64,000 nt of DNA, taken from Acidobacteriota bacterium. Lineage in GTDB: Bacteria > Acidobacteriota > Vicinamibacteria > Marinacidobacterales > Marinacidobacteraceae. The position numbers and the translations under genes were made by a program. Under the pieces are notes generated by a model that was given only the letters and a program-made list of their open reading frames with translations, was not told the origin of the DNA and did no database searches. How positions within the stretch are numbered: the first letter of the stretch is position 1; every line of letters starts with the position of its first letter. Location of the stretch: contig JAJDVI010000094.1 of the NCBI GenBank assembly GCA_022826195.1, positions 70,714 through 134,713 on the forward strand, given 5' to 3'. Shown here piece by piece: positions 1 through 64,000 of the stretch.

Positions 1-1
1 C

Positions 2-796
2 GCGGAATCGGTCGCCCGGAGCCTCGCCCTGCCCGCCGACTTCCTCAAGATGCGGGTGGACACCAACCTCGGCGCGAACGAGCGCGTGTCGTCCGAGACC
101 ATCGAGAAGGTGATGGAACTCGGCCGGGAAGCCGGAAAGATGGTCACCACCCACATCTTCTATCTCGACGACGCCAAGGAGGTGCTGCGCCTGGGGTCCG
201 GCCTCATCGCCCACAGCGTGCGCGACCAGCCGGTGGACGAGGAGTTCCTCGAGTTGATGAAGGAGAAGGACGTCTGCTACGTCCCGACCCTGGTGCGGGA
301 GATCTCCACCTACGTCTATGCGGAGGTGCCCGAGTTCTTCGACGACCCGTTCTTCCTGAAGGACGCCGATCCGGCGGTGCTGGAACAGCTCCAGGATCCC
401 GAGCGCATGGAGCGCGTGGCGAACAGCAGTTCCGCGCAGGGCTACCGCGAGCACTACCCCATCGCGATGGCGAACGCGAAGGCGGTTGCCGATGCCGGCG
501 TCACGATCGCGTTCGGCACCGACACCGGACCAGCGGGCCGCTTCCAGGGCTACTTCGAGCACATCGAGGCGGGAGAGATGGCGGAGGCCGGTCTCACCGC
601 CGAGCAGATTCTGATGTCGGCGACGGGCGACGCGGCGGCCTGCCTCGCGCTCGAGGGCGTCGGCACCCTCGCCGCCGGGAACTGGGCCGACTTCATCGTC
701 CTGAACGAGAGTCCGCTCGAGGACATCGCGAACCTCCGGTCCATCGACCGGGTGGTGGTGGCCGGGAACACCGTCCCCGGCAGCGGCGCCGAGTAG
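2..796 (+). CDS. Amidohydrolase-family metal-dependent hydrolase, C-terminal part; 5' end lies outside the window
   Basis: ORF 50..796 has an amidohydrolase C-terminal signature (AFGTDTG...GNWADFIVL). The reading frame stays open upstream to position 2, so the gene starts before the window. Confidence 0.65.
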   Translation, partial: AESVARSLALPADFLKMRVDTNLGANERVSSETIEKVMELGREAGKMVTTHIFYLDDAKEVLRLGSGLIAHSVRDQPVDEEFLELMKEKDVCYVPTLVREISTYVYAEVPEFFDDPFFLKDADPAVLEQLQDPERMERVANSSSAQGYREHYPIAMANAKAVADAGVTIAFGTDTGPAGRFQGYFEHIEAGEMAEAGLTAEQILMSATGDAAACLALEGVGTLAAGNWADFIVLNESPLEDIANLRSIDRVVVAGNTVPGSGAE

Positions 797-844
797 CCGC
801 GGTCGCGGGTGGACCGTTCGCCTTTCAGCCGGTGACGGCCCGCC

Positions 845-2341
845 TCAGGCGGTGACGTTCGTCGGGCGGGACCACCTCCCCGCCTCCACGGACGCCCGGC
901 CCTCGCGTTCGAGCTTCAGGAGGCCCGAGGTCAGCGCCGCCTCCGCCAGCCGGCGCACCGGCCCCCGGCGCGGGACTTCGCTCGTCGGATAAACCCGGAG
1001 CCCGATGGCCTCGAGCGTCGCGGGCTCGGTGTCGAGCGCCTCCAGCAGGCTCGCTTCCCGGGCTTCGCGGTGCCGCACCTGGGCCCGGAGCAAATCCCGG
1101 CCTGCGACCACCGGCACTCCGTGGCCCGGATAGACGATCCCGCGGCACTCGGCCGCGAGCCGCCGCAGGGACTCCATGTAGTGCCCGAGATCCCCGTCTT
1201 CCGGCGAAATGATGATGGACGACAGCGAGGACACCATGTCCCCCACCACCATCGCCCCGTAGCGGCTCTCCACGAAGGCGAGGTGGCCCGGCGCGTGGCC
1301 CGGCACGAACCGCACTTCGAGGATCCAGCCGGGTGACCCGTCGGGCGCCTCCCCCAGGTCCAGCGTGTCCCCCTCGGCGAGCGGTCTCATCCCGCCCGGC
1401 GCCGGCGGCATCCGGGTGATTGTCTCCGGATGGGCGCCCACCGGGACCCCGTAGCGCGACGAGGCCGCGGCCACCGACCCGATGTGGTCGGGGTGATGGT
1501 GGGTAACGAGAATCCCGGCCAGCCGGTCGCCGGGGCCGAGCAGCCGGTCCACCATCCCGAACAGCATCTCCCGCTCGGCCGGCTCCTCGGCCGCGGGATC
1601 CACCAGGTAGCGCCGCGAGGTTCCGATCAGGACGGCGTTCGTGTGGGTCGCCGGCGGCAGGGTCCGCGTCCGGCAGGGAATGACCGCGATACCGGGGGAA
1701 TAGCGCACCGCCGGCCGCACGCGCCCCTCTTCCCGGTTCCGGGCGCGAAAGACGCCGTCGTCCGGAGACCAGCGCTCGAGGAGTCCGATGATCGGCGGCG
1801 CGAGGGCCATTTCCCCACCGCGCCAGCGGGTGAGCGCCGTCTCCGGGCTGAGCATCGCCTGGTCCACGATCTCGCCGGGCCAGACCGTCGGTTCGGCGCC
1901 GCCGGGCAGCGGCAACCGGTAAAAGCGCGTGTCGAAGCGATACGGGGCCGACTCGGGGGTGGTGAGCGCCTCGACCTCGGCGAAGCGCGAAGCATCGATG
2001 CCCGCTTCGAACGACTCGAGGACCTCGCGGAGTCCGATCTCGCCGACGAGCAGCCGCCGGCGCAGGTCGTCCCTCTCGGCCGGGGAGGGACTCCGTCCCG
2101 CCGTCCCGAGGAAGACCCCGGTCTCCTCGAAGACCTCGCGCACCCCGGCCGTGACGCGCGCCGCGGTCTCCGGATCCGGGGCGCCGCTCACGGGAACCTC
2201 GGCGTCCTCCGCCGACACCGTCCCGCCGGGGAAGGCCCACAGGTTCGCAAAGGCCCGGAGCCGCGGCGAACGCCGCACGAGGAGCACTTCCTCCCCGCGG
2301 GTGAGCATCACGGACACGGCGGGGCGCGGAGGAGATGCCAT
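845..2341 (-). CDS. NUDIX hydrolase domain fused to an MBL-fold metallo-hydrolase
   Basis: The N-terminus carries a Nudix box (GGTVSAEDAEVP...REVFEETGV). The C-terminus carries the MBL motif THHHPDHIG...PGHAPGH. The likely start is the internal ATG giving MASPPRPAVSVML; the ORF-table start at 2488 is probably too long. Confidence 0.7.
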   Translation of the reverse strand: MASPPRPAVSVMLTRGEEVLLVRRSPRLRAFANLWAFPGGTVSAEDAEVPVSGAPDPETAARVTAGVREVFEETGVFLGTAGRSPSPAERDDLRRRLLVGEIGLREVLESFEAGIDASRFAEVEALTTPESAPYRFDTRFYRLPLPGGAEPTVWPGEIVDQAMLSPETALTRWRGGEMALAPPIIGLLERWSPDDGVFRARNREEGRVRPAVRYSPGIAVIPCRTRTLPPATHTNAVLIGTSRRYLVDPAAEEPAEREMLFGMVDRLLGPGDRLAGILVTHHHPDHIGSVAAASSRYGVPVGAHPETITRMPPAPGGMRPLAEGDTLDLGEAPDGSPGWILEVRFVPGHAPGHLAFVESRYGAMVVGDMVSSLSSIIISPEDGDLGHYMESLRRLAAECRGIVYPGHGVPVVAGRDLLRAQVRHREAREASLLEALDTEPATLEAIGLRVYPTSEVPRRGPVRRLAEAALTSGLLKLEREGRASVEAGRWSRPTNVTA

Positions 2342-2354
2342 TGCGGGGACTTTA

Positions 2355-3263
2355 GTGGGCGTCTGCTGCGAACATACCGGCGTGCACGAACCCGCCGGAA
2401 TCGCTTTCGGGGGACTGCTCGCGTCCGGAGCGGACGCCGAGCGGGCCCCCGCCTCGCTGCTTGGCGTCATGGACGCCACCCAGTCCACCTACCGCGACCG
2501 CTGCGCCGAAGCGCCACCCGCGATCCGCGCGGCCTACGACGGCGCCTGCTACAACACGGTCTCGGAAACGGGCGTGGACTGCGCCGGCGGCGTCGCCGAT
2601 CTCGGCGACCTGGATCCGGAGGCGGGCGGCTTCCGGGAGAGCGCCGCCCGCTACTCCGCCGTAGTGGAGGCGGAACTGGCGCGGGGCCGGACGCCCTTCA
2701 TCCTGGGCGGCGACCACGCGATCACCCCCGCCCTGGTGGCTGCCTACGCCGGGCGGGGTCCCGTCCACGTGGTGCAGTGGGACGCCCATCCGGACATGTA
2801 CCCCGACTTCGAGGGCAACCGCGACTCCCACGCGTGCGTCGCCGCGCGTCTGCTCGAAATGCCGCACGTGGCGACCATCACCCAGATCGGGATCCGCACC
2901 GAAACCGCGGTGCAGCGCGGGATCCGGGAGTCGGCGGGCGGGCGCGTGACGCAGATTCCGGCGTGGGAAGCGGAGCGGTGTCCGGCTTTCCTGTCGCACC
3001 TGCCGGACGCCGCCGCGGTCTACCTGACGGTCGACATGGACGGGTTCGACCCGGCCTTCGCCCCGGCGGTGGCCCATCCGGTGCCGGCCGGCCTCTCCGC
3101 GCGGGCCGGGCTCGAGCTCGTGAAGGAGATCGGAGCCACCGGACGCCGGCTGGTGGGAATGGACGTCGTGGAAGCCTGTCCCGACGACCGGGACAACCGC
3201 ACCCTGATCCTCGCCGCCCGCCTCGTCCACGAGGGCGTGGCGACCGTCCTCGCGCGCCGCTGA
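2355..3263 (+). CDS. Arginase/agmatinase/formiminoglutamase-family (ureohydrolase) protein
   Basis: The motifs GGDHAITPALV, DAHPD and DMDGFDP match the arginase-fold Mn-binding sites. It is divergent from the NUDIX gene. The start is uncertain (GTG at 2355 or ATG at 2469). Confidence 0.6.
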   Translation: MGVCCEHTGVHEPAGIAFGGLLASGADAERAPASLLGVMDATQSTYRDRCAEAPPAIRAAYDGACYNTVSETGVDCAGGVADLGDLDPEAGGFRESAARYSAVVEAELARGRTPFILGGDHAITPALVAAYAGRGPVHVVQWDAHPDMYPDFEGNRDSHACVAARLLEMPHVATITQIGIRTETAVQRGIRESAGGRVTQIPAWEAERCPAFLSHLPDAAAVYLTVDMDGFDPAFAPAVAHPVPAGLSARAGLELVKEIGATGRRLVGMDVVEACPDDRDNRTLILAARLVHEGVATVLARR

Positions 3264-3282
3264 CGGGTCGGATGGCCCCGGC

Positions 3283-3334
3283 GGCCTGGAACGCCGGTCT
3301 CCAGACCGGCACCGCGGCGCTCCGCGCCGCGCAC
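3283..3334 (+). repeat. REP-like palindromic repeat, copy 1 (GGCCTGGAACGCCGGTCTCCAGACCGGCACCGCGGCGCTCCGCGCCGCGCAC)
   Basis: Read directly from the sequence. It has a CCGGTCT-NN-AGACCGG stem-loop core and lies in the intergenic region between convergent genes. It is identical to the copy at 52074..52125. Confidence 0.8.
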
Positions 3335-3392
3335 GTCGCAACGCCATACGCGCTCAAGGCGCCGACGACTGGAAACACACAACCGCGCTGAC

Positions 3393-3490
3393 GTCGTTAT
3401 CGCCCCAAGCTCGAGCCCGCCGACTCCGTTATCGCCCCCGGCTTGATCCCACCGGCGCCGCTATCGCCCCAGGCTCGAGTTCGGCAACTG
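3393..3490. repeat. Three tandem ~33-bp direct repeats (core CGTTATCGCCCCaaGCTCGAgcc), iteron-like
   Basis: Read directly: gtcgttatcgccccaagctcgagcccgcc / ccgttatcgcccccggcttgatcccacc / ccgctatcgccccaggctcgagttcgg. The array sits between the inverted REP copies. Confidence 0.6.
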
Positions 3491-3577
3491 CCGCGAGAAC
3501 TGGCCGTCGGTCCAAGCCGTCCGCGCCCATGGGCTCCACGCGGAGGTGGGAGCCGGTGCCTCGGGTGGAGTTGCGAT

Positions 3578-3629
3578 GTGCGCGGCGCGGAGCGCCGCGG
3601 TGCCGGTCTGGAGACCGGCGTTCCAAGCC
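3578..3629 (-). repeat. REP-like palindromic repeat, copy 2, inverted relative to copy 1
   Basis: It is the reverse complement of copy 1 with one mismatch. Together the two copies form 52-bp inverted repeats flanking about 243 bp. Confidence 0.8.
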
Positions 3630-3652
3630 GGCGGTCCCGGCCGGGGACGGCG

Positions 3653-4948
3653 TCAGACGGAGGCGATCAGCGCCTCGATCTCGTCGTCGGTGAGCAGCCG
3701 CCGCGCCTCCTTGGCGGCGCGGAAGATCCGGTGCTTCAGTTCGTCGGTCGGTTCGTGGCCGTGTTGTTCCAGCCAGTAGATGACGTTCGAGAGGCCGCTC
3801 ATGGGACCGACCTCGACCTTCTGGTGGAGGCCGTAGTCGCCGGCCGGGACGCCCGAATAGACGCGGTCGGCCAGCCAGTCGTCGCCTTTCGCCATCGCCT
3901 TGATGATGGCGGCGGCGTGGACGCCGGTTCCGGTCCGGAACGCGTCCTTGCCGACCACGGGATAACCGACCGGGATGCGGGCCCCGGTGGCCTCGGAGAC
4001 CTTGCGGCAGTAGTCCGCCAGGTGGGTGAGGTCGTTGTCGATCCAGCCGAGCAGCCGCAGGTTCACGAGCAACTGGTCCATGGGGGTGTTGCCGCAGCGC
4101 TCCCCGATTCCGATCGCGGTGCCGTGGACGCAGTCGGCGCCCGCCTCGATCGCGGTAAGGCTGTTGGGGACCGACAGACCCCGGTCCCGGTGGCCGTGCC
4201 AGTCGAGCTGCACCTCCTCCCCGGTGTCCTCGATGACCTCGCGGACGAAACGCAAGAGACGCGTGACCCCGTCCGGAGTCGCGTGCCCCACCGTGTCGCA
4301 GACGACCACGCGCCGCGCGCCCGCCTCGATCGCCGCCGTGTAGAGCCGCCGGACGCTCTCGGGACGCGCCCGGGTGGTGTCCTCGGTCACGTACATCGGC
4401 GGCACGCCGTGGGCCACCGCCCACTTCACCGCCTTCTCGGTGTGGCGGAGCAGCAGGTCGAGGTCCCAGTCCTCGGCGTACTGGCGGATCGGGCTCGACC
4501 CGATGAACATCGCCACCTCGATCGGCATTCCGACCGCATCGGCCACCCGCGCGATCGGCTCGATGTCCGAGATCACGGTCCGCGCGGCGCAGTTCGGACG
4601 GATCCTCATCCGGTTGTCCACGATTTCCCGGGCGAGATGGAGGACCTGCTCCTCGACGTGCGGACCGGCGGCCGGAAGCCCGATGTCCGCGGAGTCGATG
4701 CCGAGCGACTCCATGAGGTGGAGCACCTCGGCCTTCTTCTCGAGCGTCGGGGACATCACCGACGGACTCTGGAGTCCGTCGCGGAGAGTCTCGTCGTTCA
4801 GCCTTACGGGCTTCGGAGGGAACCAGGCGCGGGCGGGATCCGGCCGGTTCCAGTCGTAGATGAGGGCTTCCGTGGCGGGAACGTCGCCGTTCCCCGACGA
4901 AAATCGCGGTTCGCCCCGTTCTTCGGGGTTCGGGGCCGGGTCAGCCAT
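3653..4948 (-). CDS. DRE-TIM metallolyase (LeuA/NifV/HMGL-like; 2-isopropylmalate/homocitrate synthase family) protein
   Basis: LRDGLQSP and HGHRDRGLSVPNSLTAIEAGADCVHGTAIGIGERCGN motifs; 431 aa; no LeuA regulatory domain. Confidence 0.7.
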   Translation of the reverse strand: MADPAPNPEERGEPRFSSGNGDVPATEALIYDWNRPDPARAWFPPKPVRLNDETLRDGLQSPSVMSPTLEKKAEVLHLMESLGIDSADIGLPAAGPHVEEQVLHLAREIVDNRMRIRPNCAARTVISDIEPIARVADAVGMPIEVAMFIGSSPIRQYAEDWDLDLLLRHTEKAVKWAVAHGVPPMYVTEDTTRARPESVRRLYTAAIEAGARRVVVCDTVGHATPDGVTRLLRFVREVIEDTGEEVQLDWHGHRDRGLSVPNSLTAIEAGADCVHGTAIGIGERCGNTPMDQLLVNLRLLGWIDNDLTHLADYCRKVSEATGARIPVGYPVVGKDAFRTGTGVHAAAIIKAMAKGDDWLADRVYSGVPAGDYGLHQKVEVGPMSGLSNVIYWLEQHGHEPTDELKHRIFRAAKEARRLLTDDEIEALIASV

Positions 4949-4960
4949 CGTCTTCGCTCC

Positions 4961-5758
4961 TCAACCTCCCGCACCGAGGCCGGGGATCGTGGCGCCGAGC
5001 GCGTGGAAGCCGCTGTCCACGTGCAGCACCTCGCCCGTGACCCCGCGCGCGGCGTCGGACAGCAGGAACGCCGCGGCATCCCCCACCTCCGTCGGATCGG
5101 TCCCGGCCCGGAGCGGCGCGTGTTCGCGGTAGTGCTCCACCATCTTGCCGATGCCCGCGACCCCCGAGGCGGCGAGCGTTTTCGCCGGGCCGGCCGAGAT
5201 GGCGTTCACCCGCACCCCCCGCGGCCCCAGGTCCGACGCCAGGTAGCGGACCGACGACTCGAGCGCCGCCTTCGCGACCCCCATCACGTTGTAGTGCGGC
5301 ACGGCGCGCTCGCCGCCCAGGTAACTGAGGGTGAGGGCCGAGCCGCCGCCGTCCGCCTCGAGCAGCGGCGCGAAGTGACGGACCAGCGCGGTGAGCGAAT
5401 AGACCGAGATGTCCTGCGCGACCCGGAATCCTTCGCGGGAGGTGGAAACGAAGTCGCCCTCGAGGTCCTCGCGCAGGGCGTAGGCGACGGCGTGGACCAG
5501 GAAGTCGAGCCCGCCGAAGTGCTCGCGGACCGTCTCGGCGGCGCTCGCCAGCTGCTCCTCGCTGGACACGTCGAGCGGCAGGGTCACGGTGCCCGGAATC
5601 TGCGCCGCGAGCTTGTCCACGTTGCGCTGGAGGCGCTCGTTCTGGAAGCTGAGCGCGAGCGCCGCGCCCTCGCGCGCCGCGGAGCGGGCGATCCCCCACG
5701 CGAAGGAGCGGTGGTTCGCGACCCCGACGATCAGTCCTCGTTTGTTCTCAAGCAGCAC
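4961..5758 (-). CDS. fabI: Enoyl-[acyl-carrier-protein] reductase (NADH)
   Basis: Typical FabI sequence throughout (GVANHRSFAW...SYLGGERAVPHYNVMGVAKAALE...ISAGPAKT). Confidence 0.9.
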   Translation of the reverse strand: MLLENKRGLIVGVANHRSFAWGIARSAAREGAALALSFQNERLQRNVDKLAAQIPGTVTLPLDVSSEEQLASAAETVREHFGGLDFLVHAVAYALREDLEGDFVSTSREGFRVAQDISVYSLTALVRHFAPLLEADGGGSALTLSYLGGERAVPHYNVMGVAKAALESSVRYLASDLGPRGVRVNAISAGPAKTLAASGVAGIGKMVEHYREHAPLRAGTDPTEVGDAAAFLLSDAARGVTGEVLHVDSGFHALGATIPGLGAGG

Positions 5759-5776
5759 TGTCCTGGAATTTAGCAG

Positions 5777-7339
5777 TCACCGCGGCGGTTCCACGGGCGG
5801 CTGCCGCATCGGGGTGGCGCCGCCCGCCTCCAGCCAGGCGGCGAGCCGGATGACGGAGAAGTCCCGCCCCGGGGCTCCGACGAGTTGCGCCCCGAGCGGC
5901 ATTCCGAGCGCGTCGAACCCGGCCGGGACCGAAAGGGCGGGAAGCCCCGCGAAGTTGAAGGGGCCGACCAGGCGGATGAGTCCCGGACGGATGTCCTCCG
6001 CGGTCGCGAGCGGCTCTCCCGCTCGCGGAGCGCCGGCCGGGGCGGACGGCGCCACCAGGACGTCCACGTCCTCGAAGAGTCGCTCGAACGCATCCGCGAC
6101 GACGCGCCGGCCCCGGAGTGCGGCGAGGAGGTCGGCGGCCGACAGCACCGTCCCCACTTCCAGGAGCCGCCGAACGTCCTCGCTGATGTCCTCCGGCCGG
6201 GCCGCCAGCCGCTCCCGGTGGACGACCGCCGCTTCCGCGAAGGCGAGCACGTTCCGGCACACCCCGCTGAGCTCGACCTCCGGAATCCTGACTTCGACGC
6301 ACTCCGCTCCCAACCGGACGAGCGCCGCGACGATGCCGTCCGCCGCCTCGCGGGCCTCCCGGATGAGGTCGGTGTAGAAGAAGTCGAGAGGGACCCCCAC
6401 CCTCACCCCCGCCAGCGGTCTTGGACCCGTGGCGCGCGGCGCCGGACCGGTGGGCCAGCCCGAGAGCACCTCGAAGAGACGGCCGATGTCCCCGGCGCTC
6501 CGGGCGATGGGCCCGACGTGGTCCAGGCTCCACGACAGCGGAGTCACGCCGGCCCGGGAGACAGCGCCGTAGGACGGCTTCAGGCCTAAGACCCCGTTGA
6601 GCGACGCCGGGATCCGGATGGACCCCCCGGTATCGGTGCCCACCGAGCCGTAGCCCATGCCGGTGGCCACCGCCACCGCGGACCCGGACGACGACCCGCC
6701 CGGGATGCGCGCCGGATCGTGCGGGTTCCGGGTCCTGCCGAAGGTCGGGTTGTCGCCGCTGACCCCGAACGCGAACTCCTGCAGGTTGTTCTTGCCGAGC
6801 AGAATGGCCCCGGCCTCGGAAAGGCGCCTCCAGGCCGGAGCGCTCCGGGCCGCCTCGTGCGGGAACCTCGACCCCGAGGTGGTGGTCATTCCGGCGACTT
6901 CCACGATGTCCTTGACGCTGAGGGGGACTCCGAGGAGCGCCGCTCCGCCGCTTTCCCCCTGCCCCTTCGCCTCTGGCGACCCGGTCAGGCGCCGCGCCTC
7001 CGCGAGCGCCTCTTCCTCCCGGAGCTTGAGGAACGCGCCGAGATGGCGCCCCGCCCGGGCGCGGTCGAGCGCCTCCTCGACCAGGTCCACGGCCGAGCGG
7101 CGTCCCGCGGCGAGGTCGGCGCGCGCGGCGGCGATCGTTCCCGGCGCGGGATCGGCCGGCGCCGCCGGGATCGGGGTTGACGCCCGGCGGCTCCTGCCGG
7201 AGCGGGCGCGGGCGGCCAGCTCACCGGCGGTGAGCGGCTCCGGAGGATCGGGAAGGCGGGCGAGCGCCCGGCCGACCTCTTCGAGTTCCTTCCGAAGGGC
7301 GCCGGCCCGTTCCTCGGCGGCGGCCAGCCGTTCCGACAT
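5777..7339 (-). CDS. Amidase-signature family protein
   Basis: Gly/Ser-rich amidase signature (GGSSSGSAVAVATG) and a Ser-cisSer-Lys triad context. Confidence 0.85.
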   Translation of the reverse strand: MSERLAAAEERAGALRKELEEVGRALARLPDPPEPLTAGELAARARSGRSRRASTPIPAAPADPAPGTIAAARADLAAGRRSAVDLVEEALDRARAGRHLGAFLKLREEEALAEARRLTGSPEAKGQGESGGAALLGVPLSVKDIVEVAGMTTTSGSRFPHEAARSAPAWRRLSEAGAILLGKNNLQEFAFGVSGDNPTFGRTRNPHDPARIPGGSSSGSAVAVATGMGYGSVGTDTGGSIRIPASLNGVLGLKPSYGAVSRAGVTPLSWSLDHVGPIARSAGDIGRLFEVLSGWPTGPAPRATGPRPLAGVRVGVPLDFFYTDLIREAREAADGIVAALVRLGAECVEVRIPEVELSGVCRNVLAFAEAAVVHRERLAARPEDISEDVRRLLEVGTVLSAADLLAALRGRRVVADAFERLFEDVDVLVAPSAPAGAPRAGEPLATAEDIRPGLIRLVGPFNFAGLPALSVPAGFDALGMPLGAQLVGAPGRDFSVIRLAAWLEAGGATPMRQPPVEPPR

Positions 7340-7350
7340 CCGGTCTCCGT

Positions 7351-7545
7351 TTACTTCGGTCCGCCCAGCACCCGCGCCGGCAGGCGGAGCACCGCGCCCA
7401 GCAGCGAGAAGACGCCGTCCACGGCGATGCCCAGCAGCCGGAAGGGCAGCAGCAGCAACCAGACGATCGGATAGATCACGAGCGCGAGCAGCGCGAGCGG
7501 CCAGCAGACGATCAGGAGCAGGAGCCAGAGCAGGAAGGAAGCCAT
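7351..7545 (-). CDS. Small hydrophobic membrane protein (64 aa), hypothetical
   Basis: It is packed tightly between the amidase start and the ligA stop on the same strand, and the product is strongly hydrophobic. Confidence 0.4.
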   Translation of the reverse strand: MASFLLWLLLLIVCWPLALLALVIYPIVWLLLLPFRLLGIAVDGVFSLLGAVLRLPARVLGGPK

Positions 7546-7554
7546 GTTCAGAGA

Positions 7555-11872
<4,318 letters not shown>

Positions 11873-11908
11873 CCGGGACGCGCGCCGCGGTGCGGCCCCG
11901 CCAACCGT

Positions 11909-12433
11909 CTAACGCGGAACCCCGGTGCGCCGGAAACGGCCGAAGAACAGGGGCAGCCACATCGCCGCCACCCCGCCCAGCATCATCAGGCCGCCGACGA
12001 GCGGCCGCCACGAGAGCAGCACGAAGCCCCCGGACAGCAGGTGGACGACGACGCTCATGTAGCCCGAGAGCACGAACACCCGGACGGGCGAGTCCGAGGT
12101 CCGCATCGCGAAGAGCGGCAGCGTCTCGAGCGCCGCGGTGAGCATGGTGCTCCGGAAGAGCAGCGCCCAGAGGTTCAGCGGCTCGCGAAACACCATGCCG
12201 ACGATGGCGGAGAAGAGCGACGCCGCGAATGCCGACTGGTAAGGGCGCCGGCCTTCCAGCCAGCGGATCATGAGCGCCTTCAGGGGGGTGAACAGCGCCA
12301 CCAGGCCGAGCGCCAGCAGGAAGTCCGCCGGATCGGGAAGCGTGGTGGCCAACCGGACCGCGGCCAGGATGGTGACGAGCGCCAGCACCACGAGGAGCGC
12401 GTAGCGCGGCGGCGGGAGCGAACCCTGACTCAT
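11909..12433 (-). CDS. Hypothetical integral membrane protein
   Basis: The 174-aa hydrophobic ORF has an ATG that overlaps the lysA stop as ATGA. Confidence 0.5.
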   Translation of the reverse strand: MSQGSLPPPRYALLVVLALVTILAAVRLATTLPDPADFLLALGLVALFTPLKALMIRWLEGRRPYQSAFAASLFSAIVGMVFREPLNLWALLFRSTMLTAALETLPLFAMRTSDSPVRVFVLSGYMSVVVHLLSGGFVLLSWRPLVGGLMMLGGVAAMWLPLFFGRFRRTGVPR

Positions 12434-13734
12434 GCCGGGACGCCGGCCGGCTGGGCGCCGAGTTCGCGGGCGGCGAGATCCGCCGGCGTCTCCGCGGCCC
12501 GGGCGAGGACCGCGGCCCCGTCCCGGATCACGACCTCCGCGGGCCGCGGACGCAGGTTGACGTTCGACGCCATCGAGTACCCGTAGGCGCCGGCGTCGAG
12601 GACGGCGAGCAGATCTCCCGCCTCGGGAGGCGGAAGGGCGCGGTCGCGCGCGAACGCGTCCCCGGACTCGCACACTCCGCCCACCACGTCGAAGATCCGC
12701 TCCGGCCCCGGGCGCGGTTCCACCGGCGCCACCCGGTGCCAGGCGCCGTAGAGCGCCGGCCGCAGGAAGTCGTTCATGCCCCCGTCCACCACGCAGAACT
12801 CCCTGGTCCCCGTCCGCTTGGTGTGGAGAACCCGGACCACGAGGGCGCCCGCGGGCCCGAAGAGCGCGCGTCCCGGCTCGAAGACCACCGTCGGGTCGGC
12901 CTCCGGACACGCGCCGTCGAGAACCTCCCGGAGCGTTCCGAGGACCCGGGCGGCGTAGACGGGCATCGGCGTCTCTTCCTCGCCGTCCCGCTGCGGGATG
13001 CCGAGCCCGCCCCCGACGTCCACGACCCGCACCGGGAGGCCCGCGGCGCGGAGCCCGGCGAAGACGGTTCCCAGCCGCTCGGCGCTCCGCGCCAGCGTGG
13101 CGAGTTCCCGGATCTGGGACCCGACGTGCGCGTGCACCCCGAGAACCTCCACACCCCGCCAATCCCGGCTCCGGGAGGCGAGCGCAAGGAGATCCGGTTC
13201 CGCCATCCCGAACTTGGCGGTGCGGGAGCCGGTGGCGATCTTCGGATGCGTCGCCGCATCCACCTCGGGATTGAGGCGCAGGAGGGCGCGGGCCCGGCGG
13301 CCGCGGCGAAGCGCTAGGCGGTTCAGCAGTTCCAGCTCCCCTTGGGATTCGACCGAAACGAAGCGCACCCCGAGGTCCAGCGCCGTCTCCAGGTCCACCG
13401 GGGTCTTGCCGACCCCCGACATCACCATGCGGTCTCCGGGGAACCCGAGGCCGTCGGCGACCAGGAGTTCGGCCGCCGACACCGCCTCCACGCCCGCCCC
13501 CAGGTCCCGCAGCGGGGTCAACAGGGCCGGCAGCGCGTTCGCCTTGAGCGCCACCGCGACCAGGTGCCCGGTGCCCGCGAGCGCCTCCTGGAGCGCGGCG
13601 AAGCGCTCCACGACCGCCCGGGAGCTGTACACGTAGGTCGGGGTCCCGGCTCCCGCTTCGGCGAGCGCCGCATCCAGGCACACGCCTTCGGCGGCGAGGC
13701 GGCCACCCGGCCCGGAACGGAAAACGGAGTGCAA
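12430..13734 (-). CDS. lysA: Diaminopimelate decarboxylase
   Basis: Orn/DAP/Arg decarboxylase fold with an alanine-racemase-like N-terminus (ALKAN, GVHAHVGSQ, EPGRAL, CESGD). Confidence 0.9.
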   Translation of the reverse strand: MHSVFRSGPGGRLAAEGVCLDAALAEAGAGTPTYVYSSRAVVERFAALQEALAGTGHLVAVALKANALPALLTPLRDLGAGVEAVSAAELLVADGLGFPGDRMVMSGVGKTPVDLETALDLGVRFVSVESQGELELLNRLALRRGRRARALLRLNPEVDAATHPKIATGSRTAKFGMAEPDLLALASRSRDWRGVEVLGVHAHVGSQIRELATLARSAERLGTVFAGLRAAGLPVRVVDVGGGLGIPQRDGEEETPMPVYAARVLGTLREVLDGACPEADPTVVFEPGRALFGPAGALVVRVLHTKRTGTREFCVVDGGMNDFLRPALYGAWHRVAPVEPRPGPERIFDVVGGVCESGDAFARDRALPPPEAGDLLAVLDAGAYGYSMASNVNLRPRPAEVVIRDGAAVLARAAETPADLAARELGAQPAGVPA

Positions 13735-13877
13735 GGTTCTGCGACGGCCAATCCAGGCGACCGCTCCGGGGAGATTCCCGGCTCGGGAGGCGGCGGAGGC
13801 GCCTTCGCCGAGGGCCGCAGGGGGGCCCGGAATGTATCATCGAGAGTTCTTTCCTGACATCCAGAGGACTCCCCGCC

Positions 13878-15074
13878 ATGACCCGACGTTCCCGATCGCT
13901 TCCCGCCTGCTGGTTGCTTCTTCTCGCCCTCGGCTGCGGCGGTGGCGCCGGCGAGGCGCCCGAAGAACCCGCCGCCACGGGCGACCTCGGACTTCCCTTC
14001 TCGGAGTATCGGGAGAGCGGCGACCTGGTGTACCTGGCGGGAGCCCTCGGCAACGTGCCCGGGACCCTCGATCTGGTGCCGGGCGGCATCGAGGCGCAGG
14101 TGCGTCAGACCATGGACAACCTGGGCGCCGCCCTGGAGAACGCCGGGCTCGACTTCTCGCGGGTCGCAGCGGTGAACGTCTACCTCTCCGACATCCGGCA
14201 CTTCCAGGCGATGAACGCCGTCTATCGCGAGTACTTCGCGGAGGACCCGCCGACGAGGGCCACCGTCGAAGCGGGCATCGCGATTCCCGGGGCGCTCGTC
14301 GAGATCTCGATGGTGGCGGTGAAGGCGGGCGTCGAGCGCGAGGTGATCAATCCCGAGGCGCTGACGAGTCCCGAACTTCCCTATTCCTGGGGCATCAAGG
14401 CGGGCGACACGCTGTTCGTCGCCGGCGCCACCGCCCGCGATCCGGACACCTTCCAGCCGGTCGCCGGGGGGGTCACCGAACAGATGCAGCGCATCATGGG
14501 GAACATCGGACTGGTCCTCGAGGCGGGCGGCATGGACTACGCGAACGTCGCGAACTGCCGGGTCTTCCTGGATGACCCGCGCACCTTCGGCGAAATGAAC
14601 GCTGCTTACCGGGAGTTCTTCCCCGAGGACCCGCCGACGCGGGCGACCGTGGAGGCCCGGCTGGCGAACCCCCTGTTCACCGCCGAGGTCCAGTGCGTCG
14701 CCAGTAGCGCCGAGCGCAGCGTGCTCGCTCCGGACGGTCCCCGCTCGGGAAGCCCGCTGTCGCCGGGGATCTGGGCCGGCGACCGGCTCTATCTCTCGGG
14801 CATGGTCGCGCCCGGCCCGGATCGCAGCGAGGACCCCGGCGACCAGACGCGCGCCGTGCTCGGGCGGCTGAGCGCCGCCCTCGAGGCCGGCGGGCTGAGC
14901 TTTGCGGACGTGGACGACGCGATGGTCTACCTCGAGGACATGCGGGACTACGCCGCGATGAACGAGGTGTACCGGGAGGTCGTGGGAGCTCCGTTCCCGC
15001 CCCGCGCCACGGTGGAGACCCAGATGATCGGGGCCGGCATCAAGGTCGAGATCATGATGACCGCGACCCGCTGA
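13878..15074 (+). CDS. Lipoprotein with three tandem RidA/YjgF (Rid-family) domains
   Basis: Signal peptide plus lipobox (LLLALGCGG). Three ~125-aa repeats each end in an ...YREYF..DPPTRATVE... motif. Confidence 0.8.
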   Translation: MTRRSRSLPACWLLLLALGCGGGAGEAPEEPAATGDLGLPFSEYRESGDLVYLAGALGNVPGTLDLVPGGIEAQVRQTMDNLGAALENAGLDFSRVAAVNVYLSDIRHFQAMNAVYREYFAEDPPTRATVEAGIAIPGALVEISMVAVKAGVEREVINPEALTSPELPYSWGIKAGDTLFVAGATARDPDTFQPVAGGVTEQMQRIMGNIGLVLEAGGMDYANVANCRVFLDDPRTFGEMNAAYREFFPEDPPTRATVEARLANPLFTAEVQCVASSAERSVLAPDGPRSGSPLSPGIWAGDRLYLSGMVAPGPDRSEDPGDQTRAVLGRLSAALEAGGLSFADVDDAMVYLEDMRDYAAMNEVYREVVGAPFPPRATVETQMIGAGIKVEIMMTATR

Positions 15075-15095
15075 CCGGCGGGAAGCCGCGTACCG

Positions 15096-15115
15096 GCCTG
15101 GAACGCCGGCTCTGG
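15096..15115 (+). repeat. Partial REP-like repeat (GGCCTGGAACGCCGGCTCTGG)
   Basis: Matches the first ~17 nt of the REP consensus; overlaps the modC stop. Confidence 0.4.
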
Positions 15116-15117
15116 CG

Positions 15118-16218
15118 CTACGCGTCGTCGAAGGAGACCGTCTTCAGCAGCGCGAACACCTCGCGGCCGGCTTCGAGTCCCAGTTCCGAAGCGGCGTCCC
15201 GGGTGATCCGCGCAACGAGCCGCTGATCCGCGAACCCCACGGCCACTTCCGCGAAAGGGGTCTCCGGCAGGTCGCGGACCTCGATGACGCTGCCGCGCAG
15301 CACGTTCCGGATGCTGATCGCGGTCGGCGCCTCGGTGGCGAGCGCCACGTCGCGGGCCCGCACCCGGAGACGCGCCTCGGTTCCGGCCGGACGCCCGGCG
15401 CCCGGGACCCGGAGGCGTTGCCCGCCGAGGTCGAGCTCCGAGAGCCCGAGCGCCGGAAGCCCGGCCCGGACGGTAGCGGTGAGCACGCTGCCGGCCTCGA
15501 ACCGCGAGAGCAGCTCGCCAGCCGGCAGGCGATCGAGCGCCTCGGCGGCCGCGGCGGCGCCGGTGACCGAGCCATTCGCGATCGGTGCGATCCGATGCGC
15601 GACGTCCACCACCTCCCCGAGGTCGTGGCTCACGTAGAGGGTCACCTTGCCGGACGCCTCTCCCAGCGCGCGCAGCCAGGGCAGGATCGCCGCGCGGGCC
15701 GTACGGTGGAGGCCCGAGAGGGGCTCGTCCAGCAGGAGGGCGGCGGGGCGCGCGAGCAGCGCCCGCGCCAGTGAAACACGCTGGCGCTCGCCACCCGAAA
15801 GTCCCCGCGGCACGCGTTCGAGGTGCTGACCGAGCTCCAGACGTTCCACGACCTCGACGAAGGAGACGGGAGGATCGCCTTCCGGCTCGCCGCTGCGCCG
15901 CTCGGCGTAGCGGAGGTTGCCCTCGACAGAGAGATGATCGAACAGGGCCGGCTCCTGGAAGGCGAACCCGATGCGCCGGCGATACGCGGGCAGGAAGACG
16001 CCGCGGCGGTCGTCCTGCCAGGTGGCCGGCCCGAGGGCGAGCCGTCCGGAAAGGCGCGTGAGTCCGGCGACCGCGCGGAGGACGGTCGTCTTGCCGCTGC
16101 CGGAGGGCCCGAAGACCGCGGTCGTTTCCCCGGGCCGGGCCTCGAAGGCGGCCTCGATCCGCAGTTTTCCGACCGCCCCCCGAAGCCCCACTTCGAGCGC
16201 GGCGCCCGAGCCGCTCAC
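15118..16218 (-). CDS. modC: Molybdate ABC transporter ATP-binding protein with C-terminal TOBE/Mop domain
   Basis: Walker A (GPSGSGKTT), the ABC signature (LSGGERQRV) and a TOBE tail are present. The GTG start overlaps the modB stop as GTGA. Confidence 0.85.
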
Positions 16219-16895
16219 CGGTCCCGGCCTCCCATCTTCTTCTGGAGGCTGAGGGTCAGCGCCACCACCACGAAGGAGAACGCCAGCAGGCTCCCGGAGA
16301 GCAGGTGCGCCGTGCCCCACTCCATGAGTTCCACGTGGTCGTAGATGGCGATCGACAGCACCCGGGTGGCGCCCGGGATGTTGCCGCCGATCATCAGGAT
16401 GACCCCGAACTCCCCGACCGTGTGCGCGAAACCGAGCACCGCGCCGGCGATCAGCCCGGGCCGGGCGAGCGGCACGGCGACGCTCCAGAAGGCGTCCCAG
16501 GGCGAGGCCCGCAGCGTGGCGGCCGCCTCCAGGGGACGGTCGCCGACGGCTTCGAAGGCGCTGCGGATGGGCTGCACCGTGAAGGGCAGCGAATAGATGA
16601 TCGATCCGATCACGAGGCCCGGGAAGGAGAACGCGAGGGACCGCCCGCCGAACAGCCGGGCGACGAAGCCCCCGGGCCCGTCGGGCCCCAGGGCGATCAG
16701 CAGGTAGAACCCCAGGACGGTGGGCGGGAGGACGAGGGGAAGCGCGACCAGCGCCGCCACCGCCTCCTTGAAGCGGAAGCGGGTCCTGGCGAGCCACCAG
16801 GCGATCGGGGTCCCGAGGAGCAGCAGGAAGACCGTCGTCACCCCCGCCAGCTCGAGCGTGAGCCGGATGGGCGGCCAGATGGTCTCGGCGTTCAC
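16215..16895 (-). CDS. modB: Molybdate ABC transporter permease
   Basis: CysTW/ModB-type permease (EAA-loop region ...[19 protein letters not shown]...); GTG start overlaps the modA stop. Confidence 0.85.
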
Positions 16896-17663
16896 GGTTC
16901 GCGGCGTCCGCCGGGCGCCGGTTGCTCGGTGCGGTAGCCGTGCCGGCGAAGGATCTCCCGGGCCGCTCCCGATCCGAGGAATTCGAGGAAGCGGGCGGCG
17001 GCCGGGTTGTCGCGGCCGGCCTCGAGCAGAACCGCCTGCTGCCGGATGGGAGCGTGGAGGCGCTCCGGGACGAGCCAACGGGACCCGTCCGTGCTCCGGA
17101 CCACCTGGGAGAGGGCGAGGAATCCCAGTTCGGCGTTGCCGGTGCGCACGAACTGGTGCGCCTGGGACACGTTCTGGCCGATGACCTGACGATCCCGCAC
17201 GATGTCTTCGACCCCGAGCGCCCGGGCCGCCTCGAGCGCCGCCCGGCCGTAGGGGGCGAGCGCGGGATTCGCGAGCGCGATGCGCCGGAGGCCGGGATCC
17301 CGGAGGGCGTCGGACCCGGTGACCCGCCCCGTTTCCGCGCTGAAGAGGACGAGCCTCCCCACCGCGTAGGTCCGGCGGCTGCCCGGGACGGCGAGCCCTT
17401 CGCGCTCCGCGAGTTCCGGGCGCGCCTCGTCGGCGGCGAGGAACACCTCGAAGGGAGCGCCCTGGAGGATCTGGGCGTAGAGCTGGCCGGTGGAGCCGAA
17501 GCTGAGGAGCGCGGCGTCTCCGGTGGCGTCCTCGAACGCGGCGGCGATCTCGCGAGCAGCCGCGGTGAAGTTCGCGGCGACCGCCGCTCTGACGGTATTT
17601 CCCCCAGGTGGTGTCCCGGCGAACGCGGCTCCGGCGAGCAGGATCGCGCACAGCACTGCCATG
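16892..17663 (-). CDS. modA: Molybdate ABC transporter periplasmic substrate-binding protein
   Basis: Signal peptide ([16 protein letters not shown]) followed by a ModA-like fold. The ORF-table 679-aa call is an upstream frame run-on. Confidence 0.8.
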
Positions 17664-17683
17664 AGGATTGGTGGGGTTGCGCC

Positions 17684-17736
17684 GTGCGCGGTGCGGAGCC
17701 CCGCGCGTGCCGGTCTGGAGACCGGCGTTCCAAGCC
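17684..17736 (-). repeat. REP-like palindromic repeat copy
   Basis: GTGCGCGGTGCGGAGCCCCGCGCGTGCCGGTCTGGAGACCGGCGTTCCAAGCC, between modA and the CRTAC1 gene. Confidence 0.75.
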
Positions 17737-17751
17737 GCTCTGTCATCCGGA

Positions 17752-19419
17752 TCAGGAGCCGCCGCAGCCCGGGGGTTCCACCACCAGCAGATAACGGCCG
17801 GGCGCGGCCTCGATCTCCTGCTCGCATCCCGAGAGCCAGCGGACCCGGACCCCGAACGGTCCGTCGCGATCCCCCAGGCCGAAGAAGACCCGGGGATCGC
17901 TGGACGCCAGGTAACTGCCCGCGGCCCGGGCTTCCCGAACCTGGGTGAGTGCTCCTCCGGTCAGTTCCAGGCGGGCGCCGACGCCGTCGCGCGGGCTGCG
18001 GCGGCCCACCAGGCGGAACCCCGCCCAGGCGGCGGTGGTGTCGGTGTCGTTGCGGAAGAGCGCCGGCGGCCCGTTCATGACGGTCGCGAGCAGGTCGGTG
18101 TCGCCGTCGTCGTCGTAATCGGCGAAGGCAGCGCCGCGATACACCCGGGGAACCTCGAGCGCGGTCGGCGGCACCTCGTCGAAGGCGCCGTCCGTCCGGT
18201 TCCGGAAGACGAGGCCCCGCTGGGCGTAGTCGCTCTCGGTGATCCCGCCCTCGACCTCCGGATAGACGTGCCCGTTCAGGACCACCAGATCCAGCCAGCC
18301 GTCCCGGTCGAGGTCGCGGAAGCCGGTTCCCCAGCCGAGGTAGGGATAGCTCGGTTCGGCCACGCCGGCGGCGAACGATTCGTCGAGGAACCAGCCCCCT
18401 CCCACCGCCCGGTAGATGGTGTTGTAGTCCTGCGAGAAGTTGGTGACCACGATGTCCAGCAGTCCGTCGTTGTCGTAGTCGCCGAGGTCCACCCCCATGC
18501 CCGCCTGCGCGCGGCCGTCCTCGTTGTAGGCGACCCCCGCGGAAAGGCCCACGTCGGTGAAGTCGAATCCTCGGGCCCCGGTGTCGTTCCGGTAGAGGTT
18601 GTTGGGGGTCTGGTCGTTCGCCACGTACACGTCGAGGTCCCCGTCGTCGTCGAGATCGCCGAGCACGACCCCGAGACCGAAGTACCGCTCGGCGCCGATG
18701 GCCTGTCCCTCCACCCGCGCGAAGCGGCCGTCGGAAAGTCCCCGGTAGAGGAGCGCCGGCGCCGGGGTCAGGCCGTTCGGGCCGCACATCACCGGCAGCC
18801 CCCGGAAGAGGCAGTACGGCTCCTCTCCCGGCCGCGGTGTTTCGTCCACCTCGAAGTCCACGTAGTTCACGACCACGAGATCGGAGACGCCGTCCCGGTC
18901 CAGGTCGCCGAACGCGGCCCCGGTTCCCCACTGCGGATCGTCCAGCCCCACCGCCGCGCCGGCCTCCTCGAACGTCCCGTCGCCCCGGTTCCGGTAGAAG
19001 AGGTTCTTCCCGTAGCGCGTCACCAGCAGGTCGAGGTCGCCGTCGTTCTCGTGGTCCACGACGAAGGCCCCCTGCCCCCAGCCGTAGGACTCGAGTCCGG
19101 CCGGACCCGTCACCTCCCGGAAGCGCCCGCCGCCCTCGTTCCGGAACAGCGCGTTCGAGAGGCTCCGGCTCGCGTCGTACCCGAGACGGGACCCGTTGAC
19201 GAGGAACAGGTCCAGGTCCGCGTCGCCGTCGTAGTCGAAGAACGCCGCGCCGCTACCCGTCGTCTCGAGGATGAAGTCCTTGCTGCGGACGCCGCCGTAC
19301 ATGTTGATGAAGCGGAGGCCCGACGCCTCCGCGACTTCGGTGAAACGGATTTCCGGCTGCGCGGACGCGGCCGCCGCCAGCGCGAGGAGGGCCCCGGCCA
19401 TGGCGCTGACGGCCTTCAT
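17752..19419 (-). CDS. CRTAC1-family protein (FG-GAP/VCBS repeats plus ASPIC/UnbV domain), paralog 2
   Basis: Signal peptide [21 protein letters not shown], repeated DxDGDGxxD FG-GAP motifs and a C-terminal UnbV_ASPIC-like region. The ATG overlaps the upstream stop as ATGA. Confidence 0.8.
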
Positions 19420-21107
19420 CGCACCTCTCCGGCCCCGATCCCGATGCTCGCGACGCGTCCGGCGCCCTCCTTCAGGACGTGGACCGCGCCCGCCGGCAGG
19501 GATCCGACGGCCTCTTCCTTGCCCGACGGCCAGCGAACGCTGACCTGATCCGCGCCCTCCGCCGCGCCGAGACCGAACCACAGCACCGGATCGTGCTGGG
19601 AGAGGTAGCTCGCCCCCGCCCGCCGCTCCTCCTGCTGGACGACCGGGCCGCCTTCGAGCCGCACGCGCGCGCCGATTCCTTCCCGGTTCCCTGCGGCGCC
19701 GATCAGCAGGAGACCCACCGTGTTGCCGGCCTCGGCCCCGCCCCGGTTCTCGAGGAGTTCCGCCGGGCCGCGATTGTTGGCGAGCACGAGGTCGAGGTCC
19801 CCGTCGAGGTCGTAGTCGAAGCTGGCAAGGCCCCGGCCCACCCGGGGCCGGGCGAAGTCCCCCTCGCTCCGGGGGTGGCGCCGGAGCCGCCCCCGGTCGT
19901 TCCGGAACACCTGGCCGGGCTGGGCGAAGGTGAGGTTCGACTGGATCCTGGCGATGTTGTCCAGGATGTGGCCGTTCGCCACCACCAGGTCGAGCCAGCC
20001 GTCGTTGTCGAAGTCGGCGAGGTCGCAGCCGAAGGCCAGCTCGGTGAGGCTCTCGCTCCCGAGTCCGAACGACGCCGTAGCGTCCAGGAAGAGGCCCCCG
20101 CCGAGGTTCCGGTAGAGCGTGTTGGTCTCGAAATCGAAGTTCGTGACGACGAGGTCCATCAGCCCGTCGCGGTCCACGTCCCCGAAGTCGTTCCCCATGC
20201 CGGCTTCCGGAAGCCCCTCCTCGTTGTACGCGACCCCGGACGCAAGACCTTCGTCGAAGAAGCGGACGCCGTCCGGCCCGGCCACCGTCCGGAACAGGAA
20301 GTTGGGGGTGGTGTCGTTCGCCACGTGGACGTCGGGAGCGCCGTCTTCTCCCACATCGCTGATCACCACGCCGAGCCCCTTCCCGTCTTCCGAGCCGGGC
20401 ACCGTGAACGCCCGGAACGTTCCGTCCCCCAGATTCTCGAAGAAGGAATCGGCCGCGCCCGGGTACTCCTGCGGATGGCAGTAGGCGAGGAGTTCCCGGA
20501 CCGGGCTGACGCAGTCCCGGTGCCGCTCGATCGCGTAGTCGAGATAGTTCGCCGCATAGACGTCGAGGTCTCCGTCGTGGTCGGGATCGAAGAGCGCCGC
20601 GCTCGTGGTCCAGCGGGGATCGGTCGCGCCGGCCGCGTCCGACGCCTCCCGGAACGTGCCGTCGCCCCGGTTCCAGAAGAGCCGCTCCTCCCCGAAGTGC
20701 GTGACCAGCAGGTCCGGGTCGCCGTCGCCGTCGAGGTCGCCCGCGACGGCGCCCATGCCGTAGCGGAGCCGGTCCGGGGGGTCCAGGAGCCCGGCGGCTT
20801 CGGTGCGGTCCCGGAAGGTGCCGTCGCCCCGGTTCCGGAAGAGACGGTTTCCGACCGTCGCGCCGCCCGGGTCGCCCGGCAGCGGATGCCCGTTCACGAA
20901 GAAGAGGTCGGGCCACCCGTCCCCGTCGTAGTCGAACACCACGACGCCCGCTCCGACGATCTCGATCACGTAGCGCCGGCCGCTCCCCCCGTCCTCGTGG
21001 TGGAACCGGATCCCGGCGTCCCCGGTCCGGTCCACGAAGACGAAGTCCTCGCCCGCCGCCGGCGCCGCGGCGAGCAGCGCGGCGAACACCAGGCGGAGGC
21101 GCGCCAT
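19416..21107 (-). CDS. CRTAC1-family protein (FG-GAP/VCBS plus ASPIC/UnbV), paralog 1
   Basis: Signal peptide and the same repeat architecture as paralog 2. Confidence 0.8.
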   Translation of the reverse strand: MARLRLVFAALLAAAPAAGEDFVFVDRTGDAGIRFHHEDGGSGRRYVIEIVGAGVVVFDYDGDGWPDLFFVNGHPLPGDPGGATVGNRLFRNRGDGTFRDRTEAAGLLDPPDRLRYGMGAVAGDLDGDGDPDLLVTHFGEERLFWNRGDGTFREASDAAGATDPRWTTSAALFDPDHDGDLDVYAANYLDYAIERHRDCVSPVRELLAYCHPQEYPGAADSFFENLGDGTFRAFTVPGSEDGKGLGVVISDVGEDGAPDVHVANDTTPNFLFRTVAGPDGVRFFDEGLASGVAYNEEGLPEAGMGNDFGDVDRDGLMDLVVTNFDFETNTLYRNLGGGLFLDATASFGLGSESLTELAFGCDLADFDNDGWLDLVVANGHILDNIARIQSNLTFAQPGQVFRNDRGRLRRHPRSEGDFARPRVGRGLASFDYDLDGDLDLVLANNRGPAELLENRGGAEAGNTVGLLLIGAAGNREGIGARVRLEGGPVVQQEERRAGASYLSQHDPVLWFGLGAAEGADQVSVRWPSGKEEAVGSLPAGAVHVLKEGAGRVASIGIGAGEVR

Positions 21108-22039
21108 CAGCGCGGGCGCGCCTTCGAGCGGGTGCGGGAAAGCGAACGCCCCGGATCGTCGCCCGCGGCGGCGGCCTCGGCGAAGCGGCGCCGGACGGCC
21201 GCTGCCTCCTCGGTGCGTCCCAGCAACGACAGGGCCGCGGCGAGGTTGTAGAGCGCCTGGCGGTGGCCGGGGTCCGCCGCCAGCGCAGCCTCGAAGGAGG
21301 CGACGGCGGCTTCCGGGCGGCCCTCCTCGAGTTCGAGCCTCCCGAGCCCGACAAGCGCCGCGGGCAATCCGGGCGCCTCGGCGAGCGCCGCCCGGTATGC
21401 CTCCCGGGCCTCCTCGGGACGCCCCAACTGGGAGAGCGTGCGCCCGAGCGCCACCTGGGCCTCGAAGTTCCGGGGATCGAGGATCACGGCCTTCCCGAAG
21501 GCTTCCGACGCCGGCTCCAGCGCCCCGAGGGCGGCTTCCGCCAACCCGAGATAGAAGGGGGCCTGCGCGTTGTTCGGCGCCACCTCGCGGGCCCGGCGCA
21601 GGACCGCGCGCGCGGAAATGCCATCGAGCCTCGTGTAGTGGGCGTATCCGAGCTGGATAAGGATGGGAGCGGCCCGCGGAAAGTGCTTCGCGCCCGCTTC
21701 GAGAACCCGCACCGCCGCTTCGGCCTCTCCGCTCCGCAAGAGCGCCGTCCCGAGCGAGAGCGCCAGCGCGGGATTCGGCGCCTCGGCGAGCGCCTCGGCG
21801 CGGCGGAGCGACGCGGCCGCCTCTTCAGGCCGGTCGTCCTGGAGCAGGGCCACCCCGAGGTAGTAGTGGGACCGCGAGTCCGGAACCGCGTCCACGAGCC
21901 GGCGGAACGACTGCACCGCCGCCCGGGCGTTCCCGGCGTCGAGCCAGCGCTGGCCGCTATGGAGCAGCGCCTCCGGATCCTGGGCCCCGAAGCCCGGCGC
22001 CGCCAGGAGCAGCAGCGCGGCGGTCAGCGAACGGATCAC
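21107..22039 (-). CDS. TPR-repeat protein with signal peptide
   Basis: Multiple TPR-like A/L/E-rich repeats; its stop overlaps the CRTAC1 start. Confidence 0.75.
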   Translation of the reverse strand: MIRSLTAALLLLAAPGFGAQDPEALLHSGQRWLDAGNARAAVQSFRRLVDAVPDSRSHYYLGVALLQDDRPEEAAASLRRAEALAEAPNPALALSLGTALLRSGEAEAAVRVLEAGAKHFPRAAPILIQLGYAHYTRLDGISARAVLRRAREVAPNNAQAPFYLGLAEAALGALEPASEAFGKAVILDPRNFEAQVALGRTLSQLGRPEEAREAYRAALAEAPGLPAALVGLGRLELEEGRPEAAVASFEAALAADPGHRQALYNLAAALSLLGRTEEAAAVRRRFAEAAAAGDDPGRSLSRTRSKARPR

Positions 22040-22079
22040 GCGGACGGTCCGGTCAGAGGTTGCCGCTCGGGAGCCGATC

Positions 22080-23117
22080 TCAGGATCCCCCCGGGAAGAG
22101 CGCCGCCAGGAACTCGTCGTCGAGCCCCGGATGCCGGGTCCAGCGCAGCGTGGACTCGAGTTGGCCGCGGAAGAGTTCGTTCATTCCCTCGGCCTTTCGA
22201 AGGGCCTCGAGGGCGCGGTCCCGGTTCCCGAGCGAGTAGCTCAGCAGGCCGAGGTTCATCCAGGTGTCGGAAGCGTCGGGCCAGAGTTTGGTGGCCCGCT
22301 CCGCCGCCGCGAGCGCGCCGGCGCCGTCGCCGGCCTGGTTCCGCTCCCGGCTGCGGGACATCGCGGTGATCGCGAGATTGATGTTCAGCACCCGCCCGAG
22401 TTCCTCGATCGGCCGGGGATGGTCCTCGACCTGGAGCCGCGCCACCACGTCGTTGTTGATGTTCCGGCCCATCCCCTTGCCGACCACCAGCATCGCGGAC
22501 GACTGGCGGCCGCGGGCGTCTCCGCCGGCCTCCTGCCCCGCGACCATCGCCGCCTGCATCTTCTCGGCGAGGGTTCCCCCGGCGGCTTCGAAGGCGTCCC
22601 CCATCGCCTCCACGACCTCGGGCCCGGTCAGGATGTTCCCCTGGGCCGAATAGTGCTCACCCACCCGGTGTCCGGCCCAGACCGTGGCGGTCGGCCCGGT
22701 GTGGGCCGCGATCCCGCCGTTCGCGTCCACCACCGCGAACTGCCGTCCCTCGAGGCCGGGGAAGGTGTCTTCGGCGAGCAGCCGGTCCTTCACCTCCTCG
22801 GCGCTCAGCCCCTGCCGCAGCAGGTCGAGTCCCTGCAGGCCGTAGCCGGCGTTCACGTTGGCCTGGGTGGCGACCACGCCGACTCCGGCCTCGCCCCACG
22901 GCACTACGTGTCCCACCGAGAAGTACCGGGACTGGACCGCGACCCCCATCTCCCCGGTGTCGGGGTCATAGGCGACGATGGAGAAGGTCGCGACCGGCGG
23001 ATGGGTGGCCTGGGCCAGCGCCGGCGCCGCGCCCACCACGAGGATGAAAAGAGTGGTGATGAGGATTCGTCTCGCGCGCACGGTGCAGTTCCTCCCGCGT
23101 CTTGACAGCGGGTTCAT
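22080..23117 (-). CDS. DUF1028-family (Ntn-hydrolase-like) secreted protein with C-terminal TPR-like tail
   Basis: N-terminal motif ATFSIVAYDPDTGEMGVAVQSRYFSVG is typical of DUF1028; signal peptide present. Confidence 0.6.
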   Translation of the reverse strand: MNPLSRRGRNCTVRARRILITTLFILVVGAAPALAQATHPPVATFSIVAYDPDTGEMGVAVQSRYFSVGHVVPWGEAGVGVVATQANVNAGYGLQGLDLLRQGLSAEEVKDRLLAEDTFPGLEGRQFAVVDANGGIAAHTGPTATVWAGHRVGEHYSAQGNILTGPEVVEAMGDAFEAAGGTLAEKMQAAMVAGQEAGGDARGRQSSAMLVVGKGMGRNINNDVVARLQVEDHPRPIEELGRVLNINLAITAMSRSRERNQAGDGAGALAAAERATKLWPDASDTWMNLGLLSYSLGNRDRALEALRKAEGMNELFRGQLESTLRWTRHPGLDDEFLAALFPGGS

Positions 23118-23150
23118 GGTACGCGCCTCCAGCGGGCTTCGGCGAACCGA

Positions 23151-23522
23151 TCAGTCCCCGGCGCCGGAGTCGCCGCGCCCGGTGTCTCCAGATCCGAGAA
23201 CGGGTTCTTGCGTCGCCTCGGATTCCTCTTCGTTCCGCTTCGTCCACCAGCGGCCGATGAGCAGGCCGGAAAGCGCGGTGGCGAAGGCCCACAGGGCTTG
23301 CCGCGCACCCTCGTTCTCGTAGGTGTAGACGGCGAAGAGCAGCAGGCCGACGACGACCAGGACCCACTCCCGTTTCGTTCCGATCCCCAGCAACTCCTTC
23401 CACCACGGCGGATCCGGTTTCGGTCCGTCCGGCGCCCGCGCCTGCAGGTCCCGCCGGAACCGCTCCCGCTCCGCCAGCATGCGGGCGCGGGTGGAGTGGG
23501 GGTCGCGTCCTCGAGTGAACAT
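23151..23522 (-). CDS. Hypothetical small membrane protein
   Basis: ORF with a single TM segment (WVLVVVGLLLFAVYTY); the internal ATG start was chosen to avoid overlap with the TPR gene. Confidence 0.35.
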   Translation of the reverse strand: MFTRGRDPHSTRARMLAERERFRRDLQARAPDGPKPDPPWWKELLGIGTKREWVLVVVGLLLFAVYTYENEGARQALWAFATALSGLLIGRWWTKRNEEESEATQEPVLGSGDTGRGDSGAGD

Positions 23523-23616
23523 GGGCGTCGTCGGTACCCGATCCGGGCCTGCCCGATGTATAGCGCAGCGAGCGTTTCGAGCCGCCGGGCGCCGGCCGCC
23601 TGGAGGCGTAACCGGA

Positions 23617-24756
23617 TCAACGGGGAGGTTCCGGCCTGGTCCCCTCCTCCCGGTTGAGAGCCTCAAAGCGTTCCAGCGCCGCGGCGGCCCCCTCCTCGTC
23701 GCCCAGCCGGCGCCGCGCGAAGGAGAGCTGGTAGTAGGCGTCGGCGTAGTCGGGGGCGTAGCGGATCGCGGTCTCCAGGAGGCGGGCCGCCTCCTCCGCG
23801 TCTCCCCGGCGGAGCGCGATCTTCCCGAGGTTGAGCCACGCCTCCGGGAAGTCCTCCCCCTGTTCGAGCGCGCGCCGGAACGCGGCTTCCGCCCGGTCCA
23901 GTTCCTGGCGGCGCAACGCCGTCAACCCGAGGAAGTGGTGGGCCCGGCGAAGTTCGGGGTCGAGAGCGATGGCGCGTTCGAGGCGGGCCTCGGACGCCTC
24001 GAAGTCCTCGCCGCGCCAGTCGAGATAGCCCAGTTGCAGGAGCGTCTCGGCGTCGTCCGGCGCGAACTCGAGGTGCCGCTCGTAGGCGGCCCGGGCCTCC
24101 TCCAGACGCTCCTGGCCAACGAGCGCCGCCCCGAGGTCGGCGAAGATCGCGGGATCTTCCCGGTAGCCGAGTTCGAGCGCCCGTTCGAGGCCCGCCTGGG
24201 CTTCCGGCCAGCGTTCGACGCGCAGGAGCAGACGGCCCAGGAACCGGTGCATTCCCGGATCCCGCGGCGCGAGTTCGACCGCCCGCCCGGCCGCCTCCAC
24301 CGCTTCGGGGAGGCGTCCCGCCTGGTCGAGCACGGCGGCGGCGAGATAGTGGGCCTCGTACCGGGAGGGTTCCATCTCGGCAACGGCCTCGAGGTGTTCG
24401 AGCGCGTCTTCCGCTTCCCCGAGCTGTCCGAGCGCCTGCCCGAGCGCCAGCCGGCTGTCCACGAACTGCGGCGCCCGCGCCACCGCCCCCTCGAGCGGCG
24501 GCACCGCGAGTTCGGGCTCCCCGGCGAGCAGCCACATCGCCCCGACCTGGTGGAACGCCGGGACATCCCAGGGCCGATCCACGAGGAACTCGTTCAGGAG
24601 CCGGGCCGCTTCGTCGCGTTCTCCGGCGGCGATCAGGGCCGCCGCCTCCTCGAAGACCGGCTCCGGCGGCGGTTCCTCCTGCCCGAAGGCCGCCACGGCT
24701 GAAAGCGCCCACACGGCGGCCGCGAGCCGGAGAGTTCGGAGGGCGCCCGTCCGCAT
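23617..24756 (-). CDS. TPR-repeat protein with signal peptide
   Basis: Signal peptide MRTGALRTLRLAAAVWALSAVAAFGQ followed by about 9 TPR repeats. Confidence 0.75.
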   Translation of the reverse strand: MRTGALRTLRLAAAVWALSAVAAFGQEEPPPEPVFEEAAALIAAGERDEAARLLNEFLVDRPWDVPAFHQVGAMWLLAGEPELAVPPLEGAVARAPQFVDSRLALGQALGQLGEAEDALEHLEAVAEMEPSRYEAHYLAAAVLDQAGRLPEAVEAAGRAVELAPRDPGMHRFLGRLLLRVERWPEAQAGLERALELGYREDPAIFADLGAALVGQERLEEARAAYERHLEFAPDDAETLLQLGYLDWRGEDFEASEARLERAIALDPELRRAHHFLGLTALRRQELDRAEAAFRRALEQGEDFPEAWLNLGKIALRRGDAEEAARLLETAIRYAPDYADAYYQLSFARRRLGDEEGAAAALERFEALNREEGTRPEPPR

Positions 24757-24779
24757 GAGACACAATCGGCGCCGACCGG

Positions 24780-25967
24780 ATGCCTGAGCGAACCCGGCCG
24801 CGCCGCCGCCCGGATTATGCCGCCCGCGGTGTCTTCGCGGCGCTGCTGGTGGCGGGCGGCTGCGGCGAGCGGGCGGAGGAGGAACCGCGTTCAGCGAACC
24901 CGGCGCCCCTCCCGGAAACCCCGTCCGGTGTTCTTCCGGCCGAAGCCGATGTCCTGCCGGTCGGCGGCGACATCCAGCGTCCGGAGCGGATCCGGTTCGA
25001 ACCCCCCGCCTACCCCGAGTCGGCGCGCCAGCGGGGCGAAGAGGCGCTCGTCATCCTGGAGCTGACCGTGGACCGGGACGGCAGGGTGGCGGCAGCGCGC
25101 CCGCTCCGGGGACCCGAGGATCTGGGGACCGCGGCGGCGGAGGCGGCGCGCCGCTGGGAGTACGAGCCGACGCTCGTGGCCGGCGAGCCCACCGCGGTGC
25201 GGTTCGCGGACACCATCCGCTTCGTCCTCCGCCCGGCCGGCGGCCACGGCATGCGCCTGCCGCCGGGCGCTGCCGCGGCGGGGCCGCGCATCGACGCGTT
25301 CCCCGACTGGGAAGTCTCCGGGCACGCCTTCACCGCCTGCCCCTGCGACACTCCCTGCCCCTGCCGGTCGAACGGTCCCCCGTCGCACCCTCCCTGCCAC
25401 GCCACCACGGCCACCGAGATCACCGCGGGCCACTACGGGGGTCTCGACCTCGCCGGCTCGCGGTTCGTCACCCTCGGCCCGGAAACGTGGGTCGCGCTCT
25501 ACCTCGACGAGGCGATGGGGGAGCCGCGGCGGCGGGCCATCCTCGGCATCTTCCGCAGCCTGGCGCCGGGCGCGCCGCAGCGCTACCGCGCCATCCGCCG
25601 CGTTCCCCTTTCCATCGACGCATCCCGGAGTCCGGGAGAGATCCTCCGCCGCGCCCTCATTCCGGGAATCCTGGAGATGGAGACCACCCTGCCGCTCGAG
25701 GACGGCCGGCTCGCCGGCCGGATTCCGGGAATGGACGTCTGGTCGAACGAGATCGCCTACGGCCGGACGGGCGTCTACCGTTTCAACGACCCGGAGATTC
25801 CCGCCGCCTGGGATCACAGCGGCCGCCAGTCGAACGCCAAGGAGTTCACCCTGAACCTGGGGATGTATCGGGAAGGCCGGATGCTCATCCAGCACGCCGA
25901 CGGCTCGGGGGACTGGACGGACGCCCAGCAGGCCCTGTTTTCCTGCGCCCGGACCCGCTCTCCCTGA
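24780..25967 (+). CDS. Lipoprotein with a TonB C-terminal domain fused to a Cys-rich DUF1326-like domain
   Basis: Lipobox LLVAGGCG. The TonB_C-like segment is PAYPESARQRGEEALVILELTVDRDGRV. The C-terminal part contains WEVSGHAFTACPCDTPCPCRSN...ITAGHYGGLDLAG...LYLDEA. Confidence 0.6.
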   Translation: MPERTRPRRRPDYAARGVFAALLVAGGCGERAEEEPRSANPAPLPETPSGVLPAEADVLPVGGDIQRPERIRFEPPAYPESARQRGEEALVILELTVDRDGRVAAARPLRGPEDLGTAAAEAARRWEYEPTLVAGEPTAVRFADTIRFVLRPAGGHGMRLPPGAAAAGPRIDAFPDWEVSGHAFTACPCDTPCPCRSNGPPSHPPCHATTATEITAGHYGGLDLAGSRFVTLGPETWVALYLDEAMGEPRRRAILGIFRSLAPGAPQRYRAIRRVPLSIDASRSPGEILRRALIPGILEMETTLPLEDGRLAGRIPGMDVWSNEIAYGRTGVYRFNDPEIPAAWDHSGRQSNAKEFTLNLGMYREGRMLIQHADGSGDWTDAQQALFSCARTRSP

Positions 25968-26003
25968 CCCTCCCCACGGGCCCGAACGACCGCGGTACCA
26001 CTC

Positions 26004-26036
26004 TTGCCTGAAGGTGGGTGCGGCATGTGGTATAAC
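26004..26036 (+). promoter_or_regulatory. Putative promoter (TTGCCT ... TGgTATAAC extended -10) upstream of an approximately 220-nt leader
   Basis: An AT-rich island in otherwise GC-rich DNA about 225 nt upstream of the TonB-dependent-receptor start. The 21-nt spacing is suboptimal for a -35/-10 pair. Confidence 0.25.
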
Positions 26037-26257
26037 GGCGCTTCGGTGTGGAAGGCCGATGGAGGCTACGGAGCCGCAATACGTTCACAGATGGGGGGTT
26101 CCCCGCGCTCAGGCCACTCGGGAACCTCCCGCCCGCGCCCCCGTCTCCCGTTCTCCGAATCCATCCGTTTGGAGACACCCCGTTGCCGGGTGAACCAGGC
26201 GGCCCGTCCCCCTTTGTATCCGCGAATCCCGCGTCCCCGATCCCCAAGGAGGGTCTC

Positions 26258-29074
26258 ATGAGGAAGTCCTTGTCGCGAAGCCTCGGCTTCGCCTTTCTCG
26301 CCATTGTGCTTACGGCTTCGATGGCGGCCGGACAGACGCAGACCGGAACCGTCGAGGGCACCGTCGTCGACGGCACCGGTCAGGTGCTGCCCGGCGTCTC
26401 TGTGACCCTGTCCGCCGAAGGCGGCAGCGAGGTAGCGGTCAGTTCCGGCACGGGCACCTATCGCTTCTTCGCGGTTTCCCCGGGCATCTACACGCTTCGC
26501 TTCGAACTCGGGGGCTTCCAGACCCGCATCTACGAAGAGGTGCGCGTGGACATCGCCCGCACCACCGGCATCGACGTGACTCTCGACCTCTCCACCGTCG
26601 AGGAGACGGTCACGGTGGTCGGCGAGGCGCCGCTGCTCGACACCAAGAGCACCGTCATCGGCGCCACCTTCGACCAGAGCCTGCTCGAAGAGGTGCCGAG
26701 CGCCCGCGACGTCTGGTCGCTGCTCGAGCACCAGGCGCCCGGCGTCACCACGAACCGCCTCGACGTGGGCGGCAGCGAGACTGGCCTCCAGGCCGTCTTC
26801 TCGGGCCGCGGCACCTCCTGGGGACAGAACAGCTACTACCTGAACGGGGTGAACGTGACCTGTCCCGCCGCGCTCGGGGCCAGCGGCTACTACTACGACT
26901 ACGACAGCTTCGAGGAAGTCCAGGTCGAGGTGGGATCCCACCCGGCCTCGGTGAACGCTCCGGGCGTGTACCTCAACATGGTGACCAAGACCGGCGGCAA
27001 CGAGTTCGCCGGCTCGCTGGGGGCCTTCTACCAGAACGACGCCACCCAGTTCGACAACTTCTCGAGCGAGCTGGAGGCGACCGGCGCCACCGCCTCGGAG
27101 TTCGACTACCTGAGCGACTTCAACGGCCAGATCGGGGGCCCGGTGGTCCGGGACCGCTCCACCTTCTACTTCTCCTTCCGCGACGAGAAGGTGCACCGCT
27201 ACGTCTCGGGCGTCACGACCGTCACCGAGGACACCGACATGCGCCAGTTCGTGCTCAAGAGCGACACGGACGTCAACCAGTCCAACAAGCTGAGCCTCGA
27301 ATGGCACGAGATGACCTATTGGAAGCCGCGGCGCGGACTCGCCGAGTCCCGTCCGCCCGAGGCGACCTGGATCGAGGACGACACCTTCCGGATCGTGCAG
27401 GCAACCTGGACGTCGACGCTGAGCGACAGCGCCCTGCTCGAAACCCGGTTCTCGCACCTGAACGTCTTCTTCCCGACGTATCACTCCGAGGAAGCCCAGG
27501 CGGCGGGCCTCCAGGCCGGTCAGGACGTCGGCCTCGGGATCTTCCTGAACGCCCGCGACTACAACGTGGAGCGAAAGCGGAAGCGCTACTCCTACAAGAG
27601 CGATCTGACCTACTTCGCCGAGGAGATCGCCGGCGCCAACCACGAGTTCAAGATCGGACTCGAGTACTCGCACAACCCGATCCGGAACGAGACCACCGCG
27701 ATCGACGACGTCTTCATCCGCTTCAACAACAACGTGGCCGACCAGGTGTGGCTGAGGAACACTCCCCGTCACGACGGACAGACGCTCGACCAGACCTCCG
27801 CCTACATCGACGACATCATCACCTCCGGCCGCTTCACCCTGAAACTCGGGCTTCGCTGGGACCGCTACCACGGCTGGCTGCCGGAGCAGAACAGTCCCGA
27901 CGGCCGCTGGTGCACCACCGCGAACGGCTGTCCCCGCGACTTCGCGGCGCGGACCGGCATCCTCGACCTGTCGAGCTTCGCCCCCCGCGTCGGGGTCGTG
28001 GTCGGGCTCGAAGAAGGCGGCCAGAGCGCCTTCAAGGCGAGTTGGGGCCGCTACTACCACCAGTTCTCCACCGGCTTCGCCAACTTCGTGAACCAGAACG
28101 GCGCCCTCACGAACCGGTACGAGTGGACCGACCTGAACGGCGACCGCCAGTTCCAGGACGGCGAACAGGGCACGCTGCTCGTCAACGCGTTCGGTGCCGA
28201 AGCCGCGGTGAACACGGTTTCCCCCGATCTGAAGCACGAGTACACCGACGAGATCACCATGAGCCTCGAGCGGGAGTTCGCCGGCGACGTCTGGCTCTCG
28301 GCGACTTTCAGCCGGCGCACCAGCGACGACAAGTCGGATGTGATCAACCTCCTGGCGCCGGACTCCGCCTACGAGTCGATGCAGGTGCAGGATCCGGGGC
28401 CGGACAACATGGTCGGGACCGGCGACGACGGCGGCATGCTCACGGTGTTCAACCTGCCCGAACATCTCGTGGGCCAGAGCCAACTGCAGATCGCCACCGT
28501 GGACAAGTTCGAGACCGACTACAAGGGAGTGGAACTCATCGCCCAGAAGCGGTTCTCGAACAACTGGCAGGCGCTCGTGTCGTACACCTGGAACGACACC
28601 GATACCTGGACCCGCGGCGGCCAGTGGGAGAACACGAACCCCGGCATCTTCGGGAACCCCAACTCCCAGGTGAACGCCCAGGGCAAGTCCTTCTACGACC
28701 GGACGCACCAGTTCAAGGCGATCGGCACCTGGCACGCCCCCTTCGGCTTCCGGGCCTCGGGGGTGATGCGTTACCAGACCGGCGCCCCGGTCGGCCGGAC
28801 CATCTTCGTGAGCGGCCTGAACCAGGGCGGCGCCTCGATCCTGGCCGTGCCCGTGGGGACGGAGCGGCTCGACAACGTGACGACCTTCGACATCGCGCTC
28901 TTCCGCGATTTCCAGGCCGGCCGCTACCGCATCTCGCCGGAGTTCAACCTGTTCAACATCACGAACCAGAACACGGTGACCGCGATCAACACCTCGAGCG
29001 GCGCGAACTACGGGCGGGTCGCCAACTACCTCTCTCCCCGCATCGCGCGCTTCGCGATCCGTATCCACTTCTGA
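26258..29074 (+). CDS. TonB-dependent receptor-like outer-membrane protein with N-terminal CarboxypepD_reg domain
   Basis: A good RBS (AAGGAGGG) precedes the internal ATG giving MRKSLSRSLGFAFLAIVLTASMAAGQ. The product has a signal peptide, a CarboxypepD_reg region (GTVEGTVVD...VTLS), a plug/barrel body and a C-terminal ...RIHF aromatic terminus. Confidence 0.8.
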   Translation: MRKSLSRSLGFAFLAIVLTASMAAGQTQTGTVEGTVVDGTGQVLPGVSVTLSAEGGSEVAVSSGTGTYRFFAVSPGIYTLRFELGGFQTRIYEEVRVDIARTTGIDVTLDLSTVEETVTVVGEAPLLDTKSTVIGATFDQSLLEEVPSARDVWSLLEHQAPGVTTNRLDVGGSETGLQAVFSGRGTSWGQNSYYLNGVNVTCPAALGASGYYYDYDSFEEVQVEVGSHPASVNAPGVYLNMVTKTGGNEFAGSLGAFYQNDATQFDNFSSELEATGATASEFDYLSDFNGQIGGPVVRDRSTFYFSFRDEKVHRYVSGVTTVTEDTDMRQFVLKSDTDVNQSNKLSLEWHEMTYWKPRRGLAESRPPEATWIEDDTFRIVQATWTSTLSDSALLETRFSHLNVFFPTYHSEEAQAAGLQAGQDVGLGIFLNARDYNVERKRKRYSYKSDLTYFAEEIAGANHEFKIGLEYSHNPIRNETTAIDDVFIRFNNNVADQVWLRNTPRHDGQTLDQTSAYIDDIITSGRFTLKLGLRWDRYHGWLPEQNSPDGRWCTTANGCPRDFAARTGILDLSSFAPRVGVVVGLEEGGQSAFKASWGRYYHQFSTGFANFVNQNGALTNRYEWTDLNGDRQFQDGEQGTLLVNAFGAEAAVNTVSPDLKHEYTDEITMSLEREFAGDVWLSATFSRRTSDDKSDVINLLAPDSAYESMQVQDPGPDNMVGTGDDGGMLTVFNLPEHLVGQSQLQIATVDKFETDYKGVELIAQKRFSNNWQALVSYTWNDTDTWTRGGQWENTNPGIFGNPNSQVNAQGKSFYDRTHQFKAIGTWHAPFGFRASGVMRYQTGAPVGRTIFVSGLNQGGASILAVPVGTERLDNVTTFDIALFRDFQAGRYRISPEFNLFNITNQNTVTAINTSSGANYGRVANYLSPRIARFAIRIHF

Positions 29075-29098
29075 GCGAAGTCACTTCTTGAGAGGTCT

Positions 29099-29128
29099 GG
29101 CCGCCGGTCCCTCCGGGGACCGGCGGCC
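29099..29128 (+). terminator. Strong GC hairpin (13-bp perfect stem GGCCGCCGGTCCC / GGGACCGGCGGCC) after the receptor gene
   Basis: Read directly. There is no U-tract, as expected in high-GC genomes. Confidence 0.5.
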
Positions 29129-29140
29129 GCCGGCCGCACG

Positions 29141-30253
29141 GTGAACCGACGCCGGGTCCTGGCGGCGCTTGCGGCGTCCGTAGCCGCGTACCCGTTTCGG
29201 GTCAGCGGTAGCCAGGGCGGCGTCCTCCCGTGGAGCGATCTCGAGCCCCTTCCCTCCGGCACCCGAGCCCGCTACACCGACCTCACCCGCATCACCGGAG
29301 AGACCGTCCCGGACGGGGAGTTCTTCGTCCTCCACCACGGCGAGGTCCCGGATCTCGCGGCGCCGGCGTTCCGGCTGGGGATCGGCCACCGGGGCGCTCC
29401 TCCGGTCCGCACCTTGGGGCTCGACGAACTGGCCGGCCTCCCACGCAGGGAAGCGGTGACGGCCTTCGAGTGCTGCGGGAACGGCGGCATCGGGATGCAC
29501 GGCCTGGTGGGCGCCGCCCGCTGGAGAGGGGTGCCGCTCGCGCCCCTCCTCGAGGGACTCGTCGACGCCCACGCGCGCGAGATCGTTTTCTTCGGCGCCG
29601 ATCACGCGGAAGAACGCCTCCGCGGGAACCGCTATCCGGGCCGCTTCGCGCGGAGCCTGCCGGTCGCCGACGCGCTCGCCCCGGAGGTGATGCTGGCGGA
29701 CACGATGAACGGGGAGCCGCTTCCCCGGGAGCACGGCGGACCGCTGCGGCTGATCGTCCCCGGGTTCTACGGAGTCTCCCAGGTGAAGTGGGTGGAGCGG
29801 ATCGAGGTCTGGCCGGCCCGGTTCGCCGGCTGGTTCCAGGCCAAGGACTACGTCACCGTGCGCGGGACGGAAACCCCCTCGGGCATCCTCCACACCGCGA
29901 GCGCCATCGGCCGGATGCGGCTCAAGTCCATCGTCACCCGAGTCGAGAGCGTGGCCGGCGGGGATCTCTCGGTCCACGGGCTCGCCTGGAACGACGGCGC
30001 CTCCGGGATCGCCGGGGTCGAGGTCAGCCTGGACGGCAACCCGTTCGAGGGAGCCGAACTCCTTCCCGCCGCGCACCGCTTCGGGTTCCGCCACTTCCGG
30101 CTCGCCTGGCCGGCGCCGGCGCCGGGAGAACACCGGCTCGTTTCCCGGGCGCGCGACGCCAGCGGCGTACAGCCGACCGAGGAGGAGGCGTCGCGTTACA
30201 AGGCGACACCCTGGGAGAACAACGGCCAGGTCGTGCGGCGCATCCGGATCTGA
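29141..30253 (+). CDS. Sulfite-oxidase-family molybdopterin-dependent oxidoreductase (MsrP/YedY-like) with Tat signal
   Basis: Tat motif MNRRRVLAALAAS. The Oxidored_molyb region contains ...FECCGNGG...HGGPLRLIVPGFYG. Confidence 0.75.
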   Translation: MNRRRVLAALAASVAAYPFRVSGSQGGVLPWSDLEPLPSGTRARYTDLTRITGETVPDGEFFVLHHGEVPDLAAPAFRLGIGHRGAPPVRTLGLDELAGLPRREAVTAFECCGNGGIGMHGLVGAARWRGVPLAPLLEGLVDAHAREIVFFGADHAEERLRGNRYPGRFARSLPVADALAPEVMLADTMNGEPLPREHGGPLRLIVPGFYGVSQVKWVERIEVWPARFAGWFQAKDYVTVRGTETPSGILHTASAIGRMRLKSIVTRVESVAGGDLSVHGLAWNDGASGIAGVEVSLDGNPFEGAELLPAAHRFGFRHFRLAWPAPAPGEHRLVSRARDASGVQPTEEEASRYKATPWENNGQVVRRIRI

Positions 30254-30270
30254 CCGGAAGTACGCGTTTT

Positions 30271-30290
30271 CGCTCCGCTGCCGCGGAGCG
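30271..30290. terminator. Hairpin (GCTCCGC-TGCC-GCGGAGC) between two convergent genes
   Basis: Read directly; TTTT precedes it on the plus strand. Confidence 0.35.
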
Positions 30291-30317
30291 ATGCCGGCCG
30301 GAGGCCGGCGCTCCGAA

Positions 30318-31637
30318 TCAACGCGCCCGGGGCGCGGCGATGCCGAAGTCCCGGAGGGTGCTCTCCATGGTCGGCTTCTTCAGGCGGATGCGCTCGTCGT
30401 TCAGCAGGTAGGAGAAGAGATAGCCCCCGCCGAGCATCAGGATGCCGATCAGGAAGCAGTACATGACCGCCCGGTCGGGATAGGTGTCCTTCAGGTAGCC
30501 CACGTACATCGGGCCGGCGATCCCCGCCGCCGCCCATGCGGTGAGGACCGCGCCGTAGACCGCCGACATCCGGCGGGCGCCGAACGTGTCCAGGATGAAG
30601 GGAGGCATGGTGGCAAAGCCCCCGCCGAAACACAGCAGGACGTAGCAGACGAGCACCGAGAAGACCCACGGATTCGTCTCGGTCATGAGCACGCCGAAGA
30701 CGACCATCTGCGTCGACAGGAGAATCCGGAAGACGTTCACGCGGCCGATCCGGTCCGAGAGGAGGCCCCAGAACAGCCGGCCCACGCCGTTGAAGAGCGA
30801 ACTCACCGCGATCAGGGTGGCCCCGTAACCGGCCAGCACGGCCGGTTCCAGCGAGGGGTCGGCGAGACTCCAGACCTCCTGGAGCAACTCCGACTGGAAG
30901 CTGATGATGGAAATGCCGGCTGCAATGTTGAAGAAGAAGACGACCCAAAGGAGCAGGAACTGCCCCGTCTTCAGGTAGGCGCCGACGGACTCGGGCTCGT
31001 CGCTTCCCGGCGCCCCGGCCGCCGCCGGTCCGCCCGCCGCCGGAGCCGGCGGCGGATTGCTCATCAGGAGACTCGCCGGGATCAGGATGACCGCGAAGAC
31101 CGCGCCCAGCCCGAAGAACACGAGCGGCAGGTCACCGGCCGTCTGCACCACCAGAACGGGGGCGAGCCCCTTGCTGAGCAGCAGTGCGCCGACGCCGAAA
31201 CCCATCACCACGATCCCGGTCGCGAGCCCCTTCTTGTCGGGAAACCACTTCGCCACGGTGGCGACCGGCGTCACATAGCCCATTCCGATCCCGATCCCGC
31301 CGACCACGCCGTAACCCAGGCAGAAGAGCGGCACGTTGTCCATCTGGAGCGCGATCCCGGCGATCAGGTAGCCGGCGCAGAACAGCGCGCTGCCGGCCAG
31401 GGCCAGTTTCCGCGGTCCCACCCGTGGAAGGACCTGCCCCGCCCACGCCGCCGAGACGCCGAGCGAAAAGATGGCGATGCTGAACGCCCAGGCCGTTTCC
31501 GTGAAGGTCCAGCCCAACTGACGTACGAGCAGCGTCTGGAAGAAGCTCCAGGCGTACACCGTTCCGAAACAGAGCTGCAGCACCGTACAGACCGTTACCG
31601 CCAGAAGGCGGGCAACGTTCGGCGGAAGCTGCATCAC
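30318..31637 (-). CDS. MFS transporter, oxalate/formate antiporter (OFA) family-like
   Basis: 12-TM MFS topology with OFA-like motifs (GYLIAGIALQMD..., FGVGALLL). Confidence 0.75.
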   Translation of the reverse strand: MMQLPPNVARLLAVTVCTVLQLCFGTVYAWSFFQTLLVRQLGWTFTETAWAFSIAIFSLGVSAAWAGQVLPRVGPRKLALAGSALFCAGYLIAGIALQMDNVPLFCLGYGVVGGIGIGMGYVTPVATVAKWFPDKKGLATGIVVMGFGVGALLLSKGLAPVLVVQTAGDLPLVFFGLGAVFAVILIPASLLMSNPPPAPAAGGPAAAGAPGSDEPESVGAYLKTGQFLLLWVVFFFNIAAGISIISFQSELLQEVWSLADPSLEPAVLAGYGATLIAVSSLFNGVGRLFWGLLSDRIGRVNVFRILLSTQMVVFGVLMTETNPWVFSVLVCYVLLCFGGGFATMPPFILDTFGARRMSAVYGAVLTAWAAAGIAGPMYVGYLKDTYPDRAVMYCFLIGILMLGGGYLFSYLLNDERIRLKKPTMESTLRDFGIAAPRAR

Positions 31638-31693
31638 TGCGGTCCCTCAGCCGCCGGAGTCCGTTCGCCTCCGGACACGGCGCGCGCCGGCGC

Positions 31694-32458
31694 TCACGCC
31701 GCCGAGCGCGCCGCTCCCGGATCCGGAAGCGCCTCGGGGCCCGAGGGCGGCCGCGTCCGCGACATGTAGAGGATCAGGCGCGCCAACTGTCCGACTTCGT
31801 CGTCGCGCTCGAGCAGCTTCTCGTTGGCGACGACGAGCGCTCGTTCCTCCGGAGGGTGCCGGGCAGTCTCCACCGCGTAGGCGAGGAGCGCGGCTAGTGG
31901 CCGCGCCACGAGGTTCACCAGCCAGATGGACGCCAGGATCCCGACCACGAGCAGGATGGAGATCAGGTACACCTGCTGGCCGATCGCACGCTGGATCTTC
32001 AGCGCGACCAGGTCCAGGTCCATCCCGAGATGGACCGTTCCCGCCACTCCGGCCAGGATGGGGCTGCTGACTTCGAGGAAGTCACCCATCCCCGGCAGGC
32101 TGCGCTCCACGGGTTCCGCCTGGAAGGGGTCGCTCTCCAGGATCGCTTCGGGAATCCCGGGCACGAAGGTGTGCGCCAGGAACTCGCCCGTTTCGTCGGT
32201 GATGTAGATGTAGCGGATTCCCTGCACTTCGAGGAACTGGTCGATCAGCGATTGCAGGGTCGCGAGGTTCCGGTTCAGCAGGATGTCGACACTCGCGTCG
32301 GCAATGGTCTTCGCGATGCTCTGGGAGTTGGCGGCGTATTCCGCCGAGAGCTCGGTGTCCACCGTCCGGATGCAGAGCAGCGAGGTGGACAACACGATCA
32401 GCCCGAACAGCGCGAAGATGCCGAACCGCATCCGTTGGAAGAGTTTGTGAACTTTCAT
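31694..32458 (-). CDS. Membrane sensor-domain protein (two TM segments flanking a periplasmic domain), hypothetical
   Basis: TM1 FGIFALFGLIVL and TM2 VYLISILLVVGILASIWLV flank a periplasmic region. Its ATG lies 1 nt from the upstream substrate-binding-protein stop. There is no recognisable output domain, so it may be a truncated sensor. Confidence 0.5.
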   Translation of the reverse strand: MKVHKLFQRMRFGIFALFGLIVLSTSLLCIRTVDTELSAEYAANSQSIAKTIADASVDILLNRNLATLQSLIDQFLEVQGIRYIYITDETGEFLAHTFVPGIPEAILESDPFQAEPVERSLPGMGDFLEVSSPILAGVAGTVHLGMDLDLVALKIQRAIGQQVYLISILLVVGILASIWLVNLVARPLAALLAYAVETARHPPEERALVVANEKLLERDDEVGQLARLILYMSRTRPPSGPEALPDPGAARSAA

Positions 32459-32459
32459 G

Positions 32460-33833
32460 TCAGGCGGGTAGAGCGTTCCAGTCGGTCAACGGAACGAAAC
32501 GGCCGTCCTCCACGACGGTGTAGTAGACGCGCTGGAGCCCCTGCCGGCGATCCGGCCCGAAGGAGACCTGCTCGCCGATGCCGAGGTCGAAGTCCCGGAT
32601 CGAGAACACCGCCTCCTCCAGTCCAGCCCGGGTGGGCTCTTCGTCGAAGCGCCGGAAGATCTCGCACATCAGCTTCGCGTTCACGAAACCCTCCAGGCTC
32701 ACGAAGCTCTGGGGCAGCGGGTTGTAGGGGTCATCCAGGAACCGCTCGGGAATCTGTGGGTCGTGGCGCGCCAAGAGTTCGCGGTATTCCCGCACCGCCG
32801 GCACGGATTCGTCCTCATAGCTGGGCACCACCTGCGAGTTGACGAGCCACCGGGTATAGGTCTCCGGGTCGTCGCGCCCTTCGCTGAGCAGGTTTACCAG
32901 GTTCTCGCTGCCCACGAAGGAAAGATTTGCGATGGGGACCCGCAGGCCCAGGTCGATGGCGTCCCGGGCGAACGCCGCACAGGCCGCGTACGCCCCCACG
33001 CAGATCACGGCGTCAGGCGCCGCTCGCTGGAGGATCTCGACCTGGGCCCGCATGGTGCCCGTGAAGCGGGAGCCCCGCTGATAGGTCGCCTCGCCGGCGA
33101 TCGTCTCTCCATGGTTCTCGAGCGTGGCCCGGACTCCGGCCCAGCCGCTGCGCCCGTAGGCATCCGCCTGGTAGAAGACCGCGATGCGGCGCCGCCCGGT
33201 CGCGAGAAAGTTCTCGACCAACCCGGCCGTTTCCTGCCGGTAGGAAGCGCGCAGGTTGAACGCGAAGTCGCCGTAGGGGGGCTCCCGCTGCGGTTGCGCC
33301 CCGGTGAAGGGGAAGAACATGTAGATCCGCTCTTCCTGGAACTTCTTCAGCATCGGGAGAACGCGGGTGACGGTTGGCGTTCCCACGTAACCGAACAGGA
33401 GGAACACCTGATCCTCGAGCATCAGTTTCAGCGTGTTCTGGACACATGGATCGGGCTGGTAGCCGTCGTCGTACAACTTCAGCGCGATCCGGCGTCCGTT
33501 GACTCCGCCGGAGTCGTTGACCTCGCGGAAATACGCCATCGCGCCCCGGTAGAGCTCGTTGCCGAGTCCCCGCGAGGGACCGGTGAACGCGGCCGAAGTC
33601 CCGAGAACGATCTCGCCGCCGGCCGCGCCCGGGGCCTGGCGGCCGGGAGCCGCGGCGCGGGCGGCGCCCGACGAGACACCCGCGCCCGCTGCCAGGGCCG
33701 CACCCGCCCATCGGGCCCACGGGGCCAGCAGGGCCGCCGCGCAACTGGAGTGCACCAGGGTTCTCCGGCTCCAGAGCTGTTCCCCACCCGTCCCCCGGTC
33801 CGTAGCCGGCCTCGATTGCGTGGCGGTGTCCAT
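32460..33833 (-). CDS. ABC-type substrate-binding protein, Leu/Ile/Val-binding (Peripla_BP_6) family
   Basis: A long signal/Tat-like N-terminus followed by a LivK-like fold (GTSAAFTGPSRGLGNE...). Confidence 0.7.
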   Translation of the reverse strand: MDTATQSRPATDRGTGGEQLWSRRTLVHSSCAAALLAPWARWAGAALAAGAGVSSGAARAAAPGRQAPGAAGGEIVLGTSAAFTGPSRGLGNELYRGAMAYFREVNDSGGVNGRRIALKLYDDGYQPDPCVQNTLKLMLEDQVFLLFGYVGTPTVTRVLPMLKKFQEERIYMFFPFTGAQPQREPPYGDFAFNLRASYRQETAGLVENFLATGRRRIAVFYQADAYGRSGWAGVRATLENHGETIAGEATYQRGSRFTGTMRAQVEILQRAAPDAVICVGAYAACAAFARDAIDLGLRVPIANLSFVGSENLVNLLSEGRDDPETYTRWLVNSQVVPSYEDESVPAVREYRELLARHDPQIPERFLDDPYNPLPQSFVSLEGFVNAKLMCEIFRRFDEEPTRAGLEEAVFSIRDFDLGIGEQVSFGPDRRQGLQRVYYTVVEDGRFVPLTDWNALPA

Positions 33834-34075
33834 TCGGTCCCCCTTCGCGCCCTCTCGACAGCGCGTCGCTCGCTTGGCTCGTGGCAGCGCGGGCGGCTGC
33901 CCATTCTCGATAATACCGTGTCATCAACGGCAGGACCGAAGGAGTCCGGGCGAGACGCACCCGGATCCGGGTGGAGGACGGCCCACCGCAAACGGGGCCG
34001 GACCCGGGTGCCCTGGGCCGCGCTTGCCGGTCGGGCCGCGAATGACACAATGAGGCGGCCGGAGGGAGCAGCCCG

Positions 34076-35359
34076 ATGCGCGACCACCATCTGAGTCCAA
34101 ACCGCCGCCGGTTCCTGCGGTACCTGGCGGGAAGCCCGCTGCTGCTCGGCTCCGGGTGCTGGGAACCCCGCGCCACGGCCCAGGCCCCAAAGCCGGGTTC
34201 TGACCGGGAAAGCGCCGAACTCTTCGGCTACAACCGCTTTCCCCGGACGCCGATCGGCTCGCCCGAAGAAGCGGCGGACATCTTCGATTTCCGGGTGCTG
34301 GCGGAGCGCAACCTCCCGCCGGCCCACTACGGCTACATGGCGACCGGGGTGGACGGGGAGGGCACGCTGGCTGCGAACCGCCGGGCGCTCGACAACGTGG
34401 GGATCCGGGCGCGCCGGCTGGTGGACGTTTCGGACCCCGACATGTCGGTGGAGATCTTCGGCCGGCGGTGGACGTCCCCCATCTGCATCGCTCCCTGCGG
34501 GAGCCAGAAGGCGTTTCACCCGGAGGGCGAGGTTGCCGTGGCCCGGGCCGCGCGGACGATGGATCACTTGCAACTGCTTTCCACGGTTACGACCTCCCCG
34601 GTGGAGGAAGTCAACGAGGCGCGCGGCGAACCCGTCTGGTACCAGTTGTATCCGACCACCAACTTCGAAGTGACGAAACAGCTCGTCGCGCGGGCGGACG
34701 CGGCCGGCTGTCCGGCGGTGGCGCTCACCGTGGATCTCCCCGCCGGAAGCAACCGGATCAGCACACCGCTGACGGCGCGCCTCGATGAGCGCGAATGCGA
34801 GATCTGCCACGTTCCCGGCCTCGCCGGCTACGTCTCCAGGAAGAGCATGTTCGACGGTATCGAGGTGGAGAACATCACCGGGCGCAGCCGTTTCGCCGGC
34901 CTCAACAACCCCAGTCTCACCTGGGACGTGGTGAAGCGCCTCAAGGACATCACCTCCATGAAGGTCCTCCTGAAGGGCATCGTCACCGCCGAGGACGCCG
35001 AGCTCTGCCTCGAACACGGCGTGGACGGGATCGTGGTCTCGAACCACGGCGGACGCGCCGAGGAAAGCGGGATCGCGACCATCGACAGTCTGCCCGAGGT
35101 GGTGAGCGCGATCGGCGGCCGCATTCCGGTCATCATGGACAGCGGGATCCGGCGTGGCGTGGACATCTTCAAGGCCCTCGCGCTGGGGGCCGACGCGGTC
35201 CTGATCGGCCGCGCCTACCTCTGGGGCCTCGCCGCCTTCGGGGAAGCCGGCGTCGAAGCGGTGCTCCGGATCCTGCGCGCCGAGTTCAAGCTCGCCATGC
35301 AGCTCGCGGGAACGCCGAGTCTCGCGGACATCGGCCCGCGCTCGGTGCTCCGCCGCTGA
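34076..35359 (+). CDS. FMN-dependent alpha-hydroxy-acid dehydrogenase (L-lactate oxidase/glycolate oxidase family) with Tat signal
   Basis: Tat motif NRRRFLRYLAGSPLLLGSGC and an FMN_dh fold (...SNHGGRAEESG...DSGIRRGVDIFKALALGADAV...). Confidence 0.8.
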   Translation: MRDHHLSPNRRRFLRYLAGSPLLLGSGCWEPRATAQAPKPGSDRESAELFGYNRFPRTPIGSPEEAADIFDFRVLAERNLPPAHYGYMATGVDGEGTLAANRRALDNVGIRARRLVDVSDPDMSVEIFGRRWTSPICIAPCGSQKAFHPEGEVAVARAARTMDHLQLLSTVTTSPVEEVNEARGEPVWYQLYPTTNFEVTKQLVARADAAGCPAVALTVDLPAGSNRISTPLTARLDERECEICHVPGLAGYVSRKSMFDGIEVENITGRSRFAGLNNPSLTWDVVKRLKDITSMKVLLKGIVTAEDAELCLEHGVDGIVVSNHGGRAEESGIATIDSLPEVVSAIGGRIPVIMDSGIRRGVDIFKALALGADAVLIGRAYLWGLAAFGEAGVEAVLRILRAEFKLAMQLAGTPSLADIGPRSVLRR

Positions 35360-36975
35360 TCCTCCCGCTCCTCGTCGCCGGTACTCTCGCCGGTGTTGCC
35401 ACCGCCGGCGCGCAGCCGCGCTTCGCCGACGCGACCCCCGCTTCCGGCGTCGAGTTCGTCCACGACACCGGCAGGGGCGACGCCGGGCGCCCGGCCTACT
35501 TCATGCCCGAGATCATGGGATCGGGAGTCGCCCTCTTCGATCGCGACGCCGACGGCGATCTCGACCTCTACCTCGTCCAGGGCGAAGGCGCGGACCGGTT
35601 CTTCGAGAACCGGGGACCGGGTATCCGCTTCGTCGAGACCGCCCGAGTTCCGGGCACTGGCGCCTACGGCATGGGCGTCGCGGCCGGGGACGCCGACGGC
35701 GACGGAGACCTCGACCTCTTCCGGACCGGATTCGGACCCGACGCCCTGCTCCTGAACACCGGGGAGTCGGGTCTGGTGGCGGCGGAAGACCCCGGATGGG
35801 ACGATTCCTGGTCGGCCTCCGCGGCCTTTTGCGACTACGACGCCGACGGCCACCTGGACCTCTTCGTGACCCGCTACATGGACTACGACCCGGACTTTTC
35901 CTGCTTCGCGGCGACCGGAGAGCAAGACTACTGCAACCCGACCGACGTGCCCGGGTTGCCCGATCTCCTCTACCGGAACACCGGGGGCGGGAAGTTCGTG
36001 GAGGTGGGCCGGGAGTCCGGCATCGCCGCCCTGCCGGCCCGGGGCCTCGGAGTCGTCTGCCACGACTTCACGGGGGACGGGAGGCCGGACTTCTACGTGG
36101 CGAACGACACCGAGGCGAATCACCTCTGGGTGAACCAGGGCGGCGGGGCGTTCACCGAAGAGGCGCTGCTGCTCGGCGCCGCCCTCAGCGGTTTCGGCCG
36201 TCCCGAGGCCGGAATGGGGATCGACATCGGCGACCTGAGCGGCGACGGCGTCCTCGACATCCTGCTCACCCACTTCGCCGACGAGACGAACACCGTCTAT
36301 CTCGCCGAACCGGGGATCGGCTTCGTGGACGGCTCCATCGACCTCGGGCTCGGAACGCTCGGCCTCGCGACGACCGGATTCGGCGTGGCCCTCGGCGACT
36401 TCGATCTCGACGGGTTTCCCGACGCCGTCATCGCCAACGGCCGGGTGGCCCGGCCCGCGGGCGAATCCCCGCGGGCTCCCTTCTTCGAGCAGTACGCGGA
36501 AAGCGCCCTGATCCTGCGCGGCGGCCCCGGCCGGTTCGAGGACGCCGGGGCCGCGTCGCCCGAACTGAGCGGGTGGAAGGCCGTCGCCCGGGGGCTGGCC
36601 GCCGGCGACCTCGACGGGGATGGGGATCCCGATCTCGTGATCACGGCCGCCGAGGGTCCCGCCCGGATCTTCGAGAACGTCTCGAACCACGACGGCAATT
36701 GGCTCCTCGTGGCGGCGGGGCTGCCCGGCGGCGCGCCCGATCACGGCGCCACCGTGAGGCTCGGCACCTCGGCCGGAATGCGGGTTGCCCGCGCGAACCC
36801 CGGTGTCTCCTACCTGAGCTCCGGCGATCCGGGGGCCCATTTCGGAATCCCAGCCGGAGCCGCGATCGAGAGTCTGACGGTCCGCTGGTCCGACGGCTCG
36901 GAGGAGGCGTTTCCGGCGCCCGCCCCGAACCGGGTCGTGGTCGTGGTCCGGGGCGCCGGAACGGTCCATGACTGA
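35356..36975 (+). CDS. CRTAC1-family protein (FG-GAP/VCBS plus ASPIC/UnbV), paralog 3; no canonical start codon, possibly a CTG start
   Basis: It is homologous to paralogs 1 and 2 from the QPRFADATPASGVEF region onward, with a signal-like stretch LILPLLVAGTLAGVATAGAQ. The frame upstream of CTG 35356 lacks any in-frame ATG, GTG or TTG, and the CTG overlaps the upstream stop as CTGA. Confidence 0.6.
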   Translation: MILPLLVAGTLAGVATAGAQPRFADATPASGVEFVHDTGRGDAGRPAYFMPEIMGSGVALFDRDADGDLDLYLVQGEGADRFFENRGPGIRFVETARVPGTGAYGMGVAAGDADGDGDLDLFRTGFGPDALLLNTGESGLVAAEDPGWDDSWSASAAFCDYDADGHLDLFVTRYMDYDPDFSCFAATGEQDYCNPTDVPGLPDLLYRNTGGGKFVEVGRESGIAALPARGLGVVCHDFTGDGRPDFYVANDTEANHLWVNQGGGAFTEEALLLGAALSGFGRPEAGMGIDIGDLSGDGVLDILLTHFADETNTVYLAEPGIGFVDGSIDLGLGTLGLATTGFGVALGDFDLDGFPDAVIANGRVARPAGESPRAPFFEQYAESALILRGGPGRFEDAGAASPELSGWKAVARGLAAGDLDGDGDPDLVITAAEGPARIFENVSNHDGNWLLVAAGLPGGAPDHGATVRLGTSAGMRVARANPGVSYLSSGDPGAHFGIPAGAAIESLTVRWSDGSEEAFPAPAPNRVVVVVRGAGTVHD

Positions 36976-38380
36976 AGCGCGGGCCCTCCGGGCCGGAAGT
37001 CTGGGGGCGCTCCTCGCGGTGCTCGCGGGCGCCTGCGGAGGGCCGGAGATTCCGGAAGTCGGGACCGACGGCGTGGAACCCGCCGTCCGGGAGGCCATCC
37101 ACGGCGCCCGGGACGCCCTCGCCGCCGACCGGGGAAGCGCGGCCGCCTGGGGGCGCTTCGGGATGGTGCTCCATGCCCATCGGCTGGGCGCCCCCGCGGG
37201 CGCCAGCTATGCCGAGGCCGCCCGTCTCGACGAGGACGACCATCGCTGGCCCCATCTCCACGGCCGCCTGCTGGAAACCGCCGAACCGGCTCGCGCGCTG
37301 GGACTGGCCGACGAGGCGCTCCGCCGGAACCCCCGTTTTGCTCCGGCGCTCGCGCTCCGGGCCCGGGTGCTCGAGGGAATGGGCGACGACGACGCGGCCG
37401 AGGCCGCCTGGGAGGCGCTCCAGGACCTGGCTCCGGAATCCGTCGAAGCGCCGCTCGCGCTCGGGCGCCGGCGCCTCCAGCGGGGAGACCTGGCCAGCGC
37501 CCGTACCGCGTTCGAGCGCGTCGTGGAACGCCTGCCGTCCTCCGCGGCCGGCTGGTCCTTCCTCGCGCAGGTCTCGCGACGACTCGGCGATCCCGAGGCC
37601 GCCGCCCAGGCAACCGCCCGGGCCCGAGCCGCCGCCCGATCCGCATCCCTCGGCTTGACGGCCGACCCGGACCCGCTGCTGATCGCCCTCGAGGATCTCC
37701 GCGCCGACAGTCGCGGCAGGGAGGCCCGAGCCCGGCGGGCGGCGGACTCGGGAGACCACGACAGCGCGGAGGCGATCTACCGGCGCCTGGTGAACGAACG
37801 GCCCGGCAGCGCGGATCTCCGCTACAACCACGGCAATGCCCTCGCGCGCCTGGGCCGTATCGAGGAGGCGGAAGCGGCGTACCGCACGGCCCTCGACCGC
37901 GATCCCGATTCGAGCGCGGCGATGGCGAACCTCGCGAATCTCCTCGCCCGCAGCGGCCGGGATCGGGAAGCCGATGATCTCTACCGCCGCTCGATCGCTG
38001 CCGACCCGAGCCATCTCCCCACCCTGCTCGGCGCCTCGAGCCTGCACTTCCAGCGCGGCGATCTCCGGCAGGCGGAGCGCTACCTGCGGGACGCGCTGGA
38101 CCGTGATCCCAGCCATCCCGGCGCTCTCCAGGGGCTGGGTCAACTGCTCGCCACCGCGGGCCGGCTGGGGGAAGCTGCGGAGACGTTTTCCCGGGCGCTC
38201 GCCGCCGCCGGGGAAGCCGGGACCGCCCCCGGTCAGCTCGCCGGCATCCACTTCCTGCTGGCGGACGTGGAGCGGCAGCGCGGCCGCACCGCTGAGGCCC
38301 GGACCCACCTGGCACAGGCGGAAGCACTCGGGATGGACGTCCCTCCCGCGTTCCGGGCCCTCCTGGAACCCGGGCGTTAG
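36968..38380 (+). CDS. TPR-repeat lipoprotein
   Basis: Lipobox LAVLAGACGG followed by many TPR repeats; its start overlaps the CRTAC1 stop. Confidence 0.75.
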   Translation: MTEARALRAGSLGALLAVLAGACGGPEIPEVGTDGVEPAVREAIHGARDALAADRGSAAAWGRFGMVLHAHRLGAPAGASYAEAARLDEDDHRWPHLHGRLLETAEPARALGLADEALRRNPRFAPALALRARVLEGMGDDDAAEAAWEALQDLAPESVEAPLALGRRRLQRGDLASARTAFERVVERLPSSAAGWSFLAQVSRRLGDPEAAAQATARARAAARSASLGLTADPDPLLIALEDLRADSRGREARARRAADSGDHDSAEAIYRRLVNERPGSADLRYNHGNALARLGRIEEAEAAYRTALDRDPDSSAAMANLANLLARSGRDREADDLYRRSIAADPSHLPTLLGASSLHFQRGDLRQAERYLRDALDRDPSHPGALQGLGQLLATAGRLGEAAETFSRALAAAGEAGTAPGQLAGIHFLLADVERQRGRTAEARTHLAQAEALGMDVPPAFRALLEPGR

Positions 38381-38464
38381 CGCTCCCCGGATGGCGCGGT
38401 TGCCGGCCCCGAGGGGGGCCGATACAGTGGATTCCGGGGCCACCGGATCCCCAGTGAGGACGCC

Positions 38465-39634
38465 ATGAACCAACTTCCCAGGCGACGTTTCCTGCAGGCC
38501 GGGTCGGTCGGACTCGGCGCCGGACTTCTTGCGCCCGTAGCCGGCGCCGGCGGATCGGGCGCCGCCCCCTCACCCGCCACGGACTCCACCCGGGTCCGGA
38601 TGACGGGGGACGGGCTCGGGCTGACACCCGCCGAGCAGGGACGCCTGCTCGCGCGGCTGGCGGAAGAGGGCCGCATCGAGCGGGATTCCTATTCGAACGG
38701 CGGCGTCGTGCAGGTGCTCGAGGAGCAGTTCGCCAGGGTCCTCGGGAAGGAACGCGCCGTCTTCATGCCGACCGGAACGCTGGCGAACCACCTGGCGGTG
38801 CGCAGTCTGGCCGGTGCCGGCGGCGGCCGGGCGGTCGTCCAGGCCGAGGCGCACCTGTACAACGACTCGGGAGACTGCGTGCAGACCCTGAGCGCGATCC
38901 CGCTGATTCCGCTCGCCCCGGGCCGCCCGACCTTCACGCTCGAGGAGGTGAAAGAGATCGTGGAGCGGACCCGCGGCGGGCGCGTTTCGAGGCCGGTCTC
39001 GGTGATCTCGATCGAGAGCCCGGTGCGGCGGCGCTCCGGCGAGACCTTCGATCAGGGAGAACTGACCCGCATCGCCGCCTACGCGCGCAGCGAGGGCATC
39101 CGGCTGCACCTCGACGGGGCGCGGATGTTCCTCGAAAGCGCCTACACGGGGATGGACGTGGCCGCACTCGCGCGTCCCTTCGACACCGTCTACGTATCGC
39201 TCTACAAGTACTTCAACGCGGCCTCGGGCGCGATCCTCGCCGGCCCCGCCGCGCTGCTCGACGGCATGTTCCACCCGCGGCGGATGTTCGGCAGCGGACT
39301 CCCCGCCGCGTGGCCCTTCGCGGCGGTCGCCCTCAACTTCCTTCCGGGATTCATCGAGCGATTCACGAGCGCGGTGGGGATCTCCGAGTCCTTCATCACC
39401 GAGGTGGAGCGGCACGGCGCCTTCGCGGTCGAGCGGATGGCGGGCGGCACCAACCTGTTCCGGCTGCGGGTGGACAGCGCCGACCCCGAGGCCTTCCGGC
39501 GGCGGCTCCGCGAGCAGCAGGTGGATCTGGGGGGCGTCCGCCCCGACGGCGGATTCCTGATCGGCGTGAACGAGACCTGGAACCGCAGCGCGCCGGACGA
39601 ACTCGCCCGGCGTTTCCGCTCCGCCCTGGCCTGA
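38465..39634 (+). CDS. Threonine aldolase/beta-eliminating-lyase family PLP enzyme with Tat signal
   Basis: Tat motif PRRRFLQAGSVGLGAG; low-specificity threonine aldolase-like core (MPTGTLANHLA...SLYKYF). Confidence 0.7.
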   Translation: MNQLPRRRFLQAGSVGLGAGLLAPVAGAGGSGAAPSPATDSTRVRMTGDGLGLTPAEQGRLLARLAEEGRIERDSYSNGGVVQVLEEQFARVLGKERAVFMPTGTLANHLAVRSLAGAGGGRAVVQAEAHLYNDSGDCVQTLSAIPLIPLAPGRPTFTLEEVKEIVERTRGGRVSRPVSVISIESPVRRRSGETFDQGELTRIAAYARSEGIRLHLDGARMFLESAYTGMDVAALARPFDTVYVSLYKYFNAASGAILAGPAALLDGMFHPRRMFGSGLPAAWPFAAVALNFLPGFIERFTSAVGISESFITEVERHGAFAVERMAGGTNLFRLRVDSADPEAFRRRLREQQVDLGGVRPDGGFLIGVNETWNRSAPDELARRFRSALA

Positions 39635-39663
39635 CGGGTCACGCCCCGGCGCGGGCGGATCTC

Positions 39664-41850
39664 CTACGGGGAACGGACCGCGAGGTGTTCCCCGAAGAAG
39701 CGTCCCACCCGGGTCCAGGCGTCGCGCAGGACGTGCTCCCGGTGGAAGTAGTGGAACTCCCCGGGATAGGTGACGAGTTCGAAGTCCTTGCCGGCGCGGA
39801 GGAGACCGTCGGCCAGGTTGATGGACTCGAAGTAGGACACGTTCACGTCCGAGGTCCCGTGCAGCATGAGCAGCGGACGTTCCACGCGATCGACCCGCGC
39901 GGCGGGCGCCGCGAGCTCATAGACGGCGGGGTTTTCCGCGGGGTCCCCCATCCGGCCCCTCACCCAGGGGCCGCCGGGATCGCGGAACCAGAGGCCAAAG
40001 TCGCCGACGCCGGCGACGTTCACCCCCGCCGCGAACAGCGTGGGATCCAGCGTGAGCGCCTGCATGGTCATGAAACCCCCGTAGCTGAGCCCCCAGACCC
40101 CGATGCGGTCCGGATCCACGAACTCGAGCGTCTGCAGGTACTCCGCGCCCGCGGCGACGTCCTGGTAGTCCCCTCCGCCGACGTCACGGTAGGACTCCTG
40201 CCGGAAGTTCCGGCCGTAGCCGATGCTCCCGCGATAGTCGGGCATGAGCACCACGTAGCCCTCCGAGGCGAGGAGCTGGTGGAAGGAGTGGTACACCCCG
40301 TAGTCCCGGCGGACGTGCCACCCGTCGTAGTTCTGGGCGATCCCGTCCCCGTGCACCCACACGATCGCGGGATGCTTCAGGGAACGGTCGAGATCCTCGG
40401 CAACGAACAGGTAGCCGGGTACCTCGCCCCCGTCGCGCGCCGGATAGCGGAGGAACTCCCCTTCGGTCAAGAACGCGGGGTCGAGCGACTCGGGGAGCGA
40501 GTTCGTGAGCCGTTCCGGTTCCCCCGATCCGCCGGTCTCCACCGCGAAGAGGTCGGGAACGGCGCGCGGGCCGGTGTGCTGGAACACGATGCGCGAACCG
40601 TCGGGCGAGAACCCGCCGTGTTCCGAACTCAGCCGGAATCCGGTGGCGACGGACGGCTGGGTGTTCGTGCCCCGCGCCGAGGTGATCCGCGTCGGCACGG
40701 CGTCCGGCAGCTCCGCGGTGTCCACCACGAAGAGGTGGCGCTGTCCGGGGTGGTCCGGATTCGCGTCCCAGCCGAGCTTGCCGCCGTCGGGGGACCAGGC
40801 GAAGCGCCGCGCCTCCTCCTCCGACCCGGTGAGGGCGTGCGCGGAACCGTCGGCCAGTGAAACCACCACCAGTTGATCCCACCCGGAGGAGTCGTCCACG
40901 AGCGCCACCCACTCCCCGCCGGGAGACGGCCGCGGTTCGGCTCCGAGGAAGTTGAGGCTCCACCACTTTTCGTCTTCCGTGACGTGCAGGGGCCGGAGCG
41001 AGCCGTCGCGCAGGTCGGCGAGGACCACCGAACGCGTCCGGACGTCGGGCGCGACCTCCTGGAAGATCAGCCGCGCCGTATCCACCCAGCGCGGACTCGA
41101 GATGGCGCCGGATCCCGCCGCGATGCGCCGCGATACGCCGTTCCGGACCACCGGCGCCACCCAGAGATCGGGCGCCGTGCCGCGAAACCGGCGATAGAGC
41201 AGCGTGTCCCCGGAGACCTCGTGGGTCTCGTCCACCGTTTCCCGGTTCGAGACCGTGTAGGCGATGAAGCGGCCGTCGGGGGACCAGGCGGGCTCGCCCT
41301 CCGAACGGTCGCCGGTGCGCGTCAACTGCAACTCGGCGCCGTCGGCAAGGTCGCGGACGAACAGGTCCCCACCTCGCAGGAACGCGATGCGGCGGCCGTC
41401 GGGAGAAGGCCGGAAGCCGGACTCGCCGCCGGGCTCGTCGTGGAAGACGGCGCGCAGCGTCCCCGCAAGATCCGGATCCATCTGGTAGAGGCGTCCGTTG
41501 CGCGTGAAATGGAGCAGGTCTCCTTCCCCGCCCCAGAAGAGCCCGCCGATCACTTCGTAGGAACTCCCCCAGCGCGTCAACTGGCGCGGGGGCTCACCGG
41601 AGCCCGGCGTCACCGAATAGAGGTCCATCTGCTGGTTCAGATCCCAGACGAAGAACACCTCGTCGCCGTCGGGACTCCACACCGGCGCCGTCGGATGCCG
41701 GATGTCGAGCACGTCCTCCAGGGTCATGCGGGGTTCTTCCTCGGCCTCTTCGCATCCGGAGAGCAGGATGGCGGCCGCGAAGAGCAGCGCCATGGACGGT
41801 CCTCGAACCGGGAGTGCCGGCCCGGCCGCTTCCTGATTTCGTTTCATCAC
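39664..41850 (-). CDS. S9-family serine peptidase (beta-propeller plus alpha/beta-hydrolase) lipoprotein
   Basis: Lipobox AILLSGCEE, TolB/PD40-like repeats, and a catalytic GLSYGG motif with a downstream D/H context. Confidence 0.8.
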   Translation of the reverse strand: MMKRNQEAAGPALPVRGPSMALLFAAAILLSGCEEAEEEPRMTLEDVLDIRHPTAPVWSPDGDEVFFVWDLNQQMDLYSVTPGSGEPPRQLTRWGSSYEVIGGLFWGGEGDLLHFTRNGRLYQMDPDLAGTLRAVFHDEPGGESGFRPSPDGRRIAFLRGGDLFVRDLADGAELQLTRTGDRSEGEPAWSPDGRFIAYTVSNRETVDETHEVSGDTLLYRRFRGTAPDLWVAPVVRNGVSRRIAAGSGAISSPRWVDTARLIFQEVAPDVRTRSVVLADLRDGSLRPLHVTEDEKWWSLNFLGAEPRPSPGGEWVALVDDSSGWDQLVVVSLADGSAHALTGSEEEARRFAWSPDGGKLGWDANPDHPGQRHLFVVDTAELPDAVPTRITSARGTNTQPSVATGFRLSSEHGGFSPDGSRIVFQHTGPRAVPDLFAVETGGSGEPERLTNSLPESLDPAFLTEGEFLRYPARDGGEVPGYLFVAEDLDRSLKHPAIVWVHGDGIAQNYDGWHVRRDYGVYHSFHQLLASEGYVVLMPDYRGSIGYGRNFRQESYRDVGGGDYQDVAAGAEYLQTLEFVDPDRIGVWGLSYGGFMTMQALTLDPTLFAAGVNVAGVGDFGLWFRDPGGPWVRGRMGDPAENPAVYELAAPAARVDRVERPLLMLHGTSDVNVSYFESINLADGLLRAGKDFELVTYPGEFHYFHREHVLRDAWTRVGRFFGEHLAVRSP

Positions 41851-42326
41851 GCGTCTCGCCTCTCACGCCACCGCCATCGATCGTGGGGTGCGTCCCGGAT
41901 GGTATCCGGCGGCATGACCGATGCGGGCGGCGGACCGTTCGCGAAGACCGCCGCCTCGCCGGTTCTGCGGGCGGCGGAGGTGTTTGTCTGCGGCGTTTCG
42001 CCTCCCTCCGGTCGGCGGTGCCGGACAGTCGTTTCCCCGACGCAGCTCCGGGGACGAGCGTGAAAGGTGTCCCGTTCTGGCTCCGTGAGGAAGGAAGGAG
42101 ACGGATGGAGGTGGGCCCGGAAACCCGGACCCTGGAGCCGCGCACGGGACGAGCGCACCCGAAACGCCGATTGCGGGAAACCGGCAGGGCACCGGCAGAT
42201 TAGCGCGCCCCGTTCGGGTGTCAAGGACCCGTTCCGCCGCGAAATACGCGCCGGGCGGCGGGCTCCGGTTTTCACCCCCGAGACGCGAAAATAGAGGCGC
42301 CGCACCGCGATCCCGACACGTCACCC

Positions 42327-44450
42327 ATGCCTGACAAACGATCCAGGACGATCACCGCGTACGAGGAGAAACGGGATTTCGGACGGACACCCGAACCCCC
42401 CGCGGGAGGCGCGGCGGACGCCGGGCCGCCCGGAGGCCGCCGCTTCGTGGTTCACCGCCACGAGGCGCGCCGCCTCCACTACGACCTGAGGCTCGAGATG
42501 CACGGAGTCCTCCGTTCCTGGGCAGTCCCGCGAGGCTTTTCCTACGACCCCGAGGTGAAGAAGCTCGCGGTCCGGACCGAGGACCACCCGCTGGCCTACA
42601 CGCACTTCGAGGGGGTGATTCCCGAGGGCGAGTACGGCGGCGGCACCATGGGCATCTGGGACCGGGGTACCTACGAGATCACCGAAGGGGGCGAGGACCA
42701 GGGAGCCGCCGGCGTGGAAGCCGGGAAGCTCGTGATCCGGCTGGCCGGCCGCAAGCTGCGCGGGGCCTGGCACATGGTGAAGACGAAGCGGGGCCCGGAC
42801 GAATGGCTGCTGTTCAAGGGGCGCGACCGGTACGCGCGGGACGACGCCGAGCGGCAACCCTTCTTCGACCTGAAAGGCGCCAGGCCCTGGACCGGGGAAC
42901 CCGGCCCGGTCCCGGTGGTCCCCGACGGCGAGCGGGAGCCCTTCACCGACCAGGACTGGATCTTCGAGCCGCAACTCCAGGGCATTTCCGTCTTCCTCGA
43001 ACGCTCCGGGGCGGAGCTTCAGCTGACGCGCGGAGACGACGGAGCCCCGCTCGATCTGCCGGAGGTCGTGGCCGAGGCCGAAGCGGTTCGCGCGGAGGCG
43101 TTCCTCGCGGGCGGCACGCTCGTCAGCACGGACGAGGCGGAAAGGCCCTCACCCGAGCGCCTCGCGGCGCGGCTCGACGGCGATCCGTCGATCCCGGTCT
43201 CGCTCTACCTGAACGACCTGCTCCGCTACGAGGAATGGGACATCCGCGACGTCCCGCTGCTCGAACGGAAAGAACTGCTTTCGACCCTGCTGCCGCCGGG
43301 CAAGACCCTTCTCTTCGGGGACCACGTTGCCGTCCGCGGAGAGGAGTTCCACGCGGCCTGCGAGGCGGCGGGGCTGCCGGGGACCGTCGCGCGGCGCGGC
43401 GGCGCGGCCTATCCGGCGGCCGGGACTCCCCCCGGCGGGCCGGCCGCCCCTCCGGACTGCCTGCGCATCCCTGCCCGCGGTGCCCGAGCCCCGGACCCCT
43501 CCGAGCACCTCCTCGCGGGTCTCTCGCGCCAGCGGGCGGTGCGGGAATCCGCGCAGCCGCTCCACTTCACGAACCTCGACAAGGTGTTCTGGCCCGATCA
43601 CGGGTACACCAAGGGGGACCTGATCCGCTACTACGACCGGGTCGCCGAACACCTGCTCCCGTATCTGCATGAGCGGCCGTCGCACCTGCTCCGCTACCCC
43701 GACGGCGTGGGGGGCAAGGCCTTCTACCAGAAGGACCTGCCGGATCACACGCCGGACTGGATCGTCAGCGAAGAGATCCCTTCGGGACACCGGGGCGAGA
43801 CCATCCGCTACCTCGTCGTGAACGACGCGGCGGCGCTCCTCTACGCCGCGAACCTGGGCAGCATCGACATCCACCCCTGGCTCTCGCGCCGAACCCGCCG
43901 GGACACGCCCGACTGGGCGGTCTTCGACCTCGATCCCGGCGGCGGCCCGTTCAGCGACGTGATGCGTCTCGCCCGGGCGTTCGGCAAGGTGCTCCGCGGG
44001 ATCGGGCTCCGCCCCTACCTGAAGACCTCGGGCGCCACCGGACTGCACATCTACGTACCCCTGGAACCGGTGTATCCCTACGACGTGGTCCGGCAGTTCG
44101 CGGAGGCCGTCTCCACGCACGTCGCCGGCGAGCACCGGGACATCGCGACCGTCGAACGGACCACCTCCCGGCGGCGAGGACGCGTCTATCTCGACTTCCT
44201 GCAGAACCGGCGCGGACAGACCGTGGTCCCCCCGTACGCCGCCCGTCCCGTACCCGCGGCGTCGGTCTCGACCCCGCTGGATTGGGACGAACTCGACGCG
44301 GACCTCCATCCCGGGCGCTTCACCATCGCCAGCCTGCCCGAGCGGCTCGACCGGCTCGGGGACCTGTTCGCCGGCACCCTCCACGATCGCCAGCCGCTCC
44401 TCCCGGCGATCCGGAAGTTTCAGGAGCGCTATCTGCGCAAGTCAGACTGA
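42327..44450 (+). CDS. LigD-like NHEJ protein: 3'-phosphoesterase plus degenerate ligase remnant plus polymerase/primase
   Basis: The PE domain is RRFVVHRHEARRLHYDLRLE...WDRGTYEI. The Pol domain is HFTNLDKVFWP...YLVVNDAAALLYAANLGSIDIHPW...KTSGATGLHIYVPL. The middle region aligns to ligase motif I, but the catalytic Lys is replaced (EPQLQG instead of EIKxDGxR). Confidence 0.75.
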   Translation: MPDKRSRTITAYEEKRDFGRTPEPPAGGAADAGPPGGRRFVVHRHEARRLHYDLRLEMHGVLRSWAVPRGFSYDPEVKKLAVRTEDHPLAYTHFEGVIPEGEYGGGTMGIWDRGTYEITEGGEDQGAAGVEAGKLVIRLAGRKLRGAWHMVKTKRGPDEWLLFKGRDRYARDDAERQPFFDLKGARPWTGEPGPVPVVPDGEREPFTDQDWIFEPQLQGISVFLERSGAELQLTRGDDGAPLDLPEVVAEAEAVRAEAFLAGGTLVSTDEAERPSPERLAARLDGDPSIPVSLYLNDLLRYEEWDIRDVPLLERKELLSTLLPPGKTLLFGDHVAVRGEEFHAACEAAGLPGTVARRGGAAYPAAGTPPGGPAAPPDCLRIPARGARAPDPSEHLLAGLSRQRAVRESAQPLHFTNLDKVFWPDHGYTKGDLIRYYDRVAEHLLPYLHERPSHLLRYPDGVGGKAFYQKDLPDHTPDWIVSEEIPSGHRGETIRYLVVNDAAALLYAANLGSIDIHPWLSRRTRRDTPDWAVFDLDPGGGPFSDVMRLARAFGKVLRGIGLRPYLKTSGATGLHIYVPLEPVYPYDVVRQFAEAVSTHVAGEHRDIATVERTTSRRRGRVYLDFLQNRRGQTVVPPYAARPVPAASVSTPLDWDELDADLHPGRFTIASLPERLDRLGDLFAGTLHDRQPLLPAIRKFQERYLRKSD

Positions 44451-45725
44451 AGCGGTCCGGACGTCCACCATCGCGCCGAGCGAGCGCAGCTTCGCCGGCA
44501 GGTCGGAATACCCGCGCTGCACGGTCTCGAGCGGAGTGATCCGGCTCTCGCCGGAAGCGGCGAGCGCCGCCGCGATGAGCGCCATCCCCGAGCGGATGTC
44601 ACGGGCGTCGAGGTCCCTTCCCCGCAGCCGGCTGGGGCCCGTGACGATGACGCGGTGAGGATCGCAGAGGAACATGTCCGCTCCCATCCCGATCAACTGT
44701 TCGAGGGAGAAGAGGCGGAGTTCGTACATCCAGTCGTGGACGAGCGTCGCACCTGCCGCCGCCGTCGCCAGCACCGTCGTGAGACTCACCATGTCGCTCG
44801 GGAAGCCCGGCCACGGCGCGGTGGTGATGCGCCGGACCGCGTGCAACCGCGACGGCTCCACCAGGAGGCGATCCTCTCCTTGCCGGAGCGCCACGCCGAG
44901 ACGCCGCAGGACCGCGGTGATCGGCTCCAGGTCCACGGCCCGGGCTCCCCGGATCTCCACCGTTCCCCCGGTCATTGCCGCCAACGCCGCCCAGCTCCCG
45001 GCCTCCACGAAGTCTCCCGCGAGCGTCCACGAGGCGCCTCGCCGCCGGCGGCTCCCGGCCACTCGCAGGGTCGGAGTGCCGGCGCCCTCGACCTGGATTC
45101 CCATCCGCTGAAGGAAACCGCAGAGCTCGACGACGTGCGGCTCGCAGGCCGCGTGGCGGATCTCGGAGACGCCGTCCGCGCCGGCGGCGGCCAAAAGGGC
45201 GGTCTCCGTCCCCGTGACGGACGCCTCCTCGAGATAGAACGAGGCGCCGCGCAGGCCGTCCGGCGCCTCGAGCAGCCGGCCCGGTCCCTCGACCTCCCGC
45301 ACCCCCAGGGCGCCGAGCGCGGCCAGGTGGACGTCAAAGCCCCGGCGTCCCGCGAAGTCTCCCCCCGGCTCCCCCATCTGCACCCGGCCGCGGCGCGCCA
45401 GGAGGGGCGCCGCGAGCAGCACCGAGCCGCGGAGCCGTCCCACCCCCGCGGGGTCGGGCTCCTCGCTGCGCAGATCCGCCGCGCGGACCCGCACCCGGTC
45501 GGTCCCGACCCCCTCGATTTCGGCCCCCAGGCCCTCGAGCACGCCGGCCATGGTGGCGGCGTCCCGAATACCGGGCATGTTGTTCAGCTCGCACCACTCG
45601 TCGGTGAGCAGGCAGGCGGCGAGGAGCGGCAGCGCCGCGTTCTTGTTCCCCTCCACCTGCACCCGCCCCTCGAGCCGGGCGCCTCCCTCGACGACCAGGG
45701 TGGTCGGCGGCGCCTCCCGGCTCAC
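44442..45725 (-). CDS. murA: UDP-N-acetylglucosamine 1-carboxyvinyltransferase
   Basis: EPSP-synthase-fold MurA (GNKNAALPLLAA...). The GTG start at 45725 overlaps the murB stop as GTGA. The ORF-table 630-aa call is an upstream run-on. Confidence 0.85.
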   Translation of the reverse strand: MSREAPPTTLVVEGGARLEGRVQVEGNKNAALPLLAACLLTDEWCELNNMPGIRDAATMAGVLEGLGAEIEGVGTDRVRVRAADLRSEEPDPAGVGRLRGSVLLAAPLLARRGRVQMGEPGGDFAGRRGFDVHLAALGALGVREVEGPGRLLEAPDGLRGASFYLEEASVTGTETALLAAAGADGVSEIRHAACEPHVVELCGFLQRMGIQVEGAGTPTLRVAGSRRRRGASWTLAGDFVEAGSWAALAAMTGGTVEIRGARAVDLEPITAVLRRLGVALRQGEDRLLVEPSRLHAVRRITTAPWPGFPSDMVSLTTVLATAAAGATLVHDWMYELRLFSLEQLIGMGADMFLCDPHRVIVTGPSRLRGRDLDARDIRSGMALIAAALAASGESRITPLETVQRGYSDLPAKLRSLGAMVDVRTASV

Positions 45726-46654
45726 GACGGGAAGTCTCCCAGCAGGACCAGTTCGGGCACCAACCGCACACCGAAAGCCGCGGCCACCGCCGCCTGGCAC
45801 CGTCCGAGCAGCCGATGCACGTCGGCCGCGGTGGCGCCCGGTCCCGCGGTCAGGAAGTTCGCATGGACCTCGGACACCCGGGCGCCGCCGACCCGGGCGC
45901 CCTTCATGCCGGCTCGATCGAGCAGGGCTCCGGCGGCGCAGGGGACGTCGGGCGGGAGGGAAGCCTCCCCGGGGTCCGGGTTTCGGAAAGCGCAGCCGGC
46001 GCTCGGTTGGGCAAGCGGCTGCGTCCGTTTCCGGAACGCGAGGGACGCCCGCGCCCGCCGGCGCAGGACGGCCGGATCTTCCGGCTGAACCCCGAAGTCG
46101 GCGGAGAGCAGGACACGTCCCTGCCCCGCCAGGGCGGCGCCCCCCGGGCCGAACCCCGCGGCTTCGGCGCGGACCGTCTCGACCTTGCCCGCGTCGTCGA
46201 CGACCCGCAGGCCGGTCACCACTTCGCCCACCTCCCGGCCGCCGAAGTGAGCGTTCCCGTGGATCGCGCCCCCCACGGTGCCCGGCGTGCCCGCCCAGGA
46301 CTCCAGCGCGGCAAGCCCGCGCTGGATGCACCACCGAACGAGGCCGTTCACGGTCATTCCGGCGAAGGCCCGGACCGTCCGGCGGTCCACCTGCCGGGCT
46401 CCGCCCCCCTTCACCCGGATCACCGCGCCGCGAATCCCGTGATCGGAAACCAGCACGTTGGACCCTCCCCCGAGCAGCGTGGCCGGCAACCCACCCTTCC
46501 GCACCGCGGAGAGCGCCCCCAGGAGTTCCTCTTCGCTACCGGCCTCGATGAACCACTCGGCCGGTCCTCCGAGCCCGAGCGTCGTCAGCGGAGCGAGCGG
46601 GTGATTCGGCCGAAAGCGCCTTCCGTTGGGCAGCGGACCCGGTCCCGAGCCCAT
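45722..46654 (-). CDS. murB: UDP-N-acetylenolpyruvoylglucosamine reductase
   Basis: FAD-binding PCMH-type N-terminus (TTLGLGGPAEWF...LLGGGSNVLV) and a MurB C-terminal domain. Confidence 0.85.
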   Translation of the reverse strand: MGSGPGPLPNGRRFRPNHPLAPLTTLGLGGPAEWFIEAGSEEELLGALSAVRKGGLPATLLGGGSNVLVSDHGIRGAVIRVKGGGARQVDRRTVRAFAGMTVNGLVRWCIQRGLAALESWAGTPGTVGGAIHGNAHFGGREVGEVVTGLRVVDDAGKVETVRAEAAGFGPGGAALAGQGRVLLSADFGVQPEDPAVLRRRARASLAFRKRTQPLAQPSAGCAFRNPDPGEASLPPDVPCAAGALLDRAGMKGARVGGARVSEVHANFLTAGPGATAADVHRLLGRCQAAVAAAFGVRLVPELVLLGDFPS

Positions 46655-46685
46655 CGGGTGATCGCCGCCCGGGGGTACCCTGGGC

Positions 46686-48830
46686 TCAGCGGGGATCGCC
46701 GAGCCCCGCCAGGCGGTCCCGAACCCCCTGCTGGCCGGGATTCAGTTCCAGCGAGCGTTCGAACATCTCCCGCGCCCGTTCGGGTTCGCCAACCTGCTCG
46801 TGGCAGTCGCCCAGCGCGTTCAGGAGCGACGGGTCCGCCGGCCGCAGGGTGAGGGCATGCTCGAGCCGCGGCAGCGCCTCGTCGCATTCCCCCCGAATGT
46901 AGTAGGCGAAGCCCACTCCCTCGGTCACGTCGATCTCGTTCGGGTAGTCCGCCTCGATCGGAAGCAGCAGATCGAGCGCCTCGTTCGCGTCCCCGGTGAA
47001 GAGCAGGGCGCTCGCCAGCTTCCAGCGCGCCATGGGCAGGTCCGGGTTCGCGGTGGCCTCCCGGAAGGCGACGGTGGCCTCCGGAATCCGTCCGTGGGCC
47101 ATGAACTGATCGCCGAGCGCCAGCGCGAGCAACCCGGGGAAATGGGTCGCGAAGGAACGGCGGACGATGAATCCGGGCCGGTCCACCGCCGCCCGCGGCG
47201 AGACCAGGAGCGGAGCGTCGCGGGATGCGATCACCTCGCCGGCGCCGTCGAGCAGTTCCGCCGTCACCCGATACCGTCCGGCGCCAAGCTCCGCCACCGG
47301 GAATTCCTCGATGGCGGGCGCATCCGCGCTGCCCGCCGCCACGGTCCGCTCCACGAGCGGACTCCCGGCAACCGGCTCCTCCTCGGCGACCCCCGCATCC
47401 GGAAAGATGCGAAAGCGGGTGCGATGCTCGTCGCGCGCGTTCACGGGCTGGGCGGCGACGGTCAGCAGGTCGCGGGAGGCGAAGGTCCCCCCGACGGACG
47501 GTTCCATCACGGTCGAGCCGAACTGAAAGGTCCCGAAGCGCAGACCCGAGAATTCCGGCTCCAGTTCGGTCCGGTAGGCCAGCACGAGATCGGCCAGACC
47601 CACGGAGGCGGCGCCGGTCGCGGGAACCCGGATCTCGGCGCTCGCCACCGTGTACTGCTGCGTGGCCCGGTTCCGGAGGATCACGCTCACCTCGTACTCC
47701 CCGGGGATCACCGGCAGGTTGTCCCGATAGGCGAACGGGCTGCGGCCCGCATCGCGCTGCTGGCTCTCGGTGAGCCGAATCTCCGGCTGGTTCCGCTGCA
47801 TGGCGACGAGTCGGCCTTCGAGGGTCCGCAACTCGAGGTCGATGTCGAGCGTCGTCTGGTACACGTTCTCGCGGTCGTCGAACTCGAGGGTGAAATCCTC
47901 CGGAGCGAGCTTCACGCTGTAGTGGATGAACGGGGTGTTCCGGGGCCCCAGCAACACCCGGAAGTCCCCCTCGCTCTTCACGTACCGGAACGAGTACTCG
48001 GCGGTCACCCGGTCGCCGTACCGGAGATACCCCTCGATCTCCTCGAGATCCACGATCTTGAGGGGAGACTCGGTGATGTCGATGAAGTTCTTGTCCACGC
48101 TCATCGAAGGCCGCACGGTGTCGAGCCGGGGGGCGATCGTGTTGGTGGCCGAAAGGAAGTCGGCGTGCGGGTCCGTGAGGTCCACCACCAGGCTGGCGCG
48201 CGCAAGGTCCAGGGAGACCATTTCGATGATGTCCACAGCGGCGTGCTGGCGGTTCCGGAGCAACTCTCCCCGGCGGACCAGCGCGTCGGGTCCGTCGGAC
48301 CAAGGGTGATAGAGCTCGTACTCGCCGATGTCCTCCCTCTTGAAGAACAGGAGATTGAAACGGGGAGGCAGTCCGAGCGAGGTGTCTCCCTGGTAGATCC
48401 AGAGATCGGCGCTCACGGTCTCGTTCCTTCCGTCGAACTGCTCCCGGGTGCGGGGTTCGCCGAGGATGATCCAGAAGCGGCCCCGGTCCGTCTGCCACCC
48501 CGGCCTCGGAGCGTCCCGCCCGAGAAACCGGTTGGCGTAGTCGAGCCGCTCGTAGTGCTCGATCCTGAACTCGTTTTCCTTCGTTGCCGGCACGGGGTCC
48601 CGCCGCTGCCAGAACGCTTCGATGAAGTGTTCCCGCTCCTCGAATCCCTCCACCCCGAGAAACACCTCCCGCTCGGCCTCGGTGATGATGTAGACCACCT
48701 CTTCCTCGAGCCACACCCGGTGCTCCTCGGGCAGGCGGTCCACCCGCTCGTCAGCTCCGGCGAGGGAGCCGGCCAGCAGCGCGAGTCCGGCGGACAACAT
48801 GAACGGCAGACGGTGACAGCGGGTTTTCAT
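46686..48830 (-). CDS. GWxTD-domain protein with C-terminal TPR repeats
   Basis: Signal peptide, a GWxTD motif (RPGWQTDRGRFWIILGEP) and a TPR tail. Confidence 0.7.
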   Translation of the reverse strand: MKTRCHRLPFMLSAGLALLAGSLAGADERVDRLPEEHRVWLEEEVVYIITEAEREVFLGVEGFEEREHFIEAFWQRRDPVPATKENEFRIEHYERLDYANRFLGRDAPRPGWQTDRGRFWIILGEPRTREQFDGRNETVSADLWIYQGDTSLGLPPRFNLLFFKREDIGEYELYHPWSDGPDALVRRGELLRNRQHAAVDIIEMVSLDLARASLVVDLTDPHADFLSATNTIAPRLDTVRPSMSVDKNFIDITESPLKIVDLEEIEGYLRYGDRVTAEYSFRYVKSEGDFRVLLGPRNTPFIHYSVKLAPEDFTLEFDDRENVYQTTLDIDLELRTLEGRLVAMQRNQPEIRLTESQQRDAGRSPFAYRDNLPVIPGEYEVSVILRNRATQQYTVASAEIRVPATGAASVGLADLVLAYRTELEPEFSGLRFGTFQFGSTVMEPSVGGTFASRDLLTVAAQPVNARDEHRTRFRIFPDAGVAEEEPVAGSPLVERTVAAGSADAPAIEEFPVAELGAGRYRVTAELLDGAGEVIASRDAPLLVSPRAAVDRPGFIVRRSFATHFPGLLALALGDQFMAHGRIPEATVAFREATANPDLPMARWKLASALLFTGDANEALDLLLPIEADYPNEIDVTEGVGFAYYIRGECDEALPRLEHALTLRPADPSLLNALGDCHEQVGEPERAREMFERSLELNPGQQGVRDRLAGLGDPR

Positions 48831-48978
48831 CGGCGGTGGCGAGGCTCCGGAGTGCGCGGAATCATGGATCGGCGCCCCTCACGAGTGAGCCTACCGCGCC
48901 GTCCGCGGGCGCCGCAACGGAACCGCCGGCCACCATCGCCGCGAGGCACACTAGAATCGCCGCCGGAGGGCTCATCCC

Positions 48979-49494
48979 ATGATCTACGTCTCCAGGTATC
49001 GACTCGTTTCCCTGCTCGCCGCCGCTCTGGCGGTCGCCGCGATCGCGCTCGCGCACAACCCGCGCGGCAAGGCCGAAGCCAGCTTCAACGGCAAGGCCGT
49101 CACCGTGGAGTACGGCCGGCCGAGCCTGAACGGGCGGGACATGCTCGGGCAGGCCACTCCCGGCATGGTGTGGCGGCTCGGTTCCGAGAACGCCACCACC
49201 ATCACCACCGAGGGCGACCTGATGATCGGCTCGCACATGGCGGCCGCCGGCGCCTACAGCCTCTTCGCGAAGAAGACCGACGACGGCTGGGACCTGCTGG
49301 TGAACAGCGAGACGGGACAGTCCGGCCTGGCGCACGACCCGGAGAAAGACCTCTTCAGCGCTCCGCTGAAGGTTGAAGCGACCGACGACTCCGCGGAGAT
49401 GTTCACGATCAGCCTCATGGCGGACGGGATGAACGGCACCCTCAAGATGCAGTGGGGGAGCACCGCGCTCGTCACCGACCTGATGATCCACTGA
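48979..49494 (+). CDS. DUF2911-like secreted protein
   Basis: Signal peptide followed by a ~150-aa domain resembling DUF2911; the family assignment is tentative. Confidence 0.45.
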   Translation: MIYVSRYRLVSLLAAALAVAAIALAHNPRGKAEASFNGKAVTVEYGRPSLNGRDMLGQATPGMVWRLGSENATTITTEGDLMIGSHMAAAGAYSLFAKKTDDGWDLLVNSETGQSGLAHDPEKDLFSAPLKVEATDDSAEMFTISLMADGMNGTLKMQWGSTALVTDLMIH

Positions 49495-49657
49495 CCAACG
49501 GTCCGACGGAACCATCTGGAGGGTTGCGGCGTATCCGCCGCACCGGATACTCTCCGTAGCGCAAATTCATGAAAGGCCACAGGGACGGGGACGTGCCCGT
49601 CGTGACTCGCCAGAAGCTCGTGACCGCCGAGCACCAACACGATCAGGGAGAACCCCG

Positions 49658-50851
49658 ATGAAATCCACGCGTCGCAGTTTCCTCAGTCTCGCGCCAGCCG
49701 GCGGCGGCAGCGCCGCTTCCCTCCATGCGATCAGCGCCCGGGGCCGGGAGGCCTGGGAAGCCGAGAACGGTTTCCGTGGCGCGCCGGTCTTCGTTCCGCC
49801 CCCCGAGGACGACGAAGTCCGGATCAGCAGCAACGAGAACCCTCTGGGTCCGGGCCCCTCCGCGGTGGCGGCGCTCCGCAGCGCCTACACCTCCATCATG
49901 CGCTATCCGATGAACGCCCAGATCAGCGGGACGGACCTCCGCGCGAAGATCGGGGAGATGTACGGGGCCAAGGCCGAGAACGTGACCCTTTCGGCCGGCT
50001 CCGGGGAGATCCTGCGGAACGCGGTCCGCGCCTACACCGGGCCGGACAAGGCGCTGGTCACCGCCGAGTGCTCCTACGAGAGCCCCGTCCGGACCGCCCG
50101 CTACTTCGGGGCTCCGGTCAAGGCCATCCCGATGAAGGGAGACCTCGGGCTCGATCTCGACAAGATGGCGGGCGCGGCGATCGGCGCCGGGCTCGTGTTT
50201 CTCTGCAACCCGAACAACCCCACCGGGACGGTGCATTCCATCGCCGACGTGACCGACTTCGTGCGGTTCGTCAAGAAGGAGTCGCCCTACACCGCCATCC
50301 TCCTCGACGAGGCCTACTACGACTACGTCGCCCACCCGGGCTTCGACACCGGCGCCCCGCTCGCCATGGAGTACCGTGACGTGTTCGTGGGGCGGACGTT
50401 CTCGAAGGCGTTCGGGATGGCCGGCCTCAGGATCGGCTACGGGTTCGGCCAGGCCGACACCATCGCGAAGATCGCGCCGCTGGCCCTCACGTTCGGCACT
50501 TCCGTGCTCTCCATCGCCGCGGCGATGGGGTCGCTCGAGGATCCGGACTACATCAAGAACGAGATCCAGCGGAACGAGGAAGCCCGCCGGTTCACCCACG
50601 ACTTCTTCTCGGGCCACGGCCTCGATCCGGTTCCCAGCAACACGAACTTCATCTTCGTGAACATCGGACGGCCGGCGAGCGAGTTCCGCGCCGCCTGCGC
50701 CGAGCGGGGCATCATGGTGGGGCGGGACTTCCCTCCCTACCAGGACACCCACGCCCGCATCTCGATCGGCACCCTCGAGGAGATGCAGCGCGCGACCGCG
50801 GTCTTCGCGGAAGTGCTCGGGCTCGCCACCGCCGATAACCAGCAGCAGTAA
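49658..50851 (+). CDS. Histidinol-phosphate aminotransferase-family (class I/II) PLP aminotransferase with Tat signal, paralog 1
   Basis: Tat motif KSTRRSFLSLAP and a HisC-like core (NENPLGP...LCNPNNPTG...SKAFGMAGLRIGY). Confidence 0.75.
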   Translation: MKSTRRSFLSLAPAGGGSAASLHAISARGREAWEAENGFRGAPVFVPPPEDDEVRISSNENPLGPGPSAVAALRSAYTSIMRYPMNAQISGTDLRAKIGEMYGAKAENVTLSAGSGEILRNAVRAYTGPDKALVTAECSYESPVRTARYFGAPVKAIPMKGDLGLDLDKMAGAAIGAGLVFLCNPNNPTGTVHSIADVTDFVRFVKKESPYTAILLDEAYYDYVAHPGFDTGAPLAMEYRDVFVGRTFSKAFGMAGLRIGYGFGQADTIAKIAPLALTFGTSVLSIAAAMGSLEDPDYIKNEIQRNEEARRFTHDFFSGHGLDPVPSNTNFIFVNIGRPASEFRAACAERGIMVGRDFPPYQDTHARISIGTLEEMQRATAVFAEVLGLATADNQQQ

Positions 50852-50896
50852 CCGCCGAAGAACCGCAATCCACCGCTACGAGGAGGTAGCCACCCC

Positions 50897-52072
50897 ATGC
50901 TCTCCCGCCGCAGTTTCCTGAGTCATGCCTCCGCCGGCGCCGCCGGCCTCTACGCCGCGACCTTCGTCCAGTCGCGACTCCGCGAGCAGTACGCGTTCGC
51001 CGCCCAGATGGGGATCGCCCCCGAAGAGGCGATCAACCTGGCGAACAACGAGAACTCGCTCGGCCCCGGCGAGTTCGTCATGGACGCTCTCGACTCGGTC
51101 ATCGGCCCCGAAGGCGTGATCGCCGGCCGCTATCCGTTCCGCTTCACCGGCCCGCTGCGGGAGGCGATCGCCGAGAAGTGGGGTGTGAAGACGGAGAACG
51201 TCCTCGTCGGCGCCGGCTCCACCCAGATCCTGGTGGACTGCACGCACCAGTACGCGAGCAAGGAGAAAGCGCTGGTCGGGTCCCTGCCGACCTACGAGGA
51301 ATGCTTCGGCTACGCGGCGCTGATGGGCTACCGGACCAAGGCGGTGCCGCTGACCGCCGACTTCAAGATGGATCTCGACCAGACGCTCCACGCCTGCAAG
51401 GGAAGCGGGATGCTGTTCTACTGCAACCCGAACAACCCGGTGGGGACGCTCGTGGACCCGTCCGAGGGCACGGATTTCCTGATGCGGGCGCTCGACGCCG
51501 AGAAGGACCTTCGCATCCTGGTGGATGAGGCCTACATCGACTACGTGACCACCCCCGGTCACGAGACGATGATCCCGGCGGCGATCCAGAACCCGCGCCT
51601 CATCGTGGCGCGCACCTTCTCGAAGGCCTACGGGATGGCCGGGCTGCGAGTCGGCTACGCGATCGCCCACGAGGACACCATCGCGGAACTCGACGAGTTC
51701 CACCTGGGCAACTCGGTCAGCACCCCGGCGCTGGTCGCCGCCAACGCCGCGCTCGAGCGCGACAAGGCGGACCCCGACTACCTCCCCAACGAGAAGAAGC
51801 GGAACGCCGAGGCGCGGGACTTCATCATCAAGTTCTTCGCCGACCGCGGCCTGAGCGCCACCGACGCCCAGACGAACTTCATCTTCGTGGACACCGGGAT
51901 GCCGATCGAGCAGTTCCAGGCGGCCTGCGCCGCGGAAGGCGTCCGCGTCGGGCGGCCCTTCCCGCCGCTGTGGACCCGCTGCCGCATCTCCATCGGCACG
52001 ATGGACGAGATGCAGCGCGGCGCCGCCAAGATGGCCACGGTCCTCGACGCCGCCCAGAAGCTGGCCGCGTAA
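50897..52072 (+). CDS. Histidinol-phosphate aminotransferase-family PLP aminotransferase with Tat signal, paralog 2
   Basis: Tat motif LSRRSFLSHASAGAAGLYA and a HisC-like core (NENSLGP...YCNPNNPVG...SKAYGMAGLRVGY). Confidence 0.75.
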   Translation: MLSRRSFLSHASAGAAGLYAATFVQSRLREQYAFAAQMGIAPEEAINLANNENSLGPGEFVMDALDSVIGPEGVIAGRYPFRFTGPLREAIAEKWGVKTENVLVGAGSTQILVDCTHQYASKEKALVGSLPTYEECFGYAALMGYRTKAVPLTADFKMDLDQTLHACKGSGMLFYCNPNNPVGTLVDPSEGTDFLMRALDAEKDLRILVDEAYIDYVTTPGHETMIPAAIQNPRLIVARTFSKAYGMAGLRVGYAIAHEDTIAELDEFHLGNSVSTPALVAANAALERDKADPDYLPNEKKRNAEARDFIIKFFADRGLSATDAQTNFIFVDTGMPIEQFQAACAAEGVRVGRPFPPLWTRCRISIGTMDEMQRGAAKMATVLDAAQKLAA

Positions 52073-52073
52073 C

Positions 52074-52125
52074 GGCCTGGAACGCCGGTCTCCAGACCGG
52101 CACCGCGGCGCTCCGCGCCGCGCAC
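52074..52125 (+). repeat. REP-like palindromic repeat copy (identical to the copy at 3283)
   Basis: Read directly; it follows the aminotransferase stop immediately. Confidence 0.8.
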
Positions 52126-52160
52126 GCCCTGAGGCCATCGGCGCCGGAAGGATCGATCCG

Positions 52161-52212
52161 TCGGCCTGGAGCGCCGGCTTCAGCCGGCACAGCGGCGGCG
52201 GAGCGCCGCGGG
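52161..52212 (+). repeat. Degenerate REP-like copy (GGCCTGGAGCGCCGGCTTCAGCCGGCACAGCGGCGGCGGAGCGCCGCGGGCG)
   Basis: About 70% identical to the consensus and in the same orientation; in tandem with the previous copy. Confidence 0.5.
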
Positions 52213-52292
52213 CGATTCATCGCCGCTTTCCCGCCGAGCCACTGGCAGGCGTAGTCCTCCCTCCCATACCCTGAACGGACAGGAGGCGACCC

Positions 52293-53762
52293 ATGCCCGT
52301 TCGAACCCCAACTGTCCTGATCCCGCTTCTCCTCGCAGCCACCTTCGCGGCCGCCCAGCCCGGCGTCCACACCTCCAGCAGCGGGGGCGAAGTGATGCGC
52401 CTCCTCCGGCGGGACAAGCTCGACCTGATCCTGCCGGGCGCCATGCGCGACAACGGCGTGGACATGTGGATCCACGTCACCCGGCACGGCGATCCCGACC
52501 CGATGGCCTACTGGTTCGGGAACACCTACGGCTACCTCGTCTTCACCGACGTCGGCGACCGGATCGAGCGGGCCGCCTTCGGGAGCGCCGGCGCGGTCCC
52601 GGACATCGACGTCCGCGGTTCCGACGATTTCGCCCGCACCATCTCCAGCTACGGCCGGGGGTACCAGATGGCCTTCAACTACGGCGACGAGGTCTACGAC
52701 GAGTTCACCGAGTTCGTCGCCGAGCGGGACCCGCAGACGATCGCCGTGAACACCTCCGAGTGGCTGGCCGAGGCGGACGGGTTGTCCCACACCTCCTACC
52801 TGAAGCTGGTGAAGATCCTGGGGCCCACCTACGCCGAGCGGATCGTCTCCGCGGAGAACGTCATCACTGACTTCCTGGTGCGGCGAACGGTGCGGGAGGT
52901 GGCCGAGCAGATCAACAACCTCGAGGCCGCCCGCCAGCTCACCCAGGAGGCCCTGGCCCGGATCGAGCCGGGACGCACCACGATCCGGGAGATCACCACC
53001 TGGGCCCGGGAGTGGGCGTACGAGCGGCACCTGGCCGGATTCAGCACCGGGGGGCGGGGCGGCATCCGCCTCTACTACACCGCGGTGTCCGAGGACCCGC
53101 CCTACCCGCCGGACGCCCGCTACTGGATCTGGCACGAGGACTACGTCTTCCAGCGCGGCGACTTCTTCGCCTTCAACGTCGGGGTCAACTACATGGGCTT
53201 CGGAACCGACACGAAGACCCACGCCTACATCCTGCGCGAGGGCGAGACCGCTCCTCCGGAGAGCATCCAGAAGCTCTTCGACCTCGCGATCGCCGGCCAG
53301 TGGATCATGCGGCCCCACATGCGCGTCGGTATGACCGCCAAGGAGTCACTCGACGCCATGGTCGCCGCCATGGAAGAGGCCGGCTACATCTACACGCCGT
53401 TCGTCAACTCCGGAATCCAGGGGATCGGCCGGACCCCCGACGGGGAAAGGAACCTCGACTACGTGATCGTCCAGGAGGGGCTCGGCGACGGCGACCAGCC
53501 GGGTTTCGCCATCGACCACCACGCCTACGGCACCGTCGGCACCGGGACCGTCGGTCCCTCGGTGACGAACTTCCGCGCCGACCGGCACCACCTGGTGATC
53601 CAGGAGAACCACCTCTTCGCGTACGAGTACATGGTGCACATGAACATCCCGGAACGGCCCGGATTCCCGCTGGCGATCAACATCTCGAACCCGCACGTGG
53701 TGACCAGCAAGGGCATCGAGTGGCTCCAGCCACCGAACGAGAAGATCTTCCTCATCAACTGA
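52293..53762 (+). CDS. M24-family metallopeptidase (creatinase/Xaa-Pro aminopeptidase-like), secreted
   Basis: Signal peptide followed by a Creatinase_N-like region and a pita-bread C-terminal domain. Confidence 0.65.
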   Translation: MPVRTPTVLIPLLLAATFAAAQPGVHTSSSGGEVMRLLRRDKLDLILPGAMRDNGVDMWIHVTRHGDPDPMAYWFGNTYGYLVFTDVGDRIERAAFGSAGAVPDIDVRGSDDFARTISSYGRGYQMAFNYGDEVYDEFTEFVAERDPQTIAVNTSEWLAEADGLSHTSYLKLVKILGPTYAERIVSAENVITDFLVRRTVREVAEQINNLEAARQLTQEALARIEPGRTTIREITTWAREWAYERHLAGFSTGGRGGIRLYYTAVSEDPPYPPDARYWIWHEDYVFQRGDFFAFNVGVNYMGFGTDTKTHAYILREGETAPPESIQKLFDLAIAGQWIMRPHMRVGMTAKESLDAMVAAMEEAGYIYTPFVNSGIQGIGRTPDGERNLDYVIVQEGLGDGDQPGFAIDHHAYGTVGTGTVGPSVTNFRADRHHLVIQENHLFAYEYMVHMNIPERPGFPLAINISNPHVVTSKGIEWLQPPNEKIFLIN

Positions 53763-53770
53763 CCGGGCGG

Positions 53771-54724
53771 TCAGCCGAGTTCCCCGAGCAGCCGCTCCCA
53801 GGCTTCGCGTTCGCGCTCGGGGGCGAAGAGCGCCGCCCGCGCCGCCTGGCGCCGCGCGAGGTCCCCGAGAAAACCGGGGTCCGTCTCCGCGCGCACCAGG
53901 AGGCCCCGGAGCGCCCCGGTATCTTCGGGCGGGAACGTGCCCGGGTGGTCCGGACCGAGGAGGCCGACGTTCCCCGGGATCCGGGAGGCGATGACCGGGA
54001 GCCCGGCGACCACCGCCTCCGACACGACGTTGGCGCCTCCCTCCGTCCGCGAGGAGATGACCATCGCGTGCGTCCGTTCGTAGAGGCGCCGCACGCGCGA
54101 GGCCGGCACTTCGCCGAGCCACCGGTAACGCGGGTTGCGCGCCATTTCACGGCGCGCGGCCGCCGCCCAGTCCGGGTCACGGGCGCCCCCGGCGTGGAGC
54201 ACCCGCAGACGCGACTCCGCCGGCAGCTCCCGCGCCGCGAAGGCCGCCCGCAGCGGGTCCTTCTCCCGGCGGAGGTGCCCGACGACGGACACGTCGAACG
54301 TCCGCTTCGAGGGGCGGCGCCCCCCGCTCCCGACGGCAACCGACTGGTGCACCACCCGCACCCTGGCGCGGAACTCCGGCGGCAGCGCTTCCCCGGCGAG
54401 GTCGTGCAACCCGACGAGCAGGTCGGCGCACTCGAGCGACCGGCGGGTGGTCTCCGGCTCCGTGTGCAGGAAGCCGTAGATGTCGGTCCCGGTGAGCGCC
54501 ACGATCAGCGGACGCGTGGGAAAACGATCCCGGAAACGTTGGATCGAAGCGGCGCTCCGCCAGGCGTGGAGGGCGATCAGCGCGTCCGCGGCGGCTCCGT
54601 CCCAGGCCGTCTGCACGGCCACCCGATGGCCGAGCGACCGCAGCACCGCCGCCCAGCGCCTCGCGGTGATCCGGTTCCCGAAGCGGGACCTCGGGCCCGC
54701 GGGGGTTACTAGAATGATTCGCAC
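53771..54724 (-). CDS. Small GT-B glycosyltransferase (GT4-like); SenB-like candidate
   Basis: The 317-aa product has a GT-B C-terminal nucleotide-sugar-binding region (ISSRTEGGANVVSEAVVAGLPVIAS). It is divergently paired with the EgtB/SenA homolog. Confidence 0.7.
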   Translation of the reverse strand: MRIILVTPAGPRSRFGNRITARRWAAVLRSLGHRVAVQTAWDGAAADALIALHAWRSAASIQRFRDRFPTRPLIVALTGTDIYGFLHTEPETTRRSLECADLLVGLHDLAGEALPPEFRARVRVVHQSVAVGSGGRRPSKRTFDVSVVGHLRREKDPLRAAFAARELPAESRLRVLHAGGARDPDWAAAARREMARNPRYRWLGEVPASRVRRLYERTHAMVISSRTEGGANVVSEAVVAGLPVIASRIPGNVGLLGPDHPGTFPPEDTGALRGLLVRAETDPGFLGDLARRQAARAALFAPEREREAWERLLGELG

Positions 54725-54744
54725 CGGCGAAACCCGCCGCCAGC

Positions 54745-56040
54745 ATGACCCAGCGTGTTCCGGCCGATCATCTCGCGGCCATCATGGAGGATGCCCACCG
54801 GCGCAGCATCGCGCTGACCAGCGGCCTCGACGAGCGCCAGTTGATGGGGCCGCGGATGTCCATCGTCAATCCGCTGCGGTGGGAGATCGGGCACGTCGCA
54901 TGGTTCTACGAGACCTTCATCCTTCGTGACCTCTACGGCGACGCAGCGATCCTTCCGCACGGCGACGAACTGTACGACTCGGCGGCCGTCCTCCAGGAGA
55001 CCCGCTGGGACCTGCCCCTCCTCGGGATGGACGAAACGGTCCGCTACGCCGAAACCGTCAAGGACCGCTGCCTGGAACGGCTGCCGCCGGGGACGGCGAG
55101 CGAGCGGGACAGCTTCATGTACCAGTTCGCCACCTTTCACGAGGACATGCACACCGAGGCGTACGTCTATTCCCGGCAGACCCTCGGCTACCCGGCGCCG
55201 CGGCTCGGCCGAAGTCCCGCCCGGGAACCGTCGGGCGATTGTCCCGGCGACGCCGGCGTACCGGGGGGGACCTTCCGCCTCGGAGCGGAACGGGACGCGC
55301 CCTTCCGCTACGACAACGAGAAGTGGGCGCATCCGGTGGACGTGCGGCCGTTCTCGATTGCGAAGGCGCCGGTCACGAACGCGGACTTCGCCGAGTTCGT
55401 GGACGCCGGGGGCTACCGGCGGCGGGAGTTCTGGAGCGAGGCGGGCTGGGACTGGCGAGAGCGGGCCGGGGCCTCGCATCCCGTCTACTGGCGCTCCGAC
55501 GGAGCGGACGCGTTCCGGGCGCGGCGCTTCGACGAGATCGCGCCGCTGCCGCCGAACGAACCGGTCATCCACGTCAACTGGTTCGAGGCGAACGCCTGGT
55601 GCGCCTGGGCCGGGCGCCGCCTCCCCACCGAGATCGAGTGGGAGGCCGCCGCCCTCGGGGAACCCGGCGGAGACCGGCTGGCCGCGACGAAGCGGACCTA
55701 CCCGTGGGGCGAGGCGCCTCCCGACCCGCGGCGCGCCAACCTCGACGGCTGGTCGCTCGGGTGCATCGAGGTGGGGGCGCTTCCCGACGGGGACAGCGCC
55801 TTCGGATGCCGGCAGATGCTCGGCAACGTCTGGGAATGGACGGCGGACACCTTCGAGCCGTTCCCGGGTTTCCGCCCCGACGCCTACCGGGACTACTCCG
55901 CGTCCCAGTTCCACCGGACAAAGGTCCTGCGCGGCGGCGCCTGGGCGACGCGCAGCCGGATGCTGACCGGCCGCTATCGCAACTTCTTCGGCCCGGAACG
56001 CCGCGACATCATGGCGGGGTTCCGGACCGTACGCGAGTAA
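54745..56040 (+). CDS. EgtB/SenA-family nonheme-iron sulfoxide/selenoxide synthase (DinB_2 plus FGE-sulfatase domains)
   Basis: The DinB-like N-terminus has His motifs (IGHVAWFYETF, FHEDMHTE). The FGE-like C-terminus contains ...HVNWFEANAWCAWAGRRLPTEIEWEAAA...GNVWEWT. Confidence 0.8.
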   Translation: MTQRVPADHLAAIMEDAHRRSIALTSGLDERQLMGPRMSIVNPLRWEIGHVAWFYETFILRDLYGDAAILPHGDELYDSAAVLQETRWDLPLLGMDETVRYAETVKDRCLERLPPGTASERDSFMYQFATFHEDMHTEAYVYSRQTLGYPAPRLGRSPAREPSGDCPGDAGVPGGTFRLGAERDAPFRYDNEKWAHPVDVRPFSIAKAPVTNADFAEFVDAGGYRRREFWSEAGWDWRERAGASHPVYWRSDGADAFRARRFDEIAPLPPNEPVIHVNWFEANAWCAWAGRRLPTEIEWEAAALGEPGGDRLAATKRTYPWGEAPPDPRRANLDGWSLGCIEVGALPDGDSAFGCRQMLGNVWEWTADTFEPFPGFRPDAYRDYSASQFHRTKVLRGGAWATRSRMLTGRYRNFFGPERRDIMAGFRTVRE

Positions 56041-56043
56041 GGG

Positions 56044-56484
56044 CTATTCGTCCGAGGCGCCCGGGTACACCCGCTCGCCCTCGTAGTCCCTGAGACCGCA
56101 GAAACCGACGACTTCGTATCCGTTCGCTTGTAGCAGCTCCGCGGCACGCGCGGCTCTTCCGCCACCCTGTCAAGCGGTGAGGACGGGGACTCCCGCCGGG
56201 AGCTCTCCCATCCTCGCCTCCAATTCGTCGATCGGAATGTGGACGAAGCCGTCGATCGTGCCGTGCTCGGCGAGTTCCTCGTCGGTACGGACGTCGAGCA
56301 GCACGGCGCCGTTCGCGAGCGCGGCGTCGATGTCCGCCGCCTCGACCCGCGGGGCCGGCTCGGGCGCCGCCGGTTCGGCTTCGGCAGCCGTGGTTTCCTC
56401 GGCCGGGGGTTCGCCGCCGCCGCAGCCCCAGCCAAGGACGGCTGCCGCGAGGGCGACGACGCCAAGTGAGAGTGCTCTCTTCAC
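56044..56484 (-). CDS. Single-domain rhodanese-like sulfurtransferase, exported, with in-frame TGA (predicted selenocysteine) at the catalytic Cys position
   Basis: Signal peptide/lipobox-like N-terminus (LGWGCGG). The rhodanese fold ...VLLDVRTDEELAEHGTIDGFVHIPIDEL...VPVLTA-[TGA]-QGGGRAARAAELLQANGYEVVGF aligns residue-for-residue with the GlpE active-site loop [26 protein letters not shown]. The frame stays open for 41 more codons to a TAG. Confidence 0.7.
56139..56154 (-). promoter_or_regulatory. Candidate SECIS-like hairpin 15 nt downstream of the in-frame UGA (mRNA GCCGCG-CGUGC-CGCGG)
   Basis: Read directly. An identical hairpin sits at the same 15-nt spacing in the second rhodanese paralog, and its loop contains G and U. 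Confidence 0.4.
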
Positions 56485-56504
56485 CGTGAACCTCCTGTTC
56501 AGAG

Positions 56505-56846
56505 TCAGTCGAGCGGGCGGTACTCCCGCGCGCCCGTATATTGCTTGAGGCCGCTGAAGCCCACAACCTCGAAACCGGCGTTCTCCAGAATCGCCGCGGC
56601 ACGCGCGGCCCGTGGTCCCACCATTCAGGTGGTCAGGACCGGACGATCCCGGGGCAGCTCGTCCAGCCGATCGGCCAGCTCTCCGAGGTGGATGTGGACC
56701 GCTCCGGGGATGGTCCCGGACTCGGCCAGTTCGAGGGCCGTGCGCACGTCGAGCAGGAGAACCTGCGCGTCGCTCAGCACCTCGTCGATCTGACCGGCGG
56801 CGACGAACGGCGCGCGCGTGCCGAGCGCGCGCCCCATCAGGCTCAT
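56505..56846 (-). CDS. Single-domain rhodanese-like sulfurtransferase, cytoplasmic, with in-frame TGA (predicted selenocysteine) at the catalytic Cys position
   Basis: ...VLLLDVRTALELAESGTIPGAVHIHLGEL...RPVLTT-[TGA]-MVGPRAARAAAILENAGFEVVGFSGL...; the frame continues 39 codons to a TGA. Confidence 0.7.
56593..56610 (-). promoter_or_regulatory. Candidate SECIS-like hairpin 15 nt downstream of the in-frame UGA (mRNA GCCGCG-CGUGC-CGCGGC)
   Basis: Read directly; a 6-bp stem with a 5-nt loop. Confidence 0.4.
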
Positions 56847-56929
56847 GGACCGAGCGTATCAGTCGGGGAGCCCGAGCCGCAGGGAAGTCGCTGGCTGGCT
56901 GTCTCGCTTCCCTGCGGCCGGCGCGCCGG

Positions 56930-59524
56930 TCACTCCCGCCCCATCGCGTGCGCTTCGGCGAGGAAGCCCTCGTAGATGGCGCGCGCCTCGTCGAACTGGG
57001 CGTAGACGTGAGCCTGCTCGGCTTCGGAACGCCAGAACTCCCATTCCTCGGCCATCTCCCGCAGCCGGTCGATCCAGCGGATCGAGTACTCGGCGGCCGC
57101 CGCGCTCCGCACCGGCTGGTCGCCGACCGTGACCCAGACCGGATTGGTGAACGCCTGGGCGTAGGCGCAGTCCAGCGGACGCCGCTCGTCGGGAGAACCC
57201 TCGGCCCGGAGCAGCAGCCAGCCGCTCCGGCCCACCGGGACCGTTCCCGTGGCCATCGCGGAACGCCGGTCCCCGGAGAGGGCGACCTCCGCCACGTCCT
57301 CGCCCCCGGAGACCACCCACGCCCGTTCGAGCGGGGTGGAGGAACGCACCCAGGCGCTCCATTCCACCTCGCCGCCGGACTCGGGAAGTTCCACGTCGTC
57401 GCCCGGGATCCGGCCGTTCACCCGGAAGTCCAGCAGGGGCCCGCAGCTCACGACCGCCCTGCCCTCCCGGATGCCCTCGAGGAAGGCGTCCAGATCGAGA
57501 CCCCGCTCTCCGGTGTGCACGTACGTGCGCACCGAACCCACGAGCTTGGAGCGCTGCATGTTGCTGATCGAGTCCTCGCCTCCCACCGCAGTCACCCGCA
57601 GACCGTTGTTCAGGGTGGCGTACCAGGGGAAGAACCCGGCCCGGGAGGCCGAGGACCACTCCACCGCGTCCGTTTCGCCGAGCGCCGCGTCCACCATGTA
57701 GCCCTTGGCCCCGCCGAGGGTCCCGGGAGTGCCGTCGGGAAAGACGAGGGGATCGTTCTCCCCGAAGAACGCGTGGACGTAGCCCACCGTCGCCCCCTGC
57801 GCCTTCGCCTTCCGGAACATGTCGGTGTTGGACGGGTAGAGGCTCTCGATCCCGGTGCCTTCATACCCCGTGGTGTAGGGGGAGATCAGGTGTTCCTCGA
57901 GTCCGAAATAGAAGACGTGGCCGTAGAACGGGGGCCGGTACTCCTGGCCCACGACCAGCGCCATGTCTTCGGTCGAGAGCGGGTGGGCGCCACCACCGGG
58001 AACGAAGTGCTGGTAGTCGAGAATCCGGTTGTCCTTGTTGGCGATCTGCTCGAGCACGACGTCCTGGTCCTCGGCGGCGGACATGAACATCAGGTTCTCC
58101 AGCGTGTTGTGGAGGTTGCCGGCGTAGTTCATGTGGACGTGGGTGGAGCCGCTCCACCAGCCCTTGGCCGCCATGTCGGTGATCCGGGGCAACCGGAGGG
58201 TCAGCTCGGCGACATCCCCCGCGGCGATCTCCAGGCTGGCGCTCACCGGCTCGTACTCGAACCCGCGCACCGCCTCGATCTCCAGGCCTCCCACCGGCAG
58301 CTCCATCCGGAAGCTCCCGGCCTGGTGGAAGGAGTGCTCCCCGGCCCCGCCGATCCGGGCGTAGGCGTCCGGCGGGGCGTAGAACCGTCCGTCGGCGGCC
58401 CGCAGGTGGATGCGCGACGCCACCTCCTCCCCCGTCGCGCCGTCCACGGTGCGTACCGAGAGCACGCCCATGGGCCGGCTCCAGTTGCGCCGGGTGATCT
58501 CCACGATGCGGCGCTTGCCGCCATACGTTTCGAGAAGCGCCAGTTGCGGCAGCCCGCCGGAGTTGTCGATGTAGGCGATCCACTCGCCGTCGGGAGACCA
58601 GCGGGGATGGAAGGCGTCGTGCTGGAAGAAGGTCAGCTTGTAGGGTGAGCCGCCGTCGGTCGGCTGCACGTAGAGGTTCGAGAACTGGTCGGCGGCGCCG
58701 GCGGTGGAGGAATAGATGAACCGCTTCCCGTCGATCGAGACGTCGGGCCGGGTCCGATAGAGCGACTGCTCCGCGAGCACCGTGACCCCCTCCTCGAAAC
58801 CCTGGACGGCGAGCGGCGTCCGCACCACGTTCCCGGAACCGAGCGGCACCTCGTGGTTCGAGACCATCAGCAGTTCCCGGGAGTCCGGCATCCAGGCCGG
58901 GGTGATGTGCATGTCCCAGGAGCCGAAGTAGAGCCGCTCGTTGCCGTAGTTCTCGTCCTGGGTCAGCGCCGTCTCCCCGGAGCCGAGCTCGCCGTCCGCG
59001 AACTCCCGGACGTAGACGTTGAAGTAGCCGGAGGGCTTCGTGGACACGTAGGCGAGACGGCTGCCGTCCGGCGAGAAGACGGGGTCGGTGTAAAGGAACT
59101 CGTCGCTCAGCAGCGTGCGGGTTTCCCCGGTGGCCACCTCGGTGATCGCGAGGCCGATGTTCTGGCCGTTCCGGTCCACCGTGAAGACGATGAAGCGCCC
59201 GTCCGGGGACCAGGTCGGCAGCGAGTGGTAGCCGGGACCCGCGGTGAGCTCGTCGGCGATCCCGGTTTCGGGATCCACGCGCCAGATCGAGCCGGACATG
59301 GCCACTGCGATGCTCTTCCCGTCGGGCGCCCACGCCGGCGCCCAGGGCGTGCTGCTGGGCGCCGGCGGGAAGTAGTAGTTGTGCATGTAGTTCCCGCCGT
59401 GGCGGGCGGGGGGATACGCCTCGGCGACCCCCTGGATGATGGGAGGCGGCGGCCAGCGCTGGGGTTGGGCGAAGAGCGGGGTGGCCGCCAGCAGGACGAG
59501 GACGAAGCTGAGAAGCAGGTGCAT
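56930..59524 (-). CDS. Secreted TolB-like beta-propeller protein fused to a PHP/CehA-McbA-like metallohydrolase domain
   Basis: Signal peptide MHLLLSFVLVLLAATPLFAQ, PD40/TolB-like repeats (WSPDG...), and a C-terminal domain with STHVHMNY...GYVHAFFGE His-rich motifs. The domain naming is tentative. Confidence 0.6.
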   Translation of the reverse strand: MHLLLSFVLVLLAATPLFAQPQRWPPPPIIQGVAEAYPPARHGGNYMHNYYFPPAPSSTPWAPAWAPDGKSIAVAMSGSIWRVDPETGIADELTAGPGYHSLPTWSPDGRFIVFTVDRNGQNIGLAITEVATGETRTLLSDEFLYTDPVFSPDGSRLAYVSTKPSGYFNVYVREFADGELGSGETALTQDENYGNERLYFGSWDMHITPAWMPDSRELLMVSNHEVPLGSGNVVRTPLAVQGFEEGVTVLAEQSLYRTRPDVSIDGKRFIYSSTAGAADQFSNLYVQPTDGGSPYKLTFFQHDAFHPRWSPDGEWIAYIDNSGGLPQLALLETYGGKRRIVEITRRNWSRPMGVLSVRTVDGATGEEVASRIHLRAADGRFYAPPDAYARIGGAGEHSFHQAGSFRMELPVGGLEIEAVRGFEYEPVSASLEIAAGDVAELTLRLPRITDMAAKGWWSGSTHVHMNYAGNLHNTLENLMFMSAAEDQDVVLEQIANKDNRILDYQHFVPGGGAHPLSTEDMALVVGQEYRPPFYGHVFYFGLEEHLISPYTTGYEGTGIESLYPSNTDMFRKAKAQGATVGYVHAFFGENDPLVFPDGTPGTLGGAKGYMVDAALGETDAVEWSSASRAGFFPWYATLNNGLRVTAVGGEDSISNMQRSKLVGSVRTYVHTGERGLDLDAFLEGIREGRAVVSCGPLLDFRVNGRIPGDDVELPESGGEVEWSAWVRSSTPLERAWVVSGGEDVAEVALSGDRRSAMATGTVPVGRSGWLLLRAEGSPDERRPLDCAYAQAFTNPVWVTVGDQPVRSAAAAEYSIRWIDRLREMAEEWEFWRSEAEQAHVYAQFDEARAIYEGFLAEAHAMGRE

Positions 59525-59602
59525 TGGATATTCCTCTCGGGGCGGCGATTCTACGGACCCGGTGACAAGTCCAGACCGGCCCACCACGGAGGCCCCTGGG
59601 GT

Positions 59603-59631
59603 TTGCAGCGAAATATGGCCATGGCTATATT
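59603..59631 (+). promoter_or_regulatory. Sigma70-like promoter TTGCAG-N17-TATATT directly upstream of the antitoxin ATG, implying a leaderless transcript
   Basis: Read directly. The -10 element ends 6 nt before the ATG at 59638. Confidence 0.5.
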
Positions 59632-59637
59632 CCCCGA

Positions 59638-60102
59638 ATGCGTTCCATTTCCGCCGGCAAATTCAAGGACACCTGCTTGAGAGTCCTGGACGAGGTCGCC
59701 GCGAACCGCGTGCCCGTGACGATCACCAAGTGGGGCCGTCCCGTCGCCCGGCTGCTCCCCTTGATCGGTCGGGCTCCCACCCGTGAGAGGACGGCGCCTG
59801 CCGCCACCGGCGTTGAGGAGACGGTTCAGCCCTACGGCTCGGACGCCGCCGCAGCGGCCCCCGAAGATGCGACCCAGCGGTTGCACCGGCTGGCGGGCGA
59901 ACTCGGCTTGTCGCCGGATGATCTGCTCCGAGAGGCGCTCGACGCCTACACCGGGGACAGCGCGATCGACGAACTCATCGAGCGCGCCAAGCGTCCCGTC
60001 GGGGCGTTCCGCTCCGGGCGGAGCGACCTCGCGGAAAAGCACGACGAGGCATGGGCGGAGATCCTGGAGGAGGAGATGGAGCGGTGGCGGTTACCCGAGT
60101 GA
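59638..60102 (+). CDS. Type II antitoxin, Phd/YefM-like N-terminus with a long acidic C-terminal extension
   Basis: The N-terminus MRSISAGKFKDTCLRVLDEVAANRVPVTITKWGRPVARLLPL matches a Phd/YefM fold. Its stop overlaps the vapC GTG start as GTGA. Confidence 0.7.
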   Translation: MRSISAGKFKDTCLRVLDEVAANRVPVTITKWGRPVARLLPLIGRAPTRERTAPAATGVEETVQPYGSDAAAAAPEDATQRLHRLAGELGLSPDDLLREALDAYTGDSAIDELIERAKRPVGAFRSGRSDLAEKHDEAWAEILEEEMERWRLPE

Positions 60103-60515
60103 CGACCCCCGTCTTCCTCGATACGTCGGCGTTCTACGCGCTGCTCGACGCCGAGCAACGGTTCCACGACCACGCGAAACGAACCTGGGACCGCCTGCTC
60201 TCCGGCGTTCGCCAGGCGCGACCCCGTTTGGTCACCCACCACGCCGTCGTGGTGGAAGCGAGCGTGCTCACGGCGCGGCGACTGGGCATGCACGCGGTCC
60301 GGGAACTCCACAACGGGCTGCTCCCCATCGCCGAAATCGTCTGGATCGACGAGAAACTGCATGCTCGCGCCACGGCGGCCATGTTCGCCGCCGGCCGGCG
60401 CAACGTCTCCCTCGTGGACTGGCTCTCCTTCGAGGTGATGCGCGAGCGCCGGATCCGGCACGCCTTCACCTACGACGGAGACTTCGCGAAACAGGGATTC
60501 CTGCCCGCGCCGTGA
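60099..60515 (+). CDS. vapC: PIN-domain toxin VapC
   Basis: PVFLDTSAFYALLD with conserved acidic residues of the PIN fold; about 138 aa. Confidence 0.7.
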   Translation: MTTPVFLDTSAFYALLDAEQRFHDHAKRTWDRLLSGVRQARPRLVTHHAVVVEASVLTARRLGMHAVRELHNGLLPIAEIVWIDEKLHARATAAMFAAGRRNVSLVDWLSFEVMRERRIRHAFTYDGDFAKQGFLPAP

Positions 60516-60534
60516 GGGCGATGGGCGTCGTGAC

Positions 60535-60585
60535 GTGCGCGGTGCGAGCGCCGCGCGTGCCGGTCTGAAGACCGGCGCTCCCGCC
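60535..60585 (-). repeat. Degenerate REP-like copy (GTGCGCGGTGCGAGCGCCGCGCGTGCCGGTCTGAAGACCGGCGCTCCCGCC)
   Basis: Read directly; between vapC and rpmB. Confidence 0.6.
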
Positions 60586-60598
60586 GCGTTCCCTGCCT

Positions 60599-60865
60599 TT
60601 ACAGGTTGCGGGCGTGGGCGCGGGCGGGGAGCACGTCGCGGAGGCGCAGGCCCTCGTCCTTCAGGTAGCTGAGCAGGCCCTTCTTGTCGATCGTGCGCAG
60701 GGCGCGGGCGCTGAGCCGCAGCCGCACGGAGCGCTCCAGCTCGGGCACCCACACGGACTTCCACTGAAGGTTGGGGAGCTGACGCCGCTTCGTCTTGTTG
60801 TGCGCGTGACTGATGGCGTTCCCGGTGAGGGGACGCTTGCCGGTCAGCTTGCAGGTCCTGGCCAT
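60599..60865 (-). CDS. rpmB: 50S ribosomal protein L28
   Basis: MARTCKLTGKRPLTGNAISHAHNKTKRRQLPNL... closely matches the bacterial L28 consensus. Confidence 0.9.
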   Translation of the reverse strand: MARTCKLTGKRPLTGNAISHAHNKTKRRQLPNLQWKSVWVPELERSVRLRLSARALRTIDKKGLLSYLKDEGLRLRDVLPARAHARNL

Positions 60866-60903
60866 GGGAGGCGCGGATTCTAGCGGGGATCGCCGGTTTC
60901 CGC

Positions 60904-63528
60904 CTACCGCGCCCCGAGATCCTCGACGGCGGCGCCGTTGAGCGCGTTCAGGAAGAGCTTGTAGGTGCCGCGCGGCTGGCCCCGGAACTGGGGGCGGAAG
61001 CCGAAGAGCACCACCTCGCCGGCGCCCATCGGGACCCGCGCCATGGCGATCTTGCCCCCGATGGCGTCCTCCTCGCCGAGCGCCCAGCCGCTCATGAGGA
61101 TGTCCTCCTCCGCGTAGCGGGCGATGACCTCCACGTTGGCGGGAGGCGGCTCCATGGTCGTCTCGCGGCCGCCCTCCCGGGTCCGCGGCAGGCTCACGGT
61201 CTCGAACGCGCGGCTGCGGACGAACTGGGTCGCCACCTCGTCGCGCATTCCGAAGGCGAGCGGATGCGCCGTGTCGACGCTGGCCCGGATCAGCGAGCCC
61301 GGAATGAAGAAGGTCCGGTCGGCCAATCCCGCGGTGACGTTCCGCAGGGGAAGGCCGAACTGGGCGATGGCGAAGTCGCTCGCCCCGTCCAGCGTCACCA
61401 GCATGCCGCCCTCTTCGACGAAACGGCTCAGCGCCAGGGACCCTTCCAGGCCGATGCCGCCGGTGAACTCGTCGGGCATCGTGCCGGGGGCGTGTCCCTG
61501 GAGGATCTCCCGGGTGGACTGGTGCGGCAGGACGATCACGTCGAGCCGGGACAGGTCGCCGGTCCGCACGTCGTCGTCGGAGAGGCTGGTGAGGTCGTAC
61601 TCGTAGTTCTCGAGCAGCCAGCGGGTCCATCCCTCGTCCATGCTCGCGACGTACGACTTGTAGAGCCCGACCCGGACCGGCTCCAGGGGGAGCAGTTCCG
61701 CGTCCGGCGCCCGGGAAAGCCCGGCGACGTCGAGCCCCAGCTCCGAGGCGATCCCCTCCATCGCCGCATCGGCCGGGTCCGATCTGCGGACGACGAGGGT
61801 CCCCGCGGGGTACTCCGTCCCGCCGTCACTGAAGCTCTCCGCCGCCCAGGCCACCTCGGCCCCGGCGGCGAGCAGCCGGTTCTGGGCGATCACCGCGGCG
61901 TTCGGGCGGTGCGAGATCGCGTAGCCGAAGGAACCCCCGCTGGAGACCTCGCCCGCCGGGGCCCGGACCGGCCCATCGACCGGCTGGGAGGCGACGCCGG
62001 GAACCTCCGCGACCCGGTCCACCCGTACTCCCATCTGCATGGGCAACGTCCAGCCCGCGAGGTCGTACGGCGGGTCCGGCGGCCCGTCGGGGGTGCGACG
62101 GCGGTCGGGATAGTCCTGGGCCTCCAGCAGGTCCTCGGCATAGGCGCGGAACGCCTGCGTCCCCGGAATGATGTAGGAGCCCTCCCCGTAGGTCTCTCCG
62201 TCGACTTCGAACGCCTCGCCGGCCCGCTCGATCGCGATCCCGCCTTCGTGGAGCACGTTCACGAGCGCGGCCGCCTCGCCCGGGTCCCACTGGTCGGCGG
62301 GGACGATCCAGCTCGCATCGCTTCCCTCGATCGCGTCGCGGCCCATGCTCCAGATGTCGAAGAGCCACTTCTCCCGGAGGTCGGCGGCCACGTCGAGGAC
62401 CGCCATGGACGCGGTGAGCGTGTAGCGGATCGGATCGGAGAAGGGCGACTCCCCGCCCGGCCAGGGATAGGGATAGAAGACGTCGGTTCCGTTGGTCGGG
62501 GCCGCCTGGCCGCGGCGTGGGTTGCCGACGAACTCGGGACGGTCTGCGGGGTCGTACATCCGCGGACTCGCCGAAGCGTGCGAGGTCTCGGTCAGCAGCC
62601 CGATCATGTTGTGGAAGTAGGGCGCCGTCCGCATGCCCCCGTTCCACCACATCGAATAGATCATGTCGGACACCGCGCCCGGCATCTTCTTCATGGCGAA
62701 GCGGTTCGCCATCGCCGAACCGATCAGGTTCACCGAAGTGGTGACCCCGGGATGGATCCGGGGATTCACCGGGTCGGCGAAGGGTGGCAGGAAGATCCGC
62801 GCCCAGGCCGGGCCGGTCTGGTGGTGGTTGTAGACGATCTGGGGGAACCACTCGTGGTAGAGCACCCGGCTCACCGCCGCCGTCTCGGGCATGTTGTTCA
62901 TGAACCAGTCGCGGTTGTTGTCGTGCCCGACGTAGTGGTGGTAGAGCTCGGGCGGGCGCGTCGTCTCGAAGGGGGTCTTGAGGTTCCGGCGGTACCAGGA
63001 CGCCACGATGTCGAGGCCGTCGGGATTCATGCAGGGCATGAGGATCAGGATCACCTCGTCCCGGATCTTCCGCATCTCCTCGGAGTCCTCGGTCGCCACC
63101 CGGTGGGCGAGGAGCGGCGCCATCTGCGAGGGCGCCACCTCGGTGGCGTGGAGCCCGGCGTCGATCCAGACCACCGCCTTCCCCTCGCGGGAGATCCGGA
63201 CCGCCTCCTCCTCCGAAATCTCCGCGTGGGCGAGCGCCCGCGCGTTCTCGCGGTGCCGGTCCAGCGCCGCGAGGTTCTCCGGCGAAGAGATGAAGAGGAC
63301 GAGGAGCGGCTTGCCGAGGACGGTCTCGCCGATCTCGCGGAGTTCCACCCGGTCGCTCGCCGCCGCGAGCTGCTCGTAGTACGGGGTCAGCTCGCCCCAG
63401 AGCGCGAGCTGGTAGTCGTCGCCCGGCTCGAAGCCCAGGACGTCCGACGGCGCCGGAACCTGCGCCTCCGCCACGCTGCCGAACGTCAGGCCGGCGGCCA
63501 GCAGGAAAGAAACGGTGACTCGAAGCAT
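60904..63528 (-). CDS. M14-family zinc carboxypeptidase-like secreted protein (large, multi-domain)
   Basis: Signal peptide MLRVTVSFLLAAGLTFGSVAEAQ. The M14 Zn-binding context is ...GLHATEVA...HHYVGHDNNRDW... Confidence 0.65.
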   Translation of the reverse strand: MLRVTVSFLLAAGLTFGSVAEAQVPAPSDVLGFEPGDDYQLALWGELTPYYEQLAAASDRVELREIGETVLGKPLLVLFISSPENLAALDRHRENARALAHAEISEEEAVRISREGKAVVWIDAGLHATEVAPSQMAPLLAHRVATEDSEEMRKIRDEVILILMPCMNPDGLDIVASWYRRNLKTPFETTRPPELYHHYVGHDNNRDWFMNNMPETAAVSRVLYHEWFPQIVYNHHQTGPAWARIFLPPFADPVNPRIHPGVTTSVNLIGSAMANRFAMKKMPGAVSDMIYSMWWNGGMRTAPYFHNMIGLLTETSHASASPRMYDPADRPEFVGNPRRGQAAPTNGTDVFYPYPWPGGESPFSDPIRYTLTASMAVLDVAADLREKWLFDIWSMGRDAIEGSDASWIVPADQWDPGEAAALVNVLHEGGIAIERAGEAFEVDGETYGEGSYIIPGTQAFRAYAEDLLEAQDYPDRRRTPDGPPDPPYDLAGWTLPMQMGVRVDRVAEVPGVASQPVDGPVRAPAGEVSSGGSFGYAISHRPNAAVIAQNRLLAAGAEVAWAAESFSDGGTEYPAGTLVVRRSDPADAAMEGIASELGLDVAGLSRAPDAELLPLEPVRVGLYKSYVASMDEGWTRWLLENYEYDLTSLSDDDVRTGDLSRLDVIVLPHQSTREILQGHAPGTMPDEFTGGIGLEGSLALSRFVEEGGMLVTLDGASDFAIAQFGLPLRNVTAGLADRTFFIPGSLIRASVDTAHPLAFGMRDEVATQFVRSRAFETVSLPRTREGGRETTMEPPPANVEVIARYAEEDILMSGWALGEEDAIGGKIAMARVPMGAGEVVLFGFRPQFRGQPRGTYKLFLNALNGAAVEDLGAR

Positions 63529-63578
63529 GGAGCGTCCCCCGGGAGAAGCGGGAAATGTTACGGGGGACGCTCCCGGAG

Positions 63579-64000
63579 TCAGACGGACTCCTTCAACGTC
63601 ACCGCGTCGAGGAAGGGCATCATCTTCCGGAGCTCGGCCCCGACGACTTCGATCTGGTGGTTCTGTTCGGCGCGGCGCCGTGCCATGAAGTTGGGCCGGC
63701 CGGCCCGGTCCTCGTCGATCCAGCCCTGCGCGTAGGCTCCGCTCCGGACGTCCGCGAGGATCTTCTGCATCGCGGCCCGGGTCTCCTCGGTGACGATTTG
63801 CCGGCCGCCGTGGTAGTCGCCGTGCTCGGCGGTGTCGCTCACCGAGTAGCGCATGTAGTTGAGGCCGCCGCGGTACATCAGGTCCACGATCAGCTTCAGT
63901 TCGTGGAGGCATTCGAAGTAGGCGATCTCCGGCTGGTAGCCCGCTTCCACGAGCGTCTCGAAGCCTGCCTTGATCAGCTCGCTCACGCCCCCGCAGAGGA
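63579..64000 (-). CDS. ilvC: Ketol-acid reductoisomerase, C-terminal part; the gene continues beyond the window end
   Basis: [57 protein letters not shown] is the IlvC C-terminal domain. Confidence 0.85.

Follow-up and report, generated by a model that had tools for sequence, protein, structure and literature searches.

A probable two-gene selenoneine (sen) module beside likely selenoprotein rhodaneses in a Vicinamibacteria genome

In a 64-kb stretch of DNA from a Vicinamibacteria genome (64,000 nucleotides, called the window here), a glycosyltransferase gene and an EgtB-like gene lie back to back, and the question raised by this arrangement is which pathway the two genes serve. Two readings had been offered in the first-pass annotation of the window: a SenB plus SenA selenoneine pair, or a type II EgtB beside an unrelated glycosyltransferase. 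Selenoneine, a selenium compound, is a potent antioxidant, and the mapping of the microbes that make it is still under way. The analysis established to which families the two proteins belong, how far their active sites are conserved, where the EgtB-like protein falls in a tree and that senC and egtD are absent from the 64-kb window, and the first of the two readings was borne out by HMMs, by residues and by the tree. From these sequence comparisons, we consider it likely that the two genes, encoding SenB and SenA, make up a selenoneine (sen) module.

The two divergent open reading frames (ORFs) proposed earlier were confirmed at the same coordinates (Table 1). Both senB and senA had coding-type composition (GC3 = 0.90, in a genome of ~70% GC), and Pfam matched the senB ORF to Glycos_transf_1/Glyco_trans_1_4 and the senA ORF to DinB_2 plus FGE-sulfatase. 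All Vicinamibacteria relatives had both genes intact and in synteny, with SenB identities of 69-98%. Since the pair and its order were kept in every Vicinamibacteria relative locus examined, senB-senA is not a chance pair of ORFs. Among the SenB loci sampled more widely, SenB was paired with an EgtB-like SenA/OvsA gene in 79 of 85, and in 77 of 79 loci the layout was divergent, SenA being encoded immediately 5' of senB on the other strand. A promoter and terminator scan of positions 53500-57100 gave no match, the sigma-70-like consensus being uninformative for this phylum. ARAGORN detected no tRNA in the window, hence no tRNA-Sec, and no Rfam family reached its gathering threshold in the window.

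Table 1. The sen locus and its neighbours: feature, window coordinates, strand, length and description
senB	53771..54724	(-)	317 aa	putative selenosugar synthase; TIGR04348 family, GT-B fold
senB-senA spacer	54725..54744	(.)	20 bp	divergent, between the two start codons; from ORF coordinates
senA	54745..56040	(+)	431 aa	putative non-haem-iron selenoxide (selenoneine) synthase; DinB_2 + FGE-sulfatase fold
Sec-rhodanese 1	56044..56484	(-)	146 aa	UGA 56170-56172; probable lipoprotein; SECIS-like hairpin ~56138-56154
Sec-rhodanese 2	56505..56846	(-)	113 aa	UGA 56625-56627; without signal peptide; SECIS-like hairpin ~56593-56609

The glycosyltransferase passed the HMM check against the SenB family. 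It scored 408.6 bits against NCBIfam TIGR04348, for which the equivalog cutoff is 300, and residues 3-314 were aligned to positions 1-309 of the 310 in the model; the next best GT4 model gave 124 bits against a cutoff of 400. When solved structures were searched with phmmer, the top matches were those of Variovorax paradoxus SenB (8jjn/8fbx; E=2e-59, ~42% identity). In V. paradoxus SenB, phosphate or selenophosphate is contacted by Arg155, Asn20, His58 and Gly84, and the sugar by Gln131 and a Glu-Gly-Gly motif (PMC11237966). The window protein has the catalytic lysine and the selenophosphate and sugar contacts in common with this enzyme, carrying Lys155 (V. paradoxus K158) together with Arg152, Gln127, Glu228-Gly-Gly (E228-G229-G230), Asn17, His53 and Gly79. 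These catalytic and contact positions were invariant in all 85 aligned SenB loci. A protein 85% identical to the window SenB is already named SenB at NCBI. The GT-B protein had been described as divergent; it is instead a standard TIGR04348/SenB member. At the uridine and ribose contacts, R22, H211, T214 and H235 differ from V. paradoxus SenB, and use of a different sugar nucleotide was considered on this ground; it was rejected when the same differences were found in most proteobacterial SenBs adjacent to senC.

The equivalog match of the glycosyltransferase, and the retention of the pairing in most of the 85 SenB loci, argue against the reading in which the EgtB-like gene encodes a Cys/gamma-glutamylcysteine-dependent EgtB that makes ergothioneine and the adjacent GT4 protein is unrelated to it. 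The EgtB-like protein itself bears more directly on this reading. It scored 489.4 bits against the SenA family NCBIfam NF041186 (cutoff 420) and 318.3 bits against the EgtB equivalog TIGR03440, below the cutoff of 360, and members of its own 90% cluster are already named SenA at NCBI. Type I EgtB of Mycolicibacterium thermoresistibile (4x8b/4x8d) and the window protein have in common the DinB plus FGE-like fold, the iron triad, the catalytic tyrosine and the hercynine-binding asparagine, and the last three of these favour an EgtB assignment. However, the thiol-binding Arg87 and Asp416 of EgtB are replaced by Gln84 and Phe415, the Ser and Asp of EgtB at the N42 and E47 positions are replaced as well, and EgtB-type representatives carry an SDH-R-R..NWD motif where the window protein has NEH..NFF. 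No egtA, egtC, egtD or egtE context accompanied the gene. An ergothioneine-forming EgtB is therefore judged extremely improbable.

The window SenA kept each of the 12 residues to which roles are assigned in V. paradoxus SenA (PMC11237966). N42, E47, H50, R87, H132 and H136 correspond to V. paradoxus N63, E68, H71, R120, H167 and H171, and Y381, Y384, N413, F414, F415 and R419 correspond to Y363, Y366, N395, F396, F397 and R401. In the alignment, these include the iron triad H50/H132/H136 and the catalytic tyrosine Y381, as well as the selenosugar contacts N42, E47 and R87, whose V. paradoxus counterparts N63, E68 and R120 were shown by mutagenesis. Phe415 occupies the position of EgtB Asp416, where SenA proteins have Phe or Tyr (bioRxiv 10.1101/2022.04.13.486033). 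The hercynine motif is Tyr384/Asn413/Phe414, which is of the SenA type as opposed to the Met/Gln/Ala of OvsA; three mutations at these discriminator residues turn OvsA into an enzyme with SenA activity (bioRxiv 10.1101/2024.04.10.588772).

OvsA, from the ovs (ovoselenol) cluster of Halomonas utahensis and Marinobacter (8u41, 8u42, 8ux5), shares the fold of the window protein and draws on the same donor, the selenosugar made by SenB. If the window enzyme were an OvsA-type 5-selenohistidine synthase, the locus would make ovoselenol rather than selenoneine. In a raw phmmer ranking of solved structures against the window SenA, OvsA was the best match at 311 bits (range, 301-311), ahead of EgtB type I at 279 and V. 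paradoxus SenA at 229, an order that also favours the EgtB reading over SenA. The higher OvsA score belongs to the OvsA-YNF mutant, which was engineered to act as SenA. OvsA and type I EgtB outscore V. paradoxus SenA because the latter is a divergent short form that lacks the ~50 residues at 309-359 of the window protein, itself a "long" form. As a classifier, the raw score against solved structures was overruled by the residue-level and tree analyses.

In a neighbour-joining distance tree of 75 sequences, rooted on the M. thermoresistibile EgtB (MthEgtB) and carrying no support values, the window SenA nested within the clade of SenA proteins encoded beside senB, apart from type I EgtB and OvsA. 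The phylogenetic check proposed for the EgtB-like protein thus placed it with senB-linked SenA and not with type I EgtB. The Vicinamibacteria clade was sister to gammaproteobacterial SenA encoded beside senC, and the window SenA was ~63-64% identical to gammaproteobacterial SenA encoded beside senC/selA, compared with 40% to OvsA or MthEgtB.

The residues that distinguish the two selenium enzymes also separate the window protein from OvsA, in which histidine is bound by Met401/Gln430/Ala431 and selenium is added at C5; at these positions the window protein has Tyr384/Asn413/Phe414. The OvsA motif HMQAY was found in a single sampled locus (L069), whose protein grouped with OvsA in the tree, a long way from the clade of the window SenA. 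Among the window genes annotated by Pfam/NCBIfam, none for an OvsM-like methyltransferase was evident nearby. The lack of a nearby egtD, as in most ovs organisms (bioRxiv 10.1101/2024.04.10.588772), would fit an ovs locus, but egtD was found within 10 kb in just 11 of the 85 sen loci anyway. We regard ovoselenol production by this locus as exceedingly doubtful. Selenoneine synthesis by a SenA enzyme is the reading retained.

One active-site position of the window SenA departs from the family. Gln84, at the position of EgtB Arg87, was fixed in all 11 Vicinamibacteria SenA sequences, whereas His occupied this column in 68 of 68 other sampled SenA/OvsA-like sequences that have it; the residue in V. 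paradoxus SenA is His117. His at this position had been reported for "all SenA proteins" in a survey of 500 sequences. In EgtB, this arginine binds the thiol donor, and the fixed substitution could mark a shift in the selenium or sulfur donor (another selenosugar, a thiosugar or another carrier), with a non-canonical product or precursor. Against this, the Asn, Glu and Arg residues shown by mutagenesis to matter for the use of SeGlcNAc are all kept, Gln and His are both polar and hydrogen-bonding, and the partner SenB is entirely canonical. Further SenA-like representatives elsewhere have Asn, Arg or Ala at the same position. A donor shift is accordingly very unlikely. His at this position was treated as a conserved signature and not as a defining feature of SenA; the EgtB arginine is still lost in the window SenA.

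The sen cluster of V. paradoxus and Amycolatopsis palatopharyngis (Kayrouz et al. 2022, bioRxiv 10.1101/2022.04.13.486033; 8jjn, 8fbx, 8k5i, 8ryz) is built on the same two enzyme families. The V. paradoxus and window SenA proteins are ~36% identical and have in common the iron triad, the catalytic Tyr, the Tyr/Asn/Phe and Asn/Glu/Arg sets and a Phe in place of EgtB Asp416. The window differs from the V. paradoxus cluster in having no senC in 64 kb and in its acidobacterial host. Both genes are ordinary members of an already characterised selenoneine pathway, a known system. The locus had been called the most unusual accessory module in the window, which overstates the case: the family has thousands of members, and close relatives are already annotated as SenA and SenB at NCBI.

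The chemistry proposed for the module is transferred from the V. paradoxus enzymes. SenB would act as a metal-independent inverting GT-B enzyme that makes a 1-seleno-beta-D-sugar from selenophosphate and a UDP-sugar (the characterised enzyme takes UDP-GlcNAc or UDP-Glc), with Lys155 as the predicted catalytic residue. SenA would be an O2-dependent non-haem-iron enzyme, with His50, His132 and His136 as iron ligands and Tyr381 as the catalytic tyrosine. Hercynine would be bound by Asn413, Phe414 and Tyr384, and the selenosugar by Asn42, Glu47 and Arg87. Formation of a C2-Se bond by SenA would give a selenoxide, from which the sugar would be eliminated, and reduction would then yield selenoneine.

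The nearest non-acidobacterial relatives of the locus were found in uncultured Gammaproteobacteria (loci L013, L015, L017-L019, L023, L028, L030, L038 and L044), in which SenA is ~63-64% and SenB ~60% identical to the window proteins and the divergent senA/senB layout is the same. Their SenA proteins carry the same NEH..YYNFFR motif, save for His in place of the window Gln. These loci also carry a 755-aa fusion of an FAD-oxidoreductase and SelD (SenC) 3' of senB, and selA beside senA, both of which are absent from the window. We infer that senAB was probably gained by a Vicinamibacteria sublineage through horizontal transfer from Proteobacteria.

By tblastn, no homologue of SelD/SenC, EgtD or SelA was detected anywhere in the 64-kb window, in agreement with the first-pass annotation, which had found no selD/senC there. 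The Vicinamibacteria loci sampled gave the same picture, tblastn detecting no selD/senC, egtD or selA at up to 10 kb from senB in any of them. Outside the Vicinamibacteria, 45 loci had full flanks of 5 kb or more on each side; senC was present within 10 kb in 38 of these, and the other 7 also lacked a nearby selD. In a published survey, egtB and selD were both found within 5 kb for only 827 of 2,353 TIGR04348 genes (bioRxiv 10.1101/2022.04.13.486033). The locus is a two-gene sen module and not a canonical three-gene senA-senB-senC cluster.

Since the module contains neither senC nor egtD, its two substrates, selenophosphate and hercynine, must be supplied by genes outside it. We infer such an external supply for both substrates, and the source of selenophosphate is most likely the housekeeping SelD, which is needed anyway for selenoproteins. 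A genome with no selD paralogue beyond the housekeeping copy had been named as a finding that would speak against selenoneine synthesis; because any SelD can supply selenophosphate, it would not bear on the matter. The locus leaves the understanding of the selenoneine pathway itself unchanged. With it, the likely producers of selenoneine would include Vicinamibacteria, an acidobacterial lineage that is abundant and uncultured; this version of the pathway would be minimal, with two genes, and would depend on a SelD from outside the locus, probably the housekeeping SelD. A genome-mining rule that demands senC beside senAB would miss two-gene loci of this type.

Downstream of senA lie two rhodanese genes; the nearer one converges on senA, 3 bp separating the two stop codons. 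Each rhodanese ORF ends at a TGA that is in frame and takes the place of the active-site Cys in the CxxGxR motif; rhodanese homology runs on beyond this codon, and the Pfam Rhodanese match spans it. Both paralogues retained the TGA throughout 14 related genomes, and the residues beyond it were conserved. In Sec-rhodanese 1, third-codon positions were invariant in 11 of the 12 codons after the TGA, compared with 17 of 54 elsewhere; excess synonymous-site conservation just 3' of the UGA was found for both rhodaneses (p=1.7e-4, the value for Sec-rhodanese 1, and p=0.011). Sec-rhodanese 2 showed 70-98% full-length identity across relatives, including the 39 residues after the TGA, and its longer matches covered 77-88% of the query and presumably extend past the Sec position. 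Cys-type homologues with TGC or TGT at the TGA position were found in loci L046, L060 and L061, those of L046 and L061 being 39% identical to Sec-rhodanese 2.

A SECIS-like hairpin, GCCGCG-CGUGC-CGCGG(C), with G and U in the loop, was common to both genes 16-32 nt after the UGA; its folding energy was about that of shuffled sequence (z ~0, a value that is uninformative at 70% GC), and its stem was invariant and thus without covariation signal. Genome-wide reassignment of TGA was rejected as an explanation, TGA being the stop codon of 27 of the 36 window genes. From the retained TGA and the synonymous-site conservation beyond it, both rhodaneses are very likely selenoproteins. Conserved Sec decoding in two neighbouring genes implies that SelD is present in the genome, and the earlier proposal that the rhodaneses reveal use of selenophosphate by the organism is thereby supported.

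The position of the rhodaneses raised the further possibility that senAB and the two Sec-rhodanese genes form one functional selenium module, in which the rhodaneses would act as carriers of selenium (as a perselenide at Sec, for instance) or as its reductants, delivering selenide to SelD or reducing oxidised selenoneine and so making up for the absent senC. The Sec-rhodaneses directly adjoin senA in every Vicinamibacteria genome with senAB, and adjacency of two selenium traits would be improbable by chance if selenoprotein genes are few. In two Thiohalophilus loci, moreover, a fusion of MBL and a double rhodanese lies directly 3' of senC on the same strand. However, synteny among the genomes with senAB extends over the whole ~20-kb region, and the adjacency therefore adds no weight.

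The more distant relatives L088, L089 and L090, in which Sec-rhodanese 2 is 70-74% identical by tblastn, have this Sec-rhodanese pair in the same neighbourhood but neither senA nor senB within 7 kb. The rhodanese genes are convergent to senA and co-oriented with the upstream TolB/CehA gene, not with the sen genes. Judged from sequence, Sec-rhodanese 1 looks like an exported lipoprotein, whereas SenA and SenB would be cytoplasmic. Of 74 non-Vicinamibacteria loci, only 3 had a rhodanese within 10 kb of senB. A single module of this kind is unlikely, and the suggestion that the rhodaneses could traffic selenium or sulfur for the cluster found no comparative-genomic backing.

A combined scenario was also considered, in which a Vicinamibacteria sublineage gained only senA and senB, probably from Proteobacteria, beside resident tandem Sec-rhodaneses, one cytoplasmic and one a lipoprotein. 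These would then have been recruited as partners in selenium supply or redox, passing selenide to the housekeeping SelD or recycling oxidised selenoneine, and the His-to-Gln change in SenA would be an adaptation to the altered supply. We consider this scenario quite unlikely. On present evidence, the rhodaneses appear to be evolutionarily independent neighbours that stand outside the sen pathway.

The rhodaneses did not qualify as members of NF041203 ("rhodanese_LYCAU"), against which they scored 24 bits (cutoff, 115). By description, they can be likened to the UxxG rhodanese-like selenoproteins ("forms 2 and 4", PMC13188914; first reported from the Sargasso Sea, PMC1088965), with the same single domain, Sec at the position of the catalytic Cys and a UxxGxR motif; the window proteins differ from those of PMC13188914 in forming a tandem pair, one member of which has a probable lipoprotein signal. 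In public records, these two conserved, putative selenoprotein rhodaneses appear as truncated proteins of 73 aa and 104 aa, and their re-annotation with Sec read-through is warranted.

Two divergent genes in the window had been read in the first-pass annotation as a GT-B glycosyltransferase and an EgtB-like enzyme with DinB_2 and FGE-sulfatase domains, together a candidate SenB (selenosugar synthase) and SenA (selenoneine synthase) pair. Both open reading frames were present exactly where they had been placed, with start codons 20 bp apart, and Pfam agreed with the domain calls. GC3 was 0.90 in each gene, and GC content across the codon positions was that of genuine coding sequence at ~70% genomic GC. 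Against NCBI curated models, the glycosyltransferase scored 408.6 bits with TIGR04348 (SenB; cutoff 300), covering the entire model, and 124 bits with the second-best model, a GT4 family (cutoff 400). The EgtB-like protein scored 489.4 bits with NF041186 (SenA; cutoff 420) and 318.3 bits with the EgtB model, under its cutoff of 360. The alternative, an EgtB encoded beside an unrelated glycosyltransferase, is excluded. By these family models, the pair is SenB and SenA of the selenoneine pathway, as had been proposed.

Features of the senAB region and other annotated genes of the window
Feature	Position	Strand	Description
LigD-type NHEJ protein	42327-44450	+	phosphoesterase and primase-polymerase domains clear; ligase domain a weak match, residues ~203-362
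Two tandem HisC/PtaA-like class I/II aminotransferases	49658-50851, 50897-52072	+	conserved pair
M24-like protein	52293-53762	+	489 aa; N-terminal signal-like segment; weak, partial Peptidase_M24 match
senB	53771-54724	-	317 aa; Pfam Glycos_transf_1/Glyco_trans_1_4
senA	54745-56040	+	431 aa; Pfam DinB_2 + FGE-sulfatase
Rhd1	56044-56484	-	146 aa on read-through; single-domain rhodanese
Rhd2	56505-56846	-	113 aa on read-through; single-domain rhodanese; no signal sequence
TolB-like PD40 beta-propeller + CehA/McbA-family metallohydrolase fusion	56930-59587	-	885 aa
Phd/YefM antitoxin + PIN-domain toxin pair	59638-60515	+	between TolB/CehA gene and rpmB

The closest solved structures to the glycosyltransferase were four SenB entries from Variovorax paradoxus (Vp; E ~2e-59, ~42% identity). 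Lys155 (Vp K158), Arg152, Gln127, Glu228-Gly-Gly, Asn17, His53 and Gly79 were invariant in all 85 aligned SenB sequences. The window protein departs from Vp SenB at R22, H211, T214 and H235, and the same differences occur in most proteobacterial SenBs encoded beside senC, the SelD-type selenophosphate synthetase gene. Since its residues are canonical and its differences from Vp widespread, the earlier label of a divergent GT-B enzyme is inapt, and the protein is, judged by these residues, a canonical SenB.

Comparison of SenA with solved structures gave 301-311 bits for OvsA, a SenA relative from the ovoselenol pathway, 279 bits for EgtB type I and 229 bits, in two pieces, for Vp SenA; scores with EgtB-II, EgtB-IV and OvoA structures were far lower. 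The Vp match was split because Vp SenA lacks a ~50-residue segment (window residues 309-359) that is present in EgtB, OvsA and nearly all sampled SenA-like proteins. Because this ranking looked discordant at first, published discriminating residues were examined. OvsA binds histidine via Met401, Gln430 and Ala431, and their replacement by Tyr, Asn and Phe renders the enzyme SenA-like, hercynine-using and C2-selenylating (bioRxiv 10.1101/2024.04.10.588772). The window protein carries Tyr384, Asn413 and Phe414 at these positions, and its best structure match was the OvsA-YNF mutant. In Vp SenA, mutagenesis has identified N63, E68 and R120 on the selenosugar side; H71, H167 and H171 bind the metal, Y363 is catalytic, Y366, N395, F396 and R401 are also named, and F397 stands in place of EgtB Asp416 (PMC11237966). 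All 12 residues are kept in the window protein (N42, E47, H50, R87, H132, H136, Y381, Y384, N413, F414, F415 and R419). Among 1.84 billion cluster representatives searched for SenA homologues, the top matches were mostly SenA-motif proteins, and EgtB-I-motif proteins appeared only below ~285 bits.

The sole deviation from the SenA pattern was Gln84. At this position, which corresponds to EgtB Arg87, "all SenA proteins" were reported to have His in the first survey of the family (bioRxiv 10.1101/2022.04.13.486033). Gln was found here in 11/11 Vicinamibacteria sequences; the other SenA/OvsA-like sequences that were taken from SenB loci and have that column, 68 in all, carry His. Since a few SenA-like cluster representatives carry Asn, Arg or Ala, we regard His as a signature that is conserved but does not define the family, and Gln84 as a lineage-specific SenA variant.

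The window is itself part of a metagenome contig, 140.5 kb long in public records. A scan with a SenB alignment, covering one genome per GTDB species, returned 80 loci. The nearest were Vicinamibacteria metagenome-assembled genomes, among them OZ220713.1 (a chromosome), OY821641.1 and OZ219816.1, with SenB identities of 94%, 85% and 75%; the remaining matches were all from Proteobacteria, at no more than 64%. In a neighbor-joining tree built from 75 SenA-like sequences, with M. thermoresistibile EgtB as the root, the Vicinamibacteria SenA clade lay deep within the senB-adjacent SenA radiation. Its sister was a gammaproteobacterial group, 63-64% identical, whose loci have senC and selA; Vp SenA and OvsA fell on a separate, deeper branch. 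As the tree was computed from distances only and has no support values, and its sample was picked by likeness to the window SenB, the direction of transfer, probably from Proteobacteria, is inferred.

If the chemistry of the Vp enzymes carries over to this organism, a SelD encoded outside the window would supply selenophosphate. SenB, an inverting and metal-independent enzyme using Lys155, would join it with a UDP-sugar to yield a 1-seleno-beta-sugar. SenA, with Fe(II) and O2, would then link C2 of hercynine with the selenosugar; the selenoxide product would eliminate the sugar, and reduction would give selenoneine.

As first noted, no selD or senC is present in the window: tblastn of the entire 64 kb detected no SelD, EgtD or SelA. 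SenC in the sampled loci was a 755-aa FAD-oxidoreductase-SelD fusion, usually encoded directly downstream of senB. Of the 45 non-Vicinamibacteria loci with at least 5 kb of flank on each side, 38 had a SelD domain no more than 10 kb from senB; of the six Vicinamibacteria loci, none had one. The complete three-gene cassette has been reported for only 827 of 2,353 TIGR04348 genes (bioRxiv 10.1101/2022.04.13.486033); thus, senAB without senC is a minority arrangement and not a new one. The hercynine-forming methyltransferase gene egtD was near senB in 11/85 loci, in agreement with the published view that the ergothioneine pathway is the usual source of hercynine (bioRxiv 10.1101/2022.04.13.486033). 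In ten loci of the gammaproteobacterial sister group (L013, L015, L017, L018, L019, L023, L028, L030, L038 and L044), selA adjoins senA and SenC is the 755-aa fusion, which suggests that a single SelD supplies both selenocysteine and selenoneine synthesis in that group.

The sen locus belongs to a known system. In NCBI, proteins from its 90%-identity cluster already carry the name "selenoneine synthase SenA [Acidobacteriota bacterium]", and a SenB 85% identical to that of the window is already named SenB. Mildly new are the reduction of the module to two genes in Vicinamibacteria, the fixation of Gln in place of His, and the adjacent pair of Sec-rhodaneses, which lacks annotation.

That pair, Rhd1 and Rhd2, had also been predicted in the first reading. 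In both, a TGA occupies the catalytic Cys position of the CxxGxR loop (UxxGxR), and the Pfam Rhodanese alignment crosses it. The TGA was kept in both paralogues across 14 related genomes, with conserved protein sequence beyond it; in Cys-type homologues the aligned codon is TGC or TGT. TGA is an ordinary stop in 27/36 window genes. Among the database matches listed, close homologues were nearly all 70-77 aa and ended at this codon, and several longer matches, at no more than 56% identity, covered 77-88% of the query. Third positions just after the TGA were unusually invariant, in 11/12 codons of Rhd1 (17/54 elsewhere; p=1.7e-4) and 3/11 of Rhd2 (1/58 elsewhere; p=0.011). Both share a hairpin, GCCGCG-CGUGC-CGCGG(C), 16-32 nt past the UGA; its folding energy was no better than that of shuffled sequence, and it shows no covariation because the sequence never varies. 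Collectively, these features make it very probable that Rhd1 and Rhd2 are selenoproteins and belong to the rhodanese kind already known by its "UxxG" motif. In public records they appear in truncated form, as hypothetical or rhodanese-like proteins of 104 and 73 aa. A hydrophobic stretch, a conserved Cys and a linker rich in Gly, Pro, Glu and Ala make the N-terminus of Rhd1 typical of lipoproteins, and Rhd1 is probably one.

The rhodaneses had been suggested as possible carriers of Se or S. Their adjacency to senAB is kept wherever this lineage has senAB; however, so is the entire ~20-kb neighbourhood (ilvC, M14 peptidase, rpmB, TolB/CehA, two aminotransferases, DUF2911, GWxTD protein and murB). 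The decisive comparison came from three more distant relatives (L088, L089 and L090; Rhd2 70-74% identical by tblastn), in which the pair, with the same TGA and hairpin, adjoins rpmB/M14 or the two aminotransferases and neither senA nor senB lies within 7 kb. The pair is also convergent to senA, only 3 bp separating the stop codons, and shares the orientation of the TolB/CehA gene upstream of it, and the lipoprotein-like N-terminus of Rhd1 likewise argues against a shared role. The sole outside hint of coupling is a fusion of a metallo-beta-lactamase (MBL) fold and two rhodanese domains, the gene for which immediately follows senC in two loci of Thiohalophilus. Functional coupling to the sen pathway, while possible, is thus improbable. 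Because the distant relatives have the pair without nearby senAB, we conclude that it is the older resident of the region, beside which senAB was gained (or retained) in a sublineage.

The Thiohalophilus fusions (L046, 4617-6038, minus strand; L061, 1592-2953, minus strand) are 453-473 aa long, have a persulfide-dioxygenase-like MBL fold and are encoded in the same direction as senA and senC. The interval from the aminotransferase pair to rpmB (window 49658-59587) is a rearrangement hot spot when compared with L088-L090: the orientation of the rhodanese pair with respect to the aminotransferases is reversed, an amidohydrolase gene occurs in some genomes and not in others, and senAB and the M24-like gene are restricted to a sublineage. 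Another relative, L086, has two IS elements there. The M24-like gene, convergent to senB across an 8-bp gap, matched no NCBIfam family and is absent from L087, where senAB persists; it is therefore probably outside the sen pathway. In every relative the aminotransferases have DUF2911 and a GWxTD-TPR protein as neighbours, and their twin-arginine-like N-termini (MKSTRRSFLSL... and MLSRRSFLSH...) suggest export to the periplasm. The TolB/CehA fusion gene immediately precedes the rhodanese pair, in the same orientation, and the toxin-antitoxin content between it and rpmB differs among relatives.

Follow-up and report, generated by a model that had tools for sequence, protein, structure and literature searches.

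At positions 56044–56846 of the window (the whole 64,000-nt stretch of DNA analysed here), two adjacent genes for rhodanese-like proteins are each interrupted by a single in-frame TGA. The question raised by this locus is whether these codons terminate two short proteins or are read through to yield complete rhodanese domains and, in the latter case, which amino acid is inserted.

Organization of the locus

Lying in tandem on the minus strand are genes A and B, each encoding a single-domain rhodanese, as the first-pass annotation had described with correct coordinates. The features of the pair are as follows.

56505–56846, minus strand: gene A (ATG at 56846, TGA stop at 56507–56505; 113 codons including predicted Sec74)
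56625–56627, minus strand: in-frame TGA of gene A, codon 74, the predicted selenocysteine (Sec) codon, followed by 39 open codons
56044–56484, minus strand: gene B (GTG at 56484, TAG stop at 56046–56044; 146 codons including predicted Sec105)
56170–56172, minus strand: in-frame TGA of gene B, codon 105, the predicted Sec codon, followed by 41 open codons
56491–56496, minus strand: Shine–Dalgarno sequence AGGAGG, 6 nt 5′ of the gene B GTG

The genes are separated by a gap of 20 nt and form a two-gene unit, around which neither a sigma-70-like promoter nor an intrinsic terminator was found. Translation of both genes bears out the earlier count of 39 (A) and 41 (B) further open codons past the TGA, and the two proteins share approximately 56% identity. 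Standard ORF calling truncates each of them, also as anticipated: in NCBI, A is entered from Acidobacteriota as a 73-residue protein, either ‘rhodanese-like’ or ‘hypothetical’, and B as a 104-residue protein.

The TGA occupies the catalytic position

With C written for the stop, both proteins match the rhodanese profile PF00581 above its cut-off of 22.2 bits (46.5 bits for A and 41.3 bits for B), and in both the match crosses the TGA, extending from profile positions 3/4 to 87/88 of 102. The loop at this position reads U-M-V-G-P-R in A and U-Q-G-G-G-R in B. Alignment with Cys-containing homologues, proposed in the first-pass annotation, shows that in all 15 of them the TGA column is occupied by the invariant Cys of the active-site loop, CxxGxR, with G77 and R79 likewise invariant. 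Similarly, the catalytic Cys of solved rhodanese domains aligns with U74 of gene A in PDB alignments, in which the nearest homologues are 6pfz, 3nta, 3icr, 8a56 and 5ve3 (E values of 1e-11 to 1e-9). The Pfam and PDB alignments together provide the evidence for the fold of the read-through proteins. Of the earlier assignment of the TGA to the active-site Cys of CX4-5R rhodaneses, the position is upheld by the 15 homologues and the solved domains, and the motif is better written U/C-x-x-G-x-R.

Outside the group carrying the TGA, all more distant homologues have Cys in this column (hits from locus L028 onward, P0075–P0119, L095 and L101–L103); among them is L095, a 53%-identical orthologue with TGC at the site. 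Judged by these alignments, A and B have the loop of a catalytically active rhodanese, with Sec as the predicted nucleophile. A single metagenome contig, L087, has neither TGA nor Cys at the site (VLGASGDAR) and carries the downstream hairpin described below with a mismatch.

Conservation of the TGA and selection beyond it

Orthologues were collected from one genome per species as full-length tblastn matches running through the stop. Gene A has such orthologues in 25 species, at 71–98% identity, all of them sponge-associated Vicinamibacteria (Acidobacteriota), including “Ca. Marinacidobacterium” and “Ca. Spongiisocius variivorans” and represented in several cases by closed chromosomes. Complete chromosomes with the pair are OZ220713.1, OY821641.1, OZ244986.1, OZ252286.1, OZ244852.1, OZ220470.1 and OY729431.1. 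The A–B tandem is retained in 25 of 25 species and, counting the window, the TGA is found at the same codon in 26/26 A genes and 26/26 B genes. This conservation across the orthologues of both genes is far beyond chance. A sense codon combined with a frameshift, or a real stop, in close relatives had been named beforehand as an observation that would speak against recoding; neither was seen in any of the 25 species, all of which retain the TGA.

The TGA is also kept in metagenome contigs (L085, L086, L088–L094 and L096–L100), among which L098–L100 form a distant clade of 44–57% identity with the loop PIVAY-U-RRGGR. A protein-database search with A returned approximately 75 clusters at 66–97% identity, all of which end at residue 70–77, corresponding to the TGA. 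The same DNA as that of the window is also present on metagenome scaffold ENA ERZ23491491. A literature search returned nothing on Spongiisocius or Marinacidobacterium, and nothing useful on sponge Acidobacteria.

The 36–41 codons 3′ of the TGA are open in every species, and many of them show abundant synonymous variation with the amino acid fixed. Calculated by the Nei–Gojobori method over all sequence pairs, dN/dS in gene A is 0.148 before the TGA (codons 2–73) and 0.148 after it (codons 75–110); the corresponding values for gene B are 0.132 and 0.121. The region downstream of the TGA is, by this measure, under the same purifying selection as the region upstream, and is evidently translated as coding sequence. 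A merely coincidental conservation of the downstream frame, which the first-pass annotation had considered, is not what these data show, as the ratios before and after the TGA are equal. Elsewhere in the window TGA serves as a normal stop: it terminates 32 of the 44 genes, gene A included, and the codon is therefore not reassigned genome-wide.

A compact SECIS-like hairpin follows each TGA

Beginning 15 nt after the UGA in both genes is a short hairpin that we regard as a candidate SECIS element.

56593–56609, minus strand: candidate SECIS hairpin of gene A, GCCGCG-CGUGC-CGCGGC, with a 6-bp stem and a 5-nt loop, encoding A-A-R-A-A
56138–56154, minus strand: candidate SECIS hairpin of gene B, motif GCCGCG-CGUGC-CGCGG(C/A), with a 5-bp core and the basal G-A unpaired

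The gene B hairpin may be extended by 2 bp over a tandem G·A internal loop. Minimum free energies (MFE) are −9.9 kcal/mol for the gene A hairpin and −7.8 (core) or −10.5 (extended) for that of gene B. The bacterial SECIS (bSECIS) model specifies a loop of 3–9 nt, a stem of 4–16 bp, a UGA-to-loop distance of 16–37 nt and an MFE of −7.5 kcal/mol or lower (PMC13188914, Fig. 2), and calls for a G at loop position 1 or 2, as a rule with G or U as the next base (PMC13188914). Both hairpins lie within all four ranges, with a loop of 5 nt, a stem of 6 bp (A) or 5 bp (B) and a UGA-to-loop distance of 21 nt, and loop position 2 is G, followed by U or G.

The five core pairs are intact in 37 of 37 distinct sequences, and 96% of cells are paired in a 25-sequence set. 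In only two of the stem pairs can both partners change synonymously, and both of these pairs covary: C-G is replaced by U-A (L018), and G-C by A-U (L027) or by C-G (L098/L099), each compensatory change representing a single event, and U·G intermediates of the C-G to U-A change occur in three species. The covariation score is 0.126, compared with 0.051 in shuffled alignments, of which 0 of 500 reach the observed value, and none of the stem registers obtained by sliding the stem comes near it. A seventh pair (18/36) was considered as an extension of the stem; it is held in only 15 of 37 sequences and is not part of the structure.

Synonymous sites within the hairpin region are also constrained in both genes. 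The Ala codons of the gene A stem have an entropy of 0.24–0.62, whereas most other Ala codons of the gene reach 1.1–1.8. The first 33 nt 3′ of the gene B UGA hardly vary at synonymous sites among 26 species, and in codons +1 to +11 only 72 of 325 pairs show a synonymous difference. As the short stem lies within a run of Ala and Arg codons (AARAA), conservation of the hairpin is partly a matter of protein constraint.

Within approximately 0.6 Mb of sequence comprising the window and the collected loci, the hairpin motif is confined to A and B, always 15 nt after an in-frame TGA. Hits that combine the hairpin with a TGA were also returned from L007 and L010, where they lie within rpmB in a different reading frame and were rejected; the other such hits are TGAs that look in-frame in L015/L090 and in L022, together with another TGA located 8 nt 5′ of the Sec codon of A. 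The Cys orthologue L095 retains a partial hairpin. No Rfam SECIS family was matched anywhere in the window at the gathering score, nor in positions 56000–56900 with E relaxed to ≤ 10. Overall, the conserved structure 3′ of the TGA on which the first-pass annotation had made its reading depend is present, fits the bacterial SECIS model and covaries.

Probable selenocysteine insertion and alternative readings

Taken together, these sequence comparisons, which span about 35 related genomes, make it very probable that the UGA of both genes is decoded as selenocysteine, giving full-length rhodanese selenoproteins. The first-pass annotation had called such decoding plausible, and the reading now draws support from the conserved UGA, the selection acting downstream of it, the covarying hairpin and the Cys homologues. 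Reading of the UGA as Sec instead of termination would produce complete A (113 residues) and B, with Sec standing in for the Cys nucleophile in the rhodanese loop, U-x-x-G-x-R. In parallel with Cys rhodaneses, this Sec would be expected to bind sulfane sulfur or a selenium atom, in the form of a selenenyl-sulfide or perselenide, for transfer to an acceptor. That the residue inserted is Sec and the factor responsible SelB, we infer, as we do the substrate.

Searches with the E. coli SelA, SelB and SelD proteins (tblastn) gave no match in the 64-kb window or in the flanks of 25 genomic and approximately 15 metagenomic loci, and ARAGORN identified no tRNA-Sec in the window or the fetched flanks. 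The absence of selA, selB, selC and selD from the window and these flanks neither supports nor refutes Sec decoding. A call of ‘tRNA-?(Glu|SeC)’ in L010 is a GC-rich intergenic repeat and not a tRNA, and a TGA at 44450 with an apparent continuation in the same frame, considered as a further Sec gene, corresponds to murA on the opposite strand.

Sequence alone does not tell which residue is inserted, and the UGA might instead be recoded to Cys or another residue by a suppressor or a tRNA-Sec-like tRNA, such as a SelC*-type tRNA-Cys acting via SelB or an acidobacterial allo-tRNA; tRNA-Sec mimics may insert Cys at opal codons, and suppressor-like allo-tRNAs occur in Acidobacteria (Mukai et al., PMC5389517). 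A general suppressor would, however, conflict with the ordinary use of TGA to end 32 of 44 genes, and a TGY codon would suffice for Cys, yet none is found at the site within the clade. With the repeat element in L010 as the sole tRNA-like hit nearby, we consider recoding to a residue other than Sec improbable.

Still less probable is a split protein, in which translation would stop at the TGA and restart to give two polypeptides assembling into one domain. The invariant ATG directly after the gene A TGA (TGAATG) is a typical stop–restart arrangement, but the codon next to the TGA is AAC, ACC, ACG or CGG in other members of the family, and gene B, with the same hairpin equally spaced from the TGA, contains no in-frame start codon 3′ of its TGA (CAG GGT GGC ...), so that its downstream part is not translatable on its own. 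Such an assembly would, moreover, leave the active-site loop without a nucleophile. Finally, that the TGAs are real stops within pseudogenes or truncated N-terminal fragments, with a downstream frame that is open by coincidence, agrees with the 73- and 104-residue proteins annotated by gene callers and NCBI (MDE2881251.1 and MDE2881252.1) but is hardly tenable, given 36–41 open downstream codons in every species with a dN/dS of 0.12–0.15 as upstream, products that would end short of the catalytic loop and without the final third of the rhodanese fold, and retention of the same TGA over lineages differing by up to ~50% in protein sequence.

Predicted localization of the two products

Decoded through the UGA as Sec, the two rhodaneses are expected to reside in different compartments: A would be a cytoplasmic enzyme and B a membrane-anchored periplasmic lipoprotein. 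At the N terminus of B is a putative signal peptide.

56422–56484, minus strand: putative gene B signal peptide, ending in a lipobox-like but not canonical L-G-W-G-C and followed by a Gly/Pro/Glu/Ala-rich linker

The sequence preceding this linker is MKRALSLGVVALAAAVLGWGC. By inspection, the B orthologues with a clear start share a basic N terminus and a hydrophobic stretch, followed by [A/G]-C, and the orthologue in L086 has a canonical L-I-G-C; B is thus, on inspection of these N termini, most likely a lipoprotein facing the periplasm. No signal sequence was seen on inspection of A, which is predicted to be cytoplasmic. The proposal that one paralogue carries an export signal and the other is cytoplasmic agrees with this inspection, with a putative lipoprotein-type signal in B and none in A.

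Association with selenoneine genes

Adjacent to the pair are two genes related to selenium metabolism.

54745–56040, plus strand: senA, selenoneine synthase (NF041186, 489 bits, cut-off 420), convergent with gene B
53771–54724, minus strand: senB, selenosugar synthase (TIGR04348, 408.6 bits, cut-off 300), divergent from senA

The stop codons of gene B and senA are 3 nt apart. In selenoneine synthesis, SenA and SenB are the enzymes that form the C–Se bonds (Kayrouz et al., bioRxiv 10.1101/2022.04.13.486033), and the presence of their genes next door implies that the organism makes selenophosphate. A senC/SelD homologue was found neither in the window nor in the flanks, where the senA–senB–senC set is incomplete. 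The remainder of the window holds housekeeping genes, including modABC, lysA, fabI, ligA, murA, murB, a LigD-like gene, and genes for peptidases and TPR proteins, with no selenium genes among those identified.

Fifteen of the 25 species and four metagenome contigs show the order A–B–senA–senB. For the remaining 10 species, neither senA nor senB lies within the fetched 10-kb flanks of A–B; where neighbours could be matched, A–B follows the same M14 peptidase gene, and in L018, L023 and L026 it directly precedes the same aminotransferase genes. As adjacent senA and senB are lacking in these 10 species, the link to selenoneine is facultative, and a functional connection of A–B to selenoneine is a minority possibility. 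One specific form of it, for which we see only a slim chance, is a dedicated selenium relay in which the predicted periplasmic B and cytoplasmic A would take up selenium as Sec-bound perselenide and deliver it to selenophosphate synthetase for the senB/senA pathway. If this were the case, A and B, themselves selenoproteins, would serve selenoneine biosynthesis as accessory components.

Significance

Recognition of the two read-through proteins corrects an annotation error repeated across dozens of public genomes and adds a well-supported selenoprotein pair to a clade of marine-sponge Acidobacteriota. The compact hairpin and its fixed spacing could help to find the rest of the selenoproteome of this clade, and the occurrence of putative Sec-containing sulfur or selenium carriers beside selenoneine genes provides a testable starting point for asking how selenoneine synthesis obtains its selenium. 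The general understanding of recoding and of rhodaneses is unchanged by the A–B pair.

Comparison with known systems

Catalogues of selenoproteins have included rhodaneses since 2005 (PMC1088965), and a 2026 review distinguishes five forms, two of which have a UxxG motif (PMC13188914); the first-pass annotation was thus right to treat rhodanese sulfurtransferases as a recognized family of bacterial selenoproteins (PMC13188914, PMC1088965). The two UxxG forms are ‘form 2’ (MBM9537886.1) and ‘form 4’ (MCY3690685.1), the latter a rhodanese-related sulfurtransferase from the Sargasso Sea (PMC13188914, PMC1088965). Compared by description, A and B resemble forms 2 and 4 in having a single PF00581 domain with Sec in place of the catalytic Cys, followed by x-x-G (U-M-V-G in A and U-Q-G-G in B), and they are predicted by the same logic of Sec/Cys pairs and a bSECIS element. 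Unlike these forms as described, they constitute a tandem pair of a cytoplasmic protein and a lipoprotein, their host belongs to the sponge-associated Vicinamibacteria, and they lie next to senA and senB. Neither MBM9537886.1 nor MCY3690685.1 came up among 16 clusters looked up to place them in the family of A and B.

Also a rhodanese-domain selenoprotein is the NF041203 family rhodanese_LYCAU (‘form 3’, with a CxU motif). A scores 24 bits against its cut-off of 115 and B gives no hit, and their motifs, VLTT-U and VLTA-U, contain no Cys two residues before Sec, so neither belongs to this family. Nor do they belong to the TsoB rhodanese/DsbD-like selenoproteins (NF045694, UxxxxU), with no hit at E ≤ 0.01 and a single U in each of A and B.

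Among Cys-containing rhodaneses, similar domains, whose C-x-x-G-x-R aligns residue for residue with U74-M-V-G-P-R, are found in enzymes of the NADH oxidase, CoA-persulfide reductase and NAD(P)H polysulfide reductase type and in BpPRF, a fusion of persulfide dioxygenase and rhodanese. These domains hold persulfide sulfur on Cys and are fused to a flavoprotein or a dioxygenase, whereas A and B are stand-alone proteins with predicted Sec.

As in the SECIS elements of the E. coli fdhF/fdnG type (the Zhang and Gladyshev bSECIS consensus), the candidate element of A and B is a hairpin within the coding region just after the UGA, with a small loop in which G is followed by U or G. It differs from them in its very short stem (5–6 bp) and in having no bulged U.

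Rhodaneses have also been connected with selenium in another capacity. Rhodanese-bound perselenide is reportedly a substrate of SelD, as described by Ogasawara, Lacourciere and Stadtman in 2001, and the tRNA 2-selenouridine synthase SelU/MnmH carries a Cys-based rhodanese domain. The comparison with rhodanese as a selenium carrier also draws on reference B15 of PMC1794560. The selenium-carrier rhodaneses use Cys, whereas A and B are predicted to use Sec, and by analogy the adjacency to selenoneine genes suggests a possible role in handling selenium. The A–B pair is an addition to the known rhodanese selenoproteins; specific to it are the tandem arrangement of predicted cytoplasmic and lipoprotein forms, the host clade, a very compact SECIS-like element and frequent adjacency to selenoneine genes.

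The senA/senB neighbourhood

Beside gene B, one of the two tandem rhodanese genes (A and B) with a TGA at the catalytic-cysteine codon, lie the following features:

49658–52072: two hisC-like aminotransferase paralogs in tandem
52293–53762: M24-peptidase-like gene (489 aa), adjoining senA/senB
53771–56040: senB (minus strand) and senA (plus strand), a selenoneine gene pair

Neither senC nor selD was found in the window. Among the 25 species carrying the A–B pair, senA, senB and the M24-peptidase-like gene co-occur in 13 and are jointly missing from the fetched 10-kb flanks of 10 distant species, and only a partial trio was detected in two further species (L012 and L014). Together, the three genes look like a single insertable cassette. 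Of the 25 species, 16 keep the hisC-like paralogs, approximately 42% identical to each other, in tandem beside this region, and a link with histidine-derived selenoneine is possible.

Gene placement and other genes

ORFs opened at the first start after a stop are far overlong in this 71% GC window (segments 7555–10734, 15118–19413 and 44442–46334); called in this way, ligA reaches 1,059 aa, and the frames of modC, modB and modA run into one another. Real gene placement in the three segments required GC3 profiles. Other genes in the window include:

15118–17749: modABC molybdate transporter operon
29141–30253: sulfite-oxidase-like molybdoenzyme, with weak SorA/SoxC-type matches well below family cut-offs
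59638–60515: PhdYeFM-type antitoxin and PIN-domain toxin pair, between a CehA-like gene and rpmB, kept in most close relatives

Intergenic repeats

52123–52354 (also L010 14500–14725 and L011 5046–5810): GC-rich intergenic repeat element
56867–56927: 21-nt inverted repeat, in the gap that separates gene A's start from the stop of a CehA/TolB-like gene

The inverted repeat, 81% complementary with the core CCGCAGGGAAG ... CTTCCCTGCGG and lacking a T-run, may act as a terminator or as a regulatory hairpin. The GC-rich element occurs in several copies and, in L011, as a tandem array (about 82 nt); the ARAGORN call 'tRNA-?(Glu|SeC)' in L010 is a mis-call of this element.

Rhodanese relatives of A and B

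L087 1844–2248 (JGI Ga0247387_10296316): B-like lipoprotein homolog
L098–L100 (metagenome contigs MKWU01000610.1, Ga0209021_1004875 and LXNI01005555.1): more distant rhodanese clade

In the B-like homolog, PILVLGASGDAR replaces the Sec/Cys position and loop, and the hairpin downstream of the replaced site carries a mismatch; this protein may be a catalytically dead derivative. The catalytic position of the distant clade (PIVAY-U-RRGGRASRAAA) is TGA, as in A and B, and its candidate SECIS hairpin combines the CGUGC loop of A and B with a stem that differs in part. The TGA and shared loop suggest that the same SelB recognition extends to this clade, beyond the A–B pair of Vicinamibacteria.
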